A stretch of DNA of 64,000 nucleotides from Actinomycetota bacterium. Lineage in GTDB: Bacteria; Actinomycetota; UBA4738; HRBIN12. Within the stretch, counting starts at the first letter, position 1; each line of letters begins with the position of its first letter. The stretch spans positions 20,855-84,854 of the forward strand of contig DATHTO010000149.1 in NCBI GenBank assembly GCA_035463115.1. The letters run 5' to 3'. Under the pieces are notes generated by a model. That model did no database searches and was not told the origin of the DNA. It was given only the letters and a program-made list of their open reading frames with translations. Made by a program: the position numbers and the translations under genes. Shown here in pieces: positions 1-64,000 of the stretch.

Positions 1-377
1 ACGCCGTCGTTCCGACAATCGCCCGCGGGGAAGTCGATGCCGCGAGAGACGTCGTCACGGTCGCTCGCGACCCAGACCTCGATGTGCTCTCCGACGCCCC
101 GGAGCGTGTAGGCCTTCGGATAGATCGTCCCTTCGAAGTCGTCGCTCGCGAGCCACGTGCGCTCGTCGCCCACCGACGGCCTGGCGCGGCGCAGCATCGC
201 TCGCTCGGCGACGGCGGACGCGTCGGTGTCGAGCCGGCGATCCGCGTTCGGATCGAAGTGGCGTGTGTCGTCGACGTGGATCTGACCGTCGGGCGTGGGT
301 CCGGCGGAGGCCGCCGGAACCGCCCCGACCATCAGCACGAGAGCAACGAAGAGCGAGGCGGGCACCCGCATGAACAT
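1..377 (-). CDS. Secreted metalloprotease, InhA/M6-like N-terminal part (partial; 3' end lies beyond the left window edge)
   Basis: Absent from the supplied ORF track because it has no stop inside the window. Minus-strand ATG at 377 (second ATG at 371) is preceded by GAAAGGGG. Translation is MFMRVPASLFVALVLMVGAVPAASA (signal peptide), then ...TWLASDDFEGTIYPKAYTLRGVGEHIEVWVASDRDD..IDFPAGDCRNDG. From memory this resembles the N-terminal region of immune-inhibitor-A (M6) proteases. GC3 is high. Confidence 0.5.
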   Translation of the reverse strand, partial: MFMRVPASLFVALVLMVGAVPAASAGPTPDGQIHVDDTRHFDPNADRRLDTDASAVAERAMLRRARPSVGDERTWLASDDFEGTIYPKAYTLRGVGEHIEVWVASDRDDVSRGIDFPAGDCRNDG

Positions 378-571
378 CCCCTTTCACCGGTCCTCGCGGA
401 CCGTGTCACCCCGGAGGTGCTGGCAGCGGGATGTTCGGACAGGTCGAACCCTCGCGCAAACCGGGCGAGACGACGGGCTCGAGGTCGAGCGGCCCGTTCG
501 GTCGCCGGCAGGCGCTCCGTCCGTCAGAGTGGCTCGTCGCGCGCGTCCCGACGTAGGTTGGGAGGGACACC

Positions 572-2527
572 ATGCCAGCGTCGGATGACCTGATGGTCCG
601 GGGGCGCGCGGCGCTCGACGGCCACGCCTGGGACGAGGCCTACGCGACCCTGAGCCAGGCCGACGCGGCCGGCGCGCTGACCGGCGAAGGCCTCGAGCTC
701 CTGGCGACCGCGTCCTACTGGACGGCGCGTCCCGACGGGGCGATCGAGGCGTACGAGCGCGCCTACGCCGCGTACCTCGAGGAGGGGGATCGCGCGCGAG
801 CCGCCATGGTCGCCTTCCGGATCGCCGAGCAGCACGGGATGCGGATGTCGATCGCGCAGGCCCAGGGCTGGGCGCAGCGAGCGTTCCGCCTGGCCGAGGA
901 GGATCCGACGTGGCCCGTGCACGGATGGCTGATCTGGGTCCAAGGCCTGATGTTCTGGATCATGGAAGGCGACTTCGTCTCGGCGATCGAGCGCTACGAC
1001 GAGGCGATCGCGTTCGCCGCTGCGAGCGGCGACGAGGATCTCGCCGCGATGAGCCTGCACGACAAGGGGCACGCCCTGTGCCTGTTGGGCAGGGTCGACG
1101 AGGGCATGCCGCTGCTCGACGAGGCGATGGCGGCCGTGGTCGGCGGCGAGCTCGATCCCGCGGCTGCCGGCTACGTCTACTGCGGCATGATCGGCGTCTG
1201 TTCGAAACTCGGCGACTACGGACGCGCGACGGAATGGACCGACGCGACGTTGCGCTGGTGCGATCGTCACTCGGTCCCCGCGTTCCCCGGCGTGTGCCGC
1301 GTGCACCGCGCCGAGCTGAACACGTTCCACGGTCACCTCGACGACGCCGAAGCCGAGGCGCTCGCCGCCTGCGAGGAGCTGCCCCGGTACAACTTCGTGT
1401 CGGGCCTGGGCCCGGCGTACTACGAGATCGGAGAGGTCCGCCGGCGACGGGGCGATCTCGCCGGCTCGGAGGACGCCTACGCCCGAGCCGACGATCACGG
1501 GCGTCCGCCGGAGCCCGGACGGTCGCTCCTGCGTTTCGCCGAGGGGAGGGTGTCGGCCGCTGCAGCCGGCATCGGTCGCGCGCTGCAGGAGCTCGGCGCC
1601 AATCACTGCACCCGCGCCCGGCTCCTCGCGGCACAGGTCGACATCGCGCTCGCCGACGACGACATCGAGACGGCGGCGTCCGCGGCCGACCAGCTCGACG
1701 CCGTGGTCGCCGAACTCGGAACGTCGTCGCTCCGCGCGATGGCCTCCACGGCTCGCGGCGGCGTCCTCGCCGCTCGCGGCGACGCCGAAGGCGCGCTCGC
1801 CTCGCTGCGACGTGCGCGCCGCGAGTGGCAGCAGCTCGATGCGCCGTTGGAGGTCGCGGAGGTTCGCCTGCGGCTCGCGTCGGTCTGCGCCGCGCTCGGC
1901 GACGACGACGCTGCGCGATCCGAGGCGCGCGCCGCGCGGCTCGCCTTCGAGCAGAGCGGCGCCCGTCCAGCGGCGGAACGCGCCCGCCGCGTCCTCCAGC
2001 AGCTCGCGACGGACGACGAGCGTCCGGAGCGCGTCGGTCGCGCGTTCATGTTCACCGACATCGTCGGGTCGACCGATCTGATCGGCGCGATCGGCGACGA
2101 GGCGTGGGAGGACCTCCTCGCGTGGCACGATCGCACCCTCACCGCTGTCTTCGCGGCCCATGGCGGCGACGTCGGGCATCACACCGGCGACGGGTTCTTC
2201 GTCGCGTTCCCCGACGGCGATGCCGCGCTGCGGTGCGCCGTCGAGGTGCAACGCGCCCTCGCGGAGCACCGACGTTCCGCGGGGTTCGCGCTCGCGGTGA
2301 GGATCGGTGTCCACGCCGGCGAGGCGACGGCACGCGGCGACGACTACGGCGGCGCCGAGGTGCACCGGGCGGCGAGGATCGCCGCCCTCGCCGGTGCCGG
2401 CCAGATCTTCGCCAGCCGGTCGACCGTGAACGACGCGACCGGAGGCGTCTCCGTCGACGACGTCGGGGAGGTCGCGCTGAAGGGGTTCACGGAACCGGTC
2501 GCGATCGTCCGCGTGAGCTCCGCGTGA
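572..2527 (+). CDS. TPR-like helical-repeat protein with C-terminal class III adenylate/guanylate cyclase domain
   Basis: GGGAGGG RBS before the ATG. A long Ala/Leu/Asp/Arg helical-repeat N-terminus is followed by the cyclase core FMFTDIVGSTDL...GDGFFVAFPD...RIGVHAGEA...GGAEVHRAARIAALAGAGQI. Confidence 0.85.
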   Translation: MPASDDLMVRGRAALDGHAWDEAYATLSQADAAGALTGEGLELLATASYWTARPDGAIEAYERAYAAYLEEGDRARAAMVAFRIAEQHGMRMSIAQAQGWAQRAFRLAEEDPTWPVHGWLIWVQGLMFWIMEGDFVSAIERYDEAIAFAAASGDEDLAAMSLHDKGHALCLLGRVDEGMPLLDEAMAAVVGGELDPAAAGYVYCGMIGVCSKLGDYGRATEWTDATLRWCDRHSVPAFPGVCRVHRAELNTFHGHLDDAEAEALAACEELPRYNFVSGLGPAYYEIGEVRRRRGDLAGSEDAYARADDHGRPPEPGRSLLRFAEGRVSAAAAGIGRALQELGANHCTRARLLAAQVDIALADDDIETAASAADQLDAVVAELGTSSLRAMASTARGGVLAARGDAEGALASLRRARREWQQLDAPLEVAEVRLRLASVCAALGDDDAARSEARAARLAFEQSGARPAAERARRVLQQLATDDERPERVGRAFMFTDIVGSTDLIGAIGDEAWEDLLAWHDRTLTAVFAAHGGDVGHHTGDGFFVAFPDGDAALRCAVEVQRALAEHRRSAGFALAVRIGVHAGEATARGDDYGGAEVHRAARIAALAGAGQIFASRSTVNDATGGVSVDDVGEVALKGFTEPVAIVRVSSA

Positions 2528-2652
2528 CGTGGCGCGCGATCCGCTGCGGGCGTCAGCCGGACGCGAGCCGTTCGGACGTGGCCGCCGGCAGCGTCGACGA
2601 CGTGTCCGTGCGCCTGGCGGGACGGGCCGTCTCGCCCTAGGCTCCGGCCGAG

Positions 2653-4116
2653 ATGTCCACGCACGGAACCGCGATCGGCACGCCGGAGGATCAGCGCCGC
2701 TACTACGAGACGCTCCTCGAGGCGAGCCCGACCGCGATCGTGGCGTGCGATCCATCGTTCAGGGTCACGTCGTGGAACCCCGCCGCGGAGCGACTGTTCG
2801 GCTGGTCCCGCGACGAGGCGGTCGGAACCAACATCGACGAGCTCGTCGGTCGCCACGACGCGATCCGGGCCGAGGCGGCATCCGTGAACGACCGGGTGAT
2901 GAGCGAGCCCATCGAGCTCGTGACGAGGCGCTCGCGCAAGGACGGCACGCTCGTCGACGTCGCGATCCGAGCCGTGCCCGTCACGATCGACGGTCAGCTC
3001 GTCGGCGCCTTCGCGCTCTACGAGGACGTCGGCGAGCTCGTCCGCCAACGTCGGTTCTTCGAATCCCTCGTGGAGACGAGCCCGACGGCGATCATCATGG
3101 TCGATCGCGGGTTCCGGGTGACCCTGTGGAACCCCGCGGCCGAGCAGCTCTTCGGGTACGGCGCCGAGGAGGCGATGGGTCAGAACCTGGACGACCTCGT
3201 CGCGAACGACCCGGTGATCCACGCCGAGGCGACCGCATGGAGCCACGAGGCGTGGGAGCTGCCGTCGTTCCGGCGGATCGGTCGTCGGACGCGCAAGGAC
3301 GGCTCCCTCATCGACGTCGAGATCCTCGCGATCCGGGAGGAGATGGCGGACGAGCCGAGCAGCTACTACATCCTCTACCACGACGTCACGGAGCTCGAGC
3401 AGACGCGCCGGCAGCTCGAAGCTCGCGTCGACGAACAGATGGCGGAGCTCGTCCGCACCGGCCAGCTCGCACGCTTCCTGCCGCGTCAGGTCGCGGAAGC
3501 GCTGCTGCAGGGGAGCTTGCATGCCGAGGCCGAGTCGTTCGAGCGTCGACGCATCACCGTGCTGTTCGCCGACATGGTCGGCTTCACCGATCTCGCCGAG
3601 AGCCTCGAGCCCGAAGAGCTCGCCGATGTTCTGAACGGCTACCTCCGCGAGATGTCCGCCGCCGTGATCGAGTTCGGCGGCTCCGTCGACAACCTGATCG
3701 GCGACGGCGTGATGGCCGTGTTCGGCGCTCCCAACGACATGTCGGAGGCCGATCAGGCGTGGTCCGCCGTGCGGGCCGCGATCCAGATGCGCGAGCGATG
3801 TCACCGTCTCGCAGCATCGCTGCGGGATCGGGGCATCCCCGCGGACCCCGACATCCGCGTCGGCGTGAACACCGCGCACTGCACGGTCGGCGTGTTCGGC
3901 AGCGACGTGATGCGCGCCTACACCGCCGTCGGCTTCGGCGTGAACGTGGCGGCTCGCCTGCAGACCGCCGCGGAGCCAGGGTCGATCCTCTGTGGCTTCC
4001 GGACCTACGCGCTCGTGAAAGAGAAGGTGCGCGCGGACGAGCGGGGCGCTCTGCCCGTGAAGGGTGCCGTGCGGCCGGTCGAGGCGTACGAGATCGTCGA
4101 TCTCCTCCGCGGATGA
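2653..4116 (+). CDS. PAS-PAS-class III adenylate/guanylate cyclase
   Basis: Two PAS-like modules (SPTAIVACDPSFRVTSWNPAAERLFGWSRDEAVG and SPTAIIMVDRGFRVTLWNPAAEQLFGYGAEEAMG), then the cyclase core ITVLFADMVGFTDL...IGDGVMAVFGAPN...RVGVNTAHCTVGVFGS. Confidence 0.9.
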   Translation: MSTHGTAIGTPEDQRRYYETLLEASPTAIVACDPSFRVTSWNPAAERLFGWSRDEAVGTNIDELVGRHDAIRAEAASVNDRVMSEPIELVTRRSRKDGTLVDVAIRAVPVTIDGQLVGAFALYEDVGELVRQRRFFESLVETSPTAIIMVDRGFRVTLWNPAAEQLFGYGAEEAMGQNLDDLVANDPVIHAEATAWSHEAWELPSFRRIGRRTRKDGSLIDVEILAIREEMADEPSSYYILYHDVTELEQTRRQLEARVDEQMAELVRTGQLARFLPRQVAEALLQGSLHAEAESFERRRITVLFADMVGFTDLAESLEPEELADVLNGYLREMSAAVIEFGGSVDNLIGDGVMAVFGAPNDMSEADQAWSAVRAAIQMRERCHRLAASLRDRGIPADPDIRVGVNTAHCTVGVFGSDVMRAYTAVGFGVNVAARLQTAAEPGSILCGFRTYALVKEKVRADERGALPVKGAVRPVEAYEIVDLLRG

Positions 4117-4485
4117 CGCGCCCACGGGTGCCGGTCGCACTCCCGCCTCCGCGACGGTCGATCGGATGGTGAAAGCCCTCCCGGACCCCTCGTTCCACGG
4201 TCGGGGGGAAACGTCCGAGCACCCGGCGGAAGGCGATCTCGGACTCGTTCGGGGTCCGGGAGAGCTCTCTCGGAGCACGGTACGCTTCGGCGCATCCCCG
4301 CACCATCCGCCGAAGGTCCGACGTTCGCGGGCCGGACGATCGATGTCCTTTCAGCGCGAGTTCGAGGCGATCGTCCCGCCGCGACCGCGGTGAACGCTCC
4401 CTTTTGTCACTCTTCCGGTCCGCCTTCCCCTTGCCTCCTGGTGCGAGGACGACGAGACTCCCGCGGGTCGACGGAAGGAGCAACC

Positions 4486-5412
4486 ATGACCCCCCGCCCC
4501 GTCACGACCATCGCCATCGCCGTCCTCGCCGCCACCGCTCTCCTGCCCGTGGCCTCGGCGACCGCTGCCGACCCGGACGACATGTGCTTCGGGAAGCCGT
4601 TCACGATCGACGCCCGTGGGTCGGGTCAGACGCCGACCGTCGGCACCGAGGGCCCCGACGTCATCGTCGGCGGCACGATCGTCCACGGGCTCGGCGGGAA
4701 CGACAGGATCTGCTCGTTGCGGGGGGCCGACGTGGTCTACGGAGGTCCCGGCGACGACATGATCGACGGAGGGAGCCAGGAGGACTTCATCGAGGGCGGT
4801 CCGGGGGACGACTTCCTGCGCGCGGGCCTCGACACCTGCTACTGCGACCAAGGGTACGGACCCGGCGGCGAGGTGTTGTCGGTGCGCGACGCGACCGGAC
4901 CGACCACCGTCGACCTGATGCACGGTGTCGCCTCGGGTCCGGGGATCGGCCATGACACCTTGTCGGTGAGCCCCGGAACCGGTTGGTGGTACGCCGGCGT
5001 CGAGTTCAGCGAGGTGCACGGCTCGCCCTACGCCGACGTGATCGTCGGCGGGAAGGCGTGGAACGGCAACGCCCTGTTCGGCTTCGGCGGCGACGATCGG
5101 ATCCGTGGCGGCGACCAACGCGACCTGCCGGCGGGCGAGTACACGTACGACCTCCTCGTCGGCGGACGCGGCAACGATCGGCTCCGCGCGCGAGCCGGCG
5201 CGGACCTCCTCGAGGGCAACCGCGGCAAGGACGTCCTGAACGGTGGCGACGGCGGCGACGATCGCGACGTGGTGCGGTACGCCGCGCCGGCGACCGTGAA
5301 CTGGAACACGTGCCGGATCTCTGGTGACGAGGGAACCGACCGGATGGTCGAGATCGAAGCCGGGCCCCGCAAGAGCGACGGCGCGACGGTGATCGGCTCG
5401 CCTCCCTGCTAG
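4486..5412 (+). CDS. Secreted calcium-binding RTX/hemolysin-type repeat protein
   Basis: Internal ATG at 4486 preceded by GGAAGGAG. Signal peptide MTPRPVTTIAIAVLAATALLPVASATA. Repeated GGxGxD-type nonapeptides (GGPGDDMIDGGSQEDFIEGGPGDDFL; GGDDRIRGGDQRD; GGRGNDRLRARAGADLLEGNRGKDVLNGGDGGDD). Confidence 0.8.
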   Translation: MTPRPVTTIAIAVLAATALLPVASATAADPDDMCFGKPFTIDARGSGQTPTVGTEGPDVIVGGTIVHGLGGNDRICSLRGADVVYGGPGDDMIDGGSQEDFIEGGPGDDFLRAGLDTCYCDQGYGPGGEVLSVRDATGPTTVDLMHGVASGPGIGHDTLSVSPGTGWWYAGVEFSEVHGSPYADVIVGGKAWNGNALFGFGGDDRIRGGDQRDLPAGEYTYDLLVGGRGNDRLRARAGADLLEGNRGKDVLNGGDGGDDRDVVRYAAPATVNWNTCRISGDEGTDRMVEIEAGPRKSDGATVIGSPPC

Positions 5413-5493
5413 CCGGTCGCCGCGTGCGTTCCGAGACGCAGAAGGTCCGACGCGCGCGGCGCGAACGAACCGCTCCGCAGTAGCCTGCGGCGC

Positions 5494-7239
5494 GTGAACC
5501 GTCGCAGGGACACGACCGATCCCGTCGAGATCGTCGAGATCCGCGTCTACCGCGGGCCGAACGTCGAGTTCCCGCGTCCCGCGATCCGGCTCGTCGCGTC
5601 GGTGCCCGGTTGGATGCGCGCGACGGAGGCACGCCTCGCACGGCGCGCCGAGGAGATGGGTCTTCCCGAGAGCGCGCGACCCGGTGGGCCGAGGACCGAA
5701 CAGCGTCGCCGCTTCGCGGTGCGTGCGGCGGTGCACGTCACTCGCGAGATCTCCCGGGCTCGCGCGACGCGCCTCGCCGTCCGCGGCCGCGCCGGCGCGG
5801 AGGCCGACCGGATCGAGGTCGTCTTCCCGTGGCGGCGTCGCGGATCGGCGCAGGCGCTCGCCGAGGAGGTCGTGTCGGTCCTGCGGGACCTGCTCGCGAC
5901 GCGGCGGACGTTCCGACGGCTCGTCGCCGACGCCGCGGACAGGATCGGGGAGGTCGATCCGGGGCCGGAGCCGGATCTTCCCGACCCGTCGGTCCCCGTG
6001 GTCGCCGTCACCGGCACGAACGGCAAGACGTCGACGGTGCGGATCCTCGCGCACGTCCTCCGGCAGGCCGGCATGAGCGTCGCCTACTCCTCGACCGACG
6101 GCGTGTACCACGACGGCGTCCTCGTCGAGGAGGGCGACTACGCCGGCCCGAGCGGCGCCCGCATCGCGCTGTCGCAGCCGGGCGTCGAGGTGGTCGTGCT
6201 CGAGACCGCCCGGGGAGGCATCCTGCTGCAGGGCCTCGGCGTCGCGTCGAACGACGTGTCGGTCGTGACGAACGTCTCGCGCGACCATCTCGGCCTCCAC
6301 GGCATCGACACGCTGGATCAGCTCGCCGACGTGAAGGGAACGATCACCCGCGTGACCCGCCCCGACGGATGGACGGTGCTGAACGCCGACGACCCACGCG
6401 TGCTGAACATGCGTCGCCGATCGCCGGCGCGGCCGTTCCTCTTCTCGCTCGACCATCGACATCCCGCGTTCCCCGACGTGCTGACCGAGCACGGTCGCGC
6501 AGCGACCGTGCTCGACGGGGCCATCGTGCTGCTCGGACCGGGCAGCCGATCCGAGACCGTGATCGCCGTCGAGGACGTTCCGGTGACCCTCGCCGGCGTC
6601 GCGCGCCACGCGGTGCAGAACGTGCTCGGCGTCGCCGCGGCGGCCGTCTCGGTCGGCGTGCCGACCGCGCACGTCGCGGCAGGGCTCCGGACGTTCCTGC
6701 CCGACGCCGAGACGAACCCCGGCCGCGCGAACGTCTACACGCACGACGGGCGCGTCGTCGTCGTCGACTACGCCCACAACGAGGACGGCATCGACTCGTT
6801 GGCCCAGATCCTCGCCGGGTTCCGCCGGCCCGGGAACGACGTCTGGCTCGCGTTCGGAACCGCCGGCGACCGGAGCGACGAGATCCTCCACGCCTTCGCC
6901 TACCGCGCGGGCCGTGGGGCGGACCATCCGATCGTGGCGGAGCTCCACCGGTACCTGCGGGGCCGCGATCCGGAGGACCTGGTCGAGCGCCTCCGCGCCG
7001 GCGCGATCGACGCCGGCGCCACCGAGGTGCCGTCGGAACCCGATGAGGTGCGCGCGCTCGAGCGGATGCTGCGCGGGGCGCGGCGCGGCGACGTGATCGG
7101 CATCACGGCGCTCGCCCAGCGTCCCGAGATCTTCGCGATGCTCGACCGTGAGGGCGCCGTCCGGGCCGATCCCGCGACGGTGAAGCGGCTCGTCCGCGCG
7201 GCGAGACCGACGGTCAGGCGGGCGCGGGCGACGCGGTGA
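5494..7239 (+). CDS. Cyanophycin-synthetase paralogue with CphA N-domain fused directly to a Mur-ligase-type M domain (no ATP-grasp domain)
   Basis: GTG start. The N-terminus VEIVEIRVYRGPNVEFPRPAIRL...IEVVFPWRRRG...LAEEVVSVLRDLL parallels the N domain of the neighbouring CphA. It is followed directly by VVAVTGTNGKTST, VLETARGGILLQGLG and VVVDYAHNEDG (Mur-ligase/M-domain motifs). No KPxxGxxGxGV-type ATP-grasp segment lies between them. Confidence 0.8.
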   Translation: MNRRRDTTDPVEIVEIRVYRGPNVEFPRPAIRLVASVPGWMRATEARLARRAEEMGLPESARPGGPRTEQRRRFAVRAAVHVTREISRARATRLAVRGRAGAEADRIEVVFPWRRRGSAQALAEEVVSVLRDLLATRRTFRRLVADAADRIGEVDPGPEPDLPDPSVPVVAVTGTNGKTSTVRILAHVLRQAGMSVAYSSTDGVYHDGVLVEEGDYAGPSGARIALSQPGVEVVVLETARGGILLQGLGVASNDVSVVTNVSRDHLGLHGIDTLDQLADVKGTITRVTRPDGWTVLNADDPRVLNMRRRSPARPFLFSLDHRHPAFPDVLTEHGRAATVLDGAIVLLGPGSRSETVIAVEDVPVTLAGVARHAVQNVLGVAAAAVSVGVPTAHVAAGLRTFLPDAETNPGRANVYTHDGRVVVVDYAHNEDGIDSLAQILAGFRRPGNDVWLAFGTAGDRSDEILHAFAYRAGRGADHPIVAELHRYLRGRDPEDLVERLRAGAIDAGATEVPSEPDEVRALERMLRGARRGDVIGITALAQRPEIFAMLDREGAVRADPATVKRLVRAARPTVRRARATR

Positions 7240-9985
7240 CGCCGGCGCCCTGCGCCCGGCGTCGTTCGATCTCGTCCCACACCCGCTCGGCGTGGTCGAC
7301 GCACAGCACGACGAGGTCGCCGGGGCGGGCGCGGTCGAGGGCCCGCTTCGCCGCCTCGAGCTCGTCGGTCACGATCTCGACGTGGCCGGTGCGGCCGCCG
7401 GCGGCCCGCGCCTCGTCGACGCCTTCGGCGATCAGCGCCGCGGTCTCACCCCGTGCCCGGCCGCGCGGGTTCTCGTCCTCTCGGACGATCACGTCGTCGA
7501 AGTAGCGAGCGGCGACCCGTCCGAGCTCCCGCATGTCGTCGTCGCGCCGGTCGCCGGCCGACGCCACGACGCCGACGCGAAGATGCGCTGCCCACGAGGG
7601 ATTGCCCGGCATCGCGAAGTCCGGCGAACTCCCGACGAGCCGATCGACGAAGTCGCCGACCGACGCGAGACCCGCGGGGTTGTGGGCGTAGTCGACGATC
7701 ACGCGCACGCCTCGGAGCTCGACCACGTTCAGCCGGCCCGGCGCGTCGAAGAACGACGTCGAGAACGAGCGGAGACCTTGCCGGATGTCGTGGACGTGCG
7801 CGCCGGCGGCGTACGCGGCGCCGGCGGCGGCGAGCACGTTCTGGACGTTCATCCGCGCCTTGCCGTCGAACGTCGCGGGGAACTGATGCGTGTAGCCGAG
7901 CTGGTCCTTCCGCCGGCCGTCGAGGAGGACGACGAGCTCGCCGTTCGGACCGTCCTCGAGGGTCACGGCCTTGCGGCCGCGACGGACCCACCGCGCGATC
8001 AGGTCGTTGTCCTTCTCCATCGAGAAGAGCAGGACCTCTCCCGAGCAGTGCCGCCGCATCGCGAACACGAGGGGATCGTCGGCGTTCAGGACGGCGATGC
8101 CGTCCCGCGGCACGGCCTCGACGACGACGCGCTTGACCGCCGCGAGCTCCTCCATCGTGTCGATCCCGTGGAGCCCGAGGTGGTCGCCCGTCACGTTCAG
8201 GACCGCCGCGACGTCGTTGCGACCGTAGCCGAGCCCCTCGCGCAGGATCCCGCCGCGCGCGACCTCGAACACCGCCAGGTCCACGCGCGGGTTCTGCAGG
8301 ACGCGCTGGGCCGAGCGGGGGCCCGACGCGTCGGCCTTGAGCGTCAGTCGCCCGTCGATGTAGATGCCCTCGGTCGACGTCATGCCGACCTTGTGGCCCT
8401 TCGCCTTCATGATGTGCGTGATCATCCGCACGGTCGTCGTCTTGCCGTTCGAGCCGGTCACGGAGACGATCGGGATCCGCGAGCGCGACCCGGACGGGTA
8501 CAACAGGTCGATCACCGGCTTCGCGACGAACTGCGGCTCGCCCTCGGTCGGATGCGTGTGCATCCGGAACCCCGGCGCGGCGTTCACCTCGACGATCCCG
8601 CCGCCGGTGTCGCGGACCGGCTGGGTGATGTCGGGCGCGATGAAGTCGATCCCGGCGATGTCGAGCCCGACGACGCGAGCGGCCTCCTCGGCGATGTCGA
8701 CGTTGTCGCGATGCGCCTCCCACGTGCGGTCGATCGCGCTTCCGCCGGTGGACATGTTCGCGGTCGACGCGAGCTTCACCGGCACGTCGGCGTCGGGCAC
8801 GTCGTCGAGCTCGAACCCCTGCGAGCGCACGAGCGCCTCGGCCGTCTCGTCGACGCGGATCCGGGTGAGGACCTTCTCGTGCCCGATGCCTCGTCGCGGA
8901 TCGGCGTTCGCGATGTCGACGAGCTCCCGCACCGTGTGCGTGCCGTCGCCGACGACCTGCGCGGGAACCCGTTCGGCGATCGCGGCGATGTGTCCCCCGA
9001 TCACGAGCATGCGGTAGTCGTTGCCCTCGAGCAGCCCTTCGACGACGACCACGTCCGAGCGCCGTGCCTCGCTCGCCGCCCGCTTGTAGCCGGCGCGAAC
9101 CTCGCGGGCGTTCCGGAGGCCGAGGCTCACGCCCCGGCCGTGGTTCCCGTCGAGCGGCTTCGTGACGACCGGGAAGCCGATCCGCTTCGCGGCTTCGACC
9201 GCGGCGTCGGCGGAGCGGACGATCGCGCTGCGTGGGACGGGCAGCCCCGCGGCGGCGAGGAGCTCGTTCGTGAGCTTCTTGTCGCTCGCGATGTCGACCG
9301 CGAGCGCCGACGTCGACGACGCGATCGTGGCGCGGATCCGCTGCTGGTAGCAGCCCTGACCGAGCTGCACCAACGACTGGTCGTTGAGCCGGATGAACGG
9401 GATGTCACGGCTCGCCGCCTCGTCGAGGAGCGCCTGCGTCGACGGTCCGAACGCGCGCCGCTCGGCGAGCACGATCAGCCGCTCGAGCTCCGGGATGAAG
9501 TCGAAGGCGTCGTCGTGCCGCACGAGATCGTTCACCAGGCGGACGGCGAGGTCGCCGGCCGCGAGCCCGACCTGCTCCTCCCAGTAGCCGTAGATCACGT
9601 TGTAGCGGCCCGGTTCGCCGGCGCCGCGGGTCTTGCCGCGGTACACGTGCGAGCCCGACTCGCGCTGGAGCTCGATCGCGATGTGCTCGGCGACGTGACC
9701 CGCCCACGTCCCCTCGTGCAGGCGTTCGATGAAGCCGCCGGCGCGACCGCGCGAGCACGAGTGATCGGCGAGACCCGGCAGCAGATCGAGGAGGCGGTCG
9801 TTGAAGCCCTCGATCCGGTTCGAGGGCCACTCCTCGAGGGAGCCGAGATCGACGAGGAGCCGGATCGCCGGTTCGTAGGAGTAGTAGTTCGGACCGCGGA
9901 AGACCTGCGTGGCGACGATCGTGAGATCCGGCGACGGAGCGCCGGGCGGCTTGCGCTTGCGTGGCCGTCGCTCGGTGGTCGTCAC
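7214..9985 (-). CDS. cphA: Cyanophycin synthetase (N, ATP-grasp G and Mur-ligase-like M domains)
   Basis: Real start taken as the GTG at 9985, which overlaps the cphB stop (GTGA). The upstream 294 codons of the track ORF are Arg-rich and overlap cphB in another frame. Motifs: VFRGPNYYSYEPAIRL (N domain), KPLDGNHGRGV (ATP-grasp), VSVTGSNGKTTT, VIVDYAHNPAG (M domain). 924 codons. Confidence 0.9.
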   Translation of the reverse strand: MTTTERRPRKRKPPGAPSPDLTIVATQVFRGPNYYSYEPAIRLLVDLGSLEEWPSNRIEGFNDRLLDLLPGLADHSCSRGRAGGFIERLHEGTWAGHVAEHIAIELQRESGSHVYRGKTRGAGEPGRYNVIYGYWEEQVGLAAGDLAVRLVNDLVRHDDAFDFIPELERLIVLAERRAFGPSTQALLDEAASRDIPFIRLNDQSLVQLGQGCYQQRIRATIASSTSALAVDIASDKKLTNELLAAAGLPVPRSAIVRSADAAVEAAKRIGFPVVTKPLDGNHGRGVSLGLRNAREVRAGYKRAASEARRSDVVVVEGLLEGNDYRMLVIGGHIAAIAERVPAQVVGDGTHTVRELVDIANADPRRGIGHEKVLTRIRVDETAEALVRSQGFELDDVPDADVPVKLASTANMSTGGSAIDRTWEAHRDNVDIAEEAARVVGLDIAGIDFIAPDITQPVRDTGGGIVEVNAAPGFRMHTHPTEGEPQFVAKPVIDLLYPSGSRSRIPIVSVTGSNGKTTTVRMITHIMKAKGHKVGMTSTEGIYIDGRLTLKADASGPRSAQRVLQNPRVDLAVFEVARGGILREGLGYGRNDVAAVLNVTGDHLGLHGIDTMEELAAVKRVVVEAVPRDGIAVLNADDPLVFAMRRHCSGEVLLFSMEKDNDLIARWVRRGRKAVTLEDGPNGELVVLLDGRRKDQLGYTHQFPATFDGKARMNVQNVLAAAGAAYAAGAHVHDIRQGLRSFSTSFFDAPGRLNVVELRGVRVIVDYAHNPAGLASVGDFVDRLVGSSPDFAMPGNPSWAAHLRVGVVASAGDRRDDDMRELGRVAARYFDDVIVREDENPRGRARGETAALIAEGVDEARAAGGRTGHVEIVTDELEAAKRALDRARPGDLVVLCVDHAERVWDEIERRRAQGAGVTASPAPA

Positions 9986-10848
9986 TCCGAGGCCTCGCGG
10001 AGCTCGTCCGAACGGTCGTCGCCGAGGAGGGTCCGTTTCCGCAGGTCGAACCAGTAGCCAGCCGGGATCGAGTGGAGCACGGCGCCCGACACCATCATCG
10101 GCTTGCGACCGCGCAGCAGGTGGGCATCGGTGCGGACGTTGGATCCGTCGACCACCGTGATCGATCCACGGCCGACGACCTCGACCGAGCGGTCGGCGTA
10201 GACGATCGCAGCGGTGTCCTCGTCGAGCCCGAGGCCGACGAGCGACGGCGACTGCGAGATGGCCGCGAGGAGGCGACCGAGCCGGGTGCGCTGTTCGAAG
10301 TGCTGATCGACGATCACGCCGTTCACGACGCCGAGGCCCGCGGCGATCTGCACGTGGCCGTGCCGCGGCGTCGCGCCGGCATCGCCGAACGCCATCATGT
10401 GTCCGGCGAGCGCGCTCGCGCCCGCCGACGTTCCGGCGATCGCGGCGCCGCGATCGTGCGCGAGCAAGATCGCCGAGCCGAGGCGCGTTCCGGCGACGAC
10501 CGAGGCGAGCCTGAGCTGGTTCCCGCCGGTCAGGAACACGCCGGTCGCTCCGCTGAGGAGCGCCGACAGGTCGGGCGATTCCGCGTCGGCGCGCTCCTGA
10601 GGGTCGACGCCCGTGACCGAACCCACGCCGAGGCCGGTGAAGCTCGCCTCGTACGTCGCGAGCGTTCGCCGGCCGAACATGGACGCCGTGCTCACCACCA
10701 CGATGGACGACTCGCGGCCGCCCGCGAGCTCGACGAACCGCTTGAGGATCCTCTGCGTCTTGGTCCGGTCCTCGGCGCCGCCGATGAGCATCACCGGACC
10801 GGCGCCGCCGACGGGCGGCCGGTGAGCTGCGCGGCGCGAACGAGGCAT
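9982..10848 (-). CDS. cphB: Cyanophycinase (peptidase S51)
   Basis: VMLIGGAEDR..., FLTGGNQLRL and IAGTSAGASALAGHMM (Ser nucleophile context) are typical of CphB/CphE. It sits immediately upstream of cphA and is translationally coupled to it. The exact start (10848 or about 10791) is uncertain. Confidence 0.85.
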   Translation of the reverse strand: MPRSRRAAHRPPVGGAGPVMLIGGAEDRTKTQRILKRFVELAGGRESSIVVVSTASMFGRRTLATYEASFTGLGVGSVTGVDPQERADAESPDLSALLSGATGVFLTGGNQLRLASVVAGTRLGSAILLAHDRGAAIAGTSAGASALAGHMMAFGDAGATPRHGHVQIAAGLGVVNGVIVDQHFEQRTRLGRLLAAISQSPSLVGLGLDEDTAAIVYADRSVEVVGRGSITVVDGSNVRTDAHLLRGRKPMMVSGAVLHSIPAGYWFDLRKRTLLGDDRSDELREASE

Positions 10849-10974
10849 CCCGCGAGTCTACGGCCACCTCCGAGCCGCACGGTGAGCCGCGGAAGGATCG
10901 ACGGGGATGGGACGGCGGCTACGCGCCTGTCGGCATCGCGACGGACGGGGTGGTTCGCGCGTCTCGCCTGGGCG

Positions 10975-11211
10975 TCAGGCTGCCTTCCGGCAGGCGGTGC
11001 AGAACGCCCACCCGCCTTCGGGGTCGAGCCGGAAGAGCGTCGTCTCTCCGCAGCTGGCGCACGTGCGCACGTCGGCGCCTGCCGGCAGCTCTTCGCGCCG
11101 GGGTTCAGGGTCGCCGTAGCGATCGAGCGCACGCAGGTACCGCGAGAGGAGATCGTCACGTTCGACCGAGTCGGGTACGTAGGTCCGAGGCCGTTCGAGA
11201 ACCGTGCTCAT
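10975..11211 (-). CDS. Small zinc-ribbon protein (CxxC...CxxC), function unknown
   Basis: ATG at 11211 preceded by GAGGAGGA. MSTVLERPRTYVPDS...CASCGETTLFRLDPEGGWAFCTACRKAA. High GC3. Confidence 0.6.
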   Translation of the reverse strand: MSTVLERPRTYVPDSVERDDLLSRYLRALDRYGDPEPRREELPAGADVRTCASCGETTLFRLDPEGGWAFCTACRKAA

Positions 11212-11285
11212 GTCCGTTCCTCCTCGTGCTGGAGTCTCGGTTCCGGAGGGATACCCACCGCGCCACGTCTCGGAAACGCGCTGCA

Positions 11286-11408
11286 TCAGCCGCCGAGCGC
11301 TGCGATCACGGCCACGACCGCGATGACCGTTCCGATGAGTCCTGCGCCCCAGAGGGCTTCGTTCCACAGATCGCTGCGGTCGTACGGGCCCCTGTTCACG
11401 TCATCCAT
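11286..11408 (-). CDS. Possible 40-aa single-pass membrane peptide
   Basis: Below the ORF-track size cutoff. MDDVNRGPYDRSDLWNEALWGAGLIGTVIAVVAVIAALGG has a clear C-terminal TM helix. GC3 is moderately high. It lies 75 nt upstream of the zinc-ribbon gene on the same strand. The SD is weak. Confidence 0.3.
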   Translation of the reverse strand: MDDVNRGPYDRSDLWNEALWGAGLIGTVIAVVAVIAALGG

Positions 11409-11648
11409 GGGTGCGGGAGTACCCCCTCGAGCCCCGCACCATCTCAGCCTTTCGGCCCAACTTCGTCAGCGACTCGGACCTCGCCGAAGGCACGGTTCGG
11501 AGAGCGGCATCCGAGCCGTCCGCTCACGGAGCGGGCGCGAGGTCGTCGCAACGACGCTGGCGGGACCTGAACGGATCTTCACGTCCGCGACGGTTCCCGA
11601 CGCCAGGAACGGGCACCCCCGAACCGAACCCGCCCCATGGAGGAACGG

Positions 11649-12275
11649 ATGCCGTTGATACGGATGATGGATGGCCGGATGGTCCGCATCGAGGGCATCG
11701 CGCCACGAGCGAAGGATGCCGAACGTCGGATCAGGCGCGTGCGCCGGCAGCTCGATGTCGCTTCGGGCGGCCGGACCCGGACGTTTGCGCCGGTGGGCGT
11801 CGGGGGAGGGTCACCCGCGAGGATGCAGGGTCGTCGGGAGGAGACACCCGTGGAACGCGAGCGAACCGAGCTACCGGTCGAGCCCTCGGCGTGCCGCCGG
11901 GCGCGAAGCATCGTGGAGTCGCTCCGCGGCGCGCTCCCGGAGGGGACGTTCGGCGACGTCGTCTTGGTCGCTGACGAGTTGGTCACGCAAGCGCTCGTCG
12001 CCGGTCCGTCTCCGAAGGGTCAGATCACGTTCGAGGTCAGCATCTCCGCCGACGAGATCGCGGTCGCGGCGTCGGATCGTGACGAGGGATACGACGCGCG
12101 GCACGCCTTCAACATCCCCGCTGGGAGTCGCGGTCTCGGGCTGGTGATCGTGAGCGAGGTGGCGGATCGATGGGGCATCGAGCATCACGACGGCAGAACG
12201 AGGGCCTGGGCGTCGTTCGCCGTGCCGCCCCGTGGCGATGACGAGCTCGCCCCCGAGGAGCGCATCGCGGTCTGA
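11649..12275 (+). CDS. HATPase_c / RsbW-like anti-sigma regulatory factor (Ser kinase-like ATPase)
   Basis: C-terminal 150 aa: LPVEPSACRRARSIVESL...VVLVADELVTQALVAG...ITFEVSISADEIAVAASDRDEGY...GLGLVIVSEVADRWGIE...RAWASF. Start is uncertain: the ATG at 11649 has GGAGGA 4 nt upstream, and the ATG at 11823 would remove an odd Arg/Met-rich N-terminal extension. Confidence 0.55.
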   Translation: MPLIRMMDGRMVRIEGIAPRAKDAERRIRRVRRQLDVASGGRTRTFAPVGVGGGSPARMQGRREETPVERERTELPVEPSACRRARSIVESLRGALPEGTFGDVVLVADELVTQALVAGPSPKGQITFEVSISADEIAVAASDRDEGYDARHAFNIPAGSRGLGLVIVSEVADRWGIEHHDGRTRAWASFAVPPRGDDELAPEERIAV

Positions 12276-12351
12276 CGGCGTTCCCCGCGACCGTCAACCC
12301 GCCACCGAGCGTTCCGAGCGATCGAAGGTCCAAGTGCTGCGGGCCGCGCGG

Positions 12352-12900
12352 CTACGCGTCACGGTCCCCGTCGCCCCCCGAGGCGCGTTCCTCGGCCAGC
12401 CTCGCGAGGTTCGCGAGCTGCCTCCGATCGGCGCGGTTGACGAGCGGACGGAAGATCGGTCGCGCCCACCAGGACAACCAGTACGGGACGTAGTTCACGC
12501 GGTCGATCGTCTCGGTGTAGGTGATGCGCGATCCGTCGGAGGTCGGCGCGATCGTGTACCGGTGGACGAAGTGCGCCTCCCAGGTTCGCCGACGCGTGCG
12601 GTCGAGCGTGGCGTCGGTCTGGATCACGAACGATGTCGGTCGAACCATCTCGGAGACGACCGATCGATCGCGGAACGTTCCGTTGAAGTTCGCGCCCGTC
12701 GAGGTGAACGCGAGACCGACCTCCGCGGTCGGAGCCTCGGATTCAAGGTGGAGCAGCTTGAACGTGTCGTCGCTCGCCCGTTCGCCGGACCAGACCACAT
12801 GGGACGGAAGATCGGTCACGACGCTCCAGACCTGCTCGGGCGTCGCGCGCGACGTCGTGAACGTCTCGGTGCGGATCATGACGGAGCGGTCGGCGGCCAT
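12352..12900 (-). CDS. SRPBCC (START/polyketide-cyclase-like) family protein
   Basis: ...TPEQVWSVVTDLPSHVVWSG... and the overall length and composition are typical of SRPBCC ligand-binding proteins. Confidence 0.65.
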   Translation of the reverse strand: MAADRSVMIRTETFTTSRATPEQVWSVVTDLPSHVVWSGERASDDTFKLLHLESEAPTAEVGLAFTSTGANFNGTFRDRSVVSEMVRPTSFVIQTDATLDRTRRRTWEAHFVHRYTIAPTSDGSRITYTETIDRVNYVPYWLSWWARPIFRPLVNRADRRQLANLARLAEERASGGDGDRDA

Positions 12901-12980
12901 CGAACGAGCGGAGCCCCCGTCGTCGGCCGACGCGCGCGGGAGGAGCCGTCCGATGAACGGCTCCTCCCGCGTCGCGCTCC

Positions 12981-13439
12981 TCAGCCGAGCTGACCTCGCA
13001 CCGCGCCGTCGGGGAAGTCCGCGTTGTGGACGTTGACGTAGAACCTGGCCGGGTTCGCGCGGATCCGCCGGAGGAGTGCCTTCCGAACGTCTCCTTCGCA
13101 GCCGAACGACAGTCCGATGCCGCTCGTGCCCACCTCGGTCGGGTTGTTCAGCGTGATCTTCGGTGGCCCGGAGATGCCGACCGCTCCACGGTGGATGTGC
13201 GCCGCGCTCGCGGGCAGCGTGATGTTCTGCACGCTGATCGCGTAACAGACGCGCTGAGCGCGGACGTTCACCCTCAAGCGCGCGACGCCCGTGCCGTCGC
13301 TGTCACCCGGTCCGGGGACCTCGCTGGCGCCGTCCATCTCGGTGTGGAGGCGTACCGCGCTCGCGGGTGAGGCCGCCGCGATCATCCCGAGCACGAGCGT
13401 GGTGGTCAACGCCGCGCCGACGATCCGTCTCGTTCTCAT
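12981..13439 (-). CDS. Secreted CHRD-domain protein
   Basis: GAGGAGGGAG RBS and a signal peptide ending PASA. GASEVPGPGDSDGTGVARL...AAHIHRGAVG...FYVNVHNADFPDGAVRGQL matches the CHRD pattern. Confidence 0.75.
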   Translation of the reverse strand: MRTRRIVGAALTTTLVLGMIAAASPASAVRLHTEMDGASEVPGPGDSDGTGVARLRVNVRAQRVCYAISVQNITLPASAAHIHRGAVGISGPPKITLNNPTEVGTSGIGLSFGCEGDVRKALLRRIRANPARFYVNVHNADFPDGAVRGQLG

Positions 13440-13508
13440 CGCTCCCTCCTCGTGAGGTGGCGGTTCCTCCTCACCCGGACGAACGTACTCCTCCCGGTGC
13501 GTGACGCA

Positions 13509-14663
13509 TCACCGCAGCTCAGCGCTCCGGCGCTCGATGTCCTCACCCGCGCCCCGGCGTGCAGCCGCCGGAACGGGGGGTTGAAGCTCGACGCGCGCGG
13601 CGAGGTGATCGGCGACCCGCGAGGCATCCCGACCTACGCCGGGCAGGGTGGCCGACGACGCCGCGTAGAGGAACTTGAGCCCGACGAAGTACAGGCCGGG
13701 TTCGTCCGCGACGATGCCGCCACGCTGCCGCGGATAGCCGTCGTCCACGACGGGGAGCTCGATCCAGGAGAACCCCGGCGAGAAGCCGGTGCTCCAGATC
13801 ACGTTCGCCACATCGACGACCTCGCCTCCCTCGAGCACCGGCAGGCCGTCGCGCGCGCCGACGACCCTGCCGGTCCGCTCGATCCCCGCCGCGGCGAGAT
13901 CCTTCGGCTTGGTGCGGACCAGCGGTTCGCCTTTCGACAGCATCATGCGGCGCACCTTGCGCCCGATCGGCGTGCGGACCGTGAAGACGCGGTGGAAGAG
14001 CACCCGCAGCACGATGCGGACGCCGACGCGGCCGACGAGCCCGTCGACCCGGAACGGGATGTGGCCGGTGCTAGGTCCGGCGAGGATCGTCCGGTGCCCG
14101 TTCACCACGTCGAGCGCGATCTCGGCGCCGGAGTTGCCGGCTCCCGCGACGAGCACGGGTCCCGGCCGCAGCTGGCGGGGCCCACGGTAGGCGGCGCTGT
14201 GGAGCTGCGTGATCCGCGGGTCGAGGTCCGACGCGAACGACGGGATCGCCGGCACCTGCCAGCTCGACATCGCGACGACGACGTTGTCGGCCTCGAACCG
14301 TCGGTCCCCGGCGTCGATCACGAAGCGGCCGTCGTCGCGCCGGAGCGACCCGACGCGCAGGCCGTTCATCACGGGAAGCTCGAAGCGCTCCGCGTACCGC
14401 TCGAGGTAGTCCGCCATCTCGTCCTTCGTCGGGAACGAGTGACGCGGGGCCGGGAACGGCATCCCGTCGAGGCCGTCGAGCCACGCGGGCGTGAACAGCC
14501 GCAGGGAGTCCCAGCGGTTCCGCCACGCGTCACCGACGCGATGGTTCGCGTCCACGATCACGAACGGCAGCGCGTGCCGCTTCAGGTGGTACCCGACCGA
14601 CAGCCCCGCCTGGCCTCCGCCGATCACGACCGTTCCGATGCGCTCGACGCCCGGCGTCTCCAT
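13509..14663 (-). CDS. FAD/NAD(P)-binding flavin monooxygenase-like oxidoreductase (CzcO-like)
   Basis: GAGGAGG RBS. VVIGGGQAGLSVGYHL (FAD GxGxxG) and VLVAGAGNSGAEIALD (second dinucleotide fold). Confidence 0.8.
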   Translation of the reverse strand: METPGVERIGTVVIGGGQAGLSVGYHLKRHALPFVIVDANHRVGDAWRNRWDSLRLFTPAWLDGLDGMPFPAPRHSFPTKDEMADYLERYAERFELPVMNGLRVGSLRRDDGRFVIDAGDRRFEADNVVVAMSSWQVPAIPSFASDLDPRITQLHSAAYRGPRQLRPGPVLVAGAGNSGAEIALDVVNGHRTILAGPSTGHIPFRVDGLVGRVGVRIVLRVLFHRVFTVRTPIGRKVRRMMLSKGEPLVRTKPKDLAAAGIERTGRVVGARDGLPVLEGGEVVDVANVIWSTGFSPGFSWIELPVVDDGYPRQRGGIVADEPGLYFVGLKFLYAASSATLPGVGRDASRVADHLAARVELQPPVPAAARRGAGEDIERRSAELR

Positions 14664-14708
14664 CGCTTGACCTCCTCATCAGCGCGGGCTCCCCGCTCAC
14701 GAGTCACG

Positions 14709-16304
14709 CTAGGGGCCGCGAGGATGAGCCGCGATCGGGGATCCTCCCCACGGGACGAGGCCGTGCTCCATCGCGAACACCGCGGCGCCGGCCCGGGTCG
14801 AGACGCCGACCTTGCGGTACGCGTTCTGGACGTGCCGATCGGCGGTCTTGATCGAGATCCCGAGCGCCCGGGCCACCTGCTTCGTCTGGTAGCCGCGCGC
14901 GAGCAGCCCGATCACCTCGACCTCCCGGTCGGTCAGTCCGGCCGGACGCTCGATCCGTGGCGCCGGACGACCGGCGCCGCGCAGCACGGCGGCGACCATG
15001 TCGGCGTCGAGCCGGCCGGCCTTCGCCTCGTCGCCCAGGATCGCCGCCGCCTCGTCGACCCCGTGAGCCGGGCGGTGCGCGCGCGGCTCGGTGAGCGCCT
15101 GGTAGACGTCCGCGACCGCGAGGAGACGAGCGAGCGGCGGGAGCCCGGCGGCCGGCACGCCTCGGTGGTAGCCGCTGCCGTCGAGCCGTTCGTGGTGCGC
15201 GCACGCGACCGACGCGAGCGACGCGAGGAACGGAGAACGGTCCGTCACGCGTTCGGCGTGGTAGGCGTGGAGACGGACCTGTTCCCGGGCGTCGGCGTCG
15301 AGCGGCCCGCGCAACTGCCAGACCCGCGGGTGCACCGCGACGCGGCCCACGTCGTGGAGCAGCGCCGCGCGTCGGACGAGCCGGACGTCGGTCTCGTCGA
15401 ACCCGCAGGCCTGCGCGCCGGCGGCGGCGCGTTCCGCGACCCCGGCGGCGTGACCGGCGAGGTACGGAGAGGCGAGCTCGGCGAAGGTGCCGACGGCGGC
15501 CAGCGCGCGGTCGATCGCCTCGCCTGCGAGCGAGACGTGGGGGGTCGGCTCCGCGTCGAGGATCACGTCCCACGCCGATGGCGCGTCGTCGGCCGCCCGG
15601 AACATCTCCGACGCGTGCAGGACGAACGTCTGAGCGACGTGGGGATCGAAGGCATGACCGGCTCGGCGTCGGATCGTCTCGACGGCGTGGGCGTCGCCTC
15701 CGATCACGCGTTGGAACGCCGCGTCGCGTGCGACGTGCATCAGCCGGATCGGGAGCGGGATCGCGTCACCGCGCGCGCGGCCGAGCACGCCCTTGCCGTC
15801 CCACCGCTCGGTCAGGAACGGGAAGAGCGCCGGAACGTCGCCGGGGACGCCGATCCGGTCGGCGAGGAGTTCCGCCACCTCGCACATCGCGGCGAACTGC
15901 GGTCGCACCCGAGCGGCCGCGCGCGGGAGCCGGCGGGCGACCTCGACGATCCGCTGCGGCGCCGGGGCGTCGGGGTCCGGGACCGCCCGAGCGACGGCGC
16001 GCATGATCTGTCCGCGCGATCCGAACTGTGCCGGCGGCATGTGCTCCTCGAGGTCGCCGGCGAAGATCCGCGTCGTGACGTGCGCGTCGGTCATGCATCC
16101 GACGTACATCAGCAGCGACGCGTGGTACGCCTGCGTCGCGGTCGCGTGATCGACGTCGCAGCGCTCGGCGAGCTGCATCGTCATCGTCGTGGCGCGGAGC
16201 CCGTGCTCGAACGGGAAGCCCATCGCGAGATCGGTCGCGAGGCACGTCGCCGCGAGCAGTTCCGCGCCACGGAGCTCGTCGGTGACCCCAGGCGTTCCGC
16301 CCAC
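14709..16304 (-). CDS. Regulator with tandem HD-type domains (one degenerate; one HD-GYP-like with GYH) and a C-terminal LuxR-type HTH
   Basis: AALLHDVGRVAV and HHERLDGSGYHRG (HD-GYP signature with GYH instead of GYP). The N-terminal copy is degenerate (SLLMYVGC). C-terminus LTDREVEVIGLLARGYQTKQVARALGISIKTADRHVQNAYRKVGV is a LuxR/GerE HTH. GTG start lies 11 nt after the decarboxylase stop. Confidence 0.8.
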   Translation of the reverse strand: MGGTPGVTDELRGAELLAATCLATDLAMGFPFEHGLRATTMTMQLAERCDVDHATATQAYHASLLMYVGCMTDAHVTTRIFAGDLEEHMPPAQFGSRGQIMRAVARAVPDPDAPAPQRIVEVARRLPRAAARVRPQFAAMCEVAELLADRIGVPGDVPALFPFLTERWDGKGVLGRARGDAIPLPIRLMHVARDAAFQRVIGGDAHAVETIRRRAGHAFDPHVAQTFVLHASEMFRAADDAPSAWDVILDAEPTPHVSLAGEAIDRALAAVGTFAELASPYLAGHAAGVAERAAAGAQACGFDETDVRLVRRAALLHDVGRVAVHPRVWQLRGPLDADAREQVRLHAYHAERVTDRSPFLASLASVACAHHERLDGSGYHRGVPAAGLPPLARLLAVADVYQALTEPRAHRPAHGVDEAAAILGDEAKAGRLDADMVAAVLRGAGRPAPRIERPAGLTDREVEVIGLLARGYQTKQVARALGISIKTADRHVQNAYRKVGVSTRAGAAVFAMEHGLVPWGGSPIAAHPRGP

Positions 16305-16315
16305 GTCCGGTCACG

Positions 16316-17824
16316 CTACGCCGTGGACGCACCGCCCGTCACCGCGCGGCTGCTCGTGCGGACCGCGTCCAGCACCCCGTCGATGTCCGCCTCGGTTCCC
16401 ATGTGGTTCATCACGCCGGCGCGCAGGTACGTGCGCCCTCGGAGCGTCGTCGTCGACAGCCATCCCGCTCGGCTGCGCTCGAGCTCGCGCTGCACCCGGT
16501 CCTGGTGCTCGTCGACGGCGCGCTCGCCGAGACCGGCGGCCGGGACGATCCGGAAGCACACGACCGAGAGTTCCGGTGGGTCGACCGCGAGCTCGAGCAT
16601 CGGATCGTCGCGGCAGCGATCGGCGAGGTACGCGGCGAGGTCGTTCGTGCGCTCGACGAGCTCGCCGAACCCGCGGGTCCCGAGGTGTTGCCACGACATC
16701 CAGAGCTTCAAGCCGCGGAACCGACGGGTGCCCTCGAGCGTGAAGTGGTACCAGTCGAGCGGCTCGTCGTGGCTCGACCGCAGGTACTCCGGCGCTCGAT
16801 GGAAGGTGTCGGCGAGATCGTCGCGCCGGCGGACGAGCAGCCCGCCGATGTCGTACGGCTGGAAGAACCACTTGTGCGGATCGAGCGTGACCGAATCGGC
16901 GCGTTCGAGACCCGGCACGCGCGCCGCGTCGCGTTCCGACAGCCGGACCGCTCCGCCGTACGCCGCGTCGACGTGCACCCACAGGCCGAACCGTTCCGCG
17001 ACGTCCGCGACGGCGGGGATCGGATCGACGGCGCCGGTGTTCGTCGCTCCGGCGACCGCGACGATCGCGAACGGTCGCGCGCCGGCCGCGAGATCCTGCT
17101 CGATCGCGCGGACGAGCGCGTCGACGTCGATGTGGAACCGGTCGTCCGTCGGCACCGCTCGGAACGTCGACCCGTCGAAGCCGAGGATGTCGAGCGCCCG
17201 CGTGATCGAGAAGTGCGTCTGGTCGCTGCCGTACAGACGCATCGGACCGAGCCCCGACGCGCGCGGTCGGCCCTCCGACGCGTCGACGTGGTCGCGTGCG
17301 ACCGAGAGCGCCATGAGGTTCGCCATCGCGCCGCCCGACGTCAGCACGCCGAAGCCGTCCTCGGGGTAGCCGACGAGCGAGCGCAGCCACGCGACGACCT
17401 CCTCCTCGACGAACGTCGCCGACGGCGCGCCCTGCCAGATGTCGACGCCCTGGTTCAGCCACGGCGCCCACACGTCGCCGGCGATCGCCATCGGCAGCGG
17501 CGGAGGCGTGAAGTAGGCGAAGGTCCGGGGATGCGCGTGGCTGAACGCGTCGCGTCCGACGCGCTCCCGGACGTCGGCGAGCACCGCGCGCCACGAACGG
17601 CCGTGCTCGGGCGCCGCCGCCGCCTCGCCGCCCGCGCCGAAGAACCGCTCGCGCGACGCTTCGTACGTGAGCCCTTCCGTCGGCACCTCGGCGGCCCGCC
17701 CGTAGAGCCAGTCGAGCGCGTCGGTCCAGACGGCCGCGCCGAGCGTGAGGAGCGCCTCGCGCGACGCCTCGGGATCGCGGTACCGGACGAGGTCGTCGTC
17801 GGCGGGCAGACGCTCCGGCGTCAC
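16316..17824 (-). CDS. PLP-dependent group II amino-acid decarboxylase
   Basis: TSGGAMANLMAL and TLDPHKWFFQPYDIG (PLP-Lys motif). Start taken as the GTG at 17824, which overlaps the M20 stop (GTGA). Confidence 0.85.
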   Translation of the reverse strand: MTPERLPADDDLVRYRDPEASREALLTLGAAVWTDALDWLYGRAAEVPTEGLTYEASRERFFGAGGEAAAAPEHGRSWRAVLADVRERVGRDAFSHAHPRTFAYFTPPPLPMAIAGDVWAPWLNQGVDIWQGAPSATFVEEEVVAWLRSLVGYPEDGFGVLTSGGAMANLMALSVARDHVDASEGRPRASGLGPMRLYGSDQTHFSITRALDILGFDGSTFRAVPTDDRFHIDVDALVRAIEQDLAAGARPFAIVAVAGATNTGAVDPIPAVADVAERFGLWVHVDAAYGGAVRLSERDAARVPGLERADSVTLDPHKWFFQPYDIGGLLVRRRDDLADTFHRAPEYLRSSHDEPLDWYHFTLEGTRRFRGLKLWMSWQHLGTRGFGELVERTNDLAAYLADRCRDDPMLELAVDPPELSVVCFRIVPAAGLGERAVDEHQDRVQRELERSRAGWLSTTTLRGRTYLRAGVMNHMGTEADIDGVLDAVRTSSRAVTGGASTA

Positions 17825-19011
17825 GAGGCTCCTCGGCCGATCGTCGAGATCAGGCCGGCCAGCAGCGCGGTGCGTTCGGCGACGCTGCGCATGTCGATCC
17901 ACTCGCGCTCGCTGTGATCGTCGCCGCCGACCGGCCCGAGGCCGTCGAGCGTCGCGATGCCGATCGCGCTCGTCGCGTTCGCGTCGCTCGCGCCGCCGGT
18001 GGCCGCCTCGTCGAGGGCGAAGCCGAGGTCGGCGGCGATCGCCCGCGCGGTTCGGAACAGCTCCACGGTGCCGGCCGAACGCTCCATCGGCCGCACCTCT
18101 CGGGACTGGTGCACGGTCGACGTCACGCCCTCGGTCGCGTTCGTCGAGCCGATCCGCTCGACCTCCGCTTCGACGGCGGACAAGGCCGACTCGGTGGACG
18201 CCCGCACGTCGATGTCGAGCACCGCTCGCTCGGGCACGACGTTGGATCGCGTTCCCGCCTGCACCACGCCGACGTTCACGGTGGTGCCGTCGGGTCCGTC
18301 GTGCAGCGCGTGGAGCGCCTCGATCTTGCGCGCCGCCTCGACGACGGCGCTGCGTCCGCGTTCGGGCTCGACGCCGGCATGGGCGGCGCGACCGGTGATC
18401 TCGATCCGCACCGTCGTCACGCCTTTGCGTGAGGAGACGACGTCGCCGTTCTCGCGCGCGGCCTCGAGGACGAGCACGGCGTCGGCCCGGCGGGCCTCGT
18501 CGAGGATGCGTGGGCGTGACGCCGGCGAGCCACGCTCCTCGTCGGGGTTGCAGACGAACACGAGCTCGCCGAACGCTTCGTCCCCGACGTCACGCAGGAC
18601 GCCGGCCGCGTGGAGGCCGACGAGGAGGCCACCCTTCATGTCGCAGACGCCCGGACCGTAGCCGCGTCCGTCCTCGACGCGGAACGGCCGTGCCGCGGCC
18701 GTTCCGTCGGGGAAGACGGTGTCGAGGTGGCCGAGCAGCAGGACGCGCCGACCACCTGCACCCCGCAGACGTGCGATCAGGATGTCGCCCCAGCGTCGAT
18801 CGTCGACCCGGTCGGTCGCATGCCGCTCCACGGTCCAGCCGTCGGCGGCGAGCAGCTCGCCGACGCGGTCAGCCATGCGGTTCACGCCGTCGGGGGAGTC
18901 CGTTCCGGAGTCGATCGCGACGAGCTCGGCGAGGACGCTCGCGAACGCCGCCTCGCGCGCACGCGCCGCCTCGAGCATCCGGGCGCTCGTCGGAGCCGGG
19001 GTCGTCATCAC
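17821..19011 (-). CDS. M20 family metallopeptidase (carboxypeptidase G2-like)
   Basis: LLLGHLDTVFP, GPGVCDMKGG, NPDEERGS, GRAAHAG. Confidence 0.85.
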   Translation of the reverse strand: MMTTPAPTSARMLEAARAREAAFASVLAELVAIDSGTDSPDGVNRMADRVGELLAADGWTVERHATDRVDDRRWGDILIARLRGAGGRRVLLLGHLDTVFPDGTAAARPFRVEDGRGYGPGVCDMKGGLLVGLHAAGVLRDVGDEAFGELVFVCNPDEERGSPASRPRILDEARRADAVLVLEAARENGDVVSSRKGVTTVRIEITGRAAHAGVEPERGRSAVVEAARKIEALHALHDGPDGTTVNVGVVQAGTRSNVVPERAVLDIDVRASTESALSAVEAEVERIGSTNATEGVTSTVHQSREVRPMERSAGTVELFRTARAIAADLGFALDEAATGGASDANATSAIGIATLDGLGPVGGDDHSEREWIDMRSVAERTALLAGLISTIGRGAS

Positions 19012-19018
19012 AGCGCGT

Positions 19019-20848
19019 CTAGGCGGCGGGCGAGCCGGCGCCGAGGTAGGCCTCGACGACGCGGGGATCCGACGCGATCTCCTGCGGTCGACCGATCGCG
19101 ATCGTCCGTCCCTGGTCGAGGACCTGGATCCGGTCGCAGAGCTTCATGATGAGCCGCAGATCGTGGTCGACGACGATCACGGAGCATCCGAGCGTCGACC
19201 GGATCCGGCGGATGTTCGCGAGCAGCTCGTCGGACTCGGACTCGTTCATCCCGGCGGCCGGTTCGTCGAGCAGCAGCACGGAGGGCCGGCGGATCACGGC
19301 CCGCGCGATCTCGAGCCGGCGCTGGACCCCGTACGGGAGGTTCCGTGCCCGCTGGTGCTCGACGTCGCCGAGGCCGAACCATCCGAGGACGTCGTCGACG
19401 TCGGCGCGGCTGGCCGAGGTCGGCGCCGCCGCCTCGACGTTCTCGCGCGCCGTCAGCTCCGAGAACAGCCGGATGTTCTGGAACGTCCGGCTCAGACCGC
19501 GGCCGGCGACGCGGTGCGCCGACCAGCCGGTGACGTCGGTCGCCCCGAGCACGACGCGACCCTCGGTCGGCCGCTGCACGCCCGAGACGACGTTCAGCAG
19601 CGTCGTCTTGCCCGAACCGTTCGGACCGATCAGGCCGAGGACCTCGCCGTCACGGAGCTCGATGTCGACGCCGTCGAGGGCCGTGACGCCTTCGAAGCGC
19701 TTCACGACGCCGCGACCCTCCAGCACGGTGGGCGCGTCGGTGACCGGCGGGAGATGGTCCGCCTCGTCCACGTCGGCGACGTCGGCGGCCCCCCGGCGCC
19801 GGCTGCGAACGCGGCCCGCCAGCCTCCGGGCGAGGTCGTCGACCTCCCACCGACCGAAGATGCCCTCGGGGCGCAGGATCAGCGTCACGATGATCAGCAG
19901 CGCGATCGCGAACTGCACCGTGCCGGTGACGCGGGGGAGTTCCCACGGCCCGATCCGCACGCCCTGTTCGACGCGCGACAGCGTGTCGGTCATGAACGTG
20001 ATCACGGCGGCGCCGACGACGGCGCCCGTCACGGACGAGCGGCCGCCGACGACGAGCATCGCGAGCAGGGCGAACGTGATCGCGAAGTAGAACTGGTTCG
20101 CGTTGAACGCGATCACGTTCTGGGCCCACACCGATCCCGCGGCGCCCATCAGCGCGCCGCTGAGGATCCAGCCGCCGTAGCGGACGCGGACGACGTTCGT
20201 GCCGACGGATGCCGACGACAGGGCGTCCTCGCGCGTCGCGCGCAGGCGCAGGCCCGACCGCGACTCCTTGTACAGCCGCCCGACGAACACGAACGCCACG
20301 GCGATCGCGGCGGCGACGCCGAGCGTCGTCCGGGTCGGGATCCCGGCGAGTCCCACGGCGCCGCGGGTGTAGGTCGTCGCGTTCTGGAAGAAGGTGTGCG
20401 CGATCACCAGCAGCGCGAGCGTCGCCATCGCCATCGTCGATTCGGCCATCCGGACGATCGCGCCTCCGAAGACGGCGGCCACGACGGCCGCGATCACGGC
20501 GGCCGCGACGATCGCCGGCACGAACCCGAGCTCGAGCGTCGCGACCCACGCCGGCAGCTCGGGCATCTGCGCCGTCTTCAGCGCCTCGGGGATCGACCCG
20601 AGCGCCGTCACGTAGGCGCCGATCCCCATGAACGCGACGTGCCCGAACGAGACGATCCCGCTGTTCCCGATGAAGGTCTGGATCGCGACGACGAGCATCA
20701 CGTTCACGAGGAAGACGACGTACGTCCGGCCCGCCGACGACGAGGCGCCCGAGCGCACCGCGAGCATGCCGGCCACGAGCAGCGCCCCGATCACCGCGGT
20801 GCCCCACACCGCGGGACGGAGCCGGTGCAGCGGGATCGGCCCGGTCAC
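19019..20848 (-). CDS. Fused branched-chain-amino-acid-type ABC permease (LivM-like) and ATPase (LivG-like)
   Basis: The N-terminal ~330 aa are polytopic (SFGHVAFMGIGAYV...). Next come a basic linker and an ABC ATPase (GLIGPNGSGKTTLLNV, LPYGVQRRLEIARA, LLLDEPAAGM). GTG start overlaps the livH-like stop (GTGA). Confidence 0.85.
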   Translation of the reverse strand: MTGPIPLHRLRPAVWGTAVIGALLVAGMLAVRSGASSSAGRTYVVFLVNVMLVVAIQTFIGNSGIVSFGHVAFMGIGAYVTALGSIPEALKTAQMPELPAWVATLELGFVPAIVAAAVIAAVVAAVFGGAIVRMAESTMAMATLALLVIAHTFFQNATTYTRGAVGLAGIPTRTTLGVAAAIAVAFVFVGRLYKESRSGLRLRATREDALSSASVGTNVVRVRYGGWILSGALMGAAGSVWAQNVIAFNANQFYFAITFALLAMLVVGGRSSVTGAVVGAAVITFMTDTLSRVEQGVRIGPWELPRVTGTVQFAIALLIIVTLILRPEGIFGRWEVDDLARRLAGRVRSRRRGAADVADVDEADHLPPVTDAPTVLEGRGVVKRFEGVTALDGVDIELRDGEVLGLIGPNGSGKTTLLNVVSGVQRPTEGRVVLGATDVTGWSAHRVAGRGLSRTFQNIRLFSELTARENVEAAAPTSASRADVDDVLGWFGLGDVEHQRARNLPYGVQRRLEIARAVIRRPSVLLLDEPAAGMNESESDELLANIRRIRSTLGCSVIVVDHDLRLIMKLCDRIQVLDQGRTIAIGRPQEIASDPRVVEAYLGAGSPAA

Positions 20849-21735
20849 GTGACCGCCCGCTGTCCGAAGAGGCCCTGGGGGCGGACGTACAGGACCGCGA
20901 CCACGATCAGCAACGCCGTCGCCTGGGCGTACGGCAGGAGGGAGCCCGGCAGCGTCGCCTGCAGGAAGACCTCGAGGGTCCCGAGGAAGAACCCACCGAG
21001 CACGGCGCCCCGGAGGTTCCCGAGCCCGCCGATCACCGACGCGATGAACGCCTGGACCACCGGCACGAACCCGGTCGCCGGGTTCACCGACGTCGTCCGG
21101 GCGATCCAGAGCACCCCCGCGATCCCCGCGAGCAGCCCCGAGATCAGGAACGCGAGCGAGATCACCCGGTTCGCGCGCACGCCGTTCAACCGCGCCGTCG
21201 TGAAGTCCTGCGCCGCGGCGCGCATCGAGAGGCCAGCCCGCGAGCGCTTCATGAACTGCGTCAGCGACACGAGCGCGATCGCGCCGATCGACGCGGTGAT
21301 GATCGACAGGACGCTGATCCGGACCGGACCCAGGTCAAGCGCCTCGTCGAACAGCGCGGGGACCGGCACGCCGCGCGCCCGGACCGACACGGCCTGCCGG
21401 AACGCCCCCTGGATCAGCTGCGCGACGGCGAACGACGTGAAGAGCAACGAGACGAAGCTCGCGTTGCGGAGCGGCCGGAACGCCACGAGCTCCATCAGGA
21501 CCGAGGCGAGGCCGGCGGCCGCGACGCCGCCCAGGGCGACGAGGATGAACGGCGCGTCGGTCTCGGTCGTGAGGAACAGCATCGTGTAGCCCGCGATCGT
21601 GACGAGCTCGCCGTACGCGAAGTTCAGCATCCCGAGGATCCCGTAGACCATCGACAGCCCGAGGGCGAGGACCGCGTAGATGCTTCCGAGGGAGAGCGCG
21701 TTGACGAGCTGCTGCACGAACTCCGACGGGCTCAT
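20845..21735 (-). CDS. Branched-chain-amino-acid-type ABC permease (LivH-like)
   Basis: MSPSEFVQQLVNALSLGSIYAVLALGLSMVYGILGMLNFAYGE is a typical LivH N-terminus. Confidence 0.9.
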   Translation of the reverse strand: MSPSEFVQQLVNALSLGSIYAVLALGLSMVYGILGMLNFAYGELVTIAGYTMLFLTTETDAPFILVALGGVAAAGLASVLMELVAFRPLRNASFVSLLFTSFAVAQLIQGAFRQAVSVRARGVPVPALFDEALDLGPVRISVLSIITASIGAIALVSLTQFMKRSRAGLSMRAAAQDFTTARLNGVRANRVISLAFLISGLLAGIAGVLWIARTTSVNPATGFVPVVQAFIASVIGGLGNLRGAVLGGFFLGTLEVFLQATLPGSLLPYAQATALLIVVAVLYVRPQGLFGQRAVT

Positions 21736-21744
21736 CGCGTCAGC

Positions 21745-22512
21745 TCAGCCCTTCCGCCCGATGCCGAGGTAGGAGCGCTCGAGGTCGCCCTCGGCCAGGC
21801 TCTCGGCCGGCCCGCTCGCGACGACCTCGCCGACCGACAGCACGACGGCCCGGTCCGCGACCGCGAGCGCGCGATGCACGTTCTGTTCCACGAGCAGGAT
21901 CGTGACCCCGTCGTCACGGAGCTCCGAGATCAGGGCGAAGATGCGGTCGACGACGATCGGCGCGAGGCCGAGCGACGGCTCGTCCAGCAGCAGCATCGTC
22001 GGCCGTCCCATCAGGGCCCTCGCGATCGCGAGCTGTTGCTGCTCCCCTCCCGAGAGGGTCCCCGCGAGCTGCGACCGGCGTTCGCCGAGGATCGGGAACC
22101 GCGCGAGCCACCCGTCGGCGTCGCGGCGGACCTCGTCGCGCTCGGAGCGCGTCGTGCCACCGACGAGGAGGTTCTCCTCGACCGTCAGCCCCGGGAAGAT
22201 GTGGCGTCCTTCGGGGACGAGCGCGATGCCGCGGCCGACCACCGCCTCGGGCGCCGAGCCGCTCAGCGGCGACCCTCGGAACGTGATCGCGCCGGCCTGC
22301 GGCTTCAGGACGCCCGCGATCGTGCGCAGGAGCGTCGTCTTGCCCGCGCCGTTCGGACCGAGTGCCGCCACGATCTCGCCGGCTCGGACGTCGAGCGACA
22401 CGTCACGGAGGGCCGTGACGGCGCCGTACGTCACCCGCAGCGAGTCGACGGACAGGAGCGGGGCGCCGTCGCCCCGCTCCGGTGCCGTGCCGTTGCCGGC
22501 GACGTCGCTCAC
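21745..22512 (-). CDS. ABC transporter ATP-binding protein (LivF-like)
   Basis: ALGPNGAGKTTLL, LSGGEQQQLAIARAL, LLLDEPSLGLAP. Start taken as the GTG at 22512, which overlaps the binding-protein stop (GTGA). Confidence 0.85.
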   Translation of the reverse strand: MSDVAGNGTAPERGDGAPLLSVDSLRVTYGAVTALRDVSLDVRAGEIVAALGPNGAGKTTLLRTIAGVLKPQAGAITFRGSPLSGSAPEAVVGRGIALVPEGRHIFPGLTVEENLLVGGTTRSERDEVRRDADGWLARFPILGERRSQLAGTLSGGEQQQLAIARALMGRPTMLLLDEPSLGLAPIVVDRIFALISELRDDGVTILLVEQNVHRALAVADRAVVLSVGEVVASGPAESLAEGDLERSYLGIGRKG

Positions 22513-23717
22513 CCGACCGGCGGAACGTACTCCGGGAAGTCCGGTTGCTCGAGGCACGTGAAGTTCGTGCCGTCCATCTGGATCAGCGCGGCCGGCTTGT
22601 TCGCGCGCCGCGTCTCGGGATCCATCTCGACCTGGCCGGAGATGCCCGTGTAGCTCAGGCTCGCGAGCGCCTCGACGATCGCCGACGGCTCGGCGTCGCC
22701 CGCCGACTCGATCGCCGCCGCGACGGCGTTGACCTCGTCGTAGCCGATCACGGCGACGTACGAGCTCGGGTCCTCGCCGTAGCGTTCGGCGTAGCTGTCG
22801 TAGAAGGCCTGCACGTCCGCGTCGCCCTCGGCCGTGCAGACCGAGTTCGTGAACGTGAGGCCGTCGATCGCCTTCTCGCCGGCGTCGAGGAGCGCGGCGT
22901 CGCCGTTGCCGTCGGCCGAGAGGACCGGCGTCGTCACCCCCGCCTGTCGGAGCTGCCGGTAGAACACCGCGCTGTCGGGCAGGTACATCGGCGTGTAGAT
23001 CGCGTCGGGCGCCGGATCGACGTTCGCGATCTTCGTGACGACCGCGGAGTAGTCGCCCGCGCCGAGCTTGTACTGGTCGGTGCCGACGACGGTTCCGCCG
23101 CCGTTCTCGAACGCGTCCTGGAAGAAGATCGGAAGGTCACGCGTGTACGGGATCTCGTTCGAGCCCAGGACGTACGCCGTCTGGTAGTCCTGCGACAGCG
23201 CGTACTCGGCCATCACGGCCGCCTGGATGTTGTCGCTCATCACGAGCTGGTACGCGCACTCGCCCATGTCGCCGACGAGGGTGGGCGCGGTTCCGAGGCC
23301 CGTGGAGATCGGCACGCCCGCGCCGCAGGCGACCTGGCCCTCGGCGAGGATGCCGTCGCCGACCGTCCCGATCAGGTACACGGCGCCGTCGTCGATCAGC
23401 TGCTGGGTGACCTTCGTCGCCTCGGCGAGGTCGTTCCGCATGTCGACCGTCCGCAGCTCCAGCGGGCGACCGAGCACGCCGCCGTCCTCGTTGATCTCGT
23501 CGACGGCCATCTGCGCGCCCTCGTCCATCGGGACGTCGTAGTACGCCCAGTCGGTGGACAGGTCCGCCGGGAACCCGATCACGATCGGGTCGCCGGTCGC
23601 TTCACCGCCTCCGCCGCCGCCGCCGGGCGACTGCCCTCCGTCGTCGCCCTCGTCTGCCGCGCACGCGGCTCCGAGGAGCGACAGAACGAACACGCACGCG
23701 AGTGCCCTCCGCAGCAT
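22509..23717 (-). CDS. Periplasmic-type substrate-binding protein of Liv/amide/urea ABC family, signal peptide with Cys
   Basis: ATG at 23717 preceded by AAGGAGG. MLRRALACVFVLSLLGAACAADEG is followed by a Gly7 linker. IVIGFPADLS...AQMAVDEINEDGGVLGRPLEL is typical of type I PBPs (LivK family). Confidence 0.85.
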   Translation of the reverse strand: MLRRALACVFVLSLLGAACAADEGDDGGQSPGGGGGGGEATGDPIVIGFPADLSTDWAYYDVPMDEGAQMAVDEINEDGGVLGRPLELRTVDMRNDLAEATKVTQQLIDDGAVYLIGTVGDGILAEGQVACGAGVPISTGLGTAPTLVGDMGECAYQLVMSDNIQAAVMAEYALSQDYQTAYVLGSNEIPYTRDLPIFFQDAFENGGGTVVGTDQYKLGAGDYSAVVTKIANVDPAPDAIYTPMYLPDSAVFYRQLRQAGVTTPVLSADGNGDAALLDAGEKAIDGLTFTNSVCTAEGDADVQAFYDSYAERYGEDPSSYVAVIGYDEVNAVAAAIESAGDAEPSAIVEALASLSYTGISGQVEMDPETRRANKPAALIQMDGTNFTCLEQPDFPEYVPPVG

Positions 23718-23814
23718 GCCGGCGACCTCCTTGGGTCGGCTCGTGAGCGCGGCCTCCCCCCGGCCGCGCGTCGGTCCGCGCATCTGAACGCGCCGTCCCG
23801 CGGCCTGTCAAGAC

Positions 23815-23851
23815 AGTTACGGACTTCACGCGATCGGTGCGGTATGTAACT
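23815..23851. promoter_or_regulatory. AT-richer inverted repeat AGTTAC-N25-GTAACT in the divergent livK-like/rpiR promoter region (candidate operator)
   Basis: This is the only AT-rich patch in the 148-bp divergent intergenic region 23718-23865. AGTTAC (23815-23820) and GTAACT (23846-23851) are exact reverse complements. A TGTCaaGACA element lies just upstream (23806-23815). Confidence 0.3.
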
Positions 23852-23865
23852 ATCCTTCCCCGCCC

Positions 23866-24771
23866 ATGGCCGCGCCGCGCACCCGAACGACAGAGTCGAT
23901 CGCGGAGGAGATCCGCGAGCGCCTCCACGAGATGACGCCGTCCGAGCGGCGGGTCGCACGGACGCTCCTCGCGACCTATCCGAGCGCGGGCCTCCAGAGC
24001 ATGCCGCAGCTCGCCGACGGAGCGGGCGTCACCGGGCCGACGGTCCTGCGCTTCGTCCGGAAGGTCGGCTTCGCCGGCTACCCGGATTTCCAGCGCTCGC
24101 TGCGCGCGGAGGTGCAGGCGCGGACCGAAGGGCTCCCGACGCTCTATCGGACCCGCGGCACGCCGCCGCGCGACGCCGTGGTCCGGTCGATCCACGAGGC
24201 GTCCACGAAGGCCCTCGACGCGACGTTCACGTCCTCGACGCTCGACGACGACCTCGACGCGGTCGTGAGCCTCGTCTGCGATCCGAGACGCCGCCTGTGG
24301 TTCGTCGGCGGCCGGTTCAGCCAGCTCGTGGCGCGGTACCTCGAGGCGCAGCTCCGCCTGTTGCGGCCGGGATGCGCGATCGTCGACGAGGCGCCGGACC
24401 GGCGGATCGTGCACGCGATGGAGATCGGCAAGCGCGACGTGCTCTGTCTGTTCGACTACCGCCGGTACCAGCAGGACACGGTCGCCGTCGGGCGCGTCGC
24501 GGCCGAGCGCGGCGCCGTCATCGTGGTGTTCACCGACCCGTGGCTGTCGCCGGCGGTCGAGTCGGCGACCCACGTGTTGATCTCGCACGTCGACTCGCCG
24601 TCGCCGTTCGACTCGCTCGTCGCCGCGTTCGCGCTCACCGAGCTGATCACCGCACGGGTCGTCGACGCGCTCGGGGCGGCGGGGTCGGCGCGGGTCTCCG
24701 AGCTCGAGGGCCTGCACGCGCGCGTCGACGGATCGGCGCCCGCTCCCGCGGGTGCGGGAGGAGGACGATGA
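23866..24771 (+). CDS. MurR/RpiR family transcriptional regulator (HTH + SIS domain)
   Basis: MTPSERRVARTLLATYPSAGLQSMPQLADGAGVTGPTVLRFVRKVGFAGYPDFQ (RpiR HTH), followed by a SIS-like region. Confidence 0.85.
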   Translation: MAAPRTRTTESIAEEIRERLHEMTPSERRVARTLLATYPSAGLQSMPQLADGAGVTGPTVLRFVRKVGFAGYPDFQRSLRAEVQARTEGLPTLYRTRGTPPRDAVVRSIHEASTKALDATFTSSTLDDDLDAVVSLVCDPRRRLWFVGGRFSQLVARYLEAQLRLLRPGCAIVDEAPDRRIVHAMEIGKRDVLCLFDYRRYQQDTVAVGRVAAERGAVIVVFTDPWLSPAVESATHVLISHVDSPSPFDSLVAAFALTELITARVVDALGAAGSARVSELEGLHARVDGSAPAPAGAGGGR

Positions 24772-26132
24772 CGGATCTGCGCGGTTCGGCGGCGGCGGTC
24801 GCCGATCGGCTCCGCGACGCGGGCGTCCAGGCGGTGATGCTGCCGTTCGTCGATCCCTCGATGATCGTGCGGACGAAGGTGATCCCGCTCGAGCGCTTCG
24901 AGCACGTGGCCGAACGCGGGGTCGGGCTCTCGACGCTCTTCAACGTCGCGATGTCGAACGACGCGTTCGCGCTCGCCGACGGTTACATCGACGGCCCGAG
25001 CGGCGACCTGCGTCTCGTGCCCGATCCGTCGGCCGCCGTTCCGGTCGCGGCCATGCCGGGATGGGCGTGGGCGCCGGTCGACCAGTACTCGCAGGACGGG
25101 CAACCGTATCCGGGCTGCCCGCGGACGTTCGCGCGTCGGCAAGCGGAGGCGTTCGCGTCGCGGGGCCTGTCCGTGCGCGTCGCGTTCGAGTTCGAGTTCT
25201 CGATCGGGACGCGAGGGGCCGACGGCTCGTTGATCCCCGCGCACGAGGGTCCGGGGTACAGCGACATCGCGCTCGTCCGGAACCACGACTTCGCGCTGGA
25301 CCTGCTGGTGACCGCCGAGGCGCAGGGTCTGCAGCTCCAGCAGCTGCATCCCGAGTACGCCGACGGCCAGTTCGAGATGTCGATCGCGCCCGGCGACCCC
25401 GTCGCCGCCGCCGATGCCGCCATGCTGGTCCGGCAGACGGTGCGCGCCGTCGCGCGCCGACACGGGCTGCTCGCGTCCTTCGCGCCGCAGGTTGGACCCG
25501 ACACCGGGAACGGGACGCACATGCACGTCAGCGTCTGGGAGGGCGACCGGAACCTGCTGTCCGGCGGCGACGGCCCCGCCGGGATGCAGCCGATCGGCGA
25601 GCGGGCCGTCGCGGGGATCCTCGGCGAGCTTCCGGCGGTCGTCGCGGTGACGGTGCCGACATGTCTCGGGTACGAGCGCCTGCAGCCGCACCACTGGTCC
25701 GGCGCGATGCAGTGCTGGGGCACCGAGAACCGCGAGGCGGCGCTCCGGTTCGTCGCCGGCGTGTCCGACGCGACCGCGGGGTCGGCGAACGTCGAGGTGA
25801 AGCCGGTCGACGGAACGGCGAACCCGTACCTGGCCGTCGGCGCCGTGCTCGCGGCCGCCTCCCACGGGATCGAGACCGCGGCGACGCTTCCGCCGTCGAC
25901 CGTCGAGGATCCGTCGTCGCTCCCGAGCGACGTCGCCCGCGACCGGGGCGTGCGGCAGTTGCCCGCGTCGCTCGCTGAGTCGACGGAGCGGTTCGCCGCC
26001 TCGAGCGTCCTGCGCGAGGCGATGGGCGAGTTCCTGTTCGAGACGTACCTCGCGACGCGACGGGGCGAGGTCGAGCAGTACGCCGACGCGGGCGCCGAGG
26101 AACTGATCCGGCGGCTGCGCTGGCGCTTCTGA
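24768..26132 (+). CDS. Glutamine synthetase-like ligase (GlnA-family, gamma-glutamyl-amine synthetase type)
   Basis: ATG at 24768 overlaps the rpiR stop (ATGA), with GGGAGGAGGA upstream. VAFEFEFSIG, LHPEYADGQFE, NGTHMHVSVW, TENREAALR and NPYLAVGAVL match GS catalytic-domain motifs. 454 aa. Confidence 0.85.
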   Translation: MTDLRGSAAAVADRLRDAGVQAVMLPFVDPSMIVRTKVIPLERFEHVAERGVGLSTLFNVAMSNDAFALADGYIDGPSGDLRLVPDPSAAVPVAAMPGWAWAPVDQYSQDGQPYPGCPRTFARRQAEAFASRGLSVRVAFEFEFSIGTRGADGSLIPAHEGPGYSDIALVRNHDFALDLLVTAEAQGLQLQQLHPEYADGQFEMSIAPGDPVAAADAAMLVRQTVRAVARRHGLLASFAPQVGPDTGNGTHMHVSVWEGDRNLLSGGDGPAGMQPIGERAVAGILGELPAVVAVTVPTCLGYERLQPHHWSGAMQCWGTENREAALRFVAGVSDATAGSANVEVKPVDGTANPYLAVGAVLAAASHGIETAATLPPSTVEDPSSLPSDVARDRGVRQLPASLAESTERFAASSVLREAMGEFLFETYLATRRGEVEQYADAGAEELIRRLRWRF

Positions 26133-26154
26133 CCACCACGCGAGGGGGAGAGCC

Positions 26155-27327
26155 GTGGCACGGATCGATCTCACGGGCGCCGACGTCATCGACGCGCACA
26201 GTCACCCGTTCCGGACGCAGGACCTGCTCGACCGCGAGCCGCGAACGTTCGAGACGCGGTGCATGTTCCTCGGCACGGCGCTGCTGTCGTCGGGCCACGC
26301 GCACCACGAGGCGGCGGCCTTCGTCGAGGAGCTCACCGAGTCGACGATGTTCGGTCTCGCGCTCCGCAGATGGATGGCGAGGCACCTCGGATGCGAGGCG
26401 ACGAAGGAGGCCGTGGTCGCTGCGCGCGACGCCGCCCTGCGTGCCGATCCGCCCGGGTACTGCCGCGGTCTGCTCGACGCCGAGAACGTCGTGGCGGTCG
26501 TCGCGGACGAGGGGTACCCGCAGCCGACGATCCCTCGCTCGGAGTTCGAGGAGGCCCTCGGTGGCGTGACCGTCCACCGCGTCAGCCGCATCGAGCCGTG
26601 GATCGTCGAGGCGCGCGAGGAGGCGTCGTTCGACGCGATGGTCCAGCGGTTCGACGCGATCGGTCGCGAAGCGGCGTCGGACCCGTTGCTGATCGGGTTC
26701 AAGACGATCATCGCGTACCGGACGGGCCTCGACATCACGGATCCCTCGTCGTCGGACGCGTCGGCGGCGTTCGACCGCTGGCGGAACGACGGCTGGACGG
26801 AGTCACGGGAGCACGCGAAGCCGGTGCGTGACTTCCTGCTCCGGCGGGCGTTCGCGATCTGCAAGGAGCACGACCGCGTCTTCCACGTCCACGTCGGCGC
26901 CGGCGATCCCGACGTGAACCTCACGCACGCGCGACCGCAGGACGCGTTCTCGTTCTTCGTCGAGCACCAGGACGTGCGGATCCTGATGATCCACGCCGGC
27001 TGGCCGTGGGTGGCAGAGGCGTCGTACGTCGGCACGGTGCTGCCGAACGTGTGGATCGACATCTCCGAGCTCGTGCCGTGGGGCTGGGGACAGACCGATT
27101 GGTCGCTCGAGATGCTCCTCGGCTCGGTGCCGGTCGAGAAGGTCATGCACGGATCCGACGAGTCCTCGGAGCCGGAGATGTTCCCGGTGTCGGCGTGGAT
27201 GGTGCGCGAGGCGCTCGAGCGCGTCCTCGGAACGTTCGTGGATCGCGGATACCTCGACACGGGCGCCGCCGAGCGTCTCGGCCGCGGCGTCCTCGCGGAC
27301 AACGTGCGCAAGCTGCACGGCATCTGA
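26155..27327 (+). CDS. Amidohydrolase-2 / TIM-barrel metal-dependent hydrolase family protein
   Basis: GTG start with GAGGGGGAG upstream. VIDAHSHPF (HxH metal motif), VFHVHVG, MIHAGWPW, HGSDES. Confidence 0.75.
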   Translation: MARIDLTGADVIDAHSHPFRTQDLLDREPRTFETRCMFLGTALLSSGHAHHEAAAFVEELTESTMFGLALRRWMARHLGCEATKEAVVAARDAALRADPPGYCRGLLDAENVVAVVADEGYPQPTIPRSEFEEALGGVTVHRVSRIEPWIVEAREEASFDAMVQRFDAIGREAASDPLLIGFKTIIAYRTGLDITDPSSSDASAAFDRWRNDGWTESREHAKPVRDFLLRRAFAICKEHDRVFHVHVGAGDPDVNLTHARPQDAFSFFVEHQDVRILMIHAGWPWVAEASYVGTVLPNVWIDISELVPWGWGQTDWSLEMLLGSVPVEKVMHGSDESSEPEMFPVSAWMVREALERVLGTFVDRGYLDTGAAERLGRGVLADNVRKLHGI

Positions 27328-27367
27328 CGCGAGCGCGCGCTGCCGCGCCGACAGCTCCGAGCTCCGC

Positions 27368-27826
27368 CTAGCGATCGTCGAGGCCGAGCGCGGCCTCGAT
27401 CTCGTCGAGGTGCTCGCCGCGATGCGACGCGCGGACGGCGTAGATGGGGCTCTCGGGATCGAACGGGTGCATCCGCTCCCGCGGGAGCGCCGCCACCGCC
27501 GCGTCGGTGTTCTCGGCGATCTGGAGAGCGAGATGGACCGATGCCTCCGGCGCGATCGCGTGGATCAGCGGCCGTGACGCGTCGTTGATCCAGTCGACGT
27601 CCTCGGGTTCGGTGTCGGTCGGCGAGAACGGCACGCCGCGCTCGAGCTTGCCGATCAGCGACAGCACGCGGGCGTCCCAGAACGCGATGTGGCCGAGGAC
27701 GCCGGCGACGTTCCAGTACTCGTTGACGGACGCGCGGAGCTGCTCCTCTTCGAGGCGCTCGATCAGTCGCCGCATGCGATCGCGCTCGCGGTCGTTCTCG
27801 GCGACGTGATCCACGGTGTCGGCCAC
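27368..27826 (-). CDS. DinB-like / four-helix-bundle family protein
   Basis: WNVAGVLGHIAFWD...ASHRGEHLDEI (His triad pattern of the DinB/YfiT-type fold). GTG start. Confidence 0.55.
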   Translation of the reverse strand: MADTVDHVAENDRERDRMRRLIERLEEEQLRASVNEYWNVAGVLGHIAFWDARVLSLIGKLERGVPFSPTDTEPEDVDWINDASRPLIHAIAPEASVHLALQIAENTDAAVAALPRERMHPFDPESPIYAVRASHRGEHLDEIEAALGLDDR

Positions 27827-27849
27827 GAGCCGATGCTACTCCGGACAGC

Positions 27850-28013
27850 TCGGCCCGGACGACCGTCGTTCGCGACCAGCGCCCAGCGTGCGTATCCCGT
27901 GCCGAGCGCCTGGATCGCCGAGGCGACGGCGGCGCCGAGGAAGATCCATCCGATCGGGTTCGCCGGTCGCTGCAGGCGATGACCAGGCCGACCGTACCGA
28001 CGACGAGGGCCAT
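27850..28013 (-). pseudogene. Possible frameshifted remnant of a sensor-kinase N-terminal membrane region
   Basis: One minus frame reads MALVVGTVGLVIA. An adjacent frame reads RPANPIGWIFLGAAVASAIQALGTGYARWALV, and NPIGW...YA is typical of actinobacterial histidine-kinase N-termini. No intact ORF and no downstream kinase domain. Confidence 0.25.
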
Positions 28014-28082
28014 CGAAGCGCCGAGCCCGGTGGCCGAAGTCGGGGGGGATCGGGTGAACCGATGGCTGCGGTCGTACCGGGG

Positions 28083-28670
28083 TCAGTACGTCGTCATGCG
28101 AGCGACGACGGTGTCGGTGCGTTCCGGGTCGTTCTTCGACGTGATCGTCACCGGGCAGCGGTAGCTGACGCCTTCGGCGGTCGTCGGGGCGATGATGTTG
28201 AGCGTGAGGTACACCCTCTTGTTCCGCTCGAGCGACGACGGGAACGTGAACGCCGCGGTGCCGTCCTTGAACGCGTCGGTGATCTTCGTATCGGCCGTGC
28301 CGAGCCCCTTGATCCTGCCGAGATGCACGTTGTTGACGTTGAAGCGCTTGTTGCCGCGGCAACCCTTCACGAAGAACGTGTCGCGCTCGGTTCCGTCGTT
28401 CTGCAGCGCGAGCCAGAACCGGACCCCTTCGCCGTCCTCCATGCGCACCGAGACGCGCTGACGCCGTCCGGTGTCGTTGTAGACGTCCTTCCCGCGCCAG
28501 GGGTGGGGCAGCGGGTCGATCGTGCATCCCATCGAGAGCCCGCACAGCTTGATCCACTGATCGGGGCGATACGGGAGGGGTTCCGCCCGCGCGACGGCCG
28601 GCGGCACCACCGCGACCAGCGTCGCGAACAGGGACAACGACGCCACGAGGGATCCGAGGGCTCGCTTCAT
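28083..28670 (-). CDS. Secreted hypothetical protein; compositionally atypical (Lys/Asn/Thr/Phe-rich, locally lower GC)
   Basis: Signal peptide MKRALGSLVASLSLFATLVAVVPPAVARA. The mature part contains 4 Cys. Lines 28190-28400 are visibly less GC-rich than their surroundings. I recognise no family. Confidence 0.7.
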   Translation of the reverse strand: MKRALGSLVASLSLFATLVAVVPPAVARAEPLPYRPDQWIKLCGLSMGCTIDPLPHPWRGKDVYNDTGRRQRVSVRMEDGEGVRFWLALQNDGTERDTFFVKGCRGNKRFNVNNVHLGRIKGLGTADTKITDAFKDGTAAFTFPSSLERNKRVYLTLNIIAPTTAEGVSYRCPVTITSKNDPERTDTVVARMTTY

Positions 28671-28765
28671 GTCGTCGACGATACCGCCGGAGACGTCACG
28701 GACGGCGGAGGTTGGGCGGTCGAGCCATCGGGCAAGACCGCCGACATGGCGCGGCGGAGGAACCG

Positions 28766-29407
28766 ATGATCACGAAGGGGCTGCTCGTGCGGCTCGACGT
28801 CCGGCGGGAGATGGAGGACGAGGCCGAAGGCGTGCTGCGATCGCTCGTTCCGATGGTCGCGGACGAACCGGCCACGATCGCCTGGTTCGCCGTGCGGTTC
28901 GGGCGGGGGGACCACGGGATCTTCGCCGTGTTCCCCGACGACGCCGGTCGGGACGCGCACCTGCAGGGACGCGTCACGCAGGAGCTGACGGGTCCGGGCG
29001 GCGACCCGTTCGAGACGACGCCGGTGATGCGTGGCTTCGACGTCCTCGCGAGCAAGCTCCCGGACGGCCCAGCGTCGGCGGGGTCGATCGAGAAGGGCCT
29101 CCTCCTGACGATCGACGCGAAGGCGGGAAAGGAGGCCGAGGCCGCCGACGTCCTGCGCGGCGCCCGGGCGGTCGTCGACGGCGAGCCGGACACCGTCACG
29201 TGGTTCGCGATCCGCTTCGACGACGGCCGGTTCGGGATCTTCGACACGTTCCCGAACGGCGCCGCACGGTTCGCGCACCTCACCGGCGGGGTCCCGCGCG
29301 AGCTCGTGAAGCGCGGGCCGGACCTGCTCGCAGCGTTCCCCGACATGCAGATCCTCGACGTGACGGCGACGTCGTTCGCGGCGCCGGGATCGATCCGCAC
29401 CGGCTGA
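28766..29407 (+). CDS. Tandem ABM/Dabb-like (ferredoxin-fold monooxygenase-like) domain protein
   Basis: ATG at 28766 with GGCGGAGGAA upstream. Two homologous halves: MITKGLLVRLDVRRE...EPATIAWFAVRFGRGDHGIFAVFPDDAGRDAHLQG and IEKGLLLTIDAKAG...EPDTVTWFAIRFDDGRFGIFDTFPNGAARFAHLTG. Confidence 0.65.
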   Translation: MITKGLLVRLDVRREMEDEAEGVLRSLVPMVADEPATIAWFAVRFGRGDHGIFAVFPDDAGRDAHLQGRVTQELTGPGGDPFETTPVMRGFDVLASKLPDGPASAGSIEKGLLLTIDAKAGKEAEAADVLRGARAVVDGEPDTVTWFAIRFDDGRFGIFDTFPNGAARFAHLTGGVPRELVKRGPDLLAAFPDMQILDVTATSFAAPGSIRTG

Positions 29408-29427
29408 GACGGCGGGGCGGTCCCGAC

Positions 29428-30252
29428 ATGCCCGAGGGTCATCTGGTGCATCGGCACGCGAGCGAGCTGGTGGCGCGGTTCGAGGGGACGTCGATCGAGG
29501 CGTCGTCGCCGCAGGGACGGTTCGCCGACGGTGCGGCCGCGATCGACGGGTTCGCGATGTCGGGCGCCGAGGCGTACGGCAAGCACCTCTTCGTGCGGTT
29601 CGGCGGCGACGATGGCTCGCCGCCGGTGCTCCACGTCCATCTGGGCCGGTCCGGCCTCTGGTTGTGGGGGAAGCCCGGCACGGTTCCGCGGGGGTCGGTC
29701 CGGTTGCGGCTCGCGACGCCGAGCGACACGGCGGACCTGATCGCGCCGCTGGTGTGCGAGCTCGGCGACCTGGTGCTCCGCGATGACGTGGTCGATCGGC
29801 TCGGTCCCGACCCGCTCCGTGCCGACGCCGATCCGGCCGCGGCGCGGGATGCGATCCGCCGGAGCGCGCAGCCGATCGGCGCGCTCCTGCTCGATCAGTC
29901 CGTGATCGCGGGTCTCGGGAACGTGCTGCGCGCCGAGATCCTCAACCTCGTCGGGATCCATCCGTCGACGCCGGGCTCCGAGCTCGACGACGCCGACGTC
30001 GACGACATCTGGTCGTGCGCGGTCGACGTGATGCGGATCGCCGAACGCGAGGGACGGATCATCACCCGACGGCCGGACGGGGTCGACCCGGCCGAGCTCG
30101 ACGAGATCGACGGTCGCTTCGTGTACGGGCGTGAACGATGCGGACGATGCGGAACCCCGCTCGAGCACCTGACGATCGGCGGCCGCGCGATCGCCGCCTG
30201 TCCGCGGTGCCAACCGCTCGCACGGCCCGAACGCGCGGGGCGAGGACCGTGA
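29428..30252 (+). CDS. nei: Fpg/Nei family DNA glycosylase (endonuclease VIII-like)
   Basis: N-terminal MPEGH (catalytic Pro2/Glu3), H2TH LLDQSVIAGLGNVLRAEIL, C-terminal zinc finger CGRCGTPL...CPRCQ. Confidence 0.85.
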   Translation: MPEGHLVHRHASELVARFEGTSIEASSPQGRFADGAAAIDGFAMSGAEAYGKHLFVRFGGDDGSPPVLHVHLGRSGLWLWGKPGTVPRGSVRLRLATPSDTADLIAPLVCELGDLVLRDDVVDRLGPDPLRADADPAAARDAIRRSAQPIGALLLDQSVIAGLGNVLRAEILNLVGIHPSTPGSELDDADVDDIWSCAVDVMRIAEREGRIITRRPDGVDPAELDEIDGRFVYGRERCGRCGTPLEHLTIGGRAIAACPRCQPLARPERAGRGP

Positions 30253-30306
30253 CGACGCCGACGGGGCCGTGCCGGCCGGCGGGATGCGCCTCGACCGGAT
30301 GGTTCG

Positions 30307-30546
30307 TCAGCCGGACAGCCGCTGACGCAGCAGCTCCTTGCCCTGTTCGGCGCCCTTGCGGCTCTCGTGTTGTGCCCGGCGGAAGAACTCCGCCAGCTCG
30401 CTGTCGCCCTCGCGTTGGGCGTCCTCGATGTACGTCTCGAGCCGGAGCACGTTGCTGAGGCAGGCCTCGACGAACCAGATGACGTTGTAATCCTTGTCCG
30501 CCGTGCCGGTGACCGACCCGGTCTCGCCGGTGTCCATCGCGCTCAT
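30307..30546 (-). CDS. Small helical conserved hypothetical protein (79 aa)
   Basis: ATG at 30546 preceded by GAAGGAGG. ...DKDYNVIWFVEACLSNVLRLETYIEDAQREGDSELAEFFRRAQHESRKGAEQGKELLRQRL reads as a helix-hairpin resembling small ferritin-like-fold stress proteins (from memory, unverified). Confidence 0.55.
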   Translation of the reverse strand: MSAMDTGETGSVTGTADKDYNVIWFVEACLSNVLRLETYIEDAQREGDSELAEFFRRAQHESRKGAEQGKELLRQRLSG

Positions 30547-30713
30547 GGCGCCTCCTTCCCACGTGGTCTGCGTGCCTACCCGCGCCACCGTCGCGGAAAC
30601 CTGCCGACGCTCCGGCGGCGGTGATCCACGGCGGCGAGCGCCCGCCTTCGGCCGATCGGTCCGACCGACGTGGGGAGACCTAGACTGCCGGACCGGCGAC
30701 GGAGGGAGCGGCG

Positions 30714-31727
30714 ATGACGAAGGGCATCCTCGAACGACTGGCCGACGGGCCGGTGCTCGGTGACGGCGGCTACCTGCTCGAGCTCGAGAAGCGCGGCTAC
30801 GTCCAGGCCGGGCCGTTCACGCCCGAGGTGGTGATCGAACATCCGGAGGCGCTCCGGCAGCTCCATCGCGAGTTCCTCCGCGCGGGCGCCGAGGTGCTGC
30901 AGACGATGACCTTCTACGCGAGCGGAGACAAGCTCGCGACCGTCGGCCTCGAGGGGAAGGTCGACGAGATCAACCGGACGGCCGTCGCGATCGCCCGTGA
31001 GGTCGCCGCCGAAGCCGATGCGCTCGTCGCGGGGAACCTGTCGCTCACGTGGGCGTACGACCCCGCCGACCCCGCGAGCGCCGACCACGTGCGCGAGCTG
31101 CTCGATCGGCAGTTCGCCGACCAGCTCGACGCCGGCCCGCCCCACTTCTGGATCGGCGAGACGTTCTCCTACCTCGGCGAAGCCCTGCTCTTCGTCGAGC
31201 GTGCCAAGCGGACGGGCCTGCCGGTGATGGTGACGATGTCGTTCGAGAAGCGCCCGTACGCGTCGTACGAGGGAGACGATCCGGCGACGTGCGCCGCACG
31301 GCTCGCCGAGGCCGGCGCCGACGTCGTCGGCGTGAACTGTCTGAACGGTCCCGCGCAGCAGCTGCCGATCGCGATCGAGATGGTGCGCGGCGTCGGCGGC
31401 GCGGTGCCGGTGGCGGCCCAGCCCGTCGCGTACGCGACGACCGACGACGAGCCCGACTTCACGTCGACGGACCACTTCCCGTACGGGCTCACGGCGGTGA
31501 CGTTGCCGCGCGGCGACATGGCGGGGTTCGCGGGACGGGCGCGTGAGGCGGGCGTCCGGTACATCGGATCGTGCTGCGGGTCGGTCGCCGAGCACGTCCG
31601 CGCGATGGCGAAGGTCTTGGGCAAGCTTCCGAGCGAGGAGCGATCGTGGCGGTCGCCGACCGGCAAGGCGATGTCGGCCTACGAGTACTACGACCACACC
31701 GAACGCGAAGCCGGCGTCGACGACTGA
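30714..31727 (+). CDS. Homocysteine S-methyltransferase family protein (BHMT-like)
   Basis: GGAGGGAG RBS. GDGGYLLELEKRGY, VVGVNCLNGP, and YIGSCCGS (zinc-binding Cys pair). Confidence 0.8.
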   Translation: MTKGILERLADGPVLGDGGYLLELEKRGYVQAGPFTPEVVIEHPEALRQLHREFLRAGAEVLQTMTFYASGDKLATVGLEGKVDEINRTAVAIAREVAAEADALVAGNLSLTWAYDPADPASADHVRELLDRQFADQLDAGPPHFWIGETFSYLGEALLFVERAKRTGLPVMVTMSFEKRPYASYEGDDPATCAARLAEAGADVVGVNCLNGPAQQLPIAIEMVRGVGGAVPVAAQPVAYATTDDEPDFTSTDHFPYGLTAVTLPRGDMAGFAGRAREAGVRYIGSCCGSVAEHVRAMAKVLGKLPSEERSWRSPTGKAMSAYEYYDHTEREAGVDD

Positions 31728-31775
31728 CGACGAGCGCCGTCGTCCTCCGCAGGTCGCGGCGTGGAACGCGGTGAC

Positions 31776-31807
31776 GGTGGCGCGGGGCCTCCAGCGCCCG
31801 CGCCACC
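31776..31807. terminator. GC-rich hairpin between convergent genes (candidate bidirectional intrinsic terminator)
   Basis: GGTGGCGCGGG (31776-31786), a 10-nt loop, then CCCGCGCCACC (31797-31807), giving a perfect 11-bp stem. It sits in the 93-bp gap between the 3' ends of 30714-31727(+) and 31821-32204(-). There is no U-tract, which is common in high-GC genomes. Confidence 0.45.
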
Positions 31808-31820
31808 GCGCCCTGGGTCG

Positions 31821-32204
31821 TCACTCGACCGTGAGGGTGGTCTCCATCCCTTGCGCCCGATGGAACTCGCAGAACAGGGTGTAGCTGCCGGGGGCGAGGT
31901 CGACCGTCGCGGTCGCCGTCTGCCCCGCTCCGACCTGGACGTCGACGTCTTCGCCCTCGATCGTGAACGTGTGGGGCGCTTGCCCTTCGTTCACGAGCTC
32001 GACGTCGCCCGCCGCGATCACGGGGTCGGCGGGCTCGTAGGCGTTGTCGACGAGCGTGACGGTCCTCGACGCCGAGGCGTCGGTGTCGGCTCCGGCGGCG
32101 TCGCCGGCCGCGTCCTCTCCGCCACCGCCACACGCGGCGAGCAGTAGGGCTGCCGCCAGCGCGAGCGCGACGGAACGGCTGGCGGTGGTGAGCGTCCTTG
32201 CCAT
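31821..32204 (-). CDS. Cupredoxin-fold lipoprotein (single domain)
   Basis: ATG at 32204 preceded by GAAGGAGG. Lipobox LLLAAC. Copper-ligand-like pattern PHTF...FCEFHRAQGM. Confidence 0.8.
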   Translation of the reverse strand: MARTLTTASRSVALALAAALLLAACGGGGEDAAGDAAGADTDASASRTVTLVDNAYEPADPVIAAGDVELVNEGQAPHTFTIEGEDVDVQVGAGQTATATVDLAPGSYTLFCEFHRAQGMETTLTVE

Positions 32205-32218
32205 CTGGCCTCCTTCGG

Positions 32219-33022
32219 TCAGGCCACGTGCACGGTGCCGCGCATCGTGGGATGGATCGCGCAGGCGTAGCGGTAGGTCCCGGGCCGGTCGAAGCGGAAC
32301 GAGAACGACCCTTCGGGATCGAGCGTTCCGGAGTCGAACGCCCCGCCCTCGTCCGTGACGGTGTGCGGAGCGGGGTCGACGTTCGTCCACGTCACGTCGG
32401 TGCCGCTCGCGACGTGGACCTCGTCAGGAGCGAACGCGAAGTCCGCGATCTCGACCGCGTCGGGTGCCGCCGGGCTGGTGTCCTCGAACACGAGTGGCGC
32501 GTCCGGCGTGACGACCAGGGTCGTGCGCATCCCGCGATCGTCGTGCTCCGCGACGAAGCACTCGATCTCGTAGGTCCCCGGCGGAAGATCCGCGCGGATC
32601 CGAACGACGTTGCCGGGCCCGAACTCGGGTCCTTCGAGCTTCAGCTCGCCGTTGCCCGGCCCGCTGTGGTCGCCGTCGTCGTCCTCGCCCTCGATCTCGA
32701 AGCCATGGATCAACGCGCCGCCGTTGCGGATCACGAACGTGACCGGGCCGGGCCGGATCTCGTCGGCTTCGAGCGTGATCGCGAACTCACCGAAGCCGAT
32801 CTCGAGGCCGCCCTCGCGCGGGTCCATGCGACGCGTCGACCCCGTCTGCCCATCGGCAGTCGACGAGGGGTCTCGGTCGCCGGCCGTCCGTGTCGACGCC
32901 GCCTCGGAGGCGCGCCGATCGGGCACGACCGCGGCGTCGTCCTCCGCGAGCGAACACGCGGTCGGGACGGTGGCGACGAGGGCCGCCGCCACCGTCCGTC
33001 GAGCCGTACGGGCCAGCGACAT
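32219..33022 (-). CDS. Two-domain cupredoxin (plastocyanin/amicyanin-like) envelope protein
   Basis: Signal peptide with Cys (VPTAC). Domain 1: ...LIHGFEIEG...YEIECFVAEHDDRGM. Domain 2: DVTWTNVDPAPHTVT...YRYACAIHPTMRGTVHV (type-1 Cu H/C/H/M pattern). Confidence 0.85.
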   Translation of the reverse strand: MSLARTARRTVAAALVATVPTACSLAEDDAAVVPDRRASEAASTRTAGDRDPSSTADGQTGSTRRMDPREGGLEIGFGEFAITLEADEIRPGPVTFVIRNGGALIHGFEIEGEDDDGDHSGPGNGELKLEGPEFGPGNVVRIRADLPPGTYEIECFVAEHDDRGMRTTLVVTPDAPLVFEDTSPAAPDAVEIADFAFAPDEVHVASGTDVTWTNVDPAPHTVTDEGGAFDSGTLDPEGSFSFRFDRPGTYRYACAIHPTMRGTVHVA

Positions 33023-33486
33023 CAGCGGTCGTCCGATCCCGATCCGCGGTGGCCGGAGTCGTCGCTCCCGTGGCCGCTGTCGTCGTCGCCGTGGTCGTCG
33101 TCGCCGTGGTGATCGTCGTCGTCGTCACGATGATCGTCGTCGTCGTGGGACCCCGGGCCGCTGTTGCCGCTCGGTCCAGGGTTCCCGTCGTCGTCGCGGT
33201 CGTCGGCGCCGACGTCCCCGTGGCCCTGGTCGGGCGTTCCGTCGTCGTCCGGCGAGGCGCTCGCCGGTACCGACGGCCCGTCGCTCGGCGAGACGTCGTC
33301 GTCGACGCTCGGCGACGGCGTCATCGTCGCGCTCGGCGTCTCGGTCGCCGACCGCTCGACGACGTCGCTGCTCGATGCGAGCGACGGACCGGGATCGTCG
33401 GCGCCGCCGGCGAGCGCGACCGTTCCGCCGGCAACGAACGCGGCCAGTGCGAGCGCCGCGAGTGCTGCGATCGCTCTCTTCGACAT
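33022..33486 (-). CDS. Secreted Asp/His-rich low-complexity protein
   Basis: ATG at 33486 preceded by GAAGGAGGAG. Signal/anchor MSKRAIAALAALALAAFVAGG. C-terminus ...HDDDDHRDDDDDHHGDDDHGDDDSGHGSDDSGHRGSGSDDR. The stop overlaps the next start by 1 nt. Confidence 0.7.
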   Translation of the reverse strand: MSKRAIAALAALALAAFVAGGTVALAGGADDPGPSLASSSDVVERSATETPSATMTPSPSVDDDVSPSDGPSVPASASPDDDGTPDQGHGDVGADDRDDDGNPGPSGNSGPGSHDDDDHRDDDDDHHGDDDHGDDDSGHGSDDSGHRGSGSDDR

Positions 33487-33590
33487 CGTGCTCCTCCTTC
33501 TCGTGTGGTTCGTTGTCCCTTCGATCCACACGCTAGGGAGGAGCGGGTGAGCGACCGGTCACACGACGGTTAAGACGCGGATAAACCTGG

Positions 33591-33950
33591 TCAGTCGTCG
33601 TCGTCGGCGTGATCGTCGTCGGAACCGGAGCCGTGCCCGCTCGAGTCGTCCGAACCGGAGCCGTGCCCGCTCGAGTCGTCGTCGGATCCACCGTCGTCAT
33701 CGGATCCGCCGCCGTCGGATCCACCATGATCGTCCGACGCGTCCGCCGATGGCGACGCCGAACGAGACCCCGACGGCGTCGGGTCGTCGTTCCGATCCGA
33801 CGGGGACGGGCGATCGGACACGGTGAGGTCCGTCGACGGCGTTCCGCCATCCAGATCGTCGCCGGCGAGGGCGAGGGCGCCGAGCGTCAACGCCAGCGCG
33901 ACCACCAGGCCGCCGACGCCGAGCACCACCATGCCGATGATGCGCCTCAT
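33591..33950 (-). CDS. Secreted/membrane-anchored Asp/His/Ser/Gly-rich low-complexity protein (paralogous in style to 33022-33486)
   Basis: MRRIIGMVVLGVGGLVVALALTLGALALAG, then ...DDHGGSDGGGSDDDGGSDDDSSGHGSGSDDSSGHGSGSDDDHADDDD. Confidence 0.65.
   Translation of the reverse strand: MRRIIGMVVLGVGGLVVALALTLGALALAGDDLDGGTPSTDLTVSDRPSPSDRNDDPTPSGSRSASPSADASDDHGGSDGGGSDDDGGSDDDSSGHGSGSDDSSGHGSGSDDDHADDDD
33621..33680. repeat. Tandem 30-bp direct repeat (2 copies, 29/30 identical) inside the Asp/His-rich gene
   Basis: ggaaccggagccgtgcccgctcgagtcgtc (33621-33650) and cgaaccggagccgtgcccgctcgagtcgtc (33651-33680). Together they encode DDSSGHGSGS twice. Confidence 0.95.
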
Positions 33951-33986
33951 GTCGACGACGGTACCGTCGGTCGCGTTAAAGGGAAG

Positions 33987-35441
33987 CTAAGCGGTGACGG
34001 GGCGCTCGGCGTCTGTCCCGACGTCCGCCGCTCCCTGCCGCACCCGACGGAACCGCACGTCGACGCGTGTTCCACCGTCGACGTCGCTCGTGACGGCGAT
34101 CGAGCCTCCCCACTTCTCCGCGAGCTCACGAGCGATCGCCAGCCCGAGCCCCGACCCACCGCCCGCCGCTCCTTGGCCGCGGTAGAACCGCTCGGTCACG
34201 CGCGGGAGGTCCTCGGAACGGATCCCCGAGCCTCGGTCCACCACGGACACGATCGCGTTCGATCCGTCGGACGCCGTTCGGATCTCGATCGGGCTCGGCG
34301 CGTACGTGATCGCGTTGTCGAGCAGGACGTCGAGGATCTGCCCGAGATCACCGGGGTTGGTCAACGCGACGACCGGTTCGCCGACGACCGGCTCGCCGAC
34401 GACCGGCTCGCCGACGACTGCCAGTGTCGCGCCGGCCGCGGTCGCACGGTCGGCCCAGCGATCGGCCGCGCGCACCGCGGCGTCGTGGGCGTCGACGTGG
34501 GTGTCCTGGCCCTCTTCGACCTCGCGCGACATCACGAGCAGGCGGTCGACCATGCCCGCCATCCGGTCGACCTCGGCGTCCATCGCCTGGAGCTCGTGCC
34601 GCACCACCGCGTCGTCGGTCTCCGCGATCGCCGACTCGATCCGGAGCTTGATGCCGGTCAACGGGGTCCGGAGCTGATGCGATGCGTTGGCGACGAACTC
34701 CCGCTGGGCGCGCACGGTGCGCTCGACGCGCGCCGCCATCTCGTCGAACGAGCGCCCGAGCTGTTCGAGCTCGTCGCCACCCGACACGCGGCCTGCGCGG
34801 ACCGAGAAGTCACCGCGACCGAGGCCCCGCGCCGCCGACGCGAGCCGTGACAGCGGGTTGGAGAGCGACCTGGCGAGGATGAAGGCCAGGACGAGGCCTG
34901 CGACGAGACCGGCGATCGCCACTGCGCCGATCGCGATCGTCGCCCTGGTGACACCGCGTTGCACCTGTTCGACGTCGCGTGAGATCCGGACGACGCCGAC
35001 GAGCTCGCCGTCCTCCACGACCGGCGCTGCCGCCACGACGATGTCGCCTCCCTCGTCGCGGCTCTCACGCACCCCGGCGGAGACGACGCCGTCGAGCGCG
35101 TTCCGGACCTCGGGGCGGCCCGGCGTGTCGTAGCGTTGCCCGACGTCCTCGCGGTCGGAGTCGGCGACCACCACGCCGTCGGGATCGAGCACGACGACAC
35201 GCACACCGACGTCCTCGGCGAACCTGCTGATGTCGTCGACGAGGTCCTCGCGAGCCCTGCCCTCACCGAGCTGTGACGCATCGAGGAGCAGGGCGGTCGT
35301 CTGGGCGTTCGTGAGCGCCCCCGCTTCGAGCTCGGCGCGGGCACGATCGCGTAAGACGATCGCGAGCGGCACGGTGAGCGCGACGATCACGACGAGGAGC
35401 GCGTACGTGAACGACACGACGAGGCGGGTCCGGACCCTCAT
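33987..35441 (-). CDS. Sensor histidine kinase (2 TM, HAMP, HisKA, HATPase_c)
   Basis: FVANASHQLRTPLTGI (H-box), LLDNAITYAP (N-box), VVDRGSGI, GGGSGLGLAIAREL (G-boxes). The periplasmic loop lies between two TM segments. Confidence 0.9.
   Translation of the reverse strand: MRVRTRLVVSFTYALLVVIVALTVPLAIVLRDRARAELEAGALTNAQTTALLLDASQLGEGRAREDLVDDISRFAEDVGVRVVVLDPDGVVVADSDREDVGQRYDTPGRPEVRNALDGVVSAGVRESRDEGGDIVVAAAPVVEDGELVGVVRISRDVEQVQRGVTRATIAIGAVAIAGLVAGLVLAFILARSLSNPLSRLASAARGLGRGDFSVRAGRVSGGDELEQLGRSFDEMAARVERTVRAQREFVANASHQLRTPLTGIKLRIESAIAETDDAVVRHELQAMDAEVDRMAGMVDRLLVMSREVEEGQDTHVDAHDAAVRAADRWADRATAAGATLAVVGEPVVGEPVVGEPVVALTNPGDLGQILDVLLDNAITYAPSPIEIRTASDGSNAIVSVVDRGSGIRSEDLPRVTERFYRGQGAAGGGSGLGLAIARELAEKWGGSIAVTSDVDGGTRVDVRFRRVRQGAADVGTDAERPVTA
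34367..34418. repeat. In-frame 15-bp tandem repeat (about 3.5 copies) inside the histidine-kinase gene
   Basis: cgacgaccggttcgc / cgacgaccggctcgc / cgacgaccggctcgc / cgacgac..., encoding VGEPV-VGEPV-VGEPV between the H-box and N-box regions. Confidence 0.95.
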
Positions 35442-36148
35442 GGGGGCGGGGCGGCCTCGTCGTCATCGGGCGCGGCGAACCGGAACCCCACCCCCCGGAC
35501 GGTCGTGATGTATCGCCCGTCCGCGGCGTCGTCGTCCAGCTTCTTCCGGAGCCACGAGATGTGGACGTCGAGCGTCTTCGTCGGACCGAACCAGTGCGGA
35601 TCCCACACCTCGTCCATGATCTCCTCGCGTCCGACGACCTCGCCCGCGCGCCCCATCAAAAGGTGGAGCAGGTCGAACTCCTTGGCGGTCAGGTCGAGGC
35701 GGGCGCCCGCCTTCGTGACGATCCGCGAGGCGGGATCGAGCGTGAGGTCGTCGATCGTGATGGACGAGCGGCGGGAGCTCGGCGGACGGCCCCGGCGCTG
35801 GATCGCCCGGATCCTCGCGACGAGCTCGCGCACCGAGAACGGTTTCACGACGTAGTCGTCGGCCCCCAGCTCGAGGCCGACGACGCGGTCGAGCTCTTCG
35901 CCCCTCGCGGTGAGCATCACGATGATGACGTCGGACCGCGCGCGCAGCTCGCGACAGAGGTCGCGACCGTCGCCGTCGGGAAGCATCACGTCGAGCAGGA
36001 CGACGTCGGGCTCCCGCGCCGCGAACGTCGTCCGAGCGTCGGCGATCGACGCGGCGACGGCGGGCTCGAACCCCTCGCGGCGGAGGTGGTCGGCGAGCGG
36101 CTCCGAGATCGATGGCTCGTCCTCGACCACGAGGACGCGGGTGCTCAT
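35438..36148 (-). CDS. OmpR/PhoB-family response regulator
   Basis: VLVVEDEPSI...DVVLLDVMLPDGDG (receiver domain), and a C-terminal winged helix LTAKEFDLLHLL...TLDVHISWLRKKL...ITTVRGVGFRF. ATGA overlap with the kinase gene. Confidence 0.92.
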   Translation of the reverse strand: MSTRVLVVEDEPSISEPLADHLRREGFEPAVAASIADARTTFAAREPDVVLLDVMLPDGDGRDLCRELRARSDVIIVMLTARGEELDRVVGLELGADDYVVKPFSVRELVARIRAIQRRGRPPSSRRSSITIDDLTLDPASRIVTKAGARLDLTAKEFDLLHLLMGRAGEVVGREEIMDEVWDPHWFGPTKTLDVHISWLRKKLDDDAADGRYITTVRGVGFRFAAPDDDEAAPPP

Positions 36149-36246
36149 GGGGAGAGGCTAGTCCGCCGCGGAAGCGGGGGCCCTCCCGTCGCGGCCGCGG
36201 GTCGCTCCCGTTGACCGGTTCCGGGGAGGCCGCCGACCGCTGCCCG

Positions 36247-37989
36247 TCACTCCAGCAGCCGGCCGCCGCTGAGCTCCGGCGTCGGGTCGTCGAGGCTCGT
36301 GCGGAGCTCCGCCGGCACCTCGGCGAGCGCGAGGGTCTCGGTGGTCATCTCGCCTTCGTCGCCGCGTCGTGCGACGAACGCTCGTCGGAGCGCCTCGTCG
36401 ACCGACGGATGATCCGAACGCTGGTGCGCGCCGCGGCTCTCTCGCCGAGCGACCGCGCCCAGCAGCGTCGCGCGAGCCGTCGTCAGGGCTGCCTGCAGGT
36501 CGAAGAGATGCCCGTGGTCGGCACAGCCCTCCTCGTTCGGGCTCACGTCGACGTCGGCGGCGCTGTCGCCGATCGCCTCGACCCCGGCGAGGCCGCGCTC
36601 GAGACCCGCCTCGTCGCGCACGACGCCACACGTCTCCCACATCACGTCGCGGACGGCACGCTGCATCGGTCGCGCGAGCTCGTCACCCTTGCGGACCTTC
36701 GACGCGACGGTCTCGGCGGCATGCTCGATCACGGCACGCGGGTGGATCGACGCGTCGCGTGACGTCGCGAGCCGCGCCGCGTGCTCACCCGCACGCCGGC
36801 CGAACACGAGGATCTCGGCGAGCGAGTTCCCGCCGAGGCGGTTCGCGCCGTGGACGCCGGTCGTGACCTCGCCGGCGGCGAAGAGCCCCTCGACGTCGGT
36901 CGCCGTGGTGTCGGCGTCGACAACCACGCCGCCCATCGAGTAGTGCGCGGTCGGCGCGACCTCCATCGGGTCGCGCGAGATGTCGAGCATCTCGAACTCG
37001 ACGAACTGGCGGTACATCCGCGGGAGCTTCTCGAGGATCGTCTCCTTCTCGAGATGCGACACGTCGAGGAACACGCCGCCGTGCGGACCGCCACGACCCT
37101 CGGCGATCTCGGCGTAGTTCGCGAGCGCGACGCGGTCGCGCGTCGACAGCTCGAGCCGTTCGGGGTCGTAGCGCTCCATGTAGCGCTCGCCGAGCGCGTT
37201 CGTGAGTCGGCCACCCTCGCCGCGGACCGCCTCCGTGACCAGCGTGCCGGCGATGTCTTCGGGCCACAGCATCCCCGTCGGGTGGAACTGCACCAGTTCC
37301 ATGTGCGCGAGGCGGCAGCCGGCGTCGTACGCGAGCGCCATGCCCTCGCCGTAGTTCTCGTCGCGCCGGGAGCTCGACCGGCGCCAGATCCGGGTGTGGC
37401 CGCCGGTCGCGAGCACGACCGCGTCGGCGAGCAACACGAGGCGTTCCCCCGTCGAGAGGTCGAACCCGTAGGCGCCGAAGCACGTTCCGTCGGCGACGAG
37501 CAGCTCCGTGACGTAGACGCCCTCGAGGACGTCGACGCCGAGGTCGGTGACGCGCCGGCCGAGCGTCCGCAGGATCGCGCGACCGGTCCAGTCGCCGGCG
37601 TAGCAGGTCCGCCGGTACGTGTGGGCCCCGAAGAAGCGCTGGTCGATCCGGCCGTCGTCGGTCCGCGCGAACGGGCATCCCCGGTCGGCGAGCTCGTGGA
37701 TCGCGGCCGGCGACTCCTCGACGAGGATCTGCACCATGCGCGGATCAGCGAGCGCGTAGCCGTCGCGGTAGGTGTCGATGAAGTGCTGCTCGATCGAGTC
37801 TTCGGGATCGCGGGTCCCGAGCACGGCGTTGACGCCGCCGGCCGCGAGCACGGTGTGCGCGTCGGTGCGCGGACGTTTCCCGACGATCGTGACGTCGGCA
37901 CCGGCTTCGGTCGCGGCGATCGCGGCGCGCATCCCTGCGCCACCGGCGCCGATCACGAGGACGTTCGTCGTGCGCGTGCGTTGCTGCAT
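36247..37989 (-). CDS. FAD-dependent oxidoreductase of the succinate dehydrogenase/fumarate reductase flavoprotein / L-aspartate oxidase family
   Basis: ATG at 37989 (GGAAAGG upstream). VLVIGAGGAGMRAAIAA, AAGGVNA, ELVQFHPTG, TEAVRGEGG, YSMGGV, GANRLGGNSL, ESRGAHQR. The rest of the 1042-codon track ORF is Arg-rich shadow sequence. Confidence 0.85.
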   Translation of the reverse strand: MQQRTRTTNVLVIGAGGAGMRAAIAATEAGADVTIVGKRPRTDAHTVLAAGGVNAVLGTRDPEDSIEQHFIDTYRDGYALADPRMVQILVEESPAAIHELADRGCPFARTDDGRIDQRFFGAHTYRRTCYAGDWTGRAILRTLGRRVTDLGVDVLEGVYVTELLVADGTCFGAYGFDLSTGERLVLLADAVVLATGGHTRIWRRSSSRRDENYGEGMALAYDAGCRLAHMELVQFHPTGMLWPEDIAGTLVTEAVRGEGGRLTNALGERYMERYDPERLELSTRDRVALANYAEIAEGRGGPHGGVFLDVSHLEKETILEKLPRMYRQFVEFEMLDISRDPMEVAPTAHYSMGGVVVDADTTATDVEGLFAAGEVTTGVHGANRLGGNSLAEILVFGRRAGEHAARLATSRDASIHPRAVIEHAAETVASKVRKGDELARPMQRAVRDVMWETCGVVRDEAGLERGLAGVEAIGDSAADVDVSPNEEGCADHGHLFDLQAALTTARATLLGAVARRESRGAHQRSDHPSVDEALRRAFVARRGDEGEMTTETLALAEVPAELRTSLDDPTPELSGGRLLE

Positions 37990-38009
37990 CTGTGAGGTCA
38001 CCTTTCCGA

Positions 38010-38999
38010 TCACGGGCCGATCGCGACGGGGGAGCGCCGTTCCGGTCGCGCTGTCGCGTCGCGCGGTCGACGGCGGTGCGGGAGACGATCGAGCACCGGT
38101 GCGAGCTCCTCGTCCGAGCCGTACACGAGCAGCGCGAGCATCGCGCCGTAGATCGGCAGGTGCCCGATCAGCTCGTTCGTGCCGAGGTAGAAGAGCGTCG
38201 CGTTGAAGGGGATGCCGGCGAGGATCACGGTGAGTTGCGGCATCGCGCCGCTGATCAGCAGGAGGCCGAACGCCAGCTCCACGGCACCGGCGATGCGCAC
38301 GAAGGCGAGGTCCGAAACGGGGATGCCGAGCGTCTGGAGCAGGTTGAACGCCGGGAACCGGTCGAGGAACGCGAGCGCCAGGTCCGGCCGCGCGAGCTTC
38401 TCGCTGAAGGCGAGCACGACGAGCGAGCCGCCGACGAGCACCCGGAGCGCCGTCACGGCGGCGCCCACGGTCGCGCGATCGGTCCTGGCGGCGCCCCACC
38501 GGTCGGCACCCGGCGGAAGGATCGCGAGGAACACCGCGATGCCGAGCAGGTCGAGGCGCTCGAGGATCGGCACGACGCCGTACGCGGCCATGCCGAGCGG
38601 TCCCGCGACGGCCACGGCGACGGCCGCGCCGCGGACCCGGTAGCCGCTCACGAGCCAGACGCCGAGCGCGCCCTCGGCGACGCGGATCGTCGCGCCGAGC
38701 GGATCGGCGGGCAGGTCGAGCGACGGCGCGAGGAACGATCCGCGGGCGGCCTGGGCGAGCAGCGACACCCCCGCGTGGATCGCCAGCAGTCGCGGCACCC
38801 ACGGCGAGAGCCGGCCGAGCGGTCGCAGCACCGCGAGTTCGGGGCGAGGGAGCTGCCGCCCGACGAGCCGCCAGGCGACGACCGCGGCGATCGCGGCGGC
38901 GATCAGCAGCAGGGACCAGGGCGAGACGGCGAAGGACCAGTCGTACGGCGGCCGGAAGGAGGTGAACCAGGCCTCGTGCGCGAGCACGCCGATCTCCAC
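38010..38999 (-). CDS. Polytopic integral membrane protein, unknown function
   Basis: About 8 hydrophobic segments (SLLLIAAAIAAVVAW, AVAVAVAGPLGMAAYGV, LLGIAVFLAIL, LVGGSLVVLAF, GAVELAFGLLLISGA, ...). It lies 21 nt upstream of the flavoprotein gene on the same strand. Confidence 0.7.
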   Translation of the reverse strand: MEIGVLAHEAWFTSFRPPYDWSFAVSPWSLLLIAAAIAAVVAWRLVGRQLPRPELAVLRPLGRLSPWVPRLLAIHAGVSLLAQAARGSFLAPSLDLPADPLGATIRVAEGALGVWLVSGYRVRGAAVAVAVAGPLGMAAYGVVPILERLDLLGIAVFLAILPPGADRWGAARTDRATVGAAVTALRVLVGGSLVVLAFSEKLARPDLALAFLDRFPAFNLLQTLGIPVSDLAFVRIAGAVELAFGLLLISGAMPQLTVILAGIPFNATLFYLGTNELIGHLPIYGAMLALLVYGSDEELAPVLDRLPHRRRPRDATARPERRSPVAIGP

Positions 39000-39012
39000 G
39001 CATCCAGCGTAC

Positions 39013-39036
39013 GGGCGGCGTTCGCGAACGCCGCCC
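39013..39036. repeat. Perfect 24-bp palindrome GGGCGGCGTTCGCGAACGCCGCCC
   Basis: Read directly from the sequence. It sits between the stop of 39054-39266(-) and the start of 38010-38999(-). Candidate hairpin terminator or operator. Confidence 0.9.
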
Positions 39037-39053
39037 GCCGGCGGCGTCGTCGA

Positions 39054-39266
39054 TCAGGATGCAGAGGTCCGGCGTCGCCGCAGCGTCGCGCCGACGCCGC
39101 CGCCCGCGTACGTCGGGACGACGACGCGGGTGCCGTCGGCGAACTCGACGAGGGCGTTCCGCGGTCGTGCGCGCCCGCTCCGGGCGAGGATCCGGCACGG
39201 CCGTCCGACCCAGCGCGGCGACGTCCCTCTCGCGCCGACGAAGACGTGCGTGAACGGTCCTTCCAT
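39054..39266 (-). CDS. Small basic hypothetical protein (70 aa)
   Basis: High GC3. MEGPFTHVFVGARGTSPRWVGRPCRILARSGRARPRNALVEFADGTRVVVPTYAGG.... Weak SD. I only vaguely recognise the RW.GR.C.ILAR...PRN.LVEF.DG.RVV pattern from other actinobacterial small ORFs. Confidence 0.4.
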   Translation of the reverse strand: MEGPFTHVFVGARGTSPRWVGRPCRILARSGRARPRNALVEFADGTRVVVPTYAGGGVGATLRRRRTSAS

Positions 39267-39364
39267 CCCGCAGACCGTACGACCGCCCGTCGCGACCGAC
39301 AGCGCGGTTTGCGTCCCCCGAGGACCGGCGGCGAAGATGCGGTTCCGCGACGAAGGGGGGAACC

Positions 39365-39937
39365 GTGGCCGCCACGGCCGAACCGAACGACTTCGACTAC
39401 ACCGGCCTCCACGCGTTCGGGATGCTGACGGGAGGCGCCCGGTCGCCCGCGGAGGTGATGGACGGGCTGCGCGCGCTGGGCCGGCCGCCGGAAGGCCCCG
39501 TGCTGTGGTCCGGCACGTGCGTCGGCGACTACGTCGGGCTCGTCCACGCGCGCGTGGAGAGCCTCGGCGAGCTGCAGGACCTGATCGAGGGTCGGTTCTG
39601 GGAGCTCGGCATGCGGGGGAAGTGGGCGCTCGAGCGACGCGTCGCCGAGGATCGGACCGACGCGGTGGCGCGTCCGATCGGCACGAAACGCAGCACGCCC
39701 GAGTACATCGCGATCGCGTCGGTCACCGTCGAACGCGGCGCGCTCCAAGAGGTGCTCTATGCCGTCGTGCACGTGCCGACGGTCCGCGGTGCGTCGGTCG
39801 TGTTCGGCGACGCGGACCTGCTCGTGCAGCTCGGCGGCGACGACTTCGACGCCGTCGCTTCCTCGGTGGAGGAGGAGCTCCAGGCGATCGACGGCATCGT
39901 GCACACGTCGACCGCGTTCAGCGACGGGCGACGGTAG
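39365..39937 (+). CDS. Tandem Lrp/AsnC-type ligand-binding (RAM) domain protein without HTH
   Basis: GTG start with GGGGGGAA upstream. Two RAM-like halves (HAFGMLTGGA...GDYVGLVHARVESLGELQDLI and YIAIASVTVERGALQEVLYAVVHVPTVRGASVVFGDADLLVQLGGDDFDAVASSVEEELQAIDGIVHTST). Confidence 0.65.
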   Translation: MAATAEPNDFDYTGLHAFGMLTGGARSPAEVMDGLRALGRPPEGPVLWSGTCVGDYVGLVHARVESLGELQDLIEGRFWELGMRGKWALERRVAEDRTDAVARPIGTKRSTPEYIAIASVTVERGALQEVLYAVVHVPTVRGASVVFGDADLLVQLGGDDFDAVASSVEEELQAIDGIVHTSTAFSDGRR

Positions 39938-39982
39938 GCACCCGGGTCGGATCGATCAGGGGCGCGACGGGAGGCGGCCGCG

Positions 39983-42900
39983 TCACGCCGACGAGGCGCG
40001 CACCCGTGCGGCGCGACCGACCGCGCCCTTCGCCTCGTAGCGGTCGACCGCGTCGCGGAGCAGCCCGGGCGGATCGACGCCACCGCTCGCGAGGGTGACG
40101 CGAGCGTCCGCCTGCAGCAGCAGGAGGTCCGTCGCGTCGGCGATGCGGAGCGCCTCGGCGGCCAGGCGTTCCGCGGCCGCGGCGTCGTCGCGGGCCGACG
40201 CGATGGCCGCGCGCACCGCCGTCGACGTCACGGCGACCTCCGGATCCGACGTGCTCGCCTGATGCTCGAGGCCCGCGACGAGCGACTCCGCGCCCGAGAT
40301 GTCGTCGGCCCGCACGAGCACGTCGGCGAGCGTCGCCGCCGCCACGCCGGTGTTCAGGGCGTCTCCTTGTTCCGCGAAGAAGGCGTGGACGGACCGCCGA
40401 TCCGCGATCGCGCCGTCGAGGTCCCCGTCCTCGAGCCGGATCACGGCGTCGGTCTCGGCGGACGCCGCGAGCCATCGACGTTGCCCGAGGTCCTCGAACG
40501 TCGACCGCGCGGCCGCGAGCGCCGCGCGGGCCTCGTCGATCCGCCCGACGAGGGCGAACGCCTGCGCCTCGGTGAGACGCAGCGTCGCGAGCGCGAGGCG
40601 ATCGCCGGGCACGACCGACCCGAGGGCACGCAGGCGGCGGAGCACCTCGTCGAGCGGTGTCGGTCCGAGCAGCAGTCCGGTCGCCAGCAGCGGCGCGGCC
40701 TCGTGCATCGCCCGTGGGTCGCCGCATCGTTCCGCCGCGGCGATCGCCCGTTCCGCCGCCTCGACCATCGCCGCTCCTCGCCCCTCGACCCACGACACCA
40801 GCGCCAGGTCGGTGAACGCCGTCGCGAGATCGCTCTCGGCGCCCTCGGCCTCGAACCGCGGGATCGCGGCCTCGAGCTGCTCGCGGTAGCCCGCGGGCGG
40901 GAGCGCCGACGGGTCGCGCAGGAACGAGAGGTGGGCGCGTTGCATCGTCGCCCGGACGGTCACGAGGTCGTCGGGGGCGCGCGCGGCCTCGAACAGCTCG
41001 TCGACGGCGCGTTCGGCGCCGTCGATGTCGCCGGCGTACAGGCGCGCGGAATGGAGGTCCGCGAGGGCCTCGGCGCGCGCGGGATGCCGGCTCGGCAGCA
41101 GCTCCGCGGCGCGCGCGAGCAGCGTCGCCGCGGATGAGACATCCCCGCGCGACGACGCCGCGCGGCCCGCGCTCGTGAGCCGCACGCCCGCGCGTTCCGC
41201 CAGCTCGTCGACCGCGCTCGAGCGCGAGCCCAGCTCGCGCAACGTGGCCGTCGCCCGGTCGAGGTGGGAGCCGGCGCGGGCGTCGTCGTCGCTGCCGTCC
41301 GCGACCGCGACGTGCAGGTCGACCCGAACCTGCTTCGGAACCGCCTGGTACGCGGCGTCGCGGATCAGGGCCTGGCGGAACCGCCAGCTCGGGTCGCCGC
41401 CGCCGGGATCGCGGACGACGAGATCACGGTCGGCGAGTCGCGCGAGCACGTCGGCGACGTCGCGTCCGTACAGCCGCGCCACCTCGTCGCTCCGGAACGT
41501 CGTGCCGAGCACCGCCGCGCGCTCGAGCACCGCGCGCTCGTCGTCGGCGAGCGCGTCGACGCGCGCATCGAGGAGCGACATCACGGTCGGCGGCACGGGC
41601 AGATCGGTGACGGCCGGAGCGTTCGCCGGAACGTCGGTCGCCGTCCGAGCGTCGGTCGCCGCGCCGAGCGCCGCGATGACCTCCTCGATGAAGAAGGGAT
41701 TGCCGTCGGCGATCTCCACGATCCGCCTGCGGAGCGCGTCCTCGGACGACGGCAGCAGCCACGCGACGAGCTCGGCGCCCTCGTCGGCGCCGAGCGGCTC
41801 GAGGCTGACGGTGATCGCGCCGGGTGCGCGCGCCCACGTCGGATGCTGCAGCAAGATCTCGGGCCGACCGGCGCACACGATCAGGAGGGGCGCGTCCCGC
41901 GTGTGCTCCGCGACGTGCCGCAGCACGTCGAGCATCTCGGGTGTCGCGTGGTGGACGTCCTCGACGACGAGGGCGACCCCGGCCGACGACCGACGCGCCA
42001 CGCCGGCGATGAAGGCGCGCAGCGTCGCGGCCCGATCCGCGCCCGCGAGCGGCGCGCCGCCGAGGCCGATCGACGCGACGAGGCGACCGATGTCGTCGGG
42101 TGTCGTTCCCGCGTCGGCGAGCGCCGCACGGATGGCGGCGGGGGGATCGTCGGGCGCCGTTCCGACGGCGCGTGTGACGATCTCGGCCAGCGGTCGCATC
42201 GGCGACGCCTCGCCGGTCGGGGCGCACCTCCCACGGAGGGTCGTCAGGTCGGTGTGCCGCGACTCGAAGTCCTCGACGATGCGTGACTTCCCGACGCCCG
42301 CCTCGCCGACGACGTTCACGACGCGGCAGCGACGTTGCGCGAGCACGCTGCCCAACGCGTCGTCGAGCAGACGGAGCTCCGCACGCCGGCCGACGATGGG
42401 ACCGGAGGCCTGAGCGGCCCCGTCGTCGACGGCGACGAGCTCCGCCACCGGAACGCCGTCCTCCCCGAACCCCTTCAACGCCGCCCGCGGAAGTTCCCGG
42501 ACCTCGGCGCGGCGGCGGATGCGCGCCGCCGTCTCGCCGTCGACGAGGATCTGACCGGGCGCGGCGGCCTGTTCCAGGCGAGCAGCGAGGTTCACCGACG
42601 ATCCGATCACGAACGGCTCGTCCGGCGCGGCCGGCCCCGCCATGACCTCGCCCGTGGCGATCCCGGTGCGGATCCGCAACGGGATGCCCCACTCGAGCTC
42701 GAGCTCGTCGCTCAGGGCGTCGACCGCGCGCTGGATCTCGATGGCGGCGCGCGCGGCGCGCAGCGCGTCGTCCTCATGGATCCGCGGGAACCCGAACACG
42801 GCCATGACCGCGTCGCCGACGAACTTCTCGAGGCTCCCGCCGTGGCGGAGCACGCAGGCGCGCGTCGTGTCGTAGAAGCGGCTGAGGATGTGATGCGCCG

Positions 42901-43066
42901 TCTCGGCGTCGGCCTCGCGTCCGAGCTCCGTCGACGACACGAGGTCGCAGAACAGCGTCGTGACGGCTCGCCGCGTCCGCGCGACGGTGTGAGCGAGTGG
43001 GCGCCCGCACGACGAGCAGTACCGGGCGTCGGCCGGGTTCTCGGTGCCGCAGCTCTGACAGGTCGT
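39983..43066 (-). CDS. Zn-ribbon / class III cyclase / P-loop STAND (AAA_16-like) ATPase / TPR-like signalling protein
   Basis: The track ORF starts at the GTG at 42940, inside the first cyclase strand (..TTLFCDLVSSTELG). The same frame stays open upstream to a TAG at 43100-43102 and encodes a Zn-ribbon, TCQSCGTENPADARYCSSCGRPL. AAGGAG lies at 43079-43074, but there is no ATG/GTG/TTG, so the start is unresolved (ACG at 43066/43069?). Further motifs: KFVGDAVMAVFGFP, VVGEAGVGKSRIVEDF, then a long helical-repeat tail. Confidence 0.8.
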   Translation of the reverse strand, partial: TTCQSCGTENPADARYCSSCGRPLAHTVARTRRAVTTLFCDLVSSTELGREADAETAHHILSRFYDTTRACVLRHGGSLEKFVGDAVMAVFGFPRIHEDDALRAARAAIEIQRAVDALSDELELEWGIPLRIRTGIATGEVMAGPAAPDEPFVIGSSVNLAARLEQAAAPGQILVDGETAARIRRRAEVRELPRAALKGFGEDGVPVAELVAVDDGAAQASGPIVGRRAELRLLDDALGSVLAQRRCRVVNVVGEAGVGKSRIVEDFESRHTDLTTLRGRCAPTGEASPMRPLAEIVTRAVGTAPDDPPAAIRAALADAGTTPDDIGRLVASIGLGGAPLAGADRAATLRAFIAGVARRSSAGVALVVEDVHHATPEMLDVLRHVAEHTRDAPLLIVCAGRPEILLQHPTWARAPGAITVSLEPLGADEGAELVAWLLPSSEDALRRRIVEIADGNPFFIEEVIAALGAATDARTATDVPANAPAVTDLPVPPTVMSLLDARVDALADDERAVLERAAVLGTTFRSDEVARLYGRDVADVLARLADRDLVVRDPGGGDPSWRFRQALIRDAAYQAVPKQVRVDLHVAVADGSDDDARAGSHLDRATATLRELGSRSSAVDELAERAGVRLTSAGRAASSRGDVSSAATLLARAAELLPSRHPARAEALADLHSARLYAGDIDGAERAVDELFEAARAPDDLVTVRATMQRAHLSFLRDPSALPPAGYREQLEAAIPRFEAEGAESDLATAFTDLALVSWVEGRGAAMVEAAERAIAAAERCGDPRAMHEAAPLLATGLLLGPTPLDEVLRRLRALGSVVPGDRLALATLRLTEAQAFALVGRIDEARAALAAARSTFEDLGQRRWLAASAETDAVIRLEDGDLDGAIADRRSVHAFFAEQGDALNTGVAAATLADVLVRADDISGAESLVAGLEHQASTSDPEVAVTSTAVRAAIASARDDAAAAERLAAEALRIADATDLLLLQADARVTLASGGVDPPGLLRDAVDRYEAKGAVGRAARVRASSA

Positions 43067-43283
43067 CGTCGCGCTCCTTCGAGGCTCGCAACGCGGAGGC
43101 TACGCCACGTCCGCCGAGGCCGTTCGTCGTCGCCTCGAGCATCGGCTCAGCCGACGCGGCCCGGCCCAGGCGATCCTCGTTGATCAGACGAGCGTGCCGG
43201 TCCGACCCGAGGCCTCGAAAGGCAGGCCTGCGAGGTGGTCGACGTTCGGTTCGCGGGTTCCGCGGGTGGGTACGAACGCCGCC

Positions 43284-45323
43284 ATGGAGTTCCTGCTGGT
43301 CTCGCTCGTCCTGAGCGTCGGGCTCACGATGTTCATGCGCTGGCGCGCCCGCAAGGCGCAGGAGCGCTACGAGGCGCGCGTCCGCGACGAGATGGCTCGC
43401 CGGGCGGCAGCCGGTGAGGAGACCGACGTTCCAGCGTCGCCGTTCGGCATGCTTCCGTTCGGCGGCATCCTCGAGCAGATGCTCACTCAAGGCGCGTGGA
43501 CGCGCTCGTACGCGTACGACGAGGCGACCGGCGAGTGGGTCGAGGTCGTCCCCGGAGAACCCGAACGACCATCGCCGGAGCAACCGCCCACGCGCCCCGA
43601 TCGCGCCGCGCCGAACGGTGCCGCCGGTGAGGCTCCGTCGACGACGGCGCCGGCGCGCCCGTCGAGCACCGCGCGGCGACGTCCGAAGAAGGCGCCGTCA
43701 GGCATGTTCGGGATGTTCGGCGGCGGGCTCGACGACGGCAGCGGTGACTTCGAGGTCCGCGATCCGCGGGAGCTTCCGACGTTCGAGGACGTTGGGGGGA
43801 TGACGGCGCTCAAGGAGGAAACGCGCGATTCGATCGGCCTCCTGCTGCAGCATCCCGACGAAGCCGAGCGGTACGGGATCGAGTGGAACGGCATCCTGCT
43901 GTACGGACCGCCGGGCGTCGGCAAGACGTTCTTCGCGAGCGCGATCGCGGGGGAGTACGGGATGCGATTCATCCACGTCTCGACCGGCGATCTCGTCGGC
44001 TCGATCGTCGGCAAGTCGGCGCGGAACATCGAGAAGGCCTTCGACACCGCGCTCGACAACCTCCCGTGCCTGCTGTTCTTCGACGAGTTCGATTCCGTCG
44101 CACAGCGCCGCGACCAGAACCCCGATCAGGAGGCGCGCCGGACGGTGAACCAACTGCTCACGTCGCTCGAGCGCTTCCGCGACGAACGCCGCCTCCTCGT
44201 GGTCGCCGCCACGAACTCGATCGAGCACCTCGATCCGGCGGTGATCCGCCCGGGACGGTTCGACCGGCACATCCGGATCGATCTGCCGGACGCTGACGCG
44301 CGCCGGGAGATCTTCCGGACGGAGCTCGCGGGCCGCCCGACGGCGGCCGACGTCGACCTCGAGGACCTCGTCCGTCGGAGCGAAGGGATGACGCCGGCGG
44401 CGATCGAGAAGGTGGTCGAGCTCGCCGCGCTCGACGTGTTCCGCCAGGCGACGCAGACGGGACAACGCCTCGAGCTCGACGAGCAGCACCTGCTGGCGGC
44501 GGTCGACCGCCACGGCGGCCAGGACCGTCCCACGGTCGAGCACTGGACGTGGGACTCCCTGATCTTGCCGGAGGAGACGAAGAGCGAGCTGATGCAGCTC
44601 CAGGCGGTGATCGAGGATCCGGAATCGGCGCGCCGGTTCGGCGTCGAGCCGCCGAGCGGACTGCTCCTCGCGGGGCCTCCGGGGACCGGCAAGACCACCG
44701 TCGCGAAGGTGCTCGCCGCCGAAGCGGAATGCTCCTTCTACCCGGTCTCGGGCGCCGACGTGATGAGCAAGTGGGTCGGCGAGTCCGAGCGGAACATCCG
44801 CCAGCTGTTCGAGCGCGCCAGATCGAACCGTCCGTCGATCGTGTTCATCGACGAGATCGATGCGATCGCGGGTCGACGCGGCGACATCCAGATCCACGAC
44901 AGCCAGGTGAACCAGTTGCTGGCGGAGCTCGACGGCGTGGCCGGCCAGCGTGGGATGTTCGTGATCGGCGCGACGAATCGACCCGACCAGGTCGATCCCG
45001 CGCTCCTGCGCGGCGGGCGCCTGTCGCGCACGATCGTCCTCGGGCTTCCCGACGAGGCCGGCCGCCTGCTGATCCTCCGTCGGTTCACCGAGCGGATGCC
45101 GACCGTGGGGGTACGCCTCGAGGAGCTCGCGCGCGCGACGGACGGCTTCTCGCCCGCGGACCTGAAAGCGCTCGCCCAAGAAGCGGCGCTGTCGGCGATG
45201 GCACGGCACCGACGCGAGGGCGCCGACGACGCGACGCCGGACGCGCCCGGCCGCGTCGACCAGGCCGACTTCGAGCGCGCGATCGAGCGGCTCCGCCCCG
45301 AACCGTCGCTCGCTTCGTGGTGA
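43284..45323 (+). CDS. Membrane-anchored tandem AAA+ ATPase (CDC48/VCP-like, two classical AAA modules, no protease domain)
   Basis: ATG at 43284. TM helix MEFLLVSLVLSVGLTMFM is followed by a ~170-aa Pro/Ala/Glu/Arg-rich linker. AAA-1: ILLYGPPGVGKTF, LLFFDEFD, ATNSIEHLDPAVIRPGRFD. AAA-2: LLLAGPPGTGKTT, IVFIDEIDAI, ATNRPDQVDPALLRGGRL. Confidence 0.88.
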   Translation: MEFLLVSLVLSVGLTMFMRWRARKAQERYEARVRDEMARRAAAGEETDVPASPFGMLPFGGILEQMLTQGAWTRSYAYDEATGEWVEVVPGEPERPSPEQPPTRPDRAAPNGAAGEAPSTTAPARPSSTARRRPKKAPSGMFGMFGGGLDDGSGDFEVRDPRELPTFEDVGGMTALKEETRDSIGLLLQHPDEAERYGIEWNGILLYGPPGVGKTFFASAIAGEYGMRFIHVSTGDLVGSIVGKSARNIEKAFDTALDNLPCLLFFDEFDSVAQRRDQNPDQEARRTVNQLLTSLERFRDERRLLVVAATNSIEHLDPAVIRPGRFDRHIRIDLPDADARREIFRTELAGRPTAADVDLEDLVRRSEGMTPAAIEKVVELAALDVFRQATQTGQRLELDEQHLLAAVDRHGGQDRPTVEHWTWDSLILPEETKSELMQLQAVIEDPESARRFGVEPPSGLLLAGPPGTGKTTVAKVLAAEAECSFYPVSGADVMSKWVGESERNIRQLFERARSNRPSIVFIDEIDAIAGRRGDIQIHDSQVNQLLAELDGVAGQRGMFVIGATNRPDQVDPALLRGGRLSRTIVLGLPDEAGRLLILRRFTERMPTVGVRLEELARATDGFSPADLKALAQEAALSAMARHRREGADDATPDAPGRVDQADFERAIERLRPEPSLASW

Positions 45324-45345
45324 CGCCACCGCGCCGTTCGGCGTC

Positions 45346-46113
45346 TCAGTCGGCGACGCCACCTCCGTCGACCGGCAGCGCCGCGCCGGTGACGTAGCTC
45401 GAATCGTCGGAGGCGAGGAACAGCACGGCGCGCGCGACCTCCTCGGGCTTCCCCATGCGGCCCAGCGCGCGGCCCTCCGACGCCCAGGCGACGTACTCGT
45501 CCCACGTGACGCCCTTGCGCTCGGCGTCGACGTGCTCCATCGGCGTCTCGGTGTCACCGGGGCAGACGGCGTTCACCCGGATGCCCTGCGGGCCGTGGTC
45601 GAGCGCCATCGCCTTCGTGAGGAGGACGAGCCCTCCCTTCGCGGCGCAGTACGCCGCCCCCTTCTGCCCGCCGACGAGGCCCCATCCCGACGCGCAGTTC
45701 ACGATCGCGCCCTTGCCCCGCTCGATCAGGTGCGGAAGCGCGGCGCGCGACATCAGGTACGCGCCCTTCAGGCTCGTGTCGACCTGGAGGTCCCACTCGT
45801 CCTCGTCGCACCCGAGCACGTCGTTCTCGACGTAGACGCCGGCGTTGTTGAACAGCACGTCGAGCCGACCGAACGCCTCGACGGTACCGGCGACGGACCG
45901 ATCGCAGTCGGTTGCGAGTCGGACGTCGGCGCGCACGAACAGCGCGTCGCCTCCCGCCTCGTCGATCGTGCGGACGACCTCGGCGCCGCGCGCCTCGTCC
46001 CGGCCGGTGATCGTCACGCTCGCGCCCTCACCGGCGAACAGCAGCGCGGTCGCGCGTCCGATCCCGGACGTGCCGCCCGTGACGAGGGCGACGCGCCCCT
46101 CGAGCTTGCCCAC
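45346..46113 (-). CDS. Short-chain dehydrogenase/reductase (classical SDR)
   Basis: VALVTGGTSGIGRA, NNAGV, YCAAKGG (YxxxK). Confidence 0.9.
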   Translation of the reverse strand: MGKLEGRVALVTGGTSGIGRATALLFAGEGASVTITGRDEARGAEVVRTIDEAGGDALFVRADVRLATDCDRSVAGTVEAFGRLDVLFNNAGVYVENDVLGCDEDEWDLQVDTSLKGAYLMSRAALPHLIERGKGAIVNCASGWGLVGGQKGAAYCAAKGGLVLLTKAMALDHGPQGIRVNAVCPGDTETPMEHVDAERKGVTWDEYVAWASEGRALGRMGKPEEVARAVLFLASDDSSYVTGAALPVDGGGVAD

Positions 46114-46169
46114 GCTCGGATGCTAGCGGGCGTCGCCGGGCTGGGGCGACACGGCCGGCTCGTGCGTCG

Positions 46170-46436
46170 TCAGGCGATGAGGGCCCGGGTCGCCACGCGA
46201 ACGCCGGTGGGGGCGAGCTCTTCGTCGAGGGCGACGGCGATCGCGCATCCGGCCTCGGTCTCCCATCCGCGCCCGTCGAGCACCACCGTGTTCGCGCGGG
46301 GGAGGTAGGCCTGCAGCGTCTCGAGGATGTCCTCCCAGTCCGCGAGCGACGGCGCGCGATCGGTCCAGATCCGGATCGAGCAGCCTTCCTCGAACAGGAG
46401 CCACCGGGGCCTGCGCTGTGTCGTGCGTCCGAACAT
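46170..46436 (-). CDS. Small hypothetical protein (88 aa)
   Basis: This is only the 3' tail of the 1080-codon shadow ORF. MFGRTTQRRPRWLLFEEGCSIRIWTDRAPSLADWEDILETLQAYLPRANTVVLDGRGWETEAGCAIAVALDEELAPTGVRVATRALIA. The composition is non-repetitive and GC3 is about 90 percent by eye. It lies upstream of the SDR on the same strand. Confidence 0.5.
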   Translation of the reverse strand: MFGRTTQRRPRWLLFEEGCSIRIWTDRAPSLADWEDILETLQAYLPRANTVVLDGRGWETEAGCAIAVALDEELAPTGVRVATRALIA

Positions 46437-46556
46437 GGCGCTTCGATACCCGCGGGGGAGCCGCGGCCCGTCAGCCTTTCGGCCACGATCCGGCCGCCGA
46501 AGGTCGGAACCTCGGGCGCCTCCCGACGTCGGTGCTGCCGGACCTACACTCCGACG

Positions 46557-49500
46557 GTGAAGAGCTGCTCGTCGTGCGGATCCGAGCTTGCGCCCCTCGC
46601 CCGGTTCTGTCCGTACTGCGGCACGCCGGTCGACGCGCCGCCGGTGCAGGAACGGCGCATCGTCACGATCTTGTTCGTCGACCTCGTCGGCTTCACCGAG
46701 CGGTCCGACAATGCCGACCCCGAGGACGTCCGGCGGGCGCTCGTGCCGTTCCATCGGCTCGTCCGCGACGAGCTCGAGCGTTTCGGCGGGACCCTCGACA
46801 AGTTCATCGGCGACGCGGTCATGGGTGTCTTCGGAGCGCCGATCGCGCACGACGACGATCCGGTGCGCGCCGTCCGGGCGAGCCTTCGCATCGTCGACGC
46901 GCTCGCCGACCTGCGCCGCGACGACGCCGACGTCGCCGTCCGCGTCGCGCTCAACACCGGCGAGGCGTTCGTCTCGTTCGGCAGCGGCCCGCAGATCGGG
47001 GAGGCCGTCGCCGGCGACGTGGTGAACACCGCCTCTCGGATGCAGTCGATCGCGCCAGCGAACGCGATCGTGGTCGGGCCCGCGACGCTCGACGCGCTCG
47101 ACGGGCGCTTCGACGTCGAGGCGCTCCCACCCACGATGGTCAAGGGCAAGAGCGAGCCCCTGCAGGTCTGGCGGGTGCTCGGCGAACGCGCGGGCGCAGC
47201 CCCCGAGCGGACGCCCTTCGTCGGGCGGACCCGTGAGATGCGCGAGCTCGAAGCGGAGTTCGGCGCCGTCGTGGATCGCGGCGAGGCTCGGGCGGTCGTC
47301 GTGGTCGGTGAGCAGGGCGTGGGGAAGTCGCGCCTCGCCGGCGAGCTCGAGCGCTCGGTCGAGCGTCGGGCGACCGTGGTGGTCGGGTCGGCGCCGACCG
47401 TCGGCGAGCGCTCGCCGTACGCCCCGATCCGGGACACGCTGCGGGCGCTCGCCGGACTCGGGCCGTCGGACGACGACGAGGCGTTCCTCGGCAAGCTCGA
47501 CGCGCTCGTGGCGCAGGACGACCGGACGTCGAACGACCGCCGCTTCGTGGCCTCGACGCTCGCGATCGCCGTCGGGTTGTCCCCCGACGGCCGCGATGCC
47601 GCGATCACGCCGGCGGAGGTCGCCGACGCGTGGGCGTCGGTCCTCGCGACCACCGCGGCGCGGCGTCCGACCGTGCTCGTGCTGCACGATCTGCATCGCT
47701 CCGATGCCTCGTTCGTCGAGGTGCTCGACGCGGCGCTCGACCGGCTGCGCGCGGTTCCGCTGTTCGTCCTGATCACGGCGCGTCCGGAGATCCACGAGGT
47801 CGCGCCGACCCTCGTCGCCCCTGGTCCCGGTCGTCGCGTCATGTCCCTCGGGCCGCTCGACGATGACGCGACGCGACAGCTGCTCGGCGCGGTGCTCCTC
47901 GACGCGCTGCTCGTTCCCGCCGCCCGTGACCGGATCCTGGAGCGCTCGGGCGGCAACCCGTTGTACGCGATCGAGTTCGGCAGGATGCTCGCCGAGGCGG
48001 GCGACCCGACGGCGGTGTCGACCCCGCTGTCGGTGCAGGCGGTGATCTCCGCGCGCCTCGATGCGATCCCCAGCGAGGCTCGCGCCGTCCTGCTGGACGC
48101 GTCGGTCGTCGGCGACGAGGTGTGGGTCGAGGCGTGCGCCGCGGTCGGAGAACGCGATCCGGCGGCGGTCGCCGAGGCTGCGGAGGTCCTCGAACGCCGG
48201 GGGCTGCTCGCGCGCCGTCCGTCGTCGTTCCCGACGCATGACGCGTTCGCGTTCTCGAACGCCCTGATCCGGGAGGTCGCGTATGGACGTCTCCCGCGCG
48301 CCGTGCGCGCGGGCGCCCATCTGCGAGCCGGTCGCTGGCTCGAGGCGGCGGCCGGCGACCGCGCCGACGAGTGGGCCGAGCTGCTCGCGCAGCACCACGC
48401 GACCGCCGCCGAGCTCGGAGCGGCCGCGAACGACGCGGCGGTGGTGGAGGCCGCGCGGGAGCCGGCGATCCGGTGGTTGTTGGCGGCCGGCGACCGTGCC
48501 GCGAGGGTCGATCCGTCGGCCGGGTTCTCGCTGTTCCGGCGAGCGCTCGCGCTCGCGCCGCCCGGCAGCGCCGCCCGCGAGGGCGTCCTGTGGAGGGTCG
48601 GGGTCACCGGCCGCCGGAGCGGCATGCTGGACGGCACCGACGTCCTCGCCCTCTACGCCGAAGGTCTCGAGCTCGCACGGGCGCGCGGGGCCGCCGACGA
48701 CGTGGGGTCGTGGCTCACGCGCTGCGGGTCGCAGATGGCGGCGCTCGGCGACACCGACCGGGCGCGAGCCGCCTACGCGGAGGCGATCGAGGTCCTGGAG
48801 CCGCTCCCGCCCGGTCGTCCGCTCGCGCTCGCGTACGCGTACCGCGCCGAGGAGGAGCTCTTCGCCGGGAACACGTCCGACGCGCTCGCGTACGCGGACC
48901 GGGCCCTCGCGCTCGTGGGGGAGCGGACCGACGAGGTGGCGGTGATGTCGCTCCACATCCGAGGCGACGCGCGCTGCTCGACCGGCGACCTCGAAGGGGG
49001 CCTCGAGGACCTCGAGACGGCGCTCCGCGTCTCGGAGACGATCGGCTCGTCGATGGACGTGATCACCTCGCGGAACTACCTGTCGGAATGGCGCGCCGCC
49101 GTGCAGGGACCGGCGGCGGGCCTCGCCGAGCTCGAGGCCGCGCTCGAGCTCGCCGAACGGCGGAACGTGACCTCGCAGGGCGCGTACTCCCGCGCGAACG
49201 CGACCGCGCTGATGGCTGACGCCGGTGACTGGGACCGCGCGCTGATGTGGGCCGACGAGCTGTCGTCGCTGCCGCCGGAGCGGGTCGATCCCGTCGTGCG
49301 CATCATGGCCGAGATCGTCCGGAGCCGGATCTCGCTCGCGCGGGGTGCGTCCGAGGGCGTGAGCTCGGCGGACGAACTGGTGGAGGCCGCCGGAACCGTC
49401 GAGGAGCTCCACGCGCTCGCGCCCGCGCTCGTCACGGCGGCGCAGATCGCGCTCGGCGACGGCGATGCCGAACGCGCGGCGTCACTGATCGAGCGGTTCG

Positions 49501-49856
49501 ACGCGGCGACCGAAGGCGTCGCGACCGAGTACCGCGCCGCCGACATCGCGCGCGCGGTGCGCACGGCCGTCGACGCCGGTCGGCTCGACCTCGCGGAGCG
49601 GCTCCTCGCTGGCATCGAGCCGCGTGTGCCGCGTGACGAGGTGCGTGTGCGTGCAGCGCGGGCGATCGTCGCCGAGGCACGCAAGGACGACGCGGCGGCT
49701 GCCTACGCCGATGCGGCCGATGCCTTGCGCGGGTACGGCGACGTGTACGAGGAGGCTCTCGCGCTCGACGCGCACGCTCGGCTCACGGGGGACGAGGGAT
49801 CGCGCGAGCGCGCCCGCGAGCTCTTCGCGTCGCTCGGCGTCAGTGCCGCGCCTTGA
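46557..49856 (+). CDS. Zn-ribbon / class III cyclase / P-loop STAND (AAA_16-like) ATPase / TPR-like signalling protein (paralogue of 39983-43066)
   Basis: GTG start. MKSCSSCGSELAPLARFCPYCGTPV (Zn ribbon), IVTILFVDLVGFTERS, KFIGDAVMGVFGAP, VVVVGEQGVGKSRLAGEL, then ~700 aa of helical repeats. Confidence 0.9.
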   Translation: MKSCSSCGSELAPLARFCPYCGTPVDAPPVQERRIVTILFVDLVGFTERSDNADPEDVRRALVPFHRLVRDELERFGGTLDKFIGDAVMGVFGAPIAHDDDPVRAVRASLRIVDALADLRRDDADVAVRVALNTGEAFVSFGSGPQIGEAVAGDVVNTASRMQSIAPANAIVVGPATLDALDGRFDVEALPPTMVKGKSEPLQVWRVLGERAGAAPERTPFVGRTREMRELEAEFGAVVDRGEARAVVVVGEQGVGKSRLAGELERSVERRATVVVGSAPTVGERSPYAPIRDTLRALAGLGPSDDDEAFLGKLDALVAQDDRTSNDRRFVASTLAIAVGLSPDGRDAAITPAEVADAWASVLATTAARRPTVLVLHDLHRSDASFVEVLDAALDRLRAVPLFVLITARPEIHEVAPTLVAPGPGRRVMSLGPLDDDATRQLLGAVLLDALLVPAARDRILERSGGNPLYAIEFGRMLAEAGDPTAVSTPLSVQAVISARLDAIPSEARAVLLDASVVGDEVWVEACAAVGERDPAAVAEAAEVLERRGLLARRPSSFPTHDAFAFSNALIREVAYGRLPRAVRAGAHLRAGRWLEAAAGDRADEWAELLAQHHATAAELGAAANDAAVVEAAREPAIRWLLAAGDRAARVDPSAGFSLFRRALALAPPGSAAREGVLWRVGVTGRRSGMLDGTDVLALYAEGLELARARGAADDVGSWLTRCGSQMAALGDTDRARAAYAEAIEVLEPLPPGRPLALAYAYRAEEELFAGNTSDALAYADRALALVGERTDEVAVMSLHIRGDARCSTGDLEGGLEDLETALRVSETIGSSMDVITSRNYLSEWRAAVQGPAAGLAELEAALELAERRNVTSQGAYSRANATALMADAGDWDRALMWADELSSLPPERVDPVVRIMAEIVRSRISLARGASEGVSSADELVEAAGTVEELHALAPALVTAAQIALGDGDAERAASLIERFDAATEGVATEYRAADIARAVRTAVDAGRLDLAERLLAGIEPRVPRDEVRVRAARAIVAEARKDDAAAAYADAADALRGYGDVYEEALALDAHARLTGDEGSRERARELFASLGVSAAP

Positions 49857-50379
49857 GACCCGCGACGAGCATCTCGCAGATCGAGGCGGTGACGCCCTTG
49901 ATCGTCGTGGCGTTTGGCAGGGGCTTGAACGTCCAGTTGTCGGCCAGCTCGCCGACCGAACGGACCGTGCCGGTGTAGCGGAGGAGCTGCGGCGTTCCGC
50001 TCAGGCTCCCGTCGTCCCACCAGTAGCCGCTCCCGCGCAGCACGAGCGTGTAGGTGCCGTCGGCGTTGCGGGTCAACGTGCGGGAGCCGAGCGTCTCGAT
50101 CGGGATCGCGGTGCCGGCGTTGAACCACTCGAACACCGTGATCTGCGACTGCGTGATCGTCCGGCTCAGGAGCGTGCGGTCGTCGTAGGTGCTCGTCGCG
50201 GCGATGTCGTTCCGATCGGTCGCGACGACCTCCATCCCTCCGCAGGTCTTCGATCCGAGCGGTGTCGCTTGCAGCCGCGGGACCGATTCCACCGACACGT
50301 CGGCGGCCGCCGCGGCCGGCGCGAGCACGACCAGCGCGATCGAGGCGACGAGGGACACGAGGAGGGCGGAACGACGCAT
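49840..50379 (-). CDS. Secreted hypothetical protein
   Basis: ATG at 50379 preceded by AGGAG. Signal peptide MRRSALLVSLVASIALVVLAPAAAAA. The Thr/Ser/Asn-rich beta-type mature region has two Cys. Its 3' end overlaps the convergent cyclase gene by 17 bp. Confidence 0.65.
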   Translation of the reverse strand: MRRSALLVSLVASIALVVLAPAAAAADVSVESVPRLQATPLGSKTCGGMEVVATDRNDIAATSTYDDRTLLSRTITQSQITVFEWFNAGTAIPIETLGSRTLTRNADGTYTLVLRGSGYWWDDGSLSGTPQLLRYTGTVRSVGELADNWTFKPLPNATTIKGVTASICEMLVAGLKARH

Positions 50380-50539
50380 CGGGCGGACTCCTGGCTGGGG
50401 GGCTGGCTCGGGGGGTGGGGGCCGGACGGATGGTGTCACAGGAGCGCGAAACCGTCCATCCCCGATCGGTCCATCCCGGCGCCTCGCACGGTCGGATCGC
50501 GGTCCGGGTGCGGCCACGGGTCGCTCGCCGGTCCCGGCC

Positions 50540-50926
50540 TCACGAGCCCCACTCCGGCGGCGGATCGGTGCGTTCCGGTTGGAACTGCCAGTACTCGTGC
50601 AACGACGTGCATCGGCCCGCGCCGTCGAAGCGCAGGAACAGGCATCCCGGCAGCGTCACCTCGTCGCCGGCCACGCGCATCGTCGTCCAGAACTCCGCGG
50701 CCACACGATCGCCGTCGACGTACGGACGTCCGATCCGGACCTCGACGTCGGACTGCGACGCGGTGACGTCGGCCCAGTAGCGCCGGACGCCGTCGGTGCC
50801 CTCGAACGGATCCTCGAAGATGTTCGCACGGTAGGTGCTCGCGTCGGCGAACAGGTCCGCGGCCGCATCGGGATCCCTGCGCTCCCACGCGACGCGGTAC
50901 GCCTCCAGCCACGCTGCGACGTCCAT
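50540..50926 (-). CDS. SnoaL-like / NTF2-fold family protein
   Basis: ATG at 50926 preceded by GAGGGAGG. MDVAAWLEAYRVAWERRDPDAAADLFADASTY...RRYW...AAEFW... is typical of the NTF2-like fold. Confidence 0.65.
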   Translation of the reverse strand: MDVAAWLEAYRVAWERRDPDAAADLFADASTYRANIFEDPFEGTDGVRRYWADVTASQSDVEVRIGRPYVDGDRVAAEFWTTMRVAGDEVTLPGCLFLRFDGAGRCTSLHEYWQFQPERTDPPPEWGS

Positions 50927-50987
50927 CGAACCTCCCTCGATCGCCGGGACGTCGCCCAGCATGGCACGCGCTGCGTGCGCGGCGCGT

Positions 50988-51173
50988 TCAGTCGCGGCGT
51001 TCGTCCGTGAGGGCGCCGACGCGCGTCGCGTCGGAACGCCAGCCGTGGCCGCACGTCCACAGGGCCCAGCGCACGCGCGCGCCGTCGTACCCGCGGAAGG
51101 CGCCGCTCGAGAGCGGCTGGCCCTCGCCGCACACGCTGCAGGTCTCGATCACGTCGACGGTGTCGTCGTCCAT
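50988..51173 (-). CDS. Small Cys/His zinc-binding-type hypothetical protein (61 aa)
   Basis: MDDDTVDVIETCSVCGEGQPLSSGAFRGYDGARVRWALWTCGHGW... (CxxC ... CxH). GC3 is near saturation. No obvious SD. Confidence 0.5.
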   Translation of the reverse strand: MDDDTVDVIETCSVCGEGQPLSSGAFRGYDGARVRWALWTCGHGWRSDATRVGALTDERRD

Positions 51174-51362
51174 CACGGCGCGAGTATGGGACCGCACGAC
51201 GTGTCGGCACATGCGCCGTCGGGCCCGGATCTGCAGGAGCCGCGTCCGCCGCCCGAGGGAGGAGGTCTGGGGCGCGACGGGGGAGGCCGACCGGCGGAGC
51301 GGGCGGGCCGTCGCGAGGGCGCCGCCGCCGCCGGCGCCCTCGGCCGCCGACGTCGAGCCCGC

Positions 51363-51761
51363 TCAGGAACCGGCGTCAGGCGCCGTCTCCCAGAGCCCCA
51401 TGACGTTGCCGTCGGGGTCGCGGAAGTACGCGAACGCGCCCATCCCGGGGATCGGCGTGCGAGGCGTCACGACCGTGCCGCCGTTCGCTGCGATCTCCTG
51501 CAGGCGTCGATCGATGTCGGCGACGCCGATCGTGATCACCGGCGCCGGCGTGTCCTCCGAACGCGTCATCATCCCGCCGTTGATGCCGCCCGGCTCCGTC
51601 GGCGCGAAGGTCTGGGGGTCCACGGGCGTCGTCGTGACGGTCGTGTACTCTCCCTCGCCGATCGCCTGCGTGTGGAGCTGCCATCCGAAGACGGTTCCGT
51701 AGAACGCCTTCGCTCGCTCGACGTCGTCGGTCGGGATCTCGAAGTGCACGACGGTGTCCAT
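51363..51761 (-). CDS. VOC/glyoxalase-fold family protein
   Basis: AAAGGGGGA RBS. VVHFEIPTDDVERAKAFYGTVFGW...GAFAYFRDPDGNVMGLWE. Confidence 0.85.
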   Translation of the reverse strand: MDTVVHFEIPTDDVERAKAFYGTVFGWQLHTQAIGEGEYTTVTTTPVDPQTFAPTEPGGINGGMMTRSEDTPAPVITIGVADIDRRLQEIAANGGTVVTPRTPIPGMGAFAYFRDPDGNVMGLWETAPDAGS

Positions 51762-51870
51762 CGCCGTTCCCCCTTTCGTCGGCTCGACCGAGCGTGCCGC
51801 CCCTTCCCCCGTGCGGTCAAGCCCGAACCGTCGAGCGCCGGCGGTCGAGCCGCGGGAAGATGGGCGAGGA

Positions 51871-52641
51871 TCAGCGACGGCGCCGCGACGCGACGATCGC
51901 CGGGAGCACGTCGGCGATCGGGTCGTGGAGGATCGCGGTCGCGAGATCGTCGAGGGGCGTCTCGGACGCCGTGACGATCACCAGGTCCGCGCCGGCCTCG
52001 ACGGCCACCTCGGGCAGCGCCGCCGCGGGCTGCACCACCAGCGACGTGCCGACCGCGAGGAACAGATCGCATCCGCTCGCCGCACGGAACGCCGCGTCGA
52101 GGACCCGTTCGTCGAGCTGTTGCCCGAAGGCCACCGTGGCGGAACGCTGCACACCGCCGCACCCGGCGCAGCTGGGGTCGGGATCGCCGCCACGGACGCG
52201 GTCGAGCTGCTCGCGCATCGGCGTGCGTCGGCCGCATGCCAGGCACATCGCCTCGTGGAGCGTGCCGTGCAGCTCGAGCACGAGATCCGGGCTCGAGCCG
52301 GCGCGCTGGTGCAGTCCGTCGATGTTCTGCGTGATGAGGGCGTGCAGGACGCCGGCCCGCTCGAGGTCGACGAGGGCGAGATGACCGGCGTTCGGCTCGG
52401 CATCCCATGCGGCATGATGCAGACGCTCTTGCCAGGCCTCGATCCGGACCTCGGGATCCGCCAGGTACGGACCGATCGAGACGCGGCGCATCGCGTCGCG
52501 GTTCTTCGTCCATACGCCGTTCGGACCGCGGTAGTCCGGGATGCCGGACGCCGTGCTGATGCCGGCTCCGGTCAGGACGGTGATGCGCTCGGCCGAGGCG
52601 ACGGCCCGGGCGACCCGCGCGACGGCGGTGGTGGAGGTCAT
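51871..52641 (-). CDS. NAD-dependent protein deacylase, Sir2/CobB family
   Basis: VLTGAGISTASGIPDYRGPNG, ITQNIDGLH, LHG, zinc ribbon C..C...C..C (CLACG...CAGCGG), VGTSLVV. Confidence 0.9.
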   Translation of the reverse strand: MTSTTAVARVARAVASAERITVLTGAGISTASGIPDYRGPNGVWTKNRDAMRRVSIGPYLADPEVRIEAWQERLHHAAWDAEPNAGHLALVDLERAGVLHALITQNIDGLHQRAGSSPDLVLELHGTLHEAMCLACGRRTPMREQLDRVRGGDPDPSCAGCGGVQRSATVAFGQQLDERVLDAAFRAASGCDLFLAVGTSLVVQPAAALPEVAVEAGADLVIVTASETPLDDLATAILHDPIADVLPAIVASRRRR

Positions 52642-52746
52642 GCCTCCATGATGACGCCTCGTGCTCGCTGAGCCTGCGGTGGTCCGCCGCGAGACCTACG
52701 GCGTATCGTCTGGGCGGATCTTGCTCGCTCGAGGCTGGAGGGACCG

Positions 52747-53451
52747 ATGAAGCGAGGTGCGATCTCGATCGCGCTCGGACTGGTGCTGTCGTCCGTTCCC
52801 ATGACGGCGGCGGCGGCCGACACGGCTGTCGAGGCGCGACGGGCTCCGTCGACGCTGGATCTCACCGCGTCGGACGAGGTCGTGCGGTTCGGCGGCACCG
52901 TCCGCCTCGTGGCGGCGCTGAGCGGGCCGCCGGGCGGCCAAGCCATCTTGATCGAGCGTCTCGTCGGGGGCGAGCCGACCGTGATCGGTGGCTGCGTCAC
53001 GGGCAGCGCCGGCCGGTGCGCGGTCGGCGTTCGGCCCCGTCGGACGTCGACGTTCCGCGCGGTGTTCGCCGGCACCGGCTCGTGGGACGCGACGACGAGC
53101 GTCGCCGTCGAGGTGAAGGTCCGCACCGACGTCGTCGGCAGGCTCCGGGGTGCTGACGATCGGAAGGGCCGCTACCACCTGTACGGGCGGAGCGACCGCG
53201 TCACCTTCGTCGTCGACGTCGCACCGGCGAGACGGGGACAGCGCGTCTGGTTCCCGCTCCGGTTCAACGCCGGCCACGGATGGACCGACGGCGGCACGAG
53301 CAGCTTCCGGACCGATGGCGAGGGACGCGTCGTGATCTACTTCGCGCCGGGTTCGTTGCCCGTCGGCGCCTACCGGCTCGAGGCCGTCACGCGACCGGGA
53401 CGCGGACTGCAGGGTGGGCGTTCGAGACCCGCGTACTTCCGCGTGCGGTGA
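52747..53451 (+). CDS. Secreted hypothetical protein (beta-rich, Ig-like repeats likely)
   Basis: GGAGGGA RBS. Signal peptide MKRGAISIALGLVLSSVPMTAAAA. I recognise no family. Confidence 0.65.
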   Translation: MKRGAISIALGLVLSSVPMTAAAADTAVEARRAPSTLDLTASDEVVRFGGTVRLVAALSGPPGGQAILIERLVGGEPTVIGGCVTGSAGRCAVGVRPRRTSTFRAVFAGTGSWDATTSVAVEVKVRTDVVGRLRGADDRKGRYHLYGRSDRVTFVVDVAPARRGQRVWFPLRFNAGHGWTDGGTSSFRTDGEGRVVIYFAPGSLPVGAYRLEAVTRPGRGLQGGRSRPAYFRVR

Positions 53452-53467
53452 CGAACGGCGGCGGAGC

Positions 53468-54199
53468 TCATCCCGAGAGCTGCACGATCTCGCCGGTCGC
53501 CCCCGGGTCCGCGAGCAGGCGGACGACCTCGGCGGCCACCGTCGCCACCGGAACCATCGGCTCGTCGCCTCGGCGCAGCGCCGCGGTCACGTCCTCGGGG
53601 ACGTACCGGTCGAGCCAGGGGGTGTCCATCCATCCGGGCTCGACGGCGTTCACGCGCACGGGAGCGAGCTCGCGCGCGAGGATCGTCGTCAGCGCGACGA
53701 CAGCGACCTTCGAGATGACGTAGGGGATCGACGACCCCTCGAGATAGACCGCGGCATCCGACGCGACGTTCACGATCGATCCGCGCCCGCGTGCGCGCAT
53801 GCCGTCGGCGACCGCGCGGATGCATCGCCACGTCCCCACGAGGTTGACGTCGAGGATCCGGCGCCAGTCATCGTCCGTGAGCGCTCGGAGATCGCCCGCC
53901 GGCGCGTACGTGGTGACGCCGGCGTTGTTCACGAGGAGGTCGACCGGTCCGCCGAGGCGCTGCTCCACGCGCGCGACCATCGCGGCCACCGCCCCGTCGT
54001 CGCGCACGTCGGCAGGGATCGCGACGGCCTCTGTCGGAAGCTCCTCGGCGAGCGCTTCGGCGGCACCCGCCGAGGTCGAGAAGTTGACGGCGACGCTCGC
54101 ACCGGCGGCGGAGAGCCGCCGGCAGATCTCGGCGCCGAGACCGGTGGCGCCCCCGGTCACGATCGCGATCCTCCCTCGGAGCGGCCGCCCCTCGGTCAC
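53468..54199 (-). CDS. Short-chain dehydrogenase/reductase
   Basis: Start taken as the GTG at 54199, which overlaps the upstream cyclase stop (GTGA). IAIVTGGATGLGAEI, NNAGV, YVISKVA (YxxxK). Confidence 0.85.
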   Translation of the reverse strand: MTEGRPLRGRIAIVTGGATGLGAEICRRLSAAGASVAVNFSTSAGAAEALAEELPTEAVAIPADVRDDGAVAAMVARVEQRLGGPVDLLVNNAGVTTYAPAGDLRALTDDDWRRILDVNLVGTWRCIRAVADGMRARGRGSIVNVASDAAVYLEGSSIPYVISKVAVVALTTILARELAPVRVNAVEPGWMDTPWLDRYVPEDVTAALRRGDEPMVPVATVAAEVVRLLADPGATGEIVQLSG

Positions 54200-56886
54200 G
54201 CGTCGTCGCCCGCGTCGGGGTCGAGGAGCAACGCGACCATCGCGTCGATCGTCATGGTCCGTCCGGTGGCGAACGCGTCGGCGTACCGGTGGTGGCCGAG
54301 CGCAGCGCGCGACGCCTCCGCCGGATCCCCGAAGTACGACAGCCCCACGTCGGGGAAGTGCACGCCGTGGTCGACCTGGAGCGACTCCCATGCGCCCATG
54401 AGGATCGCGGCTCGCCCGAACCGCTGGCGCTTCGACGCGACGATCGCCTGCGGCATCACAACCTGCGCGAGCATGATCGGCCCCGGCGTCTCGGCGGCGA
54501 GCGCGGTGGCCTCGATCACGTCGGCGACGGCGTCGTCGAGCCCGCCACCGTCGGGACCGGCGCCGAGGACGTGGATGCTCGCGCGCGCGACCAGCCCCTC
54601 GCAGAGGGCGAGCCGTTCGCCGGCGCTCCGGTTGAGCTCGATCGCCTGGTCGAGCAGTTCGATCGTCCCGGCGGGGTCGCCTTGGAGCATCCGTGCGTAC
54701 CCGATCGACATCATCGTCTTCGCACGCAACACGAGATCGTCGGCGGGCGTGATCTCCAGGCAGCGTTCGAGCGTTGCCAGCGACGAGGCGAGCTCGTCCG
54801 TCACGAGCCAGATGAAGGAACGATCGAACAGCGCGCGTGCGAGCAGCCGCGCGTCGCCGACCTCCTCCGCGATCGCAGCCGCCTCGTCGTACCGCGGGCG
54901 CATCGCCTCGTAGTCGGTCAACCAGTACTCGATCGAGCCGAGCGCGCCGAGCGCTCGCGCGCGCGCCGCGTCGCGCGGTTCGGCGGCCGGCAGGGCGAGC
55001 ACCCGCTGCAGCCGAGCGCGCGCCTCGGTGAGGTGGCCGCGCTGCTGCCAGAACCGCCAGATCGATGCGGCGGTCTCGAGCGCAGGCCGGACGTGCTCGG
55101 CGTCGCGTTCCGCCCGATCGAGTACGGCCCGCACGTTGTCGTGCTCCCGGTCGAGTCGGTCGAGCCAGTCCGTCTGGTCGTGCGCCGTCAGGTGCGGCTC
55201 CGCGGCGGCGGCGAGCTCGTGGACGAACGCCGTATGACGTCGCTCGAGGTCACGCCGCTCCGCGTCGGGGAGCGTGGCGAACCGATCCAGGGCGTACTCT
55301 CGGATCGTCTCCAGCATGCGGAACCGCAGGTCGGGCTCGTCGTCGCCCGATCGGCGCACGAGGCTGCTGTCGAGGAGGGCCTCGAGCCCGGCGAGCACGT
55401 CGAGGTCGTCGCCGCAGACGCGTTCCGCGGCCTCGAGCGTCCATCCGCCCGCGAACACGGCGAGCCGCGCGAAGAGGATGCGCGCGTCGCGGTCGAGCGA
55501 TTCGTCGCTCCATCGGATCGATGCCTCGAGCGTTCGGTGCCGCGCCGGCGCGTCCCGCGGCCCTCCGGTCAACACCGCGAGCCGATGGTCGAGGCGGGCG
55601 GCGAGCGTCTCGGCGTCGAAGAGGCGCAGGCGCGACGCGGCGAGCTCGATCGCGAGCGGAAGCGCATCGAGCCGGCGCACGATCTCGACCACGGCGTCGA
55701 CGTTCGTGGGATCGAGCGTGAAGCCCGGTCGCGCGTCGCCGGCGCGCTCGACGAACAGTCGGATCGCGTCCGACGCCTCGAGCGCCTCGGGTCCGCGCAC
55801 GTCCGCCGCCGGAAGCGCGAGCGGCGGCACGGAGTACTCCGCCTCACCGGACAGCCGCAGCGGGATGCGGCTCGTCGCGAGGACCGTGAGGGTCGGCGCC
55901 GCGTCGAGCACCTCGCCGATCACGCCGGCGCCGTGCACCACCTGCTCCAGGTTGTCGAGGATGAGCAGGACGCGACGGTCACGCAGCTGCTCGGCGACCG
56001 CCGCGAGCGGGTGGCCCACCGTCTCGCGGGCCCGCAGCACACGCCCGATCGTCGGGACGATGACCTCGGGGTCGGTCGTGGTGCTGAGGTCGACGAACCA
56101 CACACCGTCGGGGAACCGATGGGCCGTCGCCCGCGCGACCTCGACCGCCAGCCGCGTCTTGCCGGTCCCGCCGGGACCCGTGAGCGTGGTCAGCCGCGCG
56201 TCGTCGAGCGAACGCGCGATCGCCGCGATCGCCTCGTCGCGACCGACGAACGACGTCCGCGACGTCGGGAGCTCGACCCTCGCGCGTGCGGCGGTCCGCA
56301 GCGGCGGGAACGTCGTATCGAGTCCGTCGATCACGAGGTCGTGCAGCGGCTGCGGCTCGTCGAAGTCCTTGAGGGTGAACGTTCCGAGGGCGCGGACGGA
56401 GACGCCGCCGGGCGGGTCCACGGCCACGAGCGACGCGGTGCTCGCCGACAGCACGACCTGGCCACCGTGCCCGACGGCCGCGATGCGCGCGGCCCGGTTC
56501 ACGTCGAGACCCAGGTAGTCGTCGCCGCCGAGCGTGGCCTCGCCGGTGTGGACGCCGATCCTCACGCGGATCGTGCGGCCGTCCGGCCACGGATGGGACC
56601 CGAGGCCCCGTTGCGCCTCGGCGGCGGCGCGCACCGCGCCGATCGCCGACGGGAACACGACGAAGAAGGCATCGCCTTCGGTCCGGATCTCGACCCCGTC
56701 GCCGGCCGCGATCGCCGCCCGCATCACGCGGGCGTGCGCGTCCTGGAGCTCGCCGTACGCGTCACGTCCGAGCTCGCGGAGCATCCGCGTCGACCCTTCG
56801 ATGTCGCTGAACAGGAACGTCACGGTGCCGGTCGGCAGGTCGCGCACGGCGCAGAACCCTAGTGCAGCCGGCCGCGCACGGCGCAC
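54196..56886 (-). CDS. Class III cyclase / NB-ARC-like STAND ATPase / TPR signalling protein
   Basis: TVTFLFSDIEGSTRML, EGDAFFVVFPS, RIGVHTGEA, LTGPGGTGKTRLAVEVA, LLILDNLEQV, ALPLAIELAA, then helical repeats. The start could be the GTG at 56847 instead of 56886. Confidence 0.88.
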   Translation of the reverse strand: MRRARPAALGFCAVRDLPTGTVTFLFSDIEGSTRMLRELGRDAYGELQDAHARVMRAAIAAGDGVEIRTEGDAFFVVFPSAIGAVRAAAEAQRGLGSHPWPDGRTIRVRIGVHTGEATLGGDDYLGLDVNRAARIAAVGHGGQVVLSASTASLVAVDPPGGVSVRALGTFTLKDFDEPQPLHDLVIDGLDTTFPPLRTAARARVELPTSRTSFVGRDEAIAAIARSLDDARLTTLTGPGGTGKTRLAVEVARATAHRFPDGVWFVDLSTTTDPEVIVPTIGRVLRARETVGHPLAAVAEQLRDRRVLLILDNLEQVVHGAGVIGEVLDAAPTLTVLATSRIPLRLSGEAEYSVPPLALPAADVRGPEALEASDAIRLFVERAGDARPGFTLDPTNVDAVVEIVRRLDALPLAIELAASRLRLFDAETLAARLDHRLAVLTGGPRDAPARHRTLEASIRWSDESLDRDARILFARLAVFAGGWTLEAAERVCGDDLDVLAGLEALLDSSLVRRSGDDEPDLRFRMLETIREYALDRFATLPDAERRDLERRHTAFVHELAAAAEPHLTAHDQTDWLDRLDREHDNVRAVLDRAERDAEHVRPALETAASIWRFWQQRGHLTEARARLQRVLALPAAEPRDAARARALGALGSIEYWLTDYEAMRPRYDEAAAIAEEVGDARLLARALFDRSFIWLVTDELASSLATLERCLEITPADDLVLRAKTMMSIGYARMLQGDPAGTIELLDQAIELNRSAGERLALCEGLVARASIHVLGAGPDGGGLDDAVADVIEATALAAETPGPIMLAQVVMPQAIVASKRQRFGRAAILMGAWESLQVDHGVHFPDVGLSYFGDPAEASRAALGHHRYADAFATGRTMTIDAMVALLLDPDAGDDA

Positions 56887-56973
56887 AACGCGAGTGCAGT
56901 CGGCCGATGACGAGCGTGCGGACCCCGGTGGCCGGCCCGCGCCGAGCGCCGCCTCCGGAGCGTCGAGCCTCGG

Positions 56974-57780
56974 TCAGCGCGCGCCGGCGAGCCGGGCGAC
57001 GAGCCCCCGTTCGTCGGTGCCGAACCACGGCGCATCGCCGGCCGCCGCGTTCTCTGCGACGCGGGACGGCGACGACGTCGCCGGGATCGCGACGTGGCAG
57101 CGCTCGTCGCTCAGGCACCACTTCAGGAGCGCCTGGGCCCACGTGGTCACGCCGAACGCCTCGAGCGGCGCGAGCGCTCCGGGCCCCGGGTCGGCGCGGA
57201 CGAGCGACCCCTCGCCGAAGGGACGCATCACGAGGACGCCGAGGCCGAGCTCCGCGGCGAGCGGCAGGATCTCGTCCTCGACGTCGCGCTCGTGCGGGTT
57301 GTACGGGATCTGGATCGCGTCGATCCGGCCGCTCCGCATCACGCTCGCGAGCTCGTCGAAGGCGCTCGCGGCGTAGTGCGTCGCTCCGATCGATCCGACG
57401 AGGCCGGCGTCGCGCGCAGCCTCGAGCGTGTCGAGGTGCTCGCGCCATGCGACGAGGTTGTGGACCTGCAGCAGGTCGATCCGGCCGCCGAACCATCCGA
57501 GGGCTCGCTCGAGCTGGCGCCGCCCTTCGGCGCCCGAACGCGCCCAGATCTTCGTCGCGACGTACGCGCGGTCGCGACGGTTCCCGAGCGCTTCAGCGAG
57601 GAGCTCCTCGGCGGATCCGTACATCGGCGACGAATCGAACACCGTGACCCCGTGATCGAGCGCCGCCGTGACGACGGACGTCGCGTCCCCGGCGCGAGCG
57701 GCGGCCTCGAGCCGGCGCCACGTTCCGAGGCCGACGACCGGAAGCTCCGGGCCGGCCCGACCGAACCGCCTGCGTTCCAT
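56974..57780 (-). CDS. Aldo/keto reductase
   Basis: MERRRFGRAGPELPVVGLGTW, FDSSPMYG, ATKIW, DLLQVHN, GATHY. Start chosen at the ATG at 57780. Confidence 0.85.
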   Translation of the reverse strand: MERRRFGRAGPELPVVGLGTWRRLEAAARAGDATSVVTAALDHGVTVFDSSPMYGSAEELLAEALGNRRDRAYVATKIWARSGAEGRRQLERALGWFGGRIDLLQVHNLVAWREHLDTLEAARDAGLVGSIGATHYAASAFDELASVMRSGRIDAIQIPYNPHERDVEDEILPLAAELGLGVLVMRPFGEGSLVRADPGPGALAPLEAFGVTTWAQALLKWCLSDERCHVAIPATSSPSRVAENAAAGDAPWFGTDERGLVARLAGAR

Positions 57781-57848
57781 GCGTTCCGTGATACCGCACG
57801 GCCGCACCTCCGGTCACGTGCGTCGAGGAACGCGCCGATGCCGAGGCG

Positions 57849-58379
57849 TCACCAGTAGCGCGCGGTCGCCATGGCCGTGACCGCGAGGAGCAGCAGCACG
57901 AGGTCGGTCTTGCCGTGTCGCTCGAGGGCGCTTCCGAGGCGCTGTTGCTCCGCCGCTTGCTCCGGCGTCGGCGGGCCACCGCCCGCGGCGATCTCGCCGC
58001 CCAGGTCCACGAGGCGCTCGACGTTGCGGCCGACGCCGTAGTAGCCGACGAAGAACGTGAGCGTCGCGAGGACGCCGCCGATCGTGAGCGCGAGCCCGAA
58101 CGACGACGTCACCCAGTCGCCGAGCGACTCGGCGAGCGTCATGTTCCGGAACCACATCACCCACCCCGCGGCCACCGTGATCATGCCGAGGCCGGTGATC
58201 ACCTTCGCGACCTTCCGCTTCTTCACGGCCGCGGTGAGCAACGGGCCCGCGCTCGGACCCACCTCCGCCGCGCTCGGCCCGATGAAGGCCACGAACAGGA
58301 ACGCCGCTCCGACCCACAGCACCCCGGCCACGATGTGCAGGAACCGGAACAGCAGCATGAACAGATCCGCGCCGAGCAT
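57849..58379 (-). CDS. Integral membrane protein (4 TM; LHIVAGVLWVG motif as in CopD/HemJ/DUF2269-type families)
   Basis: ATG at 58379 preceded by GGGGGAGG. MLGADLFMLLFRFLHIVAGVLWVGAAFLFVAFIG.... The family assignment is tentative. Confidence 0.65.
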   Translation of the reverse strand: MLGADLFMLLFRFLHIVAGVLWVGAAFLFVAFIGPSAAEVGPSAGPLLTAAVKKRKVAKVITGLGMITVAAGWVMWFRNMTLAESLGDWVTSSFGLALTIGGVLATLTFFVGYYGVGRNVERLVDLGGEIAAGGGPPTPEQAAEQQRLGSALERHGKTDLVLLLLAVTAMATARYW

Positions 58380-58557
58380 CGATGCCTCCCCCTCGTCGGA
58401 CGCACGAACGATACGGCACCCGTGCCCGCCGATGGAGCAACGCACGCCACGGGAACGTTGTGTGGCAGGCGGCGTCGGTGGACCCGGAGCCGGATCATGC
58501 GCGCGTGCGCACGGCCACCCCAGCGCATCGTGGGCGTGCGGGCCCGGACGAGGCAGC

Positions 58558-59715
58558 TCAGCCGAGGGATCGAACGGCCCGACGGTCCGCCGTGCGGACC
58601 GTCCGCCTGGGCGATCCGACGGGCTCGCATCCGGGGTCGCCGCCATACCGGACGCGGAACGTCGTGTCGCGATCGACCCGGACGCGGAAGCGATAGCCGC
58701 CCTCGGCGTCGGTCCCGACGGTGCGCGCCGGCCGCGGCGGCTCGATGATCCGGAGCGTCACCGCCCGGATGCCTCCGCACGCGGGATCGAACGACCACAG
58801 CCGTCCGCGGACCACCACGCGATCACCCGGGTCGGCGGTCCGCGGCGCGCCGATCGTCAGGCGGCGCCCGAGCTGTCCCCCATCGTTCTTCCCCCAGCAG
58901 TCCACGTCGCCGTCGACGGTCCTCGCACACGTGTGGTAGCTGCCGGCGGAGACCTCCGCGTACGGCCCGGGCCGGTCGTCGGCTTGCCCGTACACGTCGT
59001 GTCCCCAGCAGTGCACGGCCCCGCTGGGCCGCAGCGCGCAGTTGTGATGGTCACCCGCCGACACCTGCGTGAACGGTCCCACCTTGTCCTTCGACTGCCC
59101 GTCGTCGGGGAGGCCCCAGCAGTCGACCGAGCCGTCGATACGGAGCGCGCAGTTGTGTCCGTCTCCCGCCGAGACCTCGAGGTACGGGCCGACGTGATCC
59201 TCCGCGAGGCCGGCTCGGTTCCCGCCCCAGCAGTCCGCGACCCCCTCGGGCGTCAGCCCGCAGTTGTGGGCACCGCTCATCGTGAGCGCCGTGAAGGGGC
59301 CCGGCTGGTCCTCGGACTGGCCGACGTCGTTGCGACCCCAGCAGTCGGCGGCGCCCGTCGTCGTGAGCGCGCAGGAGTGGCGCCAGCCGGCGATGACCTG
59401 GGTGTACGGGCCCGGTCGATCCTCGGCCTCCCCGTCGGCGTCGAGCCCCCAGCACCGCGCGGCGCCGTCGACGGTGAGCGCGCAGTTGTGCATCCCGCCG
59501 GCGGACACCTGCGTGAACGGCCCGGGTCGGTCCTCGGAACGACCGAACGCGTCGTCGCCCCAGCAGTCGGCCGCGCCCGTCGGCGTGATCGCGCACGTGT
59601 GATCGACGCCGGCCCAGACGGTCTCGTAGTCGGTCGCCGCGAGCGTCGGGTGCGCGCAGCCGACGAGCGACGCCACGCACACCGAGACGACCACGGCGGA
59701 GCGCAGGGCTCGCAT
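58558..59715 (-). CDS. Lipoprotein with seven RCC1-like beta-propeller repeats and a C-terminal Ig/CarboxypepD_reg-like domain
   Basis: Lipobox SLVGC. Seven ...H.CAL...G...CWG... units. C-terminal tail VVVRGRLWSF...GGYRFRVRVDRDTTFRVRY. Confidence 0.85.
   Translation of the reverse strand: MRALRSAVVVSVCVASLVGCAHPTLAATDYETVWAGVDHTCAITPTGAADCWGDDAFGRSEDRPGPFTQVSAGGMHNCALTVDGAARCWGLDADGEAEDRPGPYTQVIAGWRHSCALTTTGAADCWGRNDVGQSEDQPGPFTALTMSGAHNCGLTPEGVADCWGGNRAGLAEDHVGPYLEVSAGDGHNCALRIDGSVDCWGLPDDGQSKDKVGPFTQVSAGDHHNCALRPSGAVHCWGHDVYGQADDRPGPYAEVSAGSYHTCARTVDGDVDCWGKNDGGQLGRRLTIGAPRTADPGDRVVVRGRLWSFDPACGGIRAVTLRIIEPPRPARTVGTDAEGGYRFRVRVDRDTTFRVRYGGDPGCEPVGSPRRTVRTADRRAVRSLG
58867..59625. repeat. 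Seven coding repeats with an exact 111-bp (37-aa) period
   Basis: The Cys of each CWG motif falls at residues 51, 88, 125, 162, 199, 236 and 273 of the protein (counted from the ATG at 59715). The spacing is 37 every time. Confidence 0.9.
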
Positions 59716-59749
59716 GTCGCGCACGCTACCGCGTCGCCCGGGCGAGGCC

Positions 59750-60751
59750 TCAGAAGCCGAGCAGCTCGTCGAGCAGGATCGCGACGTCCCAGCTGCGCGA
59801 CACGTTCGCGATCATCGTCGCCGTCGTCCCGTCCGACGGGTCCCGCGTGCTGGAGAAGGACACCCCGGCGTCGGAGCCCTCGAGCGAGATCAACTCGCGC
59901 GTCTCGTGCAGGTGGAAGCCGAGGCCGTACCGCTTCGACTCCTCCACGCAGTGGCTCCGCGGCCGGAGCATCTCCTCGACCTCTGGCTCCGCGACGATGC
60001 GGCCGTCGAGGAACGCGTCCCACAGCGCCACGACGTCGCCCACGGTCGTGAAGATCCCGCCGTCGCCGCTCCCCAGCACCGGCAGGTGGAGCACGTTCGT
60101 GCGGAGCCCGTCCGGATGCAGGTAGCCGACCGCGACGTCGCCGGGCAGTTCGTCGGAGCGCAGGAACGCGGTGCGCTCCATCCCGGCGGGCTCGCACACC
60201 CGTTGCCGGACGAGATCGGCGAACGGGACGCCGCTCGCCCGTTCCGCGATCAGCGCGAGCACGACGTAGCCGCCGTTGTTGTACGCGAACCGCTCGCCCG
60301 GCGGGAACACCGTGGGATGCCCGTCGAGCACGTCGAGGTACGCCTCCGTCGACGCCAAGCGGTGGACCGGGAGCGAGAGGACGTGATCGTTCTCGTCGCC
60401 GAGCTGGCTCTCATCGAGGTAGTCGCCGATCCCGGAGCGATGCGCGAGGAGGTGCTCGACCGTCACGCCCTCGTCGATCAGGGGGAGATCCCCACGGAGC
60501 ACCGATCGGACGGGCGTCGTGGGTTCGAGGGTGCCGTCAGCGATCAAGGAGATGACCGTCAGCGCGGTGAAGGCCTTCGTGCCGCTCGCGATCGCGAACC
60601 GCGTGTCGGTGGTGTTCGGAACGTGGTGACGCCGGTCCGCCTCGCCGAACGCCGCCTCGTACGGCTCGCCGTCGGCTCGATCCACCCGGACGACGCCGGA
60701 GAACCGCGTCCGTGCGGCGAGCTCCTCGAGCGGTCCCGCGTCGAACGACAT
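59750..60751 (-). CDS. Serine hydrolase of the beta-lactamase (class C/esterase) family
   Basis: FAIASGTKAFTAL (SxxK), YNNGGY (YxN-like), overall length ~330 aa. Confidence 0.85.
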   Translation of the reverse strand: MSFDAGPLEELAARTRFSGVVRVDRADGEPYEAAFGEADRRHHVPNTTDTRFAIASGTKAFTALTVISLIADGTLEPTTPVRSVLRGDLPLIDEGVTVEHLLAHRSGIGDYLDESQLGDENDHVLSLPVHRLASTEAYLDVLDGHPTVFPPGERFAYNNGGYVVLALIAERASGVPFADLVRQRVCEPAGMERTAFLRSDELPGDVAVGYLHPDGLRTNVLHLPVLGSGDGGIFTTVGDVVALWDAFLDGRIVAEPEVEEMLRPRSHCVEESKRYGLGFHLHETRELISLEGSDAGVSFSSTRDPSDGTTATMIANVSRSWDVAILLDELLGF

Positions 60752-60848
60752 ATCCCGGACGGTAGCGCGCCGTTCCGGTGTCCGCGTGCGCTCCGCTCGG
60801 CTCCGCTGCTACGTGGCGTCGGGCGCCGCGATGCCGTCGGCCGTGCCT

Positions 60849-62366
60849 TCACGTCAGCAGGGCGAGCGCCGTCCCCTCCCACGACCATCGTTCGGCGACG
60901 GAACCGGCGAGGCGGGCGCCGAGCGCCCGGCGCTCGACGGGGTCGATCGAGAGGAGCCGGTCGATGCCGCCGGCGATCGCCTCCGTCGCTCCGGGACCGG
61001 GCTCGAACGTGAACAGGCCCGGCGCTCCGACGTCTGCCTCGAGCGCGGCGGCGACCTCCGCGAGCCCGGAGTGGCGGGCGACGAGCGGAAGGGCTCCCGT
61101 GGCCGCGGCCTCGGCGACGACCATACCGAACGCCTCCTCGAGGATCGACGGCACGACCACGACGTCGGCGGCGGCGATCGCCTCGGGCGCGTACCGGTGG
61201 TCGAGCCGCCCCGTGAACGAGACGTCGCCCATGCGTTCACCGGCGACCGCGAGCGCGTCGGCGTCGACCTCCCTCGGAACGACGCCCCGCTCCTGCAGCC
61301 ACCGCAGGGCCGATGCGTCCCCGCTCCGCAACCCCGACGCGAGCGCCGCCACGTGCTCACGCCAGAGACCGAAGCCGACGACGAGCACGTCGGGACGCGT
61401 CGTCGCGAGCGCCGCCGCCGCGATCACGAGATGCGGCCCCTTCGCCTCGATCAGCTTGCCGAAGTACGCGACGATGGGACGGTCGCGGCCGGCGAGCGCG
61501 CGCAGGCGCGTCGCGGCATCCGGATCCGGGACCTTCTGGTCGTACCGGTGCGCGAGCGCGTCGAGCGCCGCGGGGTCGCGTTCGGCGAGGGCGCGCGTGA
61601 GCTCGTCGTCGAGCGAGGACCGACGCCCGTGGGCCGTGTCGTCGTCGGCATCGAGCGAGCGGGCGGCAGCCCGCAACGCGTCGCCGCGTTCGCGGGGACG
61701 GAACCGCTCGGTGTCCACGCCTGGCGTCACGAGACGCGTGGTGGCTCCTCGCGTGCCGGTGAGCTCGACCGCGCGATCGATCACGTCGCGGCTGGGTCCG
61801 ATGAGCGCTCGCGCGGCCCGGATCCCCTCGGCTGCGAGGTCCCGGTAGCGCTGCTGCGGGCGCAGCGCGTATTCGACGTCGCTCCCCGCCGTCTTCACGA
61901 CGAACGATCCACGCGGGAGCGCCCGCGCCGCGACCGGGCCACCGGGCACGACGTGATCGGCGAACGTCGTCTCGGTCCGGTGCCAGGCGGCCGCAGCACG
62001 AAGGGCCGCGACGTTGCGGTCGAGGTACGCGGCGAGGGCGGCGTCGTCGAGATCGAGGAACCGGTCGACGTCGAACCCCTCGTACGCATCGATCACGAAG
62101 ACGGGCAGCGTCCGACCGATCGACGGACGCAGCAGCACGCAGCGTCCCGACGAGGGCTCCGCGCGAACGTTCGGCGTGAGCTCCGACGGTCCCTCGGCGT
62201 CGACGTTGCCGAACGCGTCGATCCACGGGTAGCGCTCGGGATGACCTTCTTGGCACAGCAACGCCACGTCGTGCCCGCCGGCGCGGAGCGCTTCGGCCAC
62301 CCGGGCGGTGAAGACGTTCGTGCCCGATCCCTCGAGCAACCATCCGTGCCACAGCAGGACGCGCAC
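60849..62366 (-). CDS. Glycosyltransferase family 4-like (GT-B fold)
   Basis: GTG start. MRVLLWHGWLLEGSGTNVF... The C-terminus VVPSILEEAFGMVVAEAAATGALPLVARHSGLAEV carries the EX7E-type motif. An unusually long insertion lies between the two Rossmann halves. Confidence 0.75.
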   Translation of the reverse strand: MRVLLWHGWLLEGSGTNVFTARVAEALRAGGHDVALLCQEGHPERYPWIDAFGNVDAEGPSELTPNVRAEPSSGRCVLLRPSIGRTLPVFVIDAYEGFDVDRFLDLDDAALAAYLDRNVAALRAAAAWHRTETTFADHVVPGGPVAARALPRGSFVVKTAGSDVEYALRPQQRYRDLAAEGIRAARALIGPSRDVIDRAVELTGTRGATTRLVTPGVDTERFRPRERGDALRAAARSLDADDDTAHGRRSSLDDELTRALAERDPAALDALAHRYDQKVPDPDAATRLRALAGRDRPIVAYFGKLIEAKGPHLVIAAAALATTRPDVLVVGFGLWREHVAALASGLRSGDASALRWLQERGVVPREVDADALAVAGERMGDVSFTGRLDHRYAPEAIAAADVVVVPSILEEAFGMVVAEAAATGALPLVARHSGLAEVAAALEADVGAPGLFTFEPGPGATEAIAGGIDRLLSIDPVERRALGARLAGSVAERWSWEGTALALLT

Positions 62367-62478
62367 GCGGGAACCCTACGCGAGCGTCGACGGGCGAGCT
62401 CCCCGCGGACACCGATCGGCGTGACGGCTTGGCGAGTCACCCCGCACGCCGTCGGGGATCGCGATCCAGACCTTCGAT

Positions 62479-63669
62479 TCAGGCTCCGAGGAGCCGTTCG
62501 TCGAAGGGGTACGGGGCCAGCACGCGGATCCCCTCGTCGGTGACGAGGACCTCGTCGCCGAGCTTCACGCCCTCACGGCCTCCCGGTTCGCCGCAGTAGA
62601 GCTCGACGACGAGCGCCATACCGGGTTCGAGCACCCGGTCGGGGTTCGACTGCGCGTCCTGCGGGTGACACACGCTCGGGTTCTCCTCCTCGAGGCCGAT
62701 CCCGTGGACCATGCACTCGTACCGTTGCGGCACGAATCGTTCCGGGATCGTCGGAGCGAGACCGGCGGCCTCGGCGCACGTGATGCCGGGCCGGATCACC
62801 GCCTCCATCCCGCGCAGCCAGTCGTACGCGGCGCGGTAGAGGTCGCGTTGCGCCGAGGTCGGCGCGGCCCCCCCGCACACGAACGCCCGGGACACGCAAT
62901 AGAAGTACCCCTCGACCCCCACCGCGTCGGTGTCGACGAAGACGAGGTCGCCGGCATCGATCGAGCGATCCGTCGCCTCGGCGCGCCACGGGTTCGTGTT
63001 CGGCCCCGAGCACACGGTGTTCGTCGCGAGGTACTCGCCGCCTCGGCGGAGCATCGTTCCGGCGAGCGTCGCGACGAGGTCGCGCTCGGTGACACCGGGC
63101 TCGAGCGTCTCCTCGAACGCCGTGAGCATCTCCATCACGATGTCGGCGTTGATCTCGAGGAGGCGGATCTCCTCCGGCGTCTTCACCTCGCGGGCGCCCT
63201 GCGTGATCGGAGCCGCGTCGCGGAGCGACACGCCGTGCTCCTGGAGCGCGAGCCAGGCGGGAGCACCCAGCCGGTCCACGGCCACCGGGGCGCCGCCCAC
63301 GCCGAGCTCGTGGAAGCTCTCGACCATGAGCTCCGCCCACGTCGCGGCCTCGGCCGACGGGTCGTCGAAGAACTCCCACGCGTGCATCGGTCGGACGTCG
63401 GGGGCTCGCCGTGCCGACCGGTGCACCGAGTTCGGATGTTCGAACAGGATCGGCGTGCCCTCCCGAGGCACGATCGCGCAGCGGCAGAAGGTGCTCATCG
63501 CGTACACGGGCATGGCGGTCGCCCCGGTCGCGTAGCGGACGTTCGGTTCGCTCGCCAGGAGGCAGACGTCGACGTCGTAGGCCCGCATCGACGCCTGCAG
63601 CCTCGCGAGCCGCCCGGTCCGTAGTCGCTTGAGGTCGACGCCGGCGAGCGCCGTGCCGGCTGGCTGCAT
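62479..63669 (-). CDS. M24 family metallopeptidase (Xaa-Pro dipeptidase/creatinase-like)
   Basis: ATG at 63669 preceded by AGGGGGA. Creatinase-like N domain, then the pita-bread core: DLVFVDTDAVGVEGYFYCVSR, HGIGLEEENP, ELYCGE. Confidence 0.85.
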   Translation of the reverse strand: MQPAGTALAGVDLKRLRTGRLARLQASMRAYDVDVCLLASEPNVRYATGATAMPVYAMSTFCRCAIVPREGTPILFEHPNSVHRSARRAPDVRPMHAWEFFDDPSAEAATWAELMVESFHELGVGGAPVAVDRLGAPAWLALQEHGVSLRDAAPITQGAREVKTPEEIRLLEINADIVMEMLTAFEETLEPGVTERDLVATLAGTMLRRGGEYLATNTVCSGPNTNPWRAEATDRSIDAGDLVFVDTDAVGVEGYFYCVSRAFVCGGAAPTSAQRDLYRAAYDWLRGMEAVIRPGITCAEAAGLAPTIPERFVPQRYECMVHGIGLEEENPSVCHPQDAQSNPDRVLEPGMALVVELYCGEPGGREGVKLGDEVLVTDEGIRVLAPYPFDERLLGA

Positions 63670-63741
63670 CCGTCCGTCCCCCTGTCGCGGGCTGCCGCGG
63701 CTCGTCACCGCCGTCGCGACGCGGAGCCTACCGGCCGACGA

Positions 63742-64000
63742 TCAGGCCTCGGCGGGAGAGTCCCAGCCGAGGATGCGCTCGAGCCCCACCACGTCGGCGG
63801 TTCGGCGCGCCGCGCCGCCCTTCGGTCCGATGAACCGGACGGGGATCCCTCCCTGCTCCGCGCGGCGCGCGGCCCGGATCAGCTCGACGATCCCGGTCGA
63901 GTCCATGAAGTCGAGCGCCGACAGATCGAAGACGACGCGACGCCGGTCCCGCCCGAGCACGTCGTCGGCGATCTCGGTGAACGTCGGCCGCGTGGCGAGG
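63742..64000 (-). CDS. STAS-domain anti-sigma-factor antagonist (partial; 5' end beyond the right window edge)
   Basis: The frame stays open to position 64000 (..LATRPTFTEIADDVLGRDRRRVVFDLSALDFMDSTGIVELI...). DLS...F.DS.G is the STAS/SpoIIAA signature. Confidence 0.75.
   Translation of the reverse strand, partial: LATRPTFTEIADDVLGRDRRRVVFDLSALDFMDSTGIVELIRAARRAEQGGIPVRFIGPKGGAARRTADVVGLERILGWDSPAEA

Follow-up and report, generated by a model that had tools for sequence, protein, structure and literature searches.

A conserved cyanophycin synthetase-like protein that lacks the ATP-grasp domain and is encoded beside cphA: a candidate stand-alone side-chain ligase

Biosynthesis of cyanophycin, a polymer that stores nitrogen, is currently described by two enzyme types, CphA1, with the domain order N-G-M, and CphA2, in which N and G are followed by a vestigial M. 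In a 64,000-nucleotide stretch of DNA from an Actinomycetota bacterium, which was analysed as a whole and is called the window here, a gene beside cphA raises the question of what a protein with only N and M might do. The gene (5494..7239, + strand) starts with GTG and encodes a 581-aa CphA-like protein; its open reading frame, GC3 of 0.92 and domain content identify it as a real gene. Its product is 100% identical to a database entry, NCBI protein HSL12330.1, labelled 'Mur ligase family protein'. A first-pass annotation, made from the letters alone, had described the protein as a CphA relative without the ATP-grasp (G) domain and as a form of which it knew no description. The motifs it quoted are all present in the N-M and CphA translations, and we found no description of an N-M form in the searchable literature.

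Pfam recognized Mur_ligase_M at residues 172-384 (PF08245; E 3.6e-20, 73.2 bits against a gathering cutoff of 24) and Mur_ligase_C at residues 410-537 (PF02875; E 1e-12, 49.4 bits against a gathering cutoff of 28.4), and matched no ATP-grasp family to the protein at E<=0.1. The NCBIfam model for cyanophycin synthetase, TIGR02068, aligned only with residues 165-538, at model positions 477-847 (E 8e-105), and its score of 351.7 bits against a cutoff of 850 places the protein outside the CphA1 equivalog. Together with the residue mapping, the alignment, the translation and an AlphaFold model, these matches delimit an N domain (about residues 10-152; 5521..5949, + strand), a Pro/Asp-rich linker, EVDPGPEPDLPDPSV (about residues 153-167; 5950..5994, +), an M-core (Mur_ligase_M, about residues 168-404; 5995..6705, +), and an M-lid (Mur_ligase_C, residues 410-537) followed by a conserved C-terminal helical tail (6706..7236, +). 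The 15-residue linker joins N straight to M at the site where CphA1 has its G domain of about 330 aa, and residues 153-168 have no secondary structure in the model. Across 152 family members, the spacing from the GPN loop of N to the P-loop of M is 117-193 aa, so an ATP-grasp domain cannot fit. A cryptic ATP-grasp domain was thus ruled out by Pfam, NCBIfam, the model, and length.

The full-length AlphaFold model (pLDDT 90) was superposed on whole CphA1 chains, as the first-pass annotation had proposed, with a query-normalised TM of 0.77-0.80. This exceeds what M alone could reach, because M makes up 69% of the residues, and N and M are predicted to be placed relative to each other as in CphA1. 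We conclude that the protein consists of an N-domain fold, a short Pro-rich linker and a complete CphA-type M domain, without G. The architecture first read from the sequence is therefore borne out by Pfam, the partial TIGR02068 match, hhalign, and AlphaFold/Foldseek.

The N terminus had been said to mirror that of CphA, and it does: the relationship is real but remote. BLASTP gave 25% identity over 142 aa (E 9e-6), and a profile-profile comparison with CphA N by hhalign gave a probability of 81% and an E of 1.2e-5 over 126 colinear columns. When the isolated domain was modelled with AlphaFold (pLDDT 93), the top 15 PDB matches found by Foldseek were exclusively N domains of CphA1 and CphA2 (E 8e-5 to 5e-2, TM 0.5-0.64), with the next matches at a probability of about 0.1. 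The domain carries the GPN loop (G21-P22-N23), an Arg-rich helix at residues 69-89 and a strand ending in FPWRRRG, and invariant residues are among the evidence for it. The Pfam model PF18921 (cyanophycin synthase-like N-terminal domain) found no match in the protein at E<=0.1 and none in 23 family members (0/23) even at E<=10. An HMM of the family's own N domain matched 334 proteins out of 1.8 billion, and among the best 150 listed of these 334 there was no CphA1 of about 900 aa. Despite the failure of PF18921 and the plain family HMM to link the two, an N terminus unrelated to CphA_N is ruled out by hhalign and Foldseek.

Relatives of the N-M protein are present in 479 species genomes and form more than 120 clusters at identities of at least 59%, each of about 560-590 aa. 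The 80 relatives inspected all come from metagenome-assembled genomes of uncultured Actinomycetota, Dormiibacterota or 'Chloroflexi'. A scan of JGI metagenomes with a divergent member, P0322, yielded 80 further loci of the family and no close relatives of P0322, none exceeding about 49% identity. In a midpoint-rooted tree of M domains, the family forms a clade apart from the CphA1 M domains. The N-M M domain is 35-37% identical to those of actinobacterial, cyanobacterial and gammaproteobacterial CphA1, which are 40-46% identical among themselves. Judged from sequence, the family is old and separate, is no recent duplicate, and is under purifying selection. It may be an old module that branched off as the sister group of all CphA1 M domains, which would bear on how the three-domain synthetase was assembled.

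These data also speak to whether the gene is a decaying deletion derivative of a duplicated cphA, a possibility that the first-pass annotation had itself raised. The N-M gene does lie next to cphA, and the two M domains are 39% identical (E 4e-64). However, hundreds of species have intact open reading frames of about 560-590 aa, the catalytic residues of M do not vary, the GC3 of the gene is 0.92, and none of the three CphA1 groups is closer to the family than the others. We give decay a practically negligible probability: the conservation data refute an origin of the gene as a degenerating copy, or a recent deletion product, of the neighbouring cphA.

The neighbouring cphA (7214..9985, - strand) encodes a full-length, 923-aa CphA1 with N, G and M. 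It scores 1140 bits with TIGR02068 against the cutoff of 850, matches CphA1 in the PDB with an E of 2e-235, and contains PF18921, six ATP-grasp families and both Mur domains according to Pfam. Directly upstream of it, and overlapping its start by 4 bp, is cphB (9982..10848, - strand), which encodes a 288-aa cyanophycinase (Peptidase_S51; PF03575, E 3.7e-20); cphA and cphB form an operon. The N-M gene and cphA are convergent and share 26 bp at their 3' ends (7214-7239), just as originally annotated, and this orientation means that the two are not co-transcribed. Upstream, the neighbours of the N-M gene are not conserved, being RTX-like in the window and fasciclin or Tricorn-like elsewhere. Scans for promoter and terminator consensus sequences around the gene gave no match, an uninformative result in an actinobacterium of 72% GC.

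The linkage to cphA and cphB holds well beyond the window. Among the 84 loci where the downstream DNA extends for 5 kb or more, cphA is convergent with and downstream of the N-M gene in 78, usually together with cphB, and the two 3' ends frequently abut or overlap. The gene for a distant member of the family (L084, only about 45% identity) abuts cphA too, at a locus without cphB. In one lineage (L087), cphA, the N-M gene and a gene for an M20 hydrolase follow one another on one strand, with ends that overlap or nearly abut. Where the spacing between the N-M gene and cphA is 1-7 kb, the inserts are lineage-specific, which rules out an extra conserved gene between the two. The inserted genes include ones with precomputed Pfam labels of LigD Prim-Pol and CBS-citrate synthase; others, named by eye from sequence, include a trehalose-6-P-synthase-like gene.

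We considered whether the protein might have nothing to do with cyanophycin and instead be a Mur-type ligase for the cell wall, another polyanion or a protein, its place beside cphA being a frozen accident. Consistent with this, the two genes are convergent rather than in one operon, 6 of the 84 loci have no cphA within about 8.7 kb, and a cationic N domain, described below, could bind any polyanion. However, the pairing with cphA is maintained across phyla and in relatives with as little as about 45% identity, the rearranged lineage has brought cphA, N-M and M20 into a same-strand array, the nearest relatives of both domains are found only in CphA1 and CphA2, and the UDP-binding N-terminal domain of Mur ligases is absent. 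We therefore regard this explanation as very unlikely. A further idea, that the N-M protein makes good a defective M domain in its partner, was ruled out: the partner CphA1s retain all CphA1-invariant M columns, and the zinc motif of their N domains, Cx19HxxEH, is invariant across partners and intact in the window's CphA (C77, H97, E100, H101).

Is the M domain of the N-M protein likely to be active? The P-loop of its M-core is GTNGKT (K178, T179), with T201 and E237 as Mg ligands, and its catalytic positions map to K499/T500/T522/E558 of TeCphA1 and D585/H586 of SuCphA1. K178, T179, T201, E237, D264, H265, K281, R411 and H428 are invariant both in 43 and in 80 family sequences; we take K281 to be at the carbamyl-lysine position of Mur ligases. 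Of the 96 M-domain columns that are invariant in CphA1, 63 are kept. The catalytic residues of the N-M protein correspond to ones proven important in TeCphA1 and SuCphA1 (PMC9262961, PMC9427784). As far as residue conservation can tell, the machinery for ATP-dependent carboxylate activation is intact.

This conservation bears on a purely structural role, in which the N-M protein would regulate or scaffold CphA1 or cyanophycin granules by binding to them. The acidic N and G domains of the partner CphA1 could offer a docking site for a cationic N domain, and CphA1 enzymes are oligomers (PMC9427784). The invariance of all ATP-, Mg- and phosphate-binding residues in 80 sequences would be unexpected for such a protein, however, and W672, a tetramerisation residue of SuCphA1, appears unconserved in an alignment judged by eye. 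We consider a non-catalytic partner highly improbable.

Although the catalytic residues are retained, the residues that may set specificity are not. In CphA1, the charged M-domain residues R566, E607, R652, R715, R767, R778, D781 and D801 (numbered as in SuCphA1, from Synechocystis UTEX2470) are invariant in 59-60 of 60 sequences. Each is retained in at most 6 of 80 N-M proteins and is otherwise replaced or deleted. We take the D801 block to be the counterpart of the amino-acid-binding DNPR motif of MurE, and its replacement implies that the substrate pocket of the N-M protein differs from that of CphA1. At the place of [RK]EDDDxRGR in CphA1, the N-M proteins have a family-specific block, AELxRYLRGRD (483-492), in which Y487 and L488 are invariant novelties. 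The position of E607, which touches the polymer in CphA1 (PMC9262961), is R or K in 63 of 80 N-M proteins. The roles we infer for the replaced residues come from conservation, from this one published contact, and by analogy with the DNPR motif of MurE.

The first-pass annotation had held that the protein keeps the arginine-adding site of CphA, and it is here that we depart from it: eight charged residues invariant in CphA1 are each gone from all or nearly all of the 80 N-M proteins. A simple second arginine-adding site fits less well than the alternatives it had also offered, in which another amino acid is installed or the Asp backbone acted on is undecorated. The protein could still be a redundant helper that, like the CphA1 M domain, joins Arg to the last Asp of (beta-Asp-Arg)n-Asp and boosts a rate-limiting step. 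The conserved catalytic residues, the RGR part of the amino-acid-binding block and the tight linkage to cphA would all suit this role. So would the overall acidity of the M domain, whose mean net charge is -9; a basic substrate, for example Arg or Lys, would fit such a domain, which weakens the argument that arginine is not the residue added. Yet the charged residues are exchanged in nearly all family members, with the charge of E607 reversed, the family did not arise by recent duplication but forms an old clade of its own, and partner M domains are intact, so a duplicate M activity is not obviously needed. We judge the helper role unlikely.

The N domain has diverged in a different way. The N domain of CphA1 contains a primer-generating zinc-peptidase motif, Cx19HxxEH, which was defined in PMC9262961 and is found in 83% of CphA1s. 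In the N-M protein this motif is lost, with A61, R77 and V80 in place of C, H and E, and only H81 retained. Mean net charge is +10.7 for N-M N domains and -3.7 for those of the partner CphA1s from the same genomes; the N domains of two distant clades (L087, L157) are anionic, so a cationic surface is not universal among N-M proteins. About 14 arginines are invariant or nearly so, and R71, the equivalent of the polymer contact R70 in SuCphA1, is retained. The polymer bound at the M site of CphA1 sits between N and M-core (PMC9427784). The N domain of the N-M protein is thus predicted to be non-hydrolytic and strongly cationic.

A different reading of the same changes is that the enzyme joins free amino acids or dipeptides, with an N domain that merely stabilises M. 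In CphA2, the N domain is non-catalytic yet important for stability (PMC10273328), and the loss of the residues with which CphA1 recognises polymer would agree with a small substrate, as would a carboxypeptidase-G2 (CPG2)-like M20 enzyme, of a class that cleaves N-acyl amino acids, whose gene recurs next to that of the N-M protein in four or more arrangements. One example would be making or re-using beta-Asp-X from the products of CphB and M20. Against this stand the roughly 14 conserved arginines, R71 and the GPN loop: such strong conservation of the N-domain surface points to a ligand-binding role rather than to stabilisation alone. A small-molecule ligase therefore seems distinctly unlikely.

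The explanation that we favour, with somewhat better than even confidence, is that the N-M protein works alone and in trans, using ATP to ligate side chains onto an Asp-backbone polymer, with a specificity unlike that of the CphA1 M domain. We infer a cyanophycin-type acceptor, catalysis in trans and altered specificity alike. The N domain and the groove between N and M would hold the aspartate-backbone polymer produced by the neighbouring CphA1. The M domain would spend ATP on phosphorylating the free side-chain (beta) carboxylate of Asp and would couple the activated carboxylate with an amino acid as the amine nucleophile, giving an isopeptide bond; the protein would be unable to lengthen the backbone. 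Because the residues that CphA1 retains for its zwitterionic beta-Asp-Arg polymer or for arginine are replaced, and the N domain appears non-hydrolytic and cationic, the enzyme most probably acts at chain ends or on stretches that are under-decorated and hence more anionic, adds a residue other than arginine, or does both. We know of no report that a CphA1 enzyme releases undecorated poly-Asp, which counts against the under-decorated substrate.

The M20 hydrolase mentioned above may belong to the same system. In the window it is a CPG2-like protein of 396 aa (17821..19011, - strand), identified by NF004788, PDB matches and neighbourhood counts. It scores 297 bits with NF004788, the NCBIfam model for glutamate carboxypeptidase, which is under the cutoff of 349. 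It aligns over its full length with CPG2 itself (PDB 1cg2, E 1e-49) and more weakly with a poly(aspartic acid) hydrolase of the PahZ type (7ljh, E 2.5e-15). Orthologues adjoin the N-M gene at 21 other loci, in at least four arrangements, making this hydrolase a possible fourth member of a cyanophycin-linked system. To our knowledge, the known cyanophycin dipeptidases, IadA, IaaA and CphZ, include no M20 enzyme, and the recurrent hydrolase may represent a fourth kind of cyanophycin-related hydrolase. IadA and IaaA are reported to be absent from about a quarter of genomes with cphA (PMC9974463).

A more tentative proposal, and one that we think rather unlikely, is that the N-M ligase and the M20 hydrolase load and unload a persistent poly-aspartate backbone. 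M20 would remove amino acids from the side chains of the polymer, or hydrolyse beta-Asp-X, and the N-M protein would put an amino acid back on the stripped, anionic backbone, to which a cationic N domain would be suited, at a cost of one ATP per residue. If so, the product would be a 'rechargeable' cyanophycin or, were the added residue not arginine, a branched polymer of another chemistry.

A third widespread and conserved architecture, with only the side-chain-ligating half of the synthetase, would alter the two-enzyme view of cyanophycin biosynthesis. Its almost constant place beside a complete CphA1 implies an unrecognised step in the life of the polymer, such as re-decoration, capping, editing or side-chain diversification, in lineages of uncultured soil Actinomycetota and Dormiibacterota. 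A stand-alone enzyme that loads amino acids on poly-aspartate side chains would also be of practical use, since cyanophycin-like or poly-Asp materials could be tailored with it.

Among known systems, the N-M protein is closest to CphA1 (TIGR02068; PDB 7LG5, 7WAC, 7LGM, 7LGN), with which it has in common the N-domain fold, the modelled arrangement of N and M, an M domain that is 35-39% identical and keeps every catalytic residue, and the cphB/cphA linkage. Unlike CphA1 it has no G, and with it no predicted backbone extension; its N domain is cationic, lacks Cx19HxxEH and is missed by PF18921, and its M domain has exchanged the eight charged residues invariant in CphA1. CphA2 (N-G-truncated M; PDB 7TA5, 8FXH) is, like the N-M protein, a reduced relative of CphA1 with a non-hydrolytic N domain and one catalytic domain, and is likewise encoded on top of CphA1. 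It is also the mirror image of the N-M protein: CphA2 keeps G, has a truncated, inactive M and polymerises beta-Asp-Arg, whereas the N-M protein has a complete M, lid included, and no G, and so lacks the CphA2 architecture. MurE, MurF and other Mur ligases have the same two-domain ATP-dependent ligase core, with the P-loop, the DH motif, the conserved lysine and the lid Arg/His. Their N-terminal domain binds UDP, however, whereas that of the N-M protein has the CphA fold; the best MurE model covers only the core (111 bits against a cutoff of 373), and the block equivalent to the MurE DNPR motif reads RYLRGR. MurT (of MurT/GatD) and CapB/PgsB are likewise stand-alone Mur-fold enzymes, and they activate the side-chain or gamma carboxylate of an acidic residue within a peptide or polymer. 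The sequence similarity to MurT is weak (E 4e-5), and the N-M protein differs from these enzymes in lacking DUF1727, a glutaminase partner and membrane partners and in having a different N-terminal domain.

The open reading frame at 5494-7239 (+) encodes a 581-residue protein. An identical NCBI entry, HSL12330.1, derives from the metagenome-assembled genome of an Actinomycetota bacterium and is annotated 'Mur ligase family protein'. In the window, where G+C is ~72%, this frame has a GC3 of 0.92; its G+C content by codon position is that of a genuine gene, unlike that of the overlapping alternative frames. All peptide motifs quoted in the first-pass annotation were found in the translations of this gene and cphA. 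That annotation had proposed an architecture of CphA-type N and M domains without the ATP-grasp (G) domain (here N-M), which was borne out by Pfam, TIGR02068, BLASTP, profile comparison and structural models. Pfam placed Mur_ligase_M at residues 172-384 and Mur_ligase_C at 410-537, with no other family and no ATP-grasp family at E<=0.1, and residues 165-538 aligned to positions 477-847 of TIGR02068, which correspond to the M domain only. The M domain is 39% identical to that of the window CphA1 (BLASTP); among solved structures, CphA1 M domains are nearest to it in sequence (E 7e-89), with MurE far behind. Across 152 family members, the GPN motif lies 117-193 residues from the P-loop, leaving no room for a hidden ATP-grasp domain in any of them.

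By sequence, the kinship of the N-terminal 160 residues is the uncertain part of this assignment. PF18921 matched neither the window protein (E<=0.1) nor 23 family members (E<=10), and a family N-domain HMM found 334 of 1.8 billion representative proteins, with no CphA1-length protein among the best 150. Pairwise BLASTP against the window CphA1 gave 25% identity over 142 residues, and a profile-profile comparison against N domains of actinobacterial CphA1s gave a probability of 81% (E 1.2e-5) over 126 colinear columns. The top 15 PDB matches of the N-domain model (pLDDT 93) were exclusively CphA1 and CphA2 N domains, after which scores collapsed. The whole-protein model (pLDDT 90) aligned along entire CphA1 chains, skipping G, with a query-normalised TM of 0.77-0.80. 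As modeled, structural comparison settles the N-terminal domain as a CphA-type fold, and the predicted placement of N relative to M resembles that in CphA1. The resemblance to CphA_N noted at first pass was thus upheld by the profile-profile and PDB matches, despite the PF18921 miss.

A protein search returned over 120 clusters with identities of 59-86%. All are ~560-590 aa and have Mur_M and Mur_C only; they are labeled 'cyanophycin synthetase' in IMG and 'Mur ligase family protein' in PGAP. More divergent representatives (~40-48% identity) had the same architecture. One representative, P0252 (745 aa), carries an additional C-terminal TPR_5 domain (residues 622-740), and at one locus a 737-aa frame (L068:9959-12205) extends into cphA, either genuinely or through a missed stop. 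Of ~186,000 species genomes, 479 contain an N-domain relative; the 80 best matches are without exception in MAGs of uncultured Actinomycetota, Dormiibacterota or 'Chloroflexi'. In an NJ tree rooted at its midpoint, without an outgroup, N-M M domains formed a clade apart from those of CphA1. Their identity to CphA1 M domains is 35-37% for each of the actinobacterial, cyanobacterial and gammaproteobacterial groups, compared with 40-46% among these three groups. The separate clade and these identities mark the family as an old lineage; the outgroup-free tree fits either a sister lineage or a fast-evolving offshoot. On the same two grounds we rejected a recent deletion of the adjacent cphA, and the occurrence in hundreds of species with 114 invariant positions in a 43-sequence alignment excluded a pseudogene.

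The window cphA (7214-9985, -) encodes a 923-aa CphA1 (TIGR02068 1140 bits, cutoff 850) matching PF18921, several ATP-grasp families and both Mur domains, and is preceded by cphB (9982-10848, -; Peptidase_S51). At residues ~783-800, this CphA1 has an M-lid insertion of ~15 residues (SSPDFAMPGNPSWAAH) relative to solved CphA1s; insertions at this site vary among actinobacterial partner CphA1s, those encoded beside an N-M gene. Coordinates confirmed the 26-bp convergent overlap with the N-M gene (7214-7239). We surveyed 164 non-redundant loci (L numbers) from genome and metagenome collections. The proposed linkage to cphA/cphB held: cphA lay convergently downstream on the opposite strand in 78 of the 84 loci with at least 5 kb of downstream DNA (93%), usually with cphB next and in many cases with abutting or overlapping stop codons. 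Even a member only ~45% identical (L084) abuts cphA, there without cphB. At loci with 1-7 kb between N-M and cphA, the intervening genes differ by lineage, and six loci (L041, L045, L063, L076, L078, L080) have no cphA within ~8.7 kb downstream. That the enzyme is a ligase for a non-cyanophycin acceptor we consider very unlikely.

Upstream of the window cluster are tandem class III adenylate/guanylate cyclase genes (572-2527 and 2653-4116, both +), one with TPR repeats and the other with two PAS domains. Directly upstream of the N-M gene, 4390-5412 (+) encodes RTX calcium-binding nonapeptide repeats; its product is probably secreted, judging by eye from a hydrophobic N-terminal stretch, and its position is not kept in related loci.

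TeCphA1 functional residues include K499/T500 (P-loop), T522 and E558 (Mg), and R731 and H748 (lid) (PMC9427784), and those of SuCphA1, from Synechocystis UTEX2470, include D585/H586 (PMC9262961). Their counterparts K178, T179, T201, E237, R411, H428, D264 and H265 are invariant in N-M alignments; the degeneration named at first pass as a sign of decay was not found. K281, at what we take to be the carbamylated-lysine position of Mur ligases such as MurD and MurE, is likewise invariant. It is hardly to be expected that the protein is a non-catalytic partner. When 60 CphA1s (56 actinobacterial partners and four solved enzymes) were compared against 80 N-M proteins, 63 of 96 CphA1-invariant M-domain columns proved to be kept in the latter, and the pattern of loss is non-random. 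In SuCphA1 numbering, R566 becomes L, R652 A/S, R715 V/I/A, R778 T/S/D, D781 I/V/L and F793 A, R767 is deleted, D801 is variable, and E607, which contacts bound cyanophycin (PMC9262961), is R or K in 63/80. The family has invariants of its own: Y216 (W in one subclade), G221, R302, Y487 and L488. D801 falls in the block [RK]EDDDxRGR, presumably aligned with the MurE amino-acid-binding motif DNPR, whose N-M equivalent is AELxRYLRGRD. The catalytic engine is preserved, and the replacements suggest rebuilt substrate recognition.

In CphA1 the polymer is tethered by the N domain, which in most cases also bears a primer-making zinc endopeptidase site, Cx19HxxEH (PMC9262961). In the window CphA1 this site is C77, H97, E100 and H101, invariant among partner CphA1s. 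The aligned N-M residues are A61, R77, V80 and H81, so its N domain is predicted not to be a peptidase. The GPN loop, a hydrophobic loop that in SuCphA1 packs on M and touches the polymer backbone (PMC9262961), is retained, as are R71, equivalent to the polymer contact R70 of SuCphA1 (PMC9262961), and an R-G-R turn aligned around SuCphA1 G99-R100. A small-molecule ligase seems quite improbable. The N domain has about 14 invariant or near-invariant arginines, compared with three conserved acidic residues, and mean N-domain net charge is +10.7 (sd 3.1) versus -3.7 for partner CphA1s from the same genomes; for M domains the relation is reversed (-9.0 versus +2.2). The cationic trend extends to a wider set (+8.2), with the exception of two distant clades whose N domains are anionic. 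In a short-N-domain subclade (L138, L139, L143, L149-L151, L153-L156, L158, L161, L164, L168), GPN and P-loop are 117 aa apart, the Arg-rich EQRRRF...H helix is missing and W replaces Y216 in the GDY/WxG motif.

On the most economical reading, N-M would act in the cyanophycin system as a stand-alone side-chain ligase that depends on ATP. Its N domain and N/M groove would hold an Asp-backbone polymer, and its M domain would activate a free beta-carboxylate and then add an amine. The complete partner CphA1, the replaced CphA1 recognition residues and the cationic tether favor an acceptor that is more anionic (under-decorated) and/or an incoming residue different from that of CphA1's Arg step. 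The same three features argue against a redundant helper plainly duplicating that step, which we think unlikely. From an active, cphA-linked Mur-type ligase we infer a polymer-acting enzyme of altered specificity.

The second recurrent neighbor is a carboxypeptidase-G2-like M20 hydrolase. At 21 other loci its orthologues (42-47% identical) lie beside the N-M gene, and the arrangements, at least four in number, include divergent and directly upstream at 14 metagenome loci, co-directional upstream at L044 and L070, 0.8-3 kb upstream at four, and the same-strand array of L087 below. It is always divergently upstream in the short-N-domain subclade, and still 2.6-3 kb upstream at L045 and L063, which have no nearby cphA. 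The window orthologue (17821-19011, -; 396 aa) lies 10.8 kb from the N-M stop and matches PDB 1cg2 (CPG2; E 1e-49) and poly(aspartic acid) hydrolase 7ljh (E 2.5e-15), scoring under the NCBIfam glutamate carboxypeptidase cutoff. Between it and cphB are HATPase_c_2 (anti-sigma-factor-like kinase; 11637-12275, +) and CHRD-domain (12981-13439, -) genes with no evident tie to the cyanophycin cluster, and a 1305-aa frame (13452-17369, +) of coding-like composition (GC3 0.81) whose product matches no Pfam family at E<=0.001. In a divergent lineage, L087:1-3237 (Logan SRR21824722) carries an operon-like form of the gene set on one strand: the cphA 3' end (1-525), N-M (539-2269; 13-bp gap) and M20 (2266-3237; 4-bp overlap). 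The N domain there, in contrast to those of the main family, carries a strong negative charge (-14). The window M20 may be a new cyanophycin-related hydrolase. A speculative but coherent possibility is that N-M and M20 load and unload a poly-Asp backbone; equally, by analogy with the discovery of the M14 enzyme CphZ (PMC9974463), M20 may simply be another beta-Asp-X dipeptidase.

A full-text literature search, largely of freely accessible papers, returned CphA1/CphA2 papers and Mur-family phylogenies only and no N-M form, and a bioinformatic survey of cyanophycin genes mentions none. Absence from the literature is not proof, but on this evidence N-M is a new architecture within a known enzyme family, a third cyanophycin-synthetase type beside the N-G-M of CphA1 and the N-G plus truncated M of CphA2, conserved across hundreds of uncultured species.

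Follow-up and report, generated by a model that had tools for sequence, protein, structure and literature searches.

The window analysed here is a 64-kb stretch of DNA from an Actinomycetota bacterium. It carries on its minus strand six genes, in the order RR, HK, DH2, DH1, cup2, cup1 (Table 1). All six exist and are co-directional, arranged as in the original prediction, and codon-position GC favours the proposed frames over overlapping alternatives: GC2 lies between 0.46 and 0.58 and GC3 between 0.83 and 0.93 for RR, HK, DH2 (GC3 0.83), DH1 (0.86) and cup2; the value for cup1 (GC3 0.78) was measured only on an over-long ORF (31821-32390). The RR stop overlaps the HK start in an ATGA and the DH1 stop lies on the cup2 start (1-nt overlap, TGATG), both junctions being as predicted. 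Two starts were corrected. For DH1, an upstream GTG was rejected in favour of the ATG at 33486, which is preceded by GAAGGAGGAG. For cup1, the start is the ATG at 32204 behind the ribosome-binding site GAAGGAGG, so that cup1 and cup2 do not overlap and are spaced by 14 nt. Classical copper-resistance genes are, as had been claimed, absent from the operon, and none lies within ~8 kb of it. The whole arrangement recurs at a related locus, L007, and a Gaiellaceae MAG (L039) has all of it but cup1; it is thus more than chance.

Table 1. Features of the cluster, in the direction of transcription.
Feature	Position	Strand	Description	Evidence
RR	35438-36148	minus	236-aa OmpR/PhoB-family response regulator	Pfam Response_reg, Trans_reg_C
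HK	33987-35441	minus	484-aa sensor histidine kinase	Pfam HAMP, HisKA, HATPase_c
Tandem repeat in HK gene	34367-34418	minus	15-nt unit, 3.5 copies	TRF
Putative DH2 promoter	33958-33991	minus	phased repeats and -10 box	sequence
DH2	33591-33950	minus	119-aa acidic protein	GC3, homologues
Putative DH1 promoter	33529-33587	minus	four phased boxes and -10 box	alignment, PWM
DH1	33022-33486	minus	154-aa acidic protein	GC3, syntenic homologues
cup2	32219-33022	minus	267-aa lipoprotein, two cupredoxin domains	Pfam, PDB profiles, AlphaFold2
cup1	31821-32204	minus	127-aa lipoprotein, single cupredoxin domain	Pfam Cupredoxin_1

The kinase is made of TM1, an extracytoplasmic domain of ~140 aa, TM2, HAMP, HisKA and HATPase_c. 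What had been described as its periplasmic loop is a Cache-like domain (Pfam sCache_3_2, E 2e-7). At least 120 orthologues share at least 58% identity with it, all from uncultured Actinomycetota. In the orthologue alignment, the invariant residues of the sensor domain are of the Arg (R81, R109, R125, R152), Asp, Ser, Thr and Glu types, and no His, Cys or Met is conserved. The kinase falls below the cut-offs of the CusS/CopS, PhoR, WalK and CreC models, and scores 128 bits with the heavy-metal kinase model, against a cut-off of 292. Given these scores and a sensor domain devoid of conserved His, Cys or Met, a CusS/CopS-type metal sensor was ruled out. PhoR-type kinases have a cytoplasmic PAS domain, whereas HK has none. 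The 15-nt repeat of the HK gene (TRF, 97% matches) translates into three GEPVV units that separate HisKA from the ATPase domain, an insertion absent from 30 aligned orthologues. The best NCBIfam match of RR is PhoB, at 223 bits for a cut-off of 296, and RR thus has no named equivalog; it is also below the cut-offs of heavy-metal two-component models. Its orthologues (61-79% identity) occupy the same position in L007, L039, L049, L050, and L053.

Both cup2 and cup1 have lipoboxes, and no conserved twin-arginine motif was found in their signals. They are predicted to be membrane-anchored blue-copper lipoproteins with three complete type-1 Cu sites. The two cupredoxin domains announced for cup2 are both present: domain 2 (ligands H220, C254, H257, M260) passes the Pfam thresholds of Copper-bind and Cupredoxin_1, and domain 1, for which no ligands had been given, also has a complete type-1 Cu set (H106, C155, H160, M165). 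Across 115 cup2 homologues, seven of these eight ligands never vary; the eighth, H257, is retained in at least 90%. Domain 1 bears an acidic GEDDDGDHSGPGNG loop, has invariant acidic residues near its Cu site and looks like a cupredoxin domain of an MCO or of EfeO, with weak profile matches to MCO type-1 Cu domains; domain 2 resembles amicyanin. PDB profiles matched by cup2 are the NirK C-terminal cupredoxin, 5fc9 and amicyanin. Its AlphaFold2 model (mean pLDDT 80) contains two cupredoxin folds, and Foldseek relates it to two-domain MCO/NirK proteins and to amicyanin (TM 0.71). The description of cup1 as a single-domain cupredoxin lipoprotein also stands (lipobox LAAC; Cupredoxin_1 at 48.9 bits versus a cut-off of 27; ligand pattern PHTF...FCEFHRAQGM), its His, Cys, His and Met being kept in 24 of 24 aligned homologues. 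The Cys/His/Met ligands are therefore retained on alignment in all three domains.

The acidic proteins contain the Asp/His/Ser/Gly stretches originally noticed, and tandem DNA repeats underlie them (a 30-nt repeat in DH2). DH2 opens with a conserved N-terminal hydrophobic helix; a Pro/Ser/Thr spacer leads from it to the motif DDHGG, DDSSGHGSGS repeats come next, and the C-terminus is DDDD. It has 38 homologues, every one annotated as 'hypothetical' and none with a Pfam domain. Its invariant positions are mostly in the helix (G11, G14, T22, G24, A25, A27, G30), which may serve as a signal or a membrane anchor. DH1 has a signal/anchor helix, a Pro/Ser/Thr spacer, the motif DDDGTPDQGHGD and then Asp/His/Ser/Gly low complexity, with a net charge of about -31; it belongs to no family in Pfam or NCBIfam. 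Relatives keep such D-rich ORFs as coding sequence, the DH1 motif being kept in the syntenic homologues of L007, L039, L047, L048, L005, L049, L050, L051, L054, and L056. Conserved across the acidic proteins are the N-terminal helix, Asp/Ser/Gly repeats (D-x-S-G-x-G) and a strong negative charge (net charge between -15 and -49), and both proteins look like exported, intrinsically disordered polyanions. The acidic loop of cup2 domain 1, beside ligand His106, shares the D-x-S-G-x-G of the repeats, with conservation of at least 90%. His, by contrast, is not conserved in either DH2 (family median 2.5%) or DH1 (0.7-9.4%). It is enriched only in the clade formed by the window, L007, L047 and P0279 (6.6-9.4% of DH1, as HDDD and DDSGH repeats), and makes up at most 1% of DH1 in L005, L049 and L050, although the L005 protein, almost without His, is coupled to cup2. 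This weakens the idea of Asp/His-rich ligands, which depends on a clade-specific His.

Comparison among loci indicates that the cluster joins two modules, RR-HK-DH2-DH1 and the cup2-cup1 lipoprotein pair. A DH2 gene comes right after the orthologous kinase in 12 of the 12 loci examined, including three kinases picked without reference to DH2, and DH1 follows DH2 at all of these loci except L055. Three kinase modules out of nine (window, L007, L039) continue into cupredoxins. Of 42 genome loci with the cup2-cup1 pair, most have it on its own, and cup1 adjoins cup2 in most related loci. In the close relatives L005, L047, and L048, DH1-cup2-cup1 forms a separate cassette whose insertion site is empty in the window. 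Translational coupling of DH1 and cup2 is found in five loci. The proposed tie between acidic proteins and cupredoxins is therefore partial: DH1 does travel with cupredoxins as a cassette, but DH2 and DH1 belong primarily to the kinase module, usually without cupredoxins. Similarly, L007 and L039 provide the expected co-occurrence of D-rich ORFs, cupredoxins and a two-component system, but the cupredoxin pair usually has no adjacent acidic protein. As most kinase modules lack cupredoxins and most pairs lack an acidic protein, DH1 is not obligatory for cupredoxin maturation.

The modules share a cis-element consisting of 7-bp direct repeats (CTTAnCC) spaced with an 11-bp period, the last of which stops 10 nt short of a -10 box, a pho-box-like architecture as in PhoB-type promoters. 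In the putative DH2 promoter, the repeats CTTAGCT and TTTAACG overlap the HK stop, and the -10 box TACCGT lies 10 nt past them. Only 7 nt separate this box from the DH2 ATG, and the DH2 mRNA is therefore probably leaderless. Matching boxes occur at the HK-DH2 junctions of L049, L050, L052, L053, L054, and L055. The putative DH1 promoter has four phased boxes (TTTATCC, CTTAACC, TGTGACC, GCTCACC) and, 10 nt on, the -10 box TAGCGT (33531-33536), downstream of which the 5' UTR holds the GAAGGAGGAG ribosome-binding site. The footprint columns are invariant in 12 aligned orthologous DH1 upstream regions, and a PWM built from these regions scores 50-73 at those sites, compared with -17 for the 99.99th percentile. 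Throughout the 64-kb window, YTTWDCY-N4-YTTARC has two matches (0.03 expected), found only before DH2 and DH1. Where no kinase is adjacent, boxes are also found ahead of DH1-cup2-cup1 cassettes and of cup2-cup1 pairs standing alone: of 34 loci lacking an adjacent kinase module and not used in deriving the motif, 13 have them before the cupredoxin pair, for 0.05 expected (Poisson P ~4e-27, ignoring relatedness; as the loci are mutually related, these counts are not independent events). At L034, boxes lie ahead of cup1-cup2 and a regulator gene is directly downstream. This box array, common to kinase-linked and unlinked cupredoxin loci, supports control by this kind of sensor, and linkage makes the adjacent RR the candidate for the protein binding the CTTAnCC boxes. 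Together with the DH1-cup2 coupling, the PhoB-type boxes before DH2 and DH1 bear out the view that the genes act as one functional unit under the two-component system.

The explanation we favour, tentatively and at slightly less than an even chance, is a cation-responsive envelope regulon of polyanions and blue-copper lipoproteins, under a lineage-specific two-component system of uncultured soil Actinomycetota. The signal for the kinase is probably a metal cation, Cu(II) being the leading candidate, though unproven, in the His-enriched clade. Counting against this explanation are the variable His of DH2 and DH1, the sensor domain devoid of conserved His, Cys or Met, the kinase and regulator scores with heavy-metal models, the frequent occurrence of either module without the other, and the more distant cupredoxin loci, which carry another 11-bp repeat (CCTCATC or CTTCAGG). 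From the metal buffering or delivery system originally proposed, the single sensor-linked unit is retained, but not the His-ligand basis.

A buffering and delivery system devoted strictly to copper would have the Asp/His-rich proteins bind Cu at high capacity, so as to load or shield the three cupredoxin sites, with the adjacent kinase as copper sensor. It would account for the His-containing repeats of DH1 in the window's clade and for the coupling of DH1 to cup2. It would also fit the lack of a conserved twin-arginine motif, as the cupredoxins would then need extracytoplasmic metallation, and the selective binding of Cu(II) by His-rich disordered regions of CopI (PMC13308877). We nevertheless consider it unlikely: His is no family trait, the acidic proteins lack the Met or Cys motifs typical of Cu(I) sponges, the sensor has neither the conserved residues nor the model score of a heavy-metal kinase, and the acidic proteins accompany the kinase at loci without adjoining cupredoxins. 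There is a similarly small chance that DH2, and perhaps DH1, are signalling accessories in a three- or four-component system, with the cupredoxins as mere output genes and bulk metal buffering beside the point. A DH2 held in the membrane by its helix would pack against the kinase with its polyanionic tail facing the Arg-rich Cache domain, and so set kinase activity or feed back on it. This would explain why DH2 is always next after the kinase and why conservation in it peaks in a hydrophobic helix of ~24 residues containing invariant small residues; signal peptides that are cleaved off are seldom conserved to this degree. The four invariant Arg of the sensor and its invariant Ser and Thr are of the kind that binds carboxylates in Cache/PDC sensors, and DH2, having its own box-bearing promoter, would form a feedback loop. 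However, an Ala-x-Ala site after the helix (ALALA/GDD) makes cleavage possible, DH1 also occurs, coupled to cup2, at loci distant from any kinase, and repeat slippage changes the tails faster than would be usual if they were a specific ligand.

Alternatively, the polyanions may have a general housekeeping role for envelope charge or cations that has nothing to do with copper, such as Mg2+/Ca2+ scavenging, phosphate-free substitution for anionic wall polymers, or acting as a decoy for cationic antimicrobials or polyamines. In an iron-handling variant, domain 1 of cup2, with its acidic loop, would be a ferroxidase and the polyanions would hold Fe(III). It is the repeats and the charge, not His, that are conserved, and the promoter architecture and the best model match of the regulator are PhoB-like. 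The motif DDDGTPDQG is loosely reminiscent of DxDxDG-type Ca loops, though off the canonical pattern. Moreover, the module of L050, L056, and the P0125 contig adjoins an arginase gene and an ABC transporter (SBP_bac_8, TOBE_2, BPD_transp_1), possibly of polyamine type, and the likeness of cup2 domain 1 to EfeO and MCO domains, with its invariant acidic residues, is a further point in favour. We hold this reading, iron variant included, to be distinctly improbable, as the polyanions are linked to copper proteins by common boxes over many loci, the kinase has no PhoR-type PAS domain and the PhoB and PhoR models stay below their cut-offs, neither an iron permease nor an EfeO M75 domain occurs, and the arginase and ABC neighbours, common to closely related contigs, may be plain synteny. 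Finally, the kinase module and the cupredoxin pair could be unrelated and adjacent by chance, since most loci have either module without the other adjoining and the cassette has moved between genomic positions. Against this, which we judge extremely improbable, stand the same arrangement in L007 and the Gaiellaceae MAG, the five coupled loci, the same box array at DH2, DH1 and the unlinked cup2-cup1 pairs, and the layout of L034.

Under the cation-responsive regulon, the system would sense a cation on the outer side of the membrane and respond to it. As DH1 is coupled to cup2 and cup1 follows closely, one activated promoter would drive DH1, cup2 and cup1 together. The DH2 and DH1 polyanions would bind and concentrate, or buffer, metal cations beside the membrane. 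Analogies for such binding are offered by the cupredoxin-like CopI, whose disordered D/H/G/S segments bind Cu(II) (PMC13308877), and by SilE, a disordered periplasmic metal sponge (PMC5008109). DH2, whose N-terminal helix is unusually conserved, probably stays anchored next to the kinase, perhaps exerting feedback on its sensor. DH1 would supply or shield metal for the Sec-exported cupredoxins, which would have to acquire Cu extracellularly, and these may carry out one-electron chemistry at the outer face, either electron transfer or oxidation of a metal held by the acidic domain-1 loop of cup2. Neither a described family nor a paper was found to match the RR-HK-DH2-DH1-cupredoxin regulon, and the window locus is this regulon in its most compact form: a sensor, acidic proteins and blue-copper lipoproteins in a combination not previously described.

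The cluster on the minus strand is made up of six genes, as originally predicted: a response regulator (RR), a histidine kinase (HK), two Asp-rich acidic proteins (DH2 and DH1) and two cupredoxin proteins (cup2 and cup1). In this window of ~72% GC, five of the six ORFs have a GC content at third codon positions of 0.83-0.93, the pattern of real genes, which is absent from overlapping alternative frames (the cup1 value, 0.78, applies to an over-long ORF only), and Pfam models recognise RR, HK and the cupredoxins. Reading of the gene junctions confirmed the predicted ATGA overlap of RR with HK and the 1-nt overlap of DH1 with cup2 (TGATG), and moved the starts of DH1 (to 33486, behind GAAGGAGGAG) and cup1 (to 32204, behind GAAGGAGG). 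The "periplasmic loop" ascribed to HK is indeed extracytoplasmic, but it is a Cache-like domain of ~140 aa and thus more than a simple loop. The predicted absence of copper-resistance genes holds for the cluster and extends to ~8 kb around it, where neighbouring genes encode a FAD oxidoreductase, an unannotated membrane protein, a convergent homocysteine methyltransferase, a Fpg-type glycosylase and an adenylate-cyclase-type regulator. Large regulator genes combining adenylate/guanylate-cyclase and AAA domains (STAND-type) occur in the window, one of them only ~4 kb upstream of the RR gene.

Features of the window and of related loci (coordinates are those of the sequence named in each row)
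Feature	Sequence	Position	Strand	Description
RR	window	35438-36148	-	OmpR-type regulator (Pfam)
HK	window	33987-35441	-	HAMP, HisKA, HATPase_c and extracytoplasmic Cache-like domain (Pfam)
Tandem repeat	window	34367-34418	-	15-nt unit, 3.5 copies, 97% matches; inside HK gene
DH2 promoter	window	33958-33991	-	putative; CTTAnCC boxes
DH2	window	33591-33950	-	Asp-rich acidic protein
DH1 promoter	window	33529-33587	-	putative; CTTAnCC boxes
DH1	window	33022-33486	-	Asp-rich acidic protein
cup2	window	32219-33022	-	cupredoxin domains (Pfam)
cup1	window	31821-32204	-	cupredoxin domain (Pfam)
Cyclase/AAA gene	window	39983-42940	-	STAND-type regulator
Cyclase/AAA gene	window	54196-56886	-	STAND-type regulator
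Cyclase/AAA gene	window	~2045-2497	+	STAND-type regulator
Empty cassette site	window	53474-61976	-	collinear with L047
176-aa protein gene	window	57852-58379		membrane protein, 88% identical to that of L047
DH1 with broken frame	L048	5554-6001		break inside repeats
tRNA-gene-like sequence	L024	~1330-1400		opposite strand to cup1-cup2
tRNA-gene-like sequence	L026	~6300-6370		opposite strand to cup1-cup2
~130-aa Cys protein gene	L053	5-328		no Pfam family
~130-aa Cys protein gene	L054	1910-2317		no Pfam family
~130-aa Cys protein gene	L055	3874-4266		no Pfam family
~130-aa Cys protein gene	L056	3837-4229		no Pfam family

A shared promoter element links these genes. Alignment of orthologous intergenic regions revealed direct repeats of 7 bp (hereafter boxes; consensus CTTAnCC) separated by 4-nt spacers, i.e. 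in 11-bp phase, with a TAnnnT-like -10 box located 10 nt past the end of the last repeat. The HK-DH2 junction carries two boxes; its -10 box lies so close to the ATG (7 nt) that the mRNA should be leaderless. Four boxes precede DH1. The pattern of two adjacent boxes is found twice in the 64-kb window, exactly at the DH2 and DH1 promoters (0.03 matches expected), and never with a 5-nt spacer, 4 nt being the correct spacing. As no convincing box array exists upstream of the RR gene, autoregulation was rejected.

The same element occurs at loci devoid of the kinase module (RR-HK-DH2-DH1). The array also precedes DH1 in L005, L047 and L048, three loci which carry a kinase-less cassette (DH1-cup2-cup1), and a position weight matrix built from DH1 promoters detected the array directly before cup2 in L009, a locus without DH1. 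An independent test was conducted on 34 non-redundant cupredoxin loci without an adjacent kinase module, the motif having been derived from other loci. In 13 of them, two adjacent boxes match the coding strand within the 170 nt that precede the first cupredoxin gene; 0.05 matches would be expected from the rest of these loci (7 matches in 807 kb; Poisson P ~4e-27, uncorrected for relatedness of the loci). Four boxes are found before cup1-cup2 in L034, a cupredoxin locus with a regulator gene directly downstream. We conclude from these sequence patterns that DH2, DH1 and cup2-cup1 most probably belong to one regulon under an OmpR/PhoB-type regulator, and linkage suggests that this regulator is the adjacent RR.

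At the DH2 and DH1 promoters and at orthologous sites, the 11-bp-phased repeats lie 10 nt from the -10 box and replace the -35 element. Pho boxes, from which PhoB activates transcription, are also 7-bp direct repeats with 4-bp spacers that end 10 nt before the -10 box and stand where a -35 element would otherwise be. The window promoters share this geometry and PhoB is the best family match of RR, but the repeat differs (CTTAnCC instead of CTGTCAT or the actinobacterial GTTCACC), HK carries a large Cache domain outside the cytoplasm and lacks a cytoplasmic PAS domain, and the cluster contains no phosphate-related genes. Membership in PhoB/PhoR was rejected, as RR (223 versus 296.2 bits for PhoB) and HK (130 versus 334 bits for PhoR) both score below the equivalog cut-offs and HAMP runs straight into HisKA. 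The promoter layout points to class II activation of the PhoB/OmpR type, in the sense of a way of working and not of family membership.

In six more distant cupredoxin loci (L016, L020, L022, L023, L024 and L026), the first cupredoxin gene is preceded by a different 11-bp-phased repeat, CCTCATC-N4-CCTCATC or CTTCAGG-N4-CTTCAGG, often after CTGAAGGAAC, which suggests a regulator of diverged specificity. In L024 and L026, a tRNA-gene-like sequence (…GGATTCGAACCGACGACCTCCTGCTTGCAAAGCAGG…) lies directly upstream of cup1-cup2.

Genomic distributions indicate how the two parts of the cluster are assorted. DH2 is located directly downstream of an orthologous kinase at 12 of 12 loci (the window, the related locus L007, L039 from a Gaiellaceae MAG, L049-L056 and the P0125 contig), and DH1 follows DH2 at nearly all of them. 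These kinases are 50-74% identical to that of the window (~40% in L039), and three of the 12 were picked independently of DH2. Cupredoxins follow the module only in the window, L007 and L039; at six other kinase loci with enough downstream DNA, unrelated genes come next (e.g. DUF72, arginase or TetR). Among 42 genome loci with cup2, cup1 is adjacent in most, while the kinase is present only in L007 and L039, and DH1 only in L005, L007 and L039.

The cassette shows evidence of movement. In L047, L048 and the P0010 contig, which are close relatives (cup2 69-78% identical), DH1-cup2-cup1 occurs without the kinase, between the genes of a 176-aa membrane protein and an aldo-keto reductase. The window backbone at 53.5-62 kb matches this site but is empty: it is collinear with L047 for genes encoding a glycosyltransferase, a beta-lactamase-like protein, a 369-aa protein, the 176-aa membrane protein, the aldo-keto reductase, a cyclase-type regulator and an SDR, and has neither the ADH gene nor the DH1-cup2-cup1-CBS insert found in L047. 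The cassette thus moved, and DH1 along with it. In addition, MAG MFD09206.bin.2.176 carries two separate cup2-cup1 loci (L010 and L018), each with boxes, so that the pair can be duplicated within a genome.

Other genes recur beside these modules. Directly upstream of cup2 in L012, L013, L014, L015 and L037 lies a gene ending …CGACMMLLDGKPVNSCSYLA…CGFCTPG…, whose product resembles the small [2Fe-2S] subunit of molybdenum hydroxylases of the CoxS or xanthine-dehydrogenase type, and which could be a redox partner or reflect plain synteny. Downstream of DH1 in three related kinase loci (L050, L056 and the P0125 contig) are an arginase gene and a convergent ABC transporter (SBP_bac_8, TOBE_2, BPD_transp_1) that we read as spermidine/putrescine-type; polyamines being polycations, these genes may relate to the polyanionic proteins or, again, be merely syntenic. 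Finally, a conserved secreted protein of ~130 aa with conserved Cys residues (GDVxRxGxCSGxSDWKLKL...) is encoded upstream of the regulator gene in four kinase loci; the window has no such gene. In L055, a two-box match (CTTGGCC-N4-CTTGACC) is located ~100 nt before it. This protein may also belong to the regulon.

DH1 and DH2 have no Pfam or NCBIfam match, noise apart, even at E values up to 10. The original prediction of two Asp/His-rich proteins stands in that both are real conserved families rich in Asp, but His richness is not a family trait. DH2 (n=44) has median contents of 17% Asp, 25% Ser, 20% Gly and 2.5% His with a net charge of ~-15, and DH1 (n=11) ranges over 14-35% Asp, 8-23% Ser, 13-22% Gly and 0.7-9.4% His with net charges of -5 to -49. 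Family compositions make His richness a feature of the clade of the window, L007, L047 and P0279, on an Asp/Ser/Gly scaffold. DH1 of L005 is nearly His-free, yet it overlaps cup2.

All 38 detectable DH2 homologues (99-153 aa) are labelled hypothetical, and every relative of DH1 and DH2 comes from uncultured Actinomycetota. They share an N-terminal hydrophobic helix (G11, G14, T22, G24, A25, A27 and G30 invariant), an SPSxDDHGG motif, D(D/N)SSG(S/P/H)GSG repeats and a C-terminal DDD, and a metagenome scan with a narrower DH2 alignment returned only three short loci. For DH1, a full HMMER search of 1.84 billion representatives gave three matches only, as expected for a low-complexity query, and relatives had to be recognised mainly by position; they share a signal/anchor helix, the DDDGTPDQG(P/H)GD motif in one to three copies, repeats of the DDNSGPG type and an end rich in Asp. 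The DDDGTPDQG motif does not follow the canonical spacing of an EF-hand (DxDxDG) and is retained as a lead only. Mature DH1 and DH2 contain repeats of the form D-x-S-G-x-G and neither Met nor Cys, the one exception being a Met in the spacer of DH1 from the window, and their composition suggests that both are intrinsically disordered and exported. The repeats are underlain by tandem DNA duplications, with unit lengths of 30 nt (DH2) and 15-21 nt (DH1). A reading of these genes as spurious high-GC ORFs was rejected, as third-position GC content, ribosome-binding sites, promoters and conserved N-termini speak against it. In L048, the DH1 frame is broken inside the repeats, the called product ending …GPGRRLRTRRRLRRPR with an Asp-rich continuation in another frame, which reflects either an assembly error or a pseudogene.

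The cup2 family has at least 538 members, and its genome matches all come from uncultured Actinomycetota or Gaiellaceae MAGs. Type-1 copper ligands had been predicted in the second cup2 domain only; they are present there, but ligand conservation over 115 homologues reveals a complete set in both domains (H106, C155, H160 and M165 invariant in domain 1; H220, C254 and M260 invariant and H257 in at least 90% in domain 2). The corresponding His, Cys, His and Met of cup1 are kept in 24 of 24 aligned homologues. Scores exceed the Pfam gathering thresholds of PF00127 and PF13473 for cup1 (30.9 versus 21.2 and 48.9 versus 27 bits) and cup2 domain 2 (42.3 versus 21.2 and 38.6 versus 27 bits), while domain 1 alone has no significant Pfam match. 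Domain 2 has an amicyanin-like Cys-to-Met loop (C-x2-H-x2-M), and its profile matches the NirK C-terminal cupredoxin (4.7e-24) as well as 5fc9 and amicyanin. Domain 1 shows the C-x4-H-x4-M spacing of multicopper-oxidase (MCO) type-1 sites and weakly matches MCO type-1 domains and the EfeO cupredoxin domain.

An AlphaFold2 model of cup2 built from the 115 sequences (mean pLDDT 80; ~86-95 in domain 1 outside its loop, 92-98 in domain 2), which replaced a model from 20 sequences too poor for domain 1 (pLDDT 54), contains two beta-sandwiches. Foldseek relates the whole model to two-domain MCO/NirK proteins, and domain 2 to amicyanin (TM 0.71, rmsd 1.8 Å) and 5fc9 (TM 0.79). Both domains are predicted to adopt the Greek-key cupredoxin fold, and model scores and ligands, with the predicted fold of cup2, mark cup2 and cup1 as putative type-1 (blue) copper proteins. 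Both are also predicted lipoproteins, with lipoboxes LLLAAC-GGGG in cup1 and VPTAC-S in cup2 (family consensus AACS; C23 kept in at least 90%). As they have no conserved twin-arginine motif, they presumably acquire Cu outside the cell. Straight after His106, domain 1 has a conserved acidic loop (E-x-E-DDD-G-D-x-S-G-x-G), of which D118, S120, G121 and G123 are found in at least 90% of the 115 homologues. Two assignments of cup2 were rejected: it has single His residues (IHGFE, ECFVAEH, PHTV, CAIHP) and no HxH, HxxHxH or HCH motif for the trinuclear type-2/type-3 centre of an MCO, and its scores for EfeO (NF041757; 19.1 and 21.9 bits) fall short of the cut-off of 270, with an alignment to the N-terminal cupredoxin part only and no M75 domain.

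The kinase and regulator do not belong to the heavy-metal systems CusRS/CopRS/SilRS, scoring 128.4 versus 292.55 bits (HK) and 185.2 versus 279.2 bits (RR) against TIGR01386/TIGR01387; assignments to WalK, CreC or BaeS also failed at the model cut-offs. Across 31 orthologues, the sensor domain, which spans the region from TM1 to TM2, has invariant residues of the types Arg, Asp, Asn, Ser, Thr, Glu, Gly, Pro and aliphatic only (among them R81, D94, S95, D99, T106, G108, R109, P110, E111, R125, S127, R152 and S154), and no His, Cys or Met is conserved, which argues against a CusS-like soft-metal site. Such invariants could suit a carboxylate-type ligand, even the Asp-rich DH tails themselves. 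Through a tandem repeat inside its gene, HK has three GEPVV units inserted between HisKA and the ATPase domain, an insertion found in none of the 30 aligned orthologues.

Full-text literature provided analogues only (CopI and SilE), and no description of this system. CopI of Rubrivivax gelatinosus, a periplasmic cupredoxin-like copper-tolerance protein, resembles the cluster, as far as its description goes, in combining a cupredoxin fold with disordered D/H/G/S/A-rich Cu(II)-binding segments in a modular extracytoplasmic copper buffer (PMC13308877). However, its host is a proteobacterium and its disordered regions share one polypeptide with the cupredoxin and include a His/Met motif, whereas DH1 and DH2 are separate, variable in His and devoid of a CopI-type Met motif. 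To our knowledge, CopI has not been described with a dedicated Cache-type two-component system. SilE and PcoE are small exported disordered "metal sponges" encoded beside a two-component system and other envelope copper/silver proteins (PMC5008109), and resemble DH1 and DH2 in genetic context and in the disorder and export predicted for these. Yet they bind Ag(I)/Cu(I) through His/Met (MxxH-type) motifs, whereas DH1 and DH2 are Asp/Ser/Gly polyanions; sil/pco operons include efflux pumps, a multicopper oxidase and PcoC/PcoD, all lacking in the window cluster; and their kinases are of the SilRS, PcoRS or CusRS type, while HK fails the CusS/CopS model.

Among cupredoxins, amicyanin, plastocyanin and archaeal proteins (Nitrosopumilus 5fc9, the 9cck C-terminal cupredoxin) resemble cup2 domain 2, and cup1 is likewise a single type-1 domain, but the cup proteins are lipoprotein-anchored, domain 2 is fused to an MCO-like type-1 domain, and no methylamine dehydrogenase or nitrite reductase is encoded near the cup genes. 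Small laccases (two-domain MCOs) share the two-cupredoxin architecture and the domain 1 spacing, but have HxH trinuclear ligands that cup2 lacks, the cup2 Cys being flanked by Glu and Phe instead of two His; moreover, the cup2 domain orientation does not superpose on two-domain MCOs (rmsd above 12 Å). The classifiable parts (an OmpR-family two-component system and cupredoxins) are ordinary, while their combination is not, and we file the cluster as a two-component-controlled envelope metal/redox operon with disordered binding proteins.

The sequence shows which genes are present, how they are conserved and how their promoters are built; all else about function is a matter of inference. The most economical reading is a cation-responsive envelope system: at the membrane surface, the polyanions DH1 and DH2 would serve to bind or concentrate metal, and redox chemistry in the same place would be the task of the cupredoxins. 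In the His-enriched clade, the analogues CopI, with its disordered D/H/G/S regions (PMC13308877), and the SilE sponges (PMC5008109) would make Cu(II) the front-runner cation. Several alternatives are open. DH2, the constant neighbour of the kinase, may have a purely signalling role; the system may serve general Mg, Ca, phosphate or charge housekeeping; and iron may be oxidized at the acidic loop of cup2 domain 1, the part of the protein with some likeness to EfeO. Chance adjacency of the kinase module and the cupredoxins, which do occur apart at many loci, is effectively excluded, as both carry the same boxes.

A more far-reaching interpretation, which we consider improbable, combines two roles: DH2, a disordered polyanion anchored in the membrane, would act as an "antenna" of the kinase, and DH1 as a dedicated extracytoplasmic metallochaperone or concentrator for Sec-exported blue-copper lipoproteins. 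The Asp-rich DH2 tail would then occupy the Arg-rich Cache domain as a tethered pseudo-ligand until titrated off the sensor by metal cations. DH1 and the acidic loop that adjoins the type-1 site of cup2 have the D-x-S-G-x-G motif in common. Such antenna-type metal sensing by a two-component system would, if true, be so far undescribed, and we see a minority chance that the relationship between polyanion and kinase is a new sensing principle.

If the cation-responsive reading is true, abundant uncultured soil Actinomycetota would own a dedicated, previously undescribed envelope regulon, in which a Cache-type two-component system drives disordered polyanions together with a three-site blue-copper module. 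The DH proteins would then represent a new class among exported proteins of low complexity, one whose genetic partner is defined, and the clear cis-element (CTTAnCC, 11-bp phase) would make the regulon computable in MAGs and experimentally testable. The system would also provide a handle on the metallation and protection of extracytoplasmic copper proteins in monoderm bacteria.
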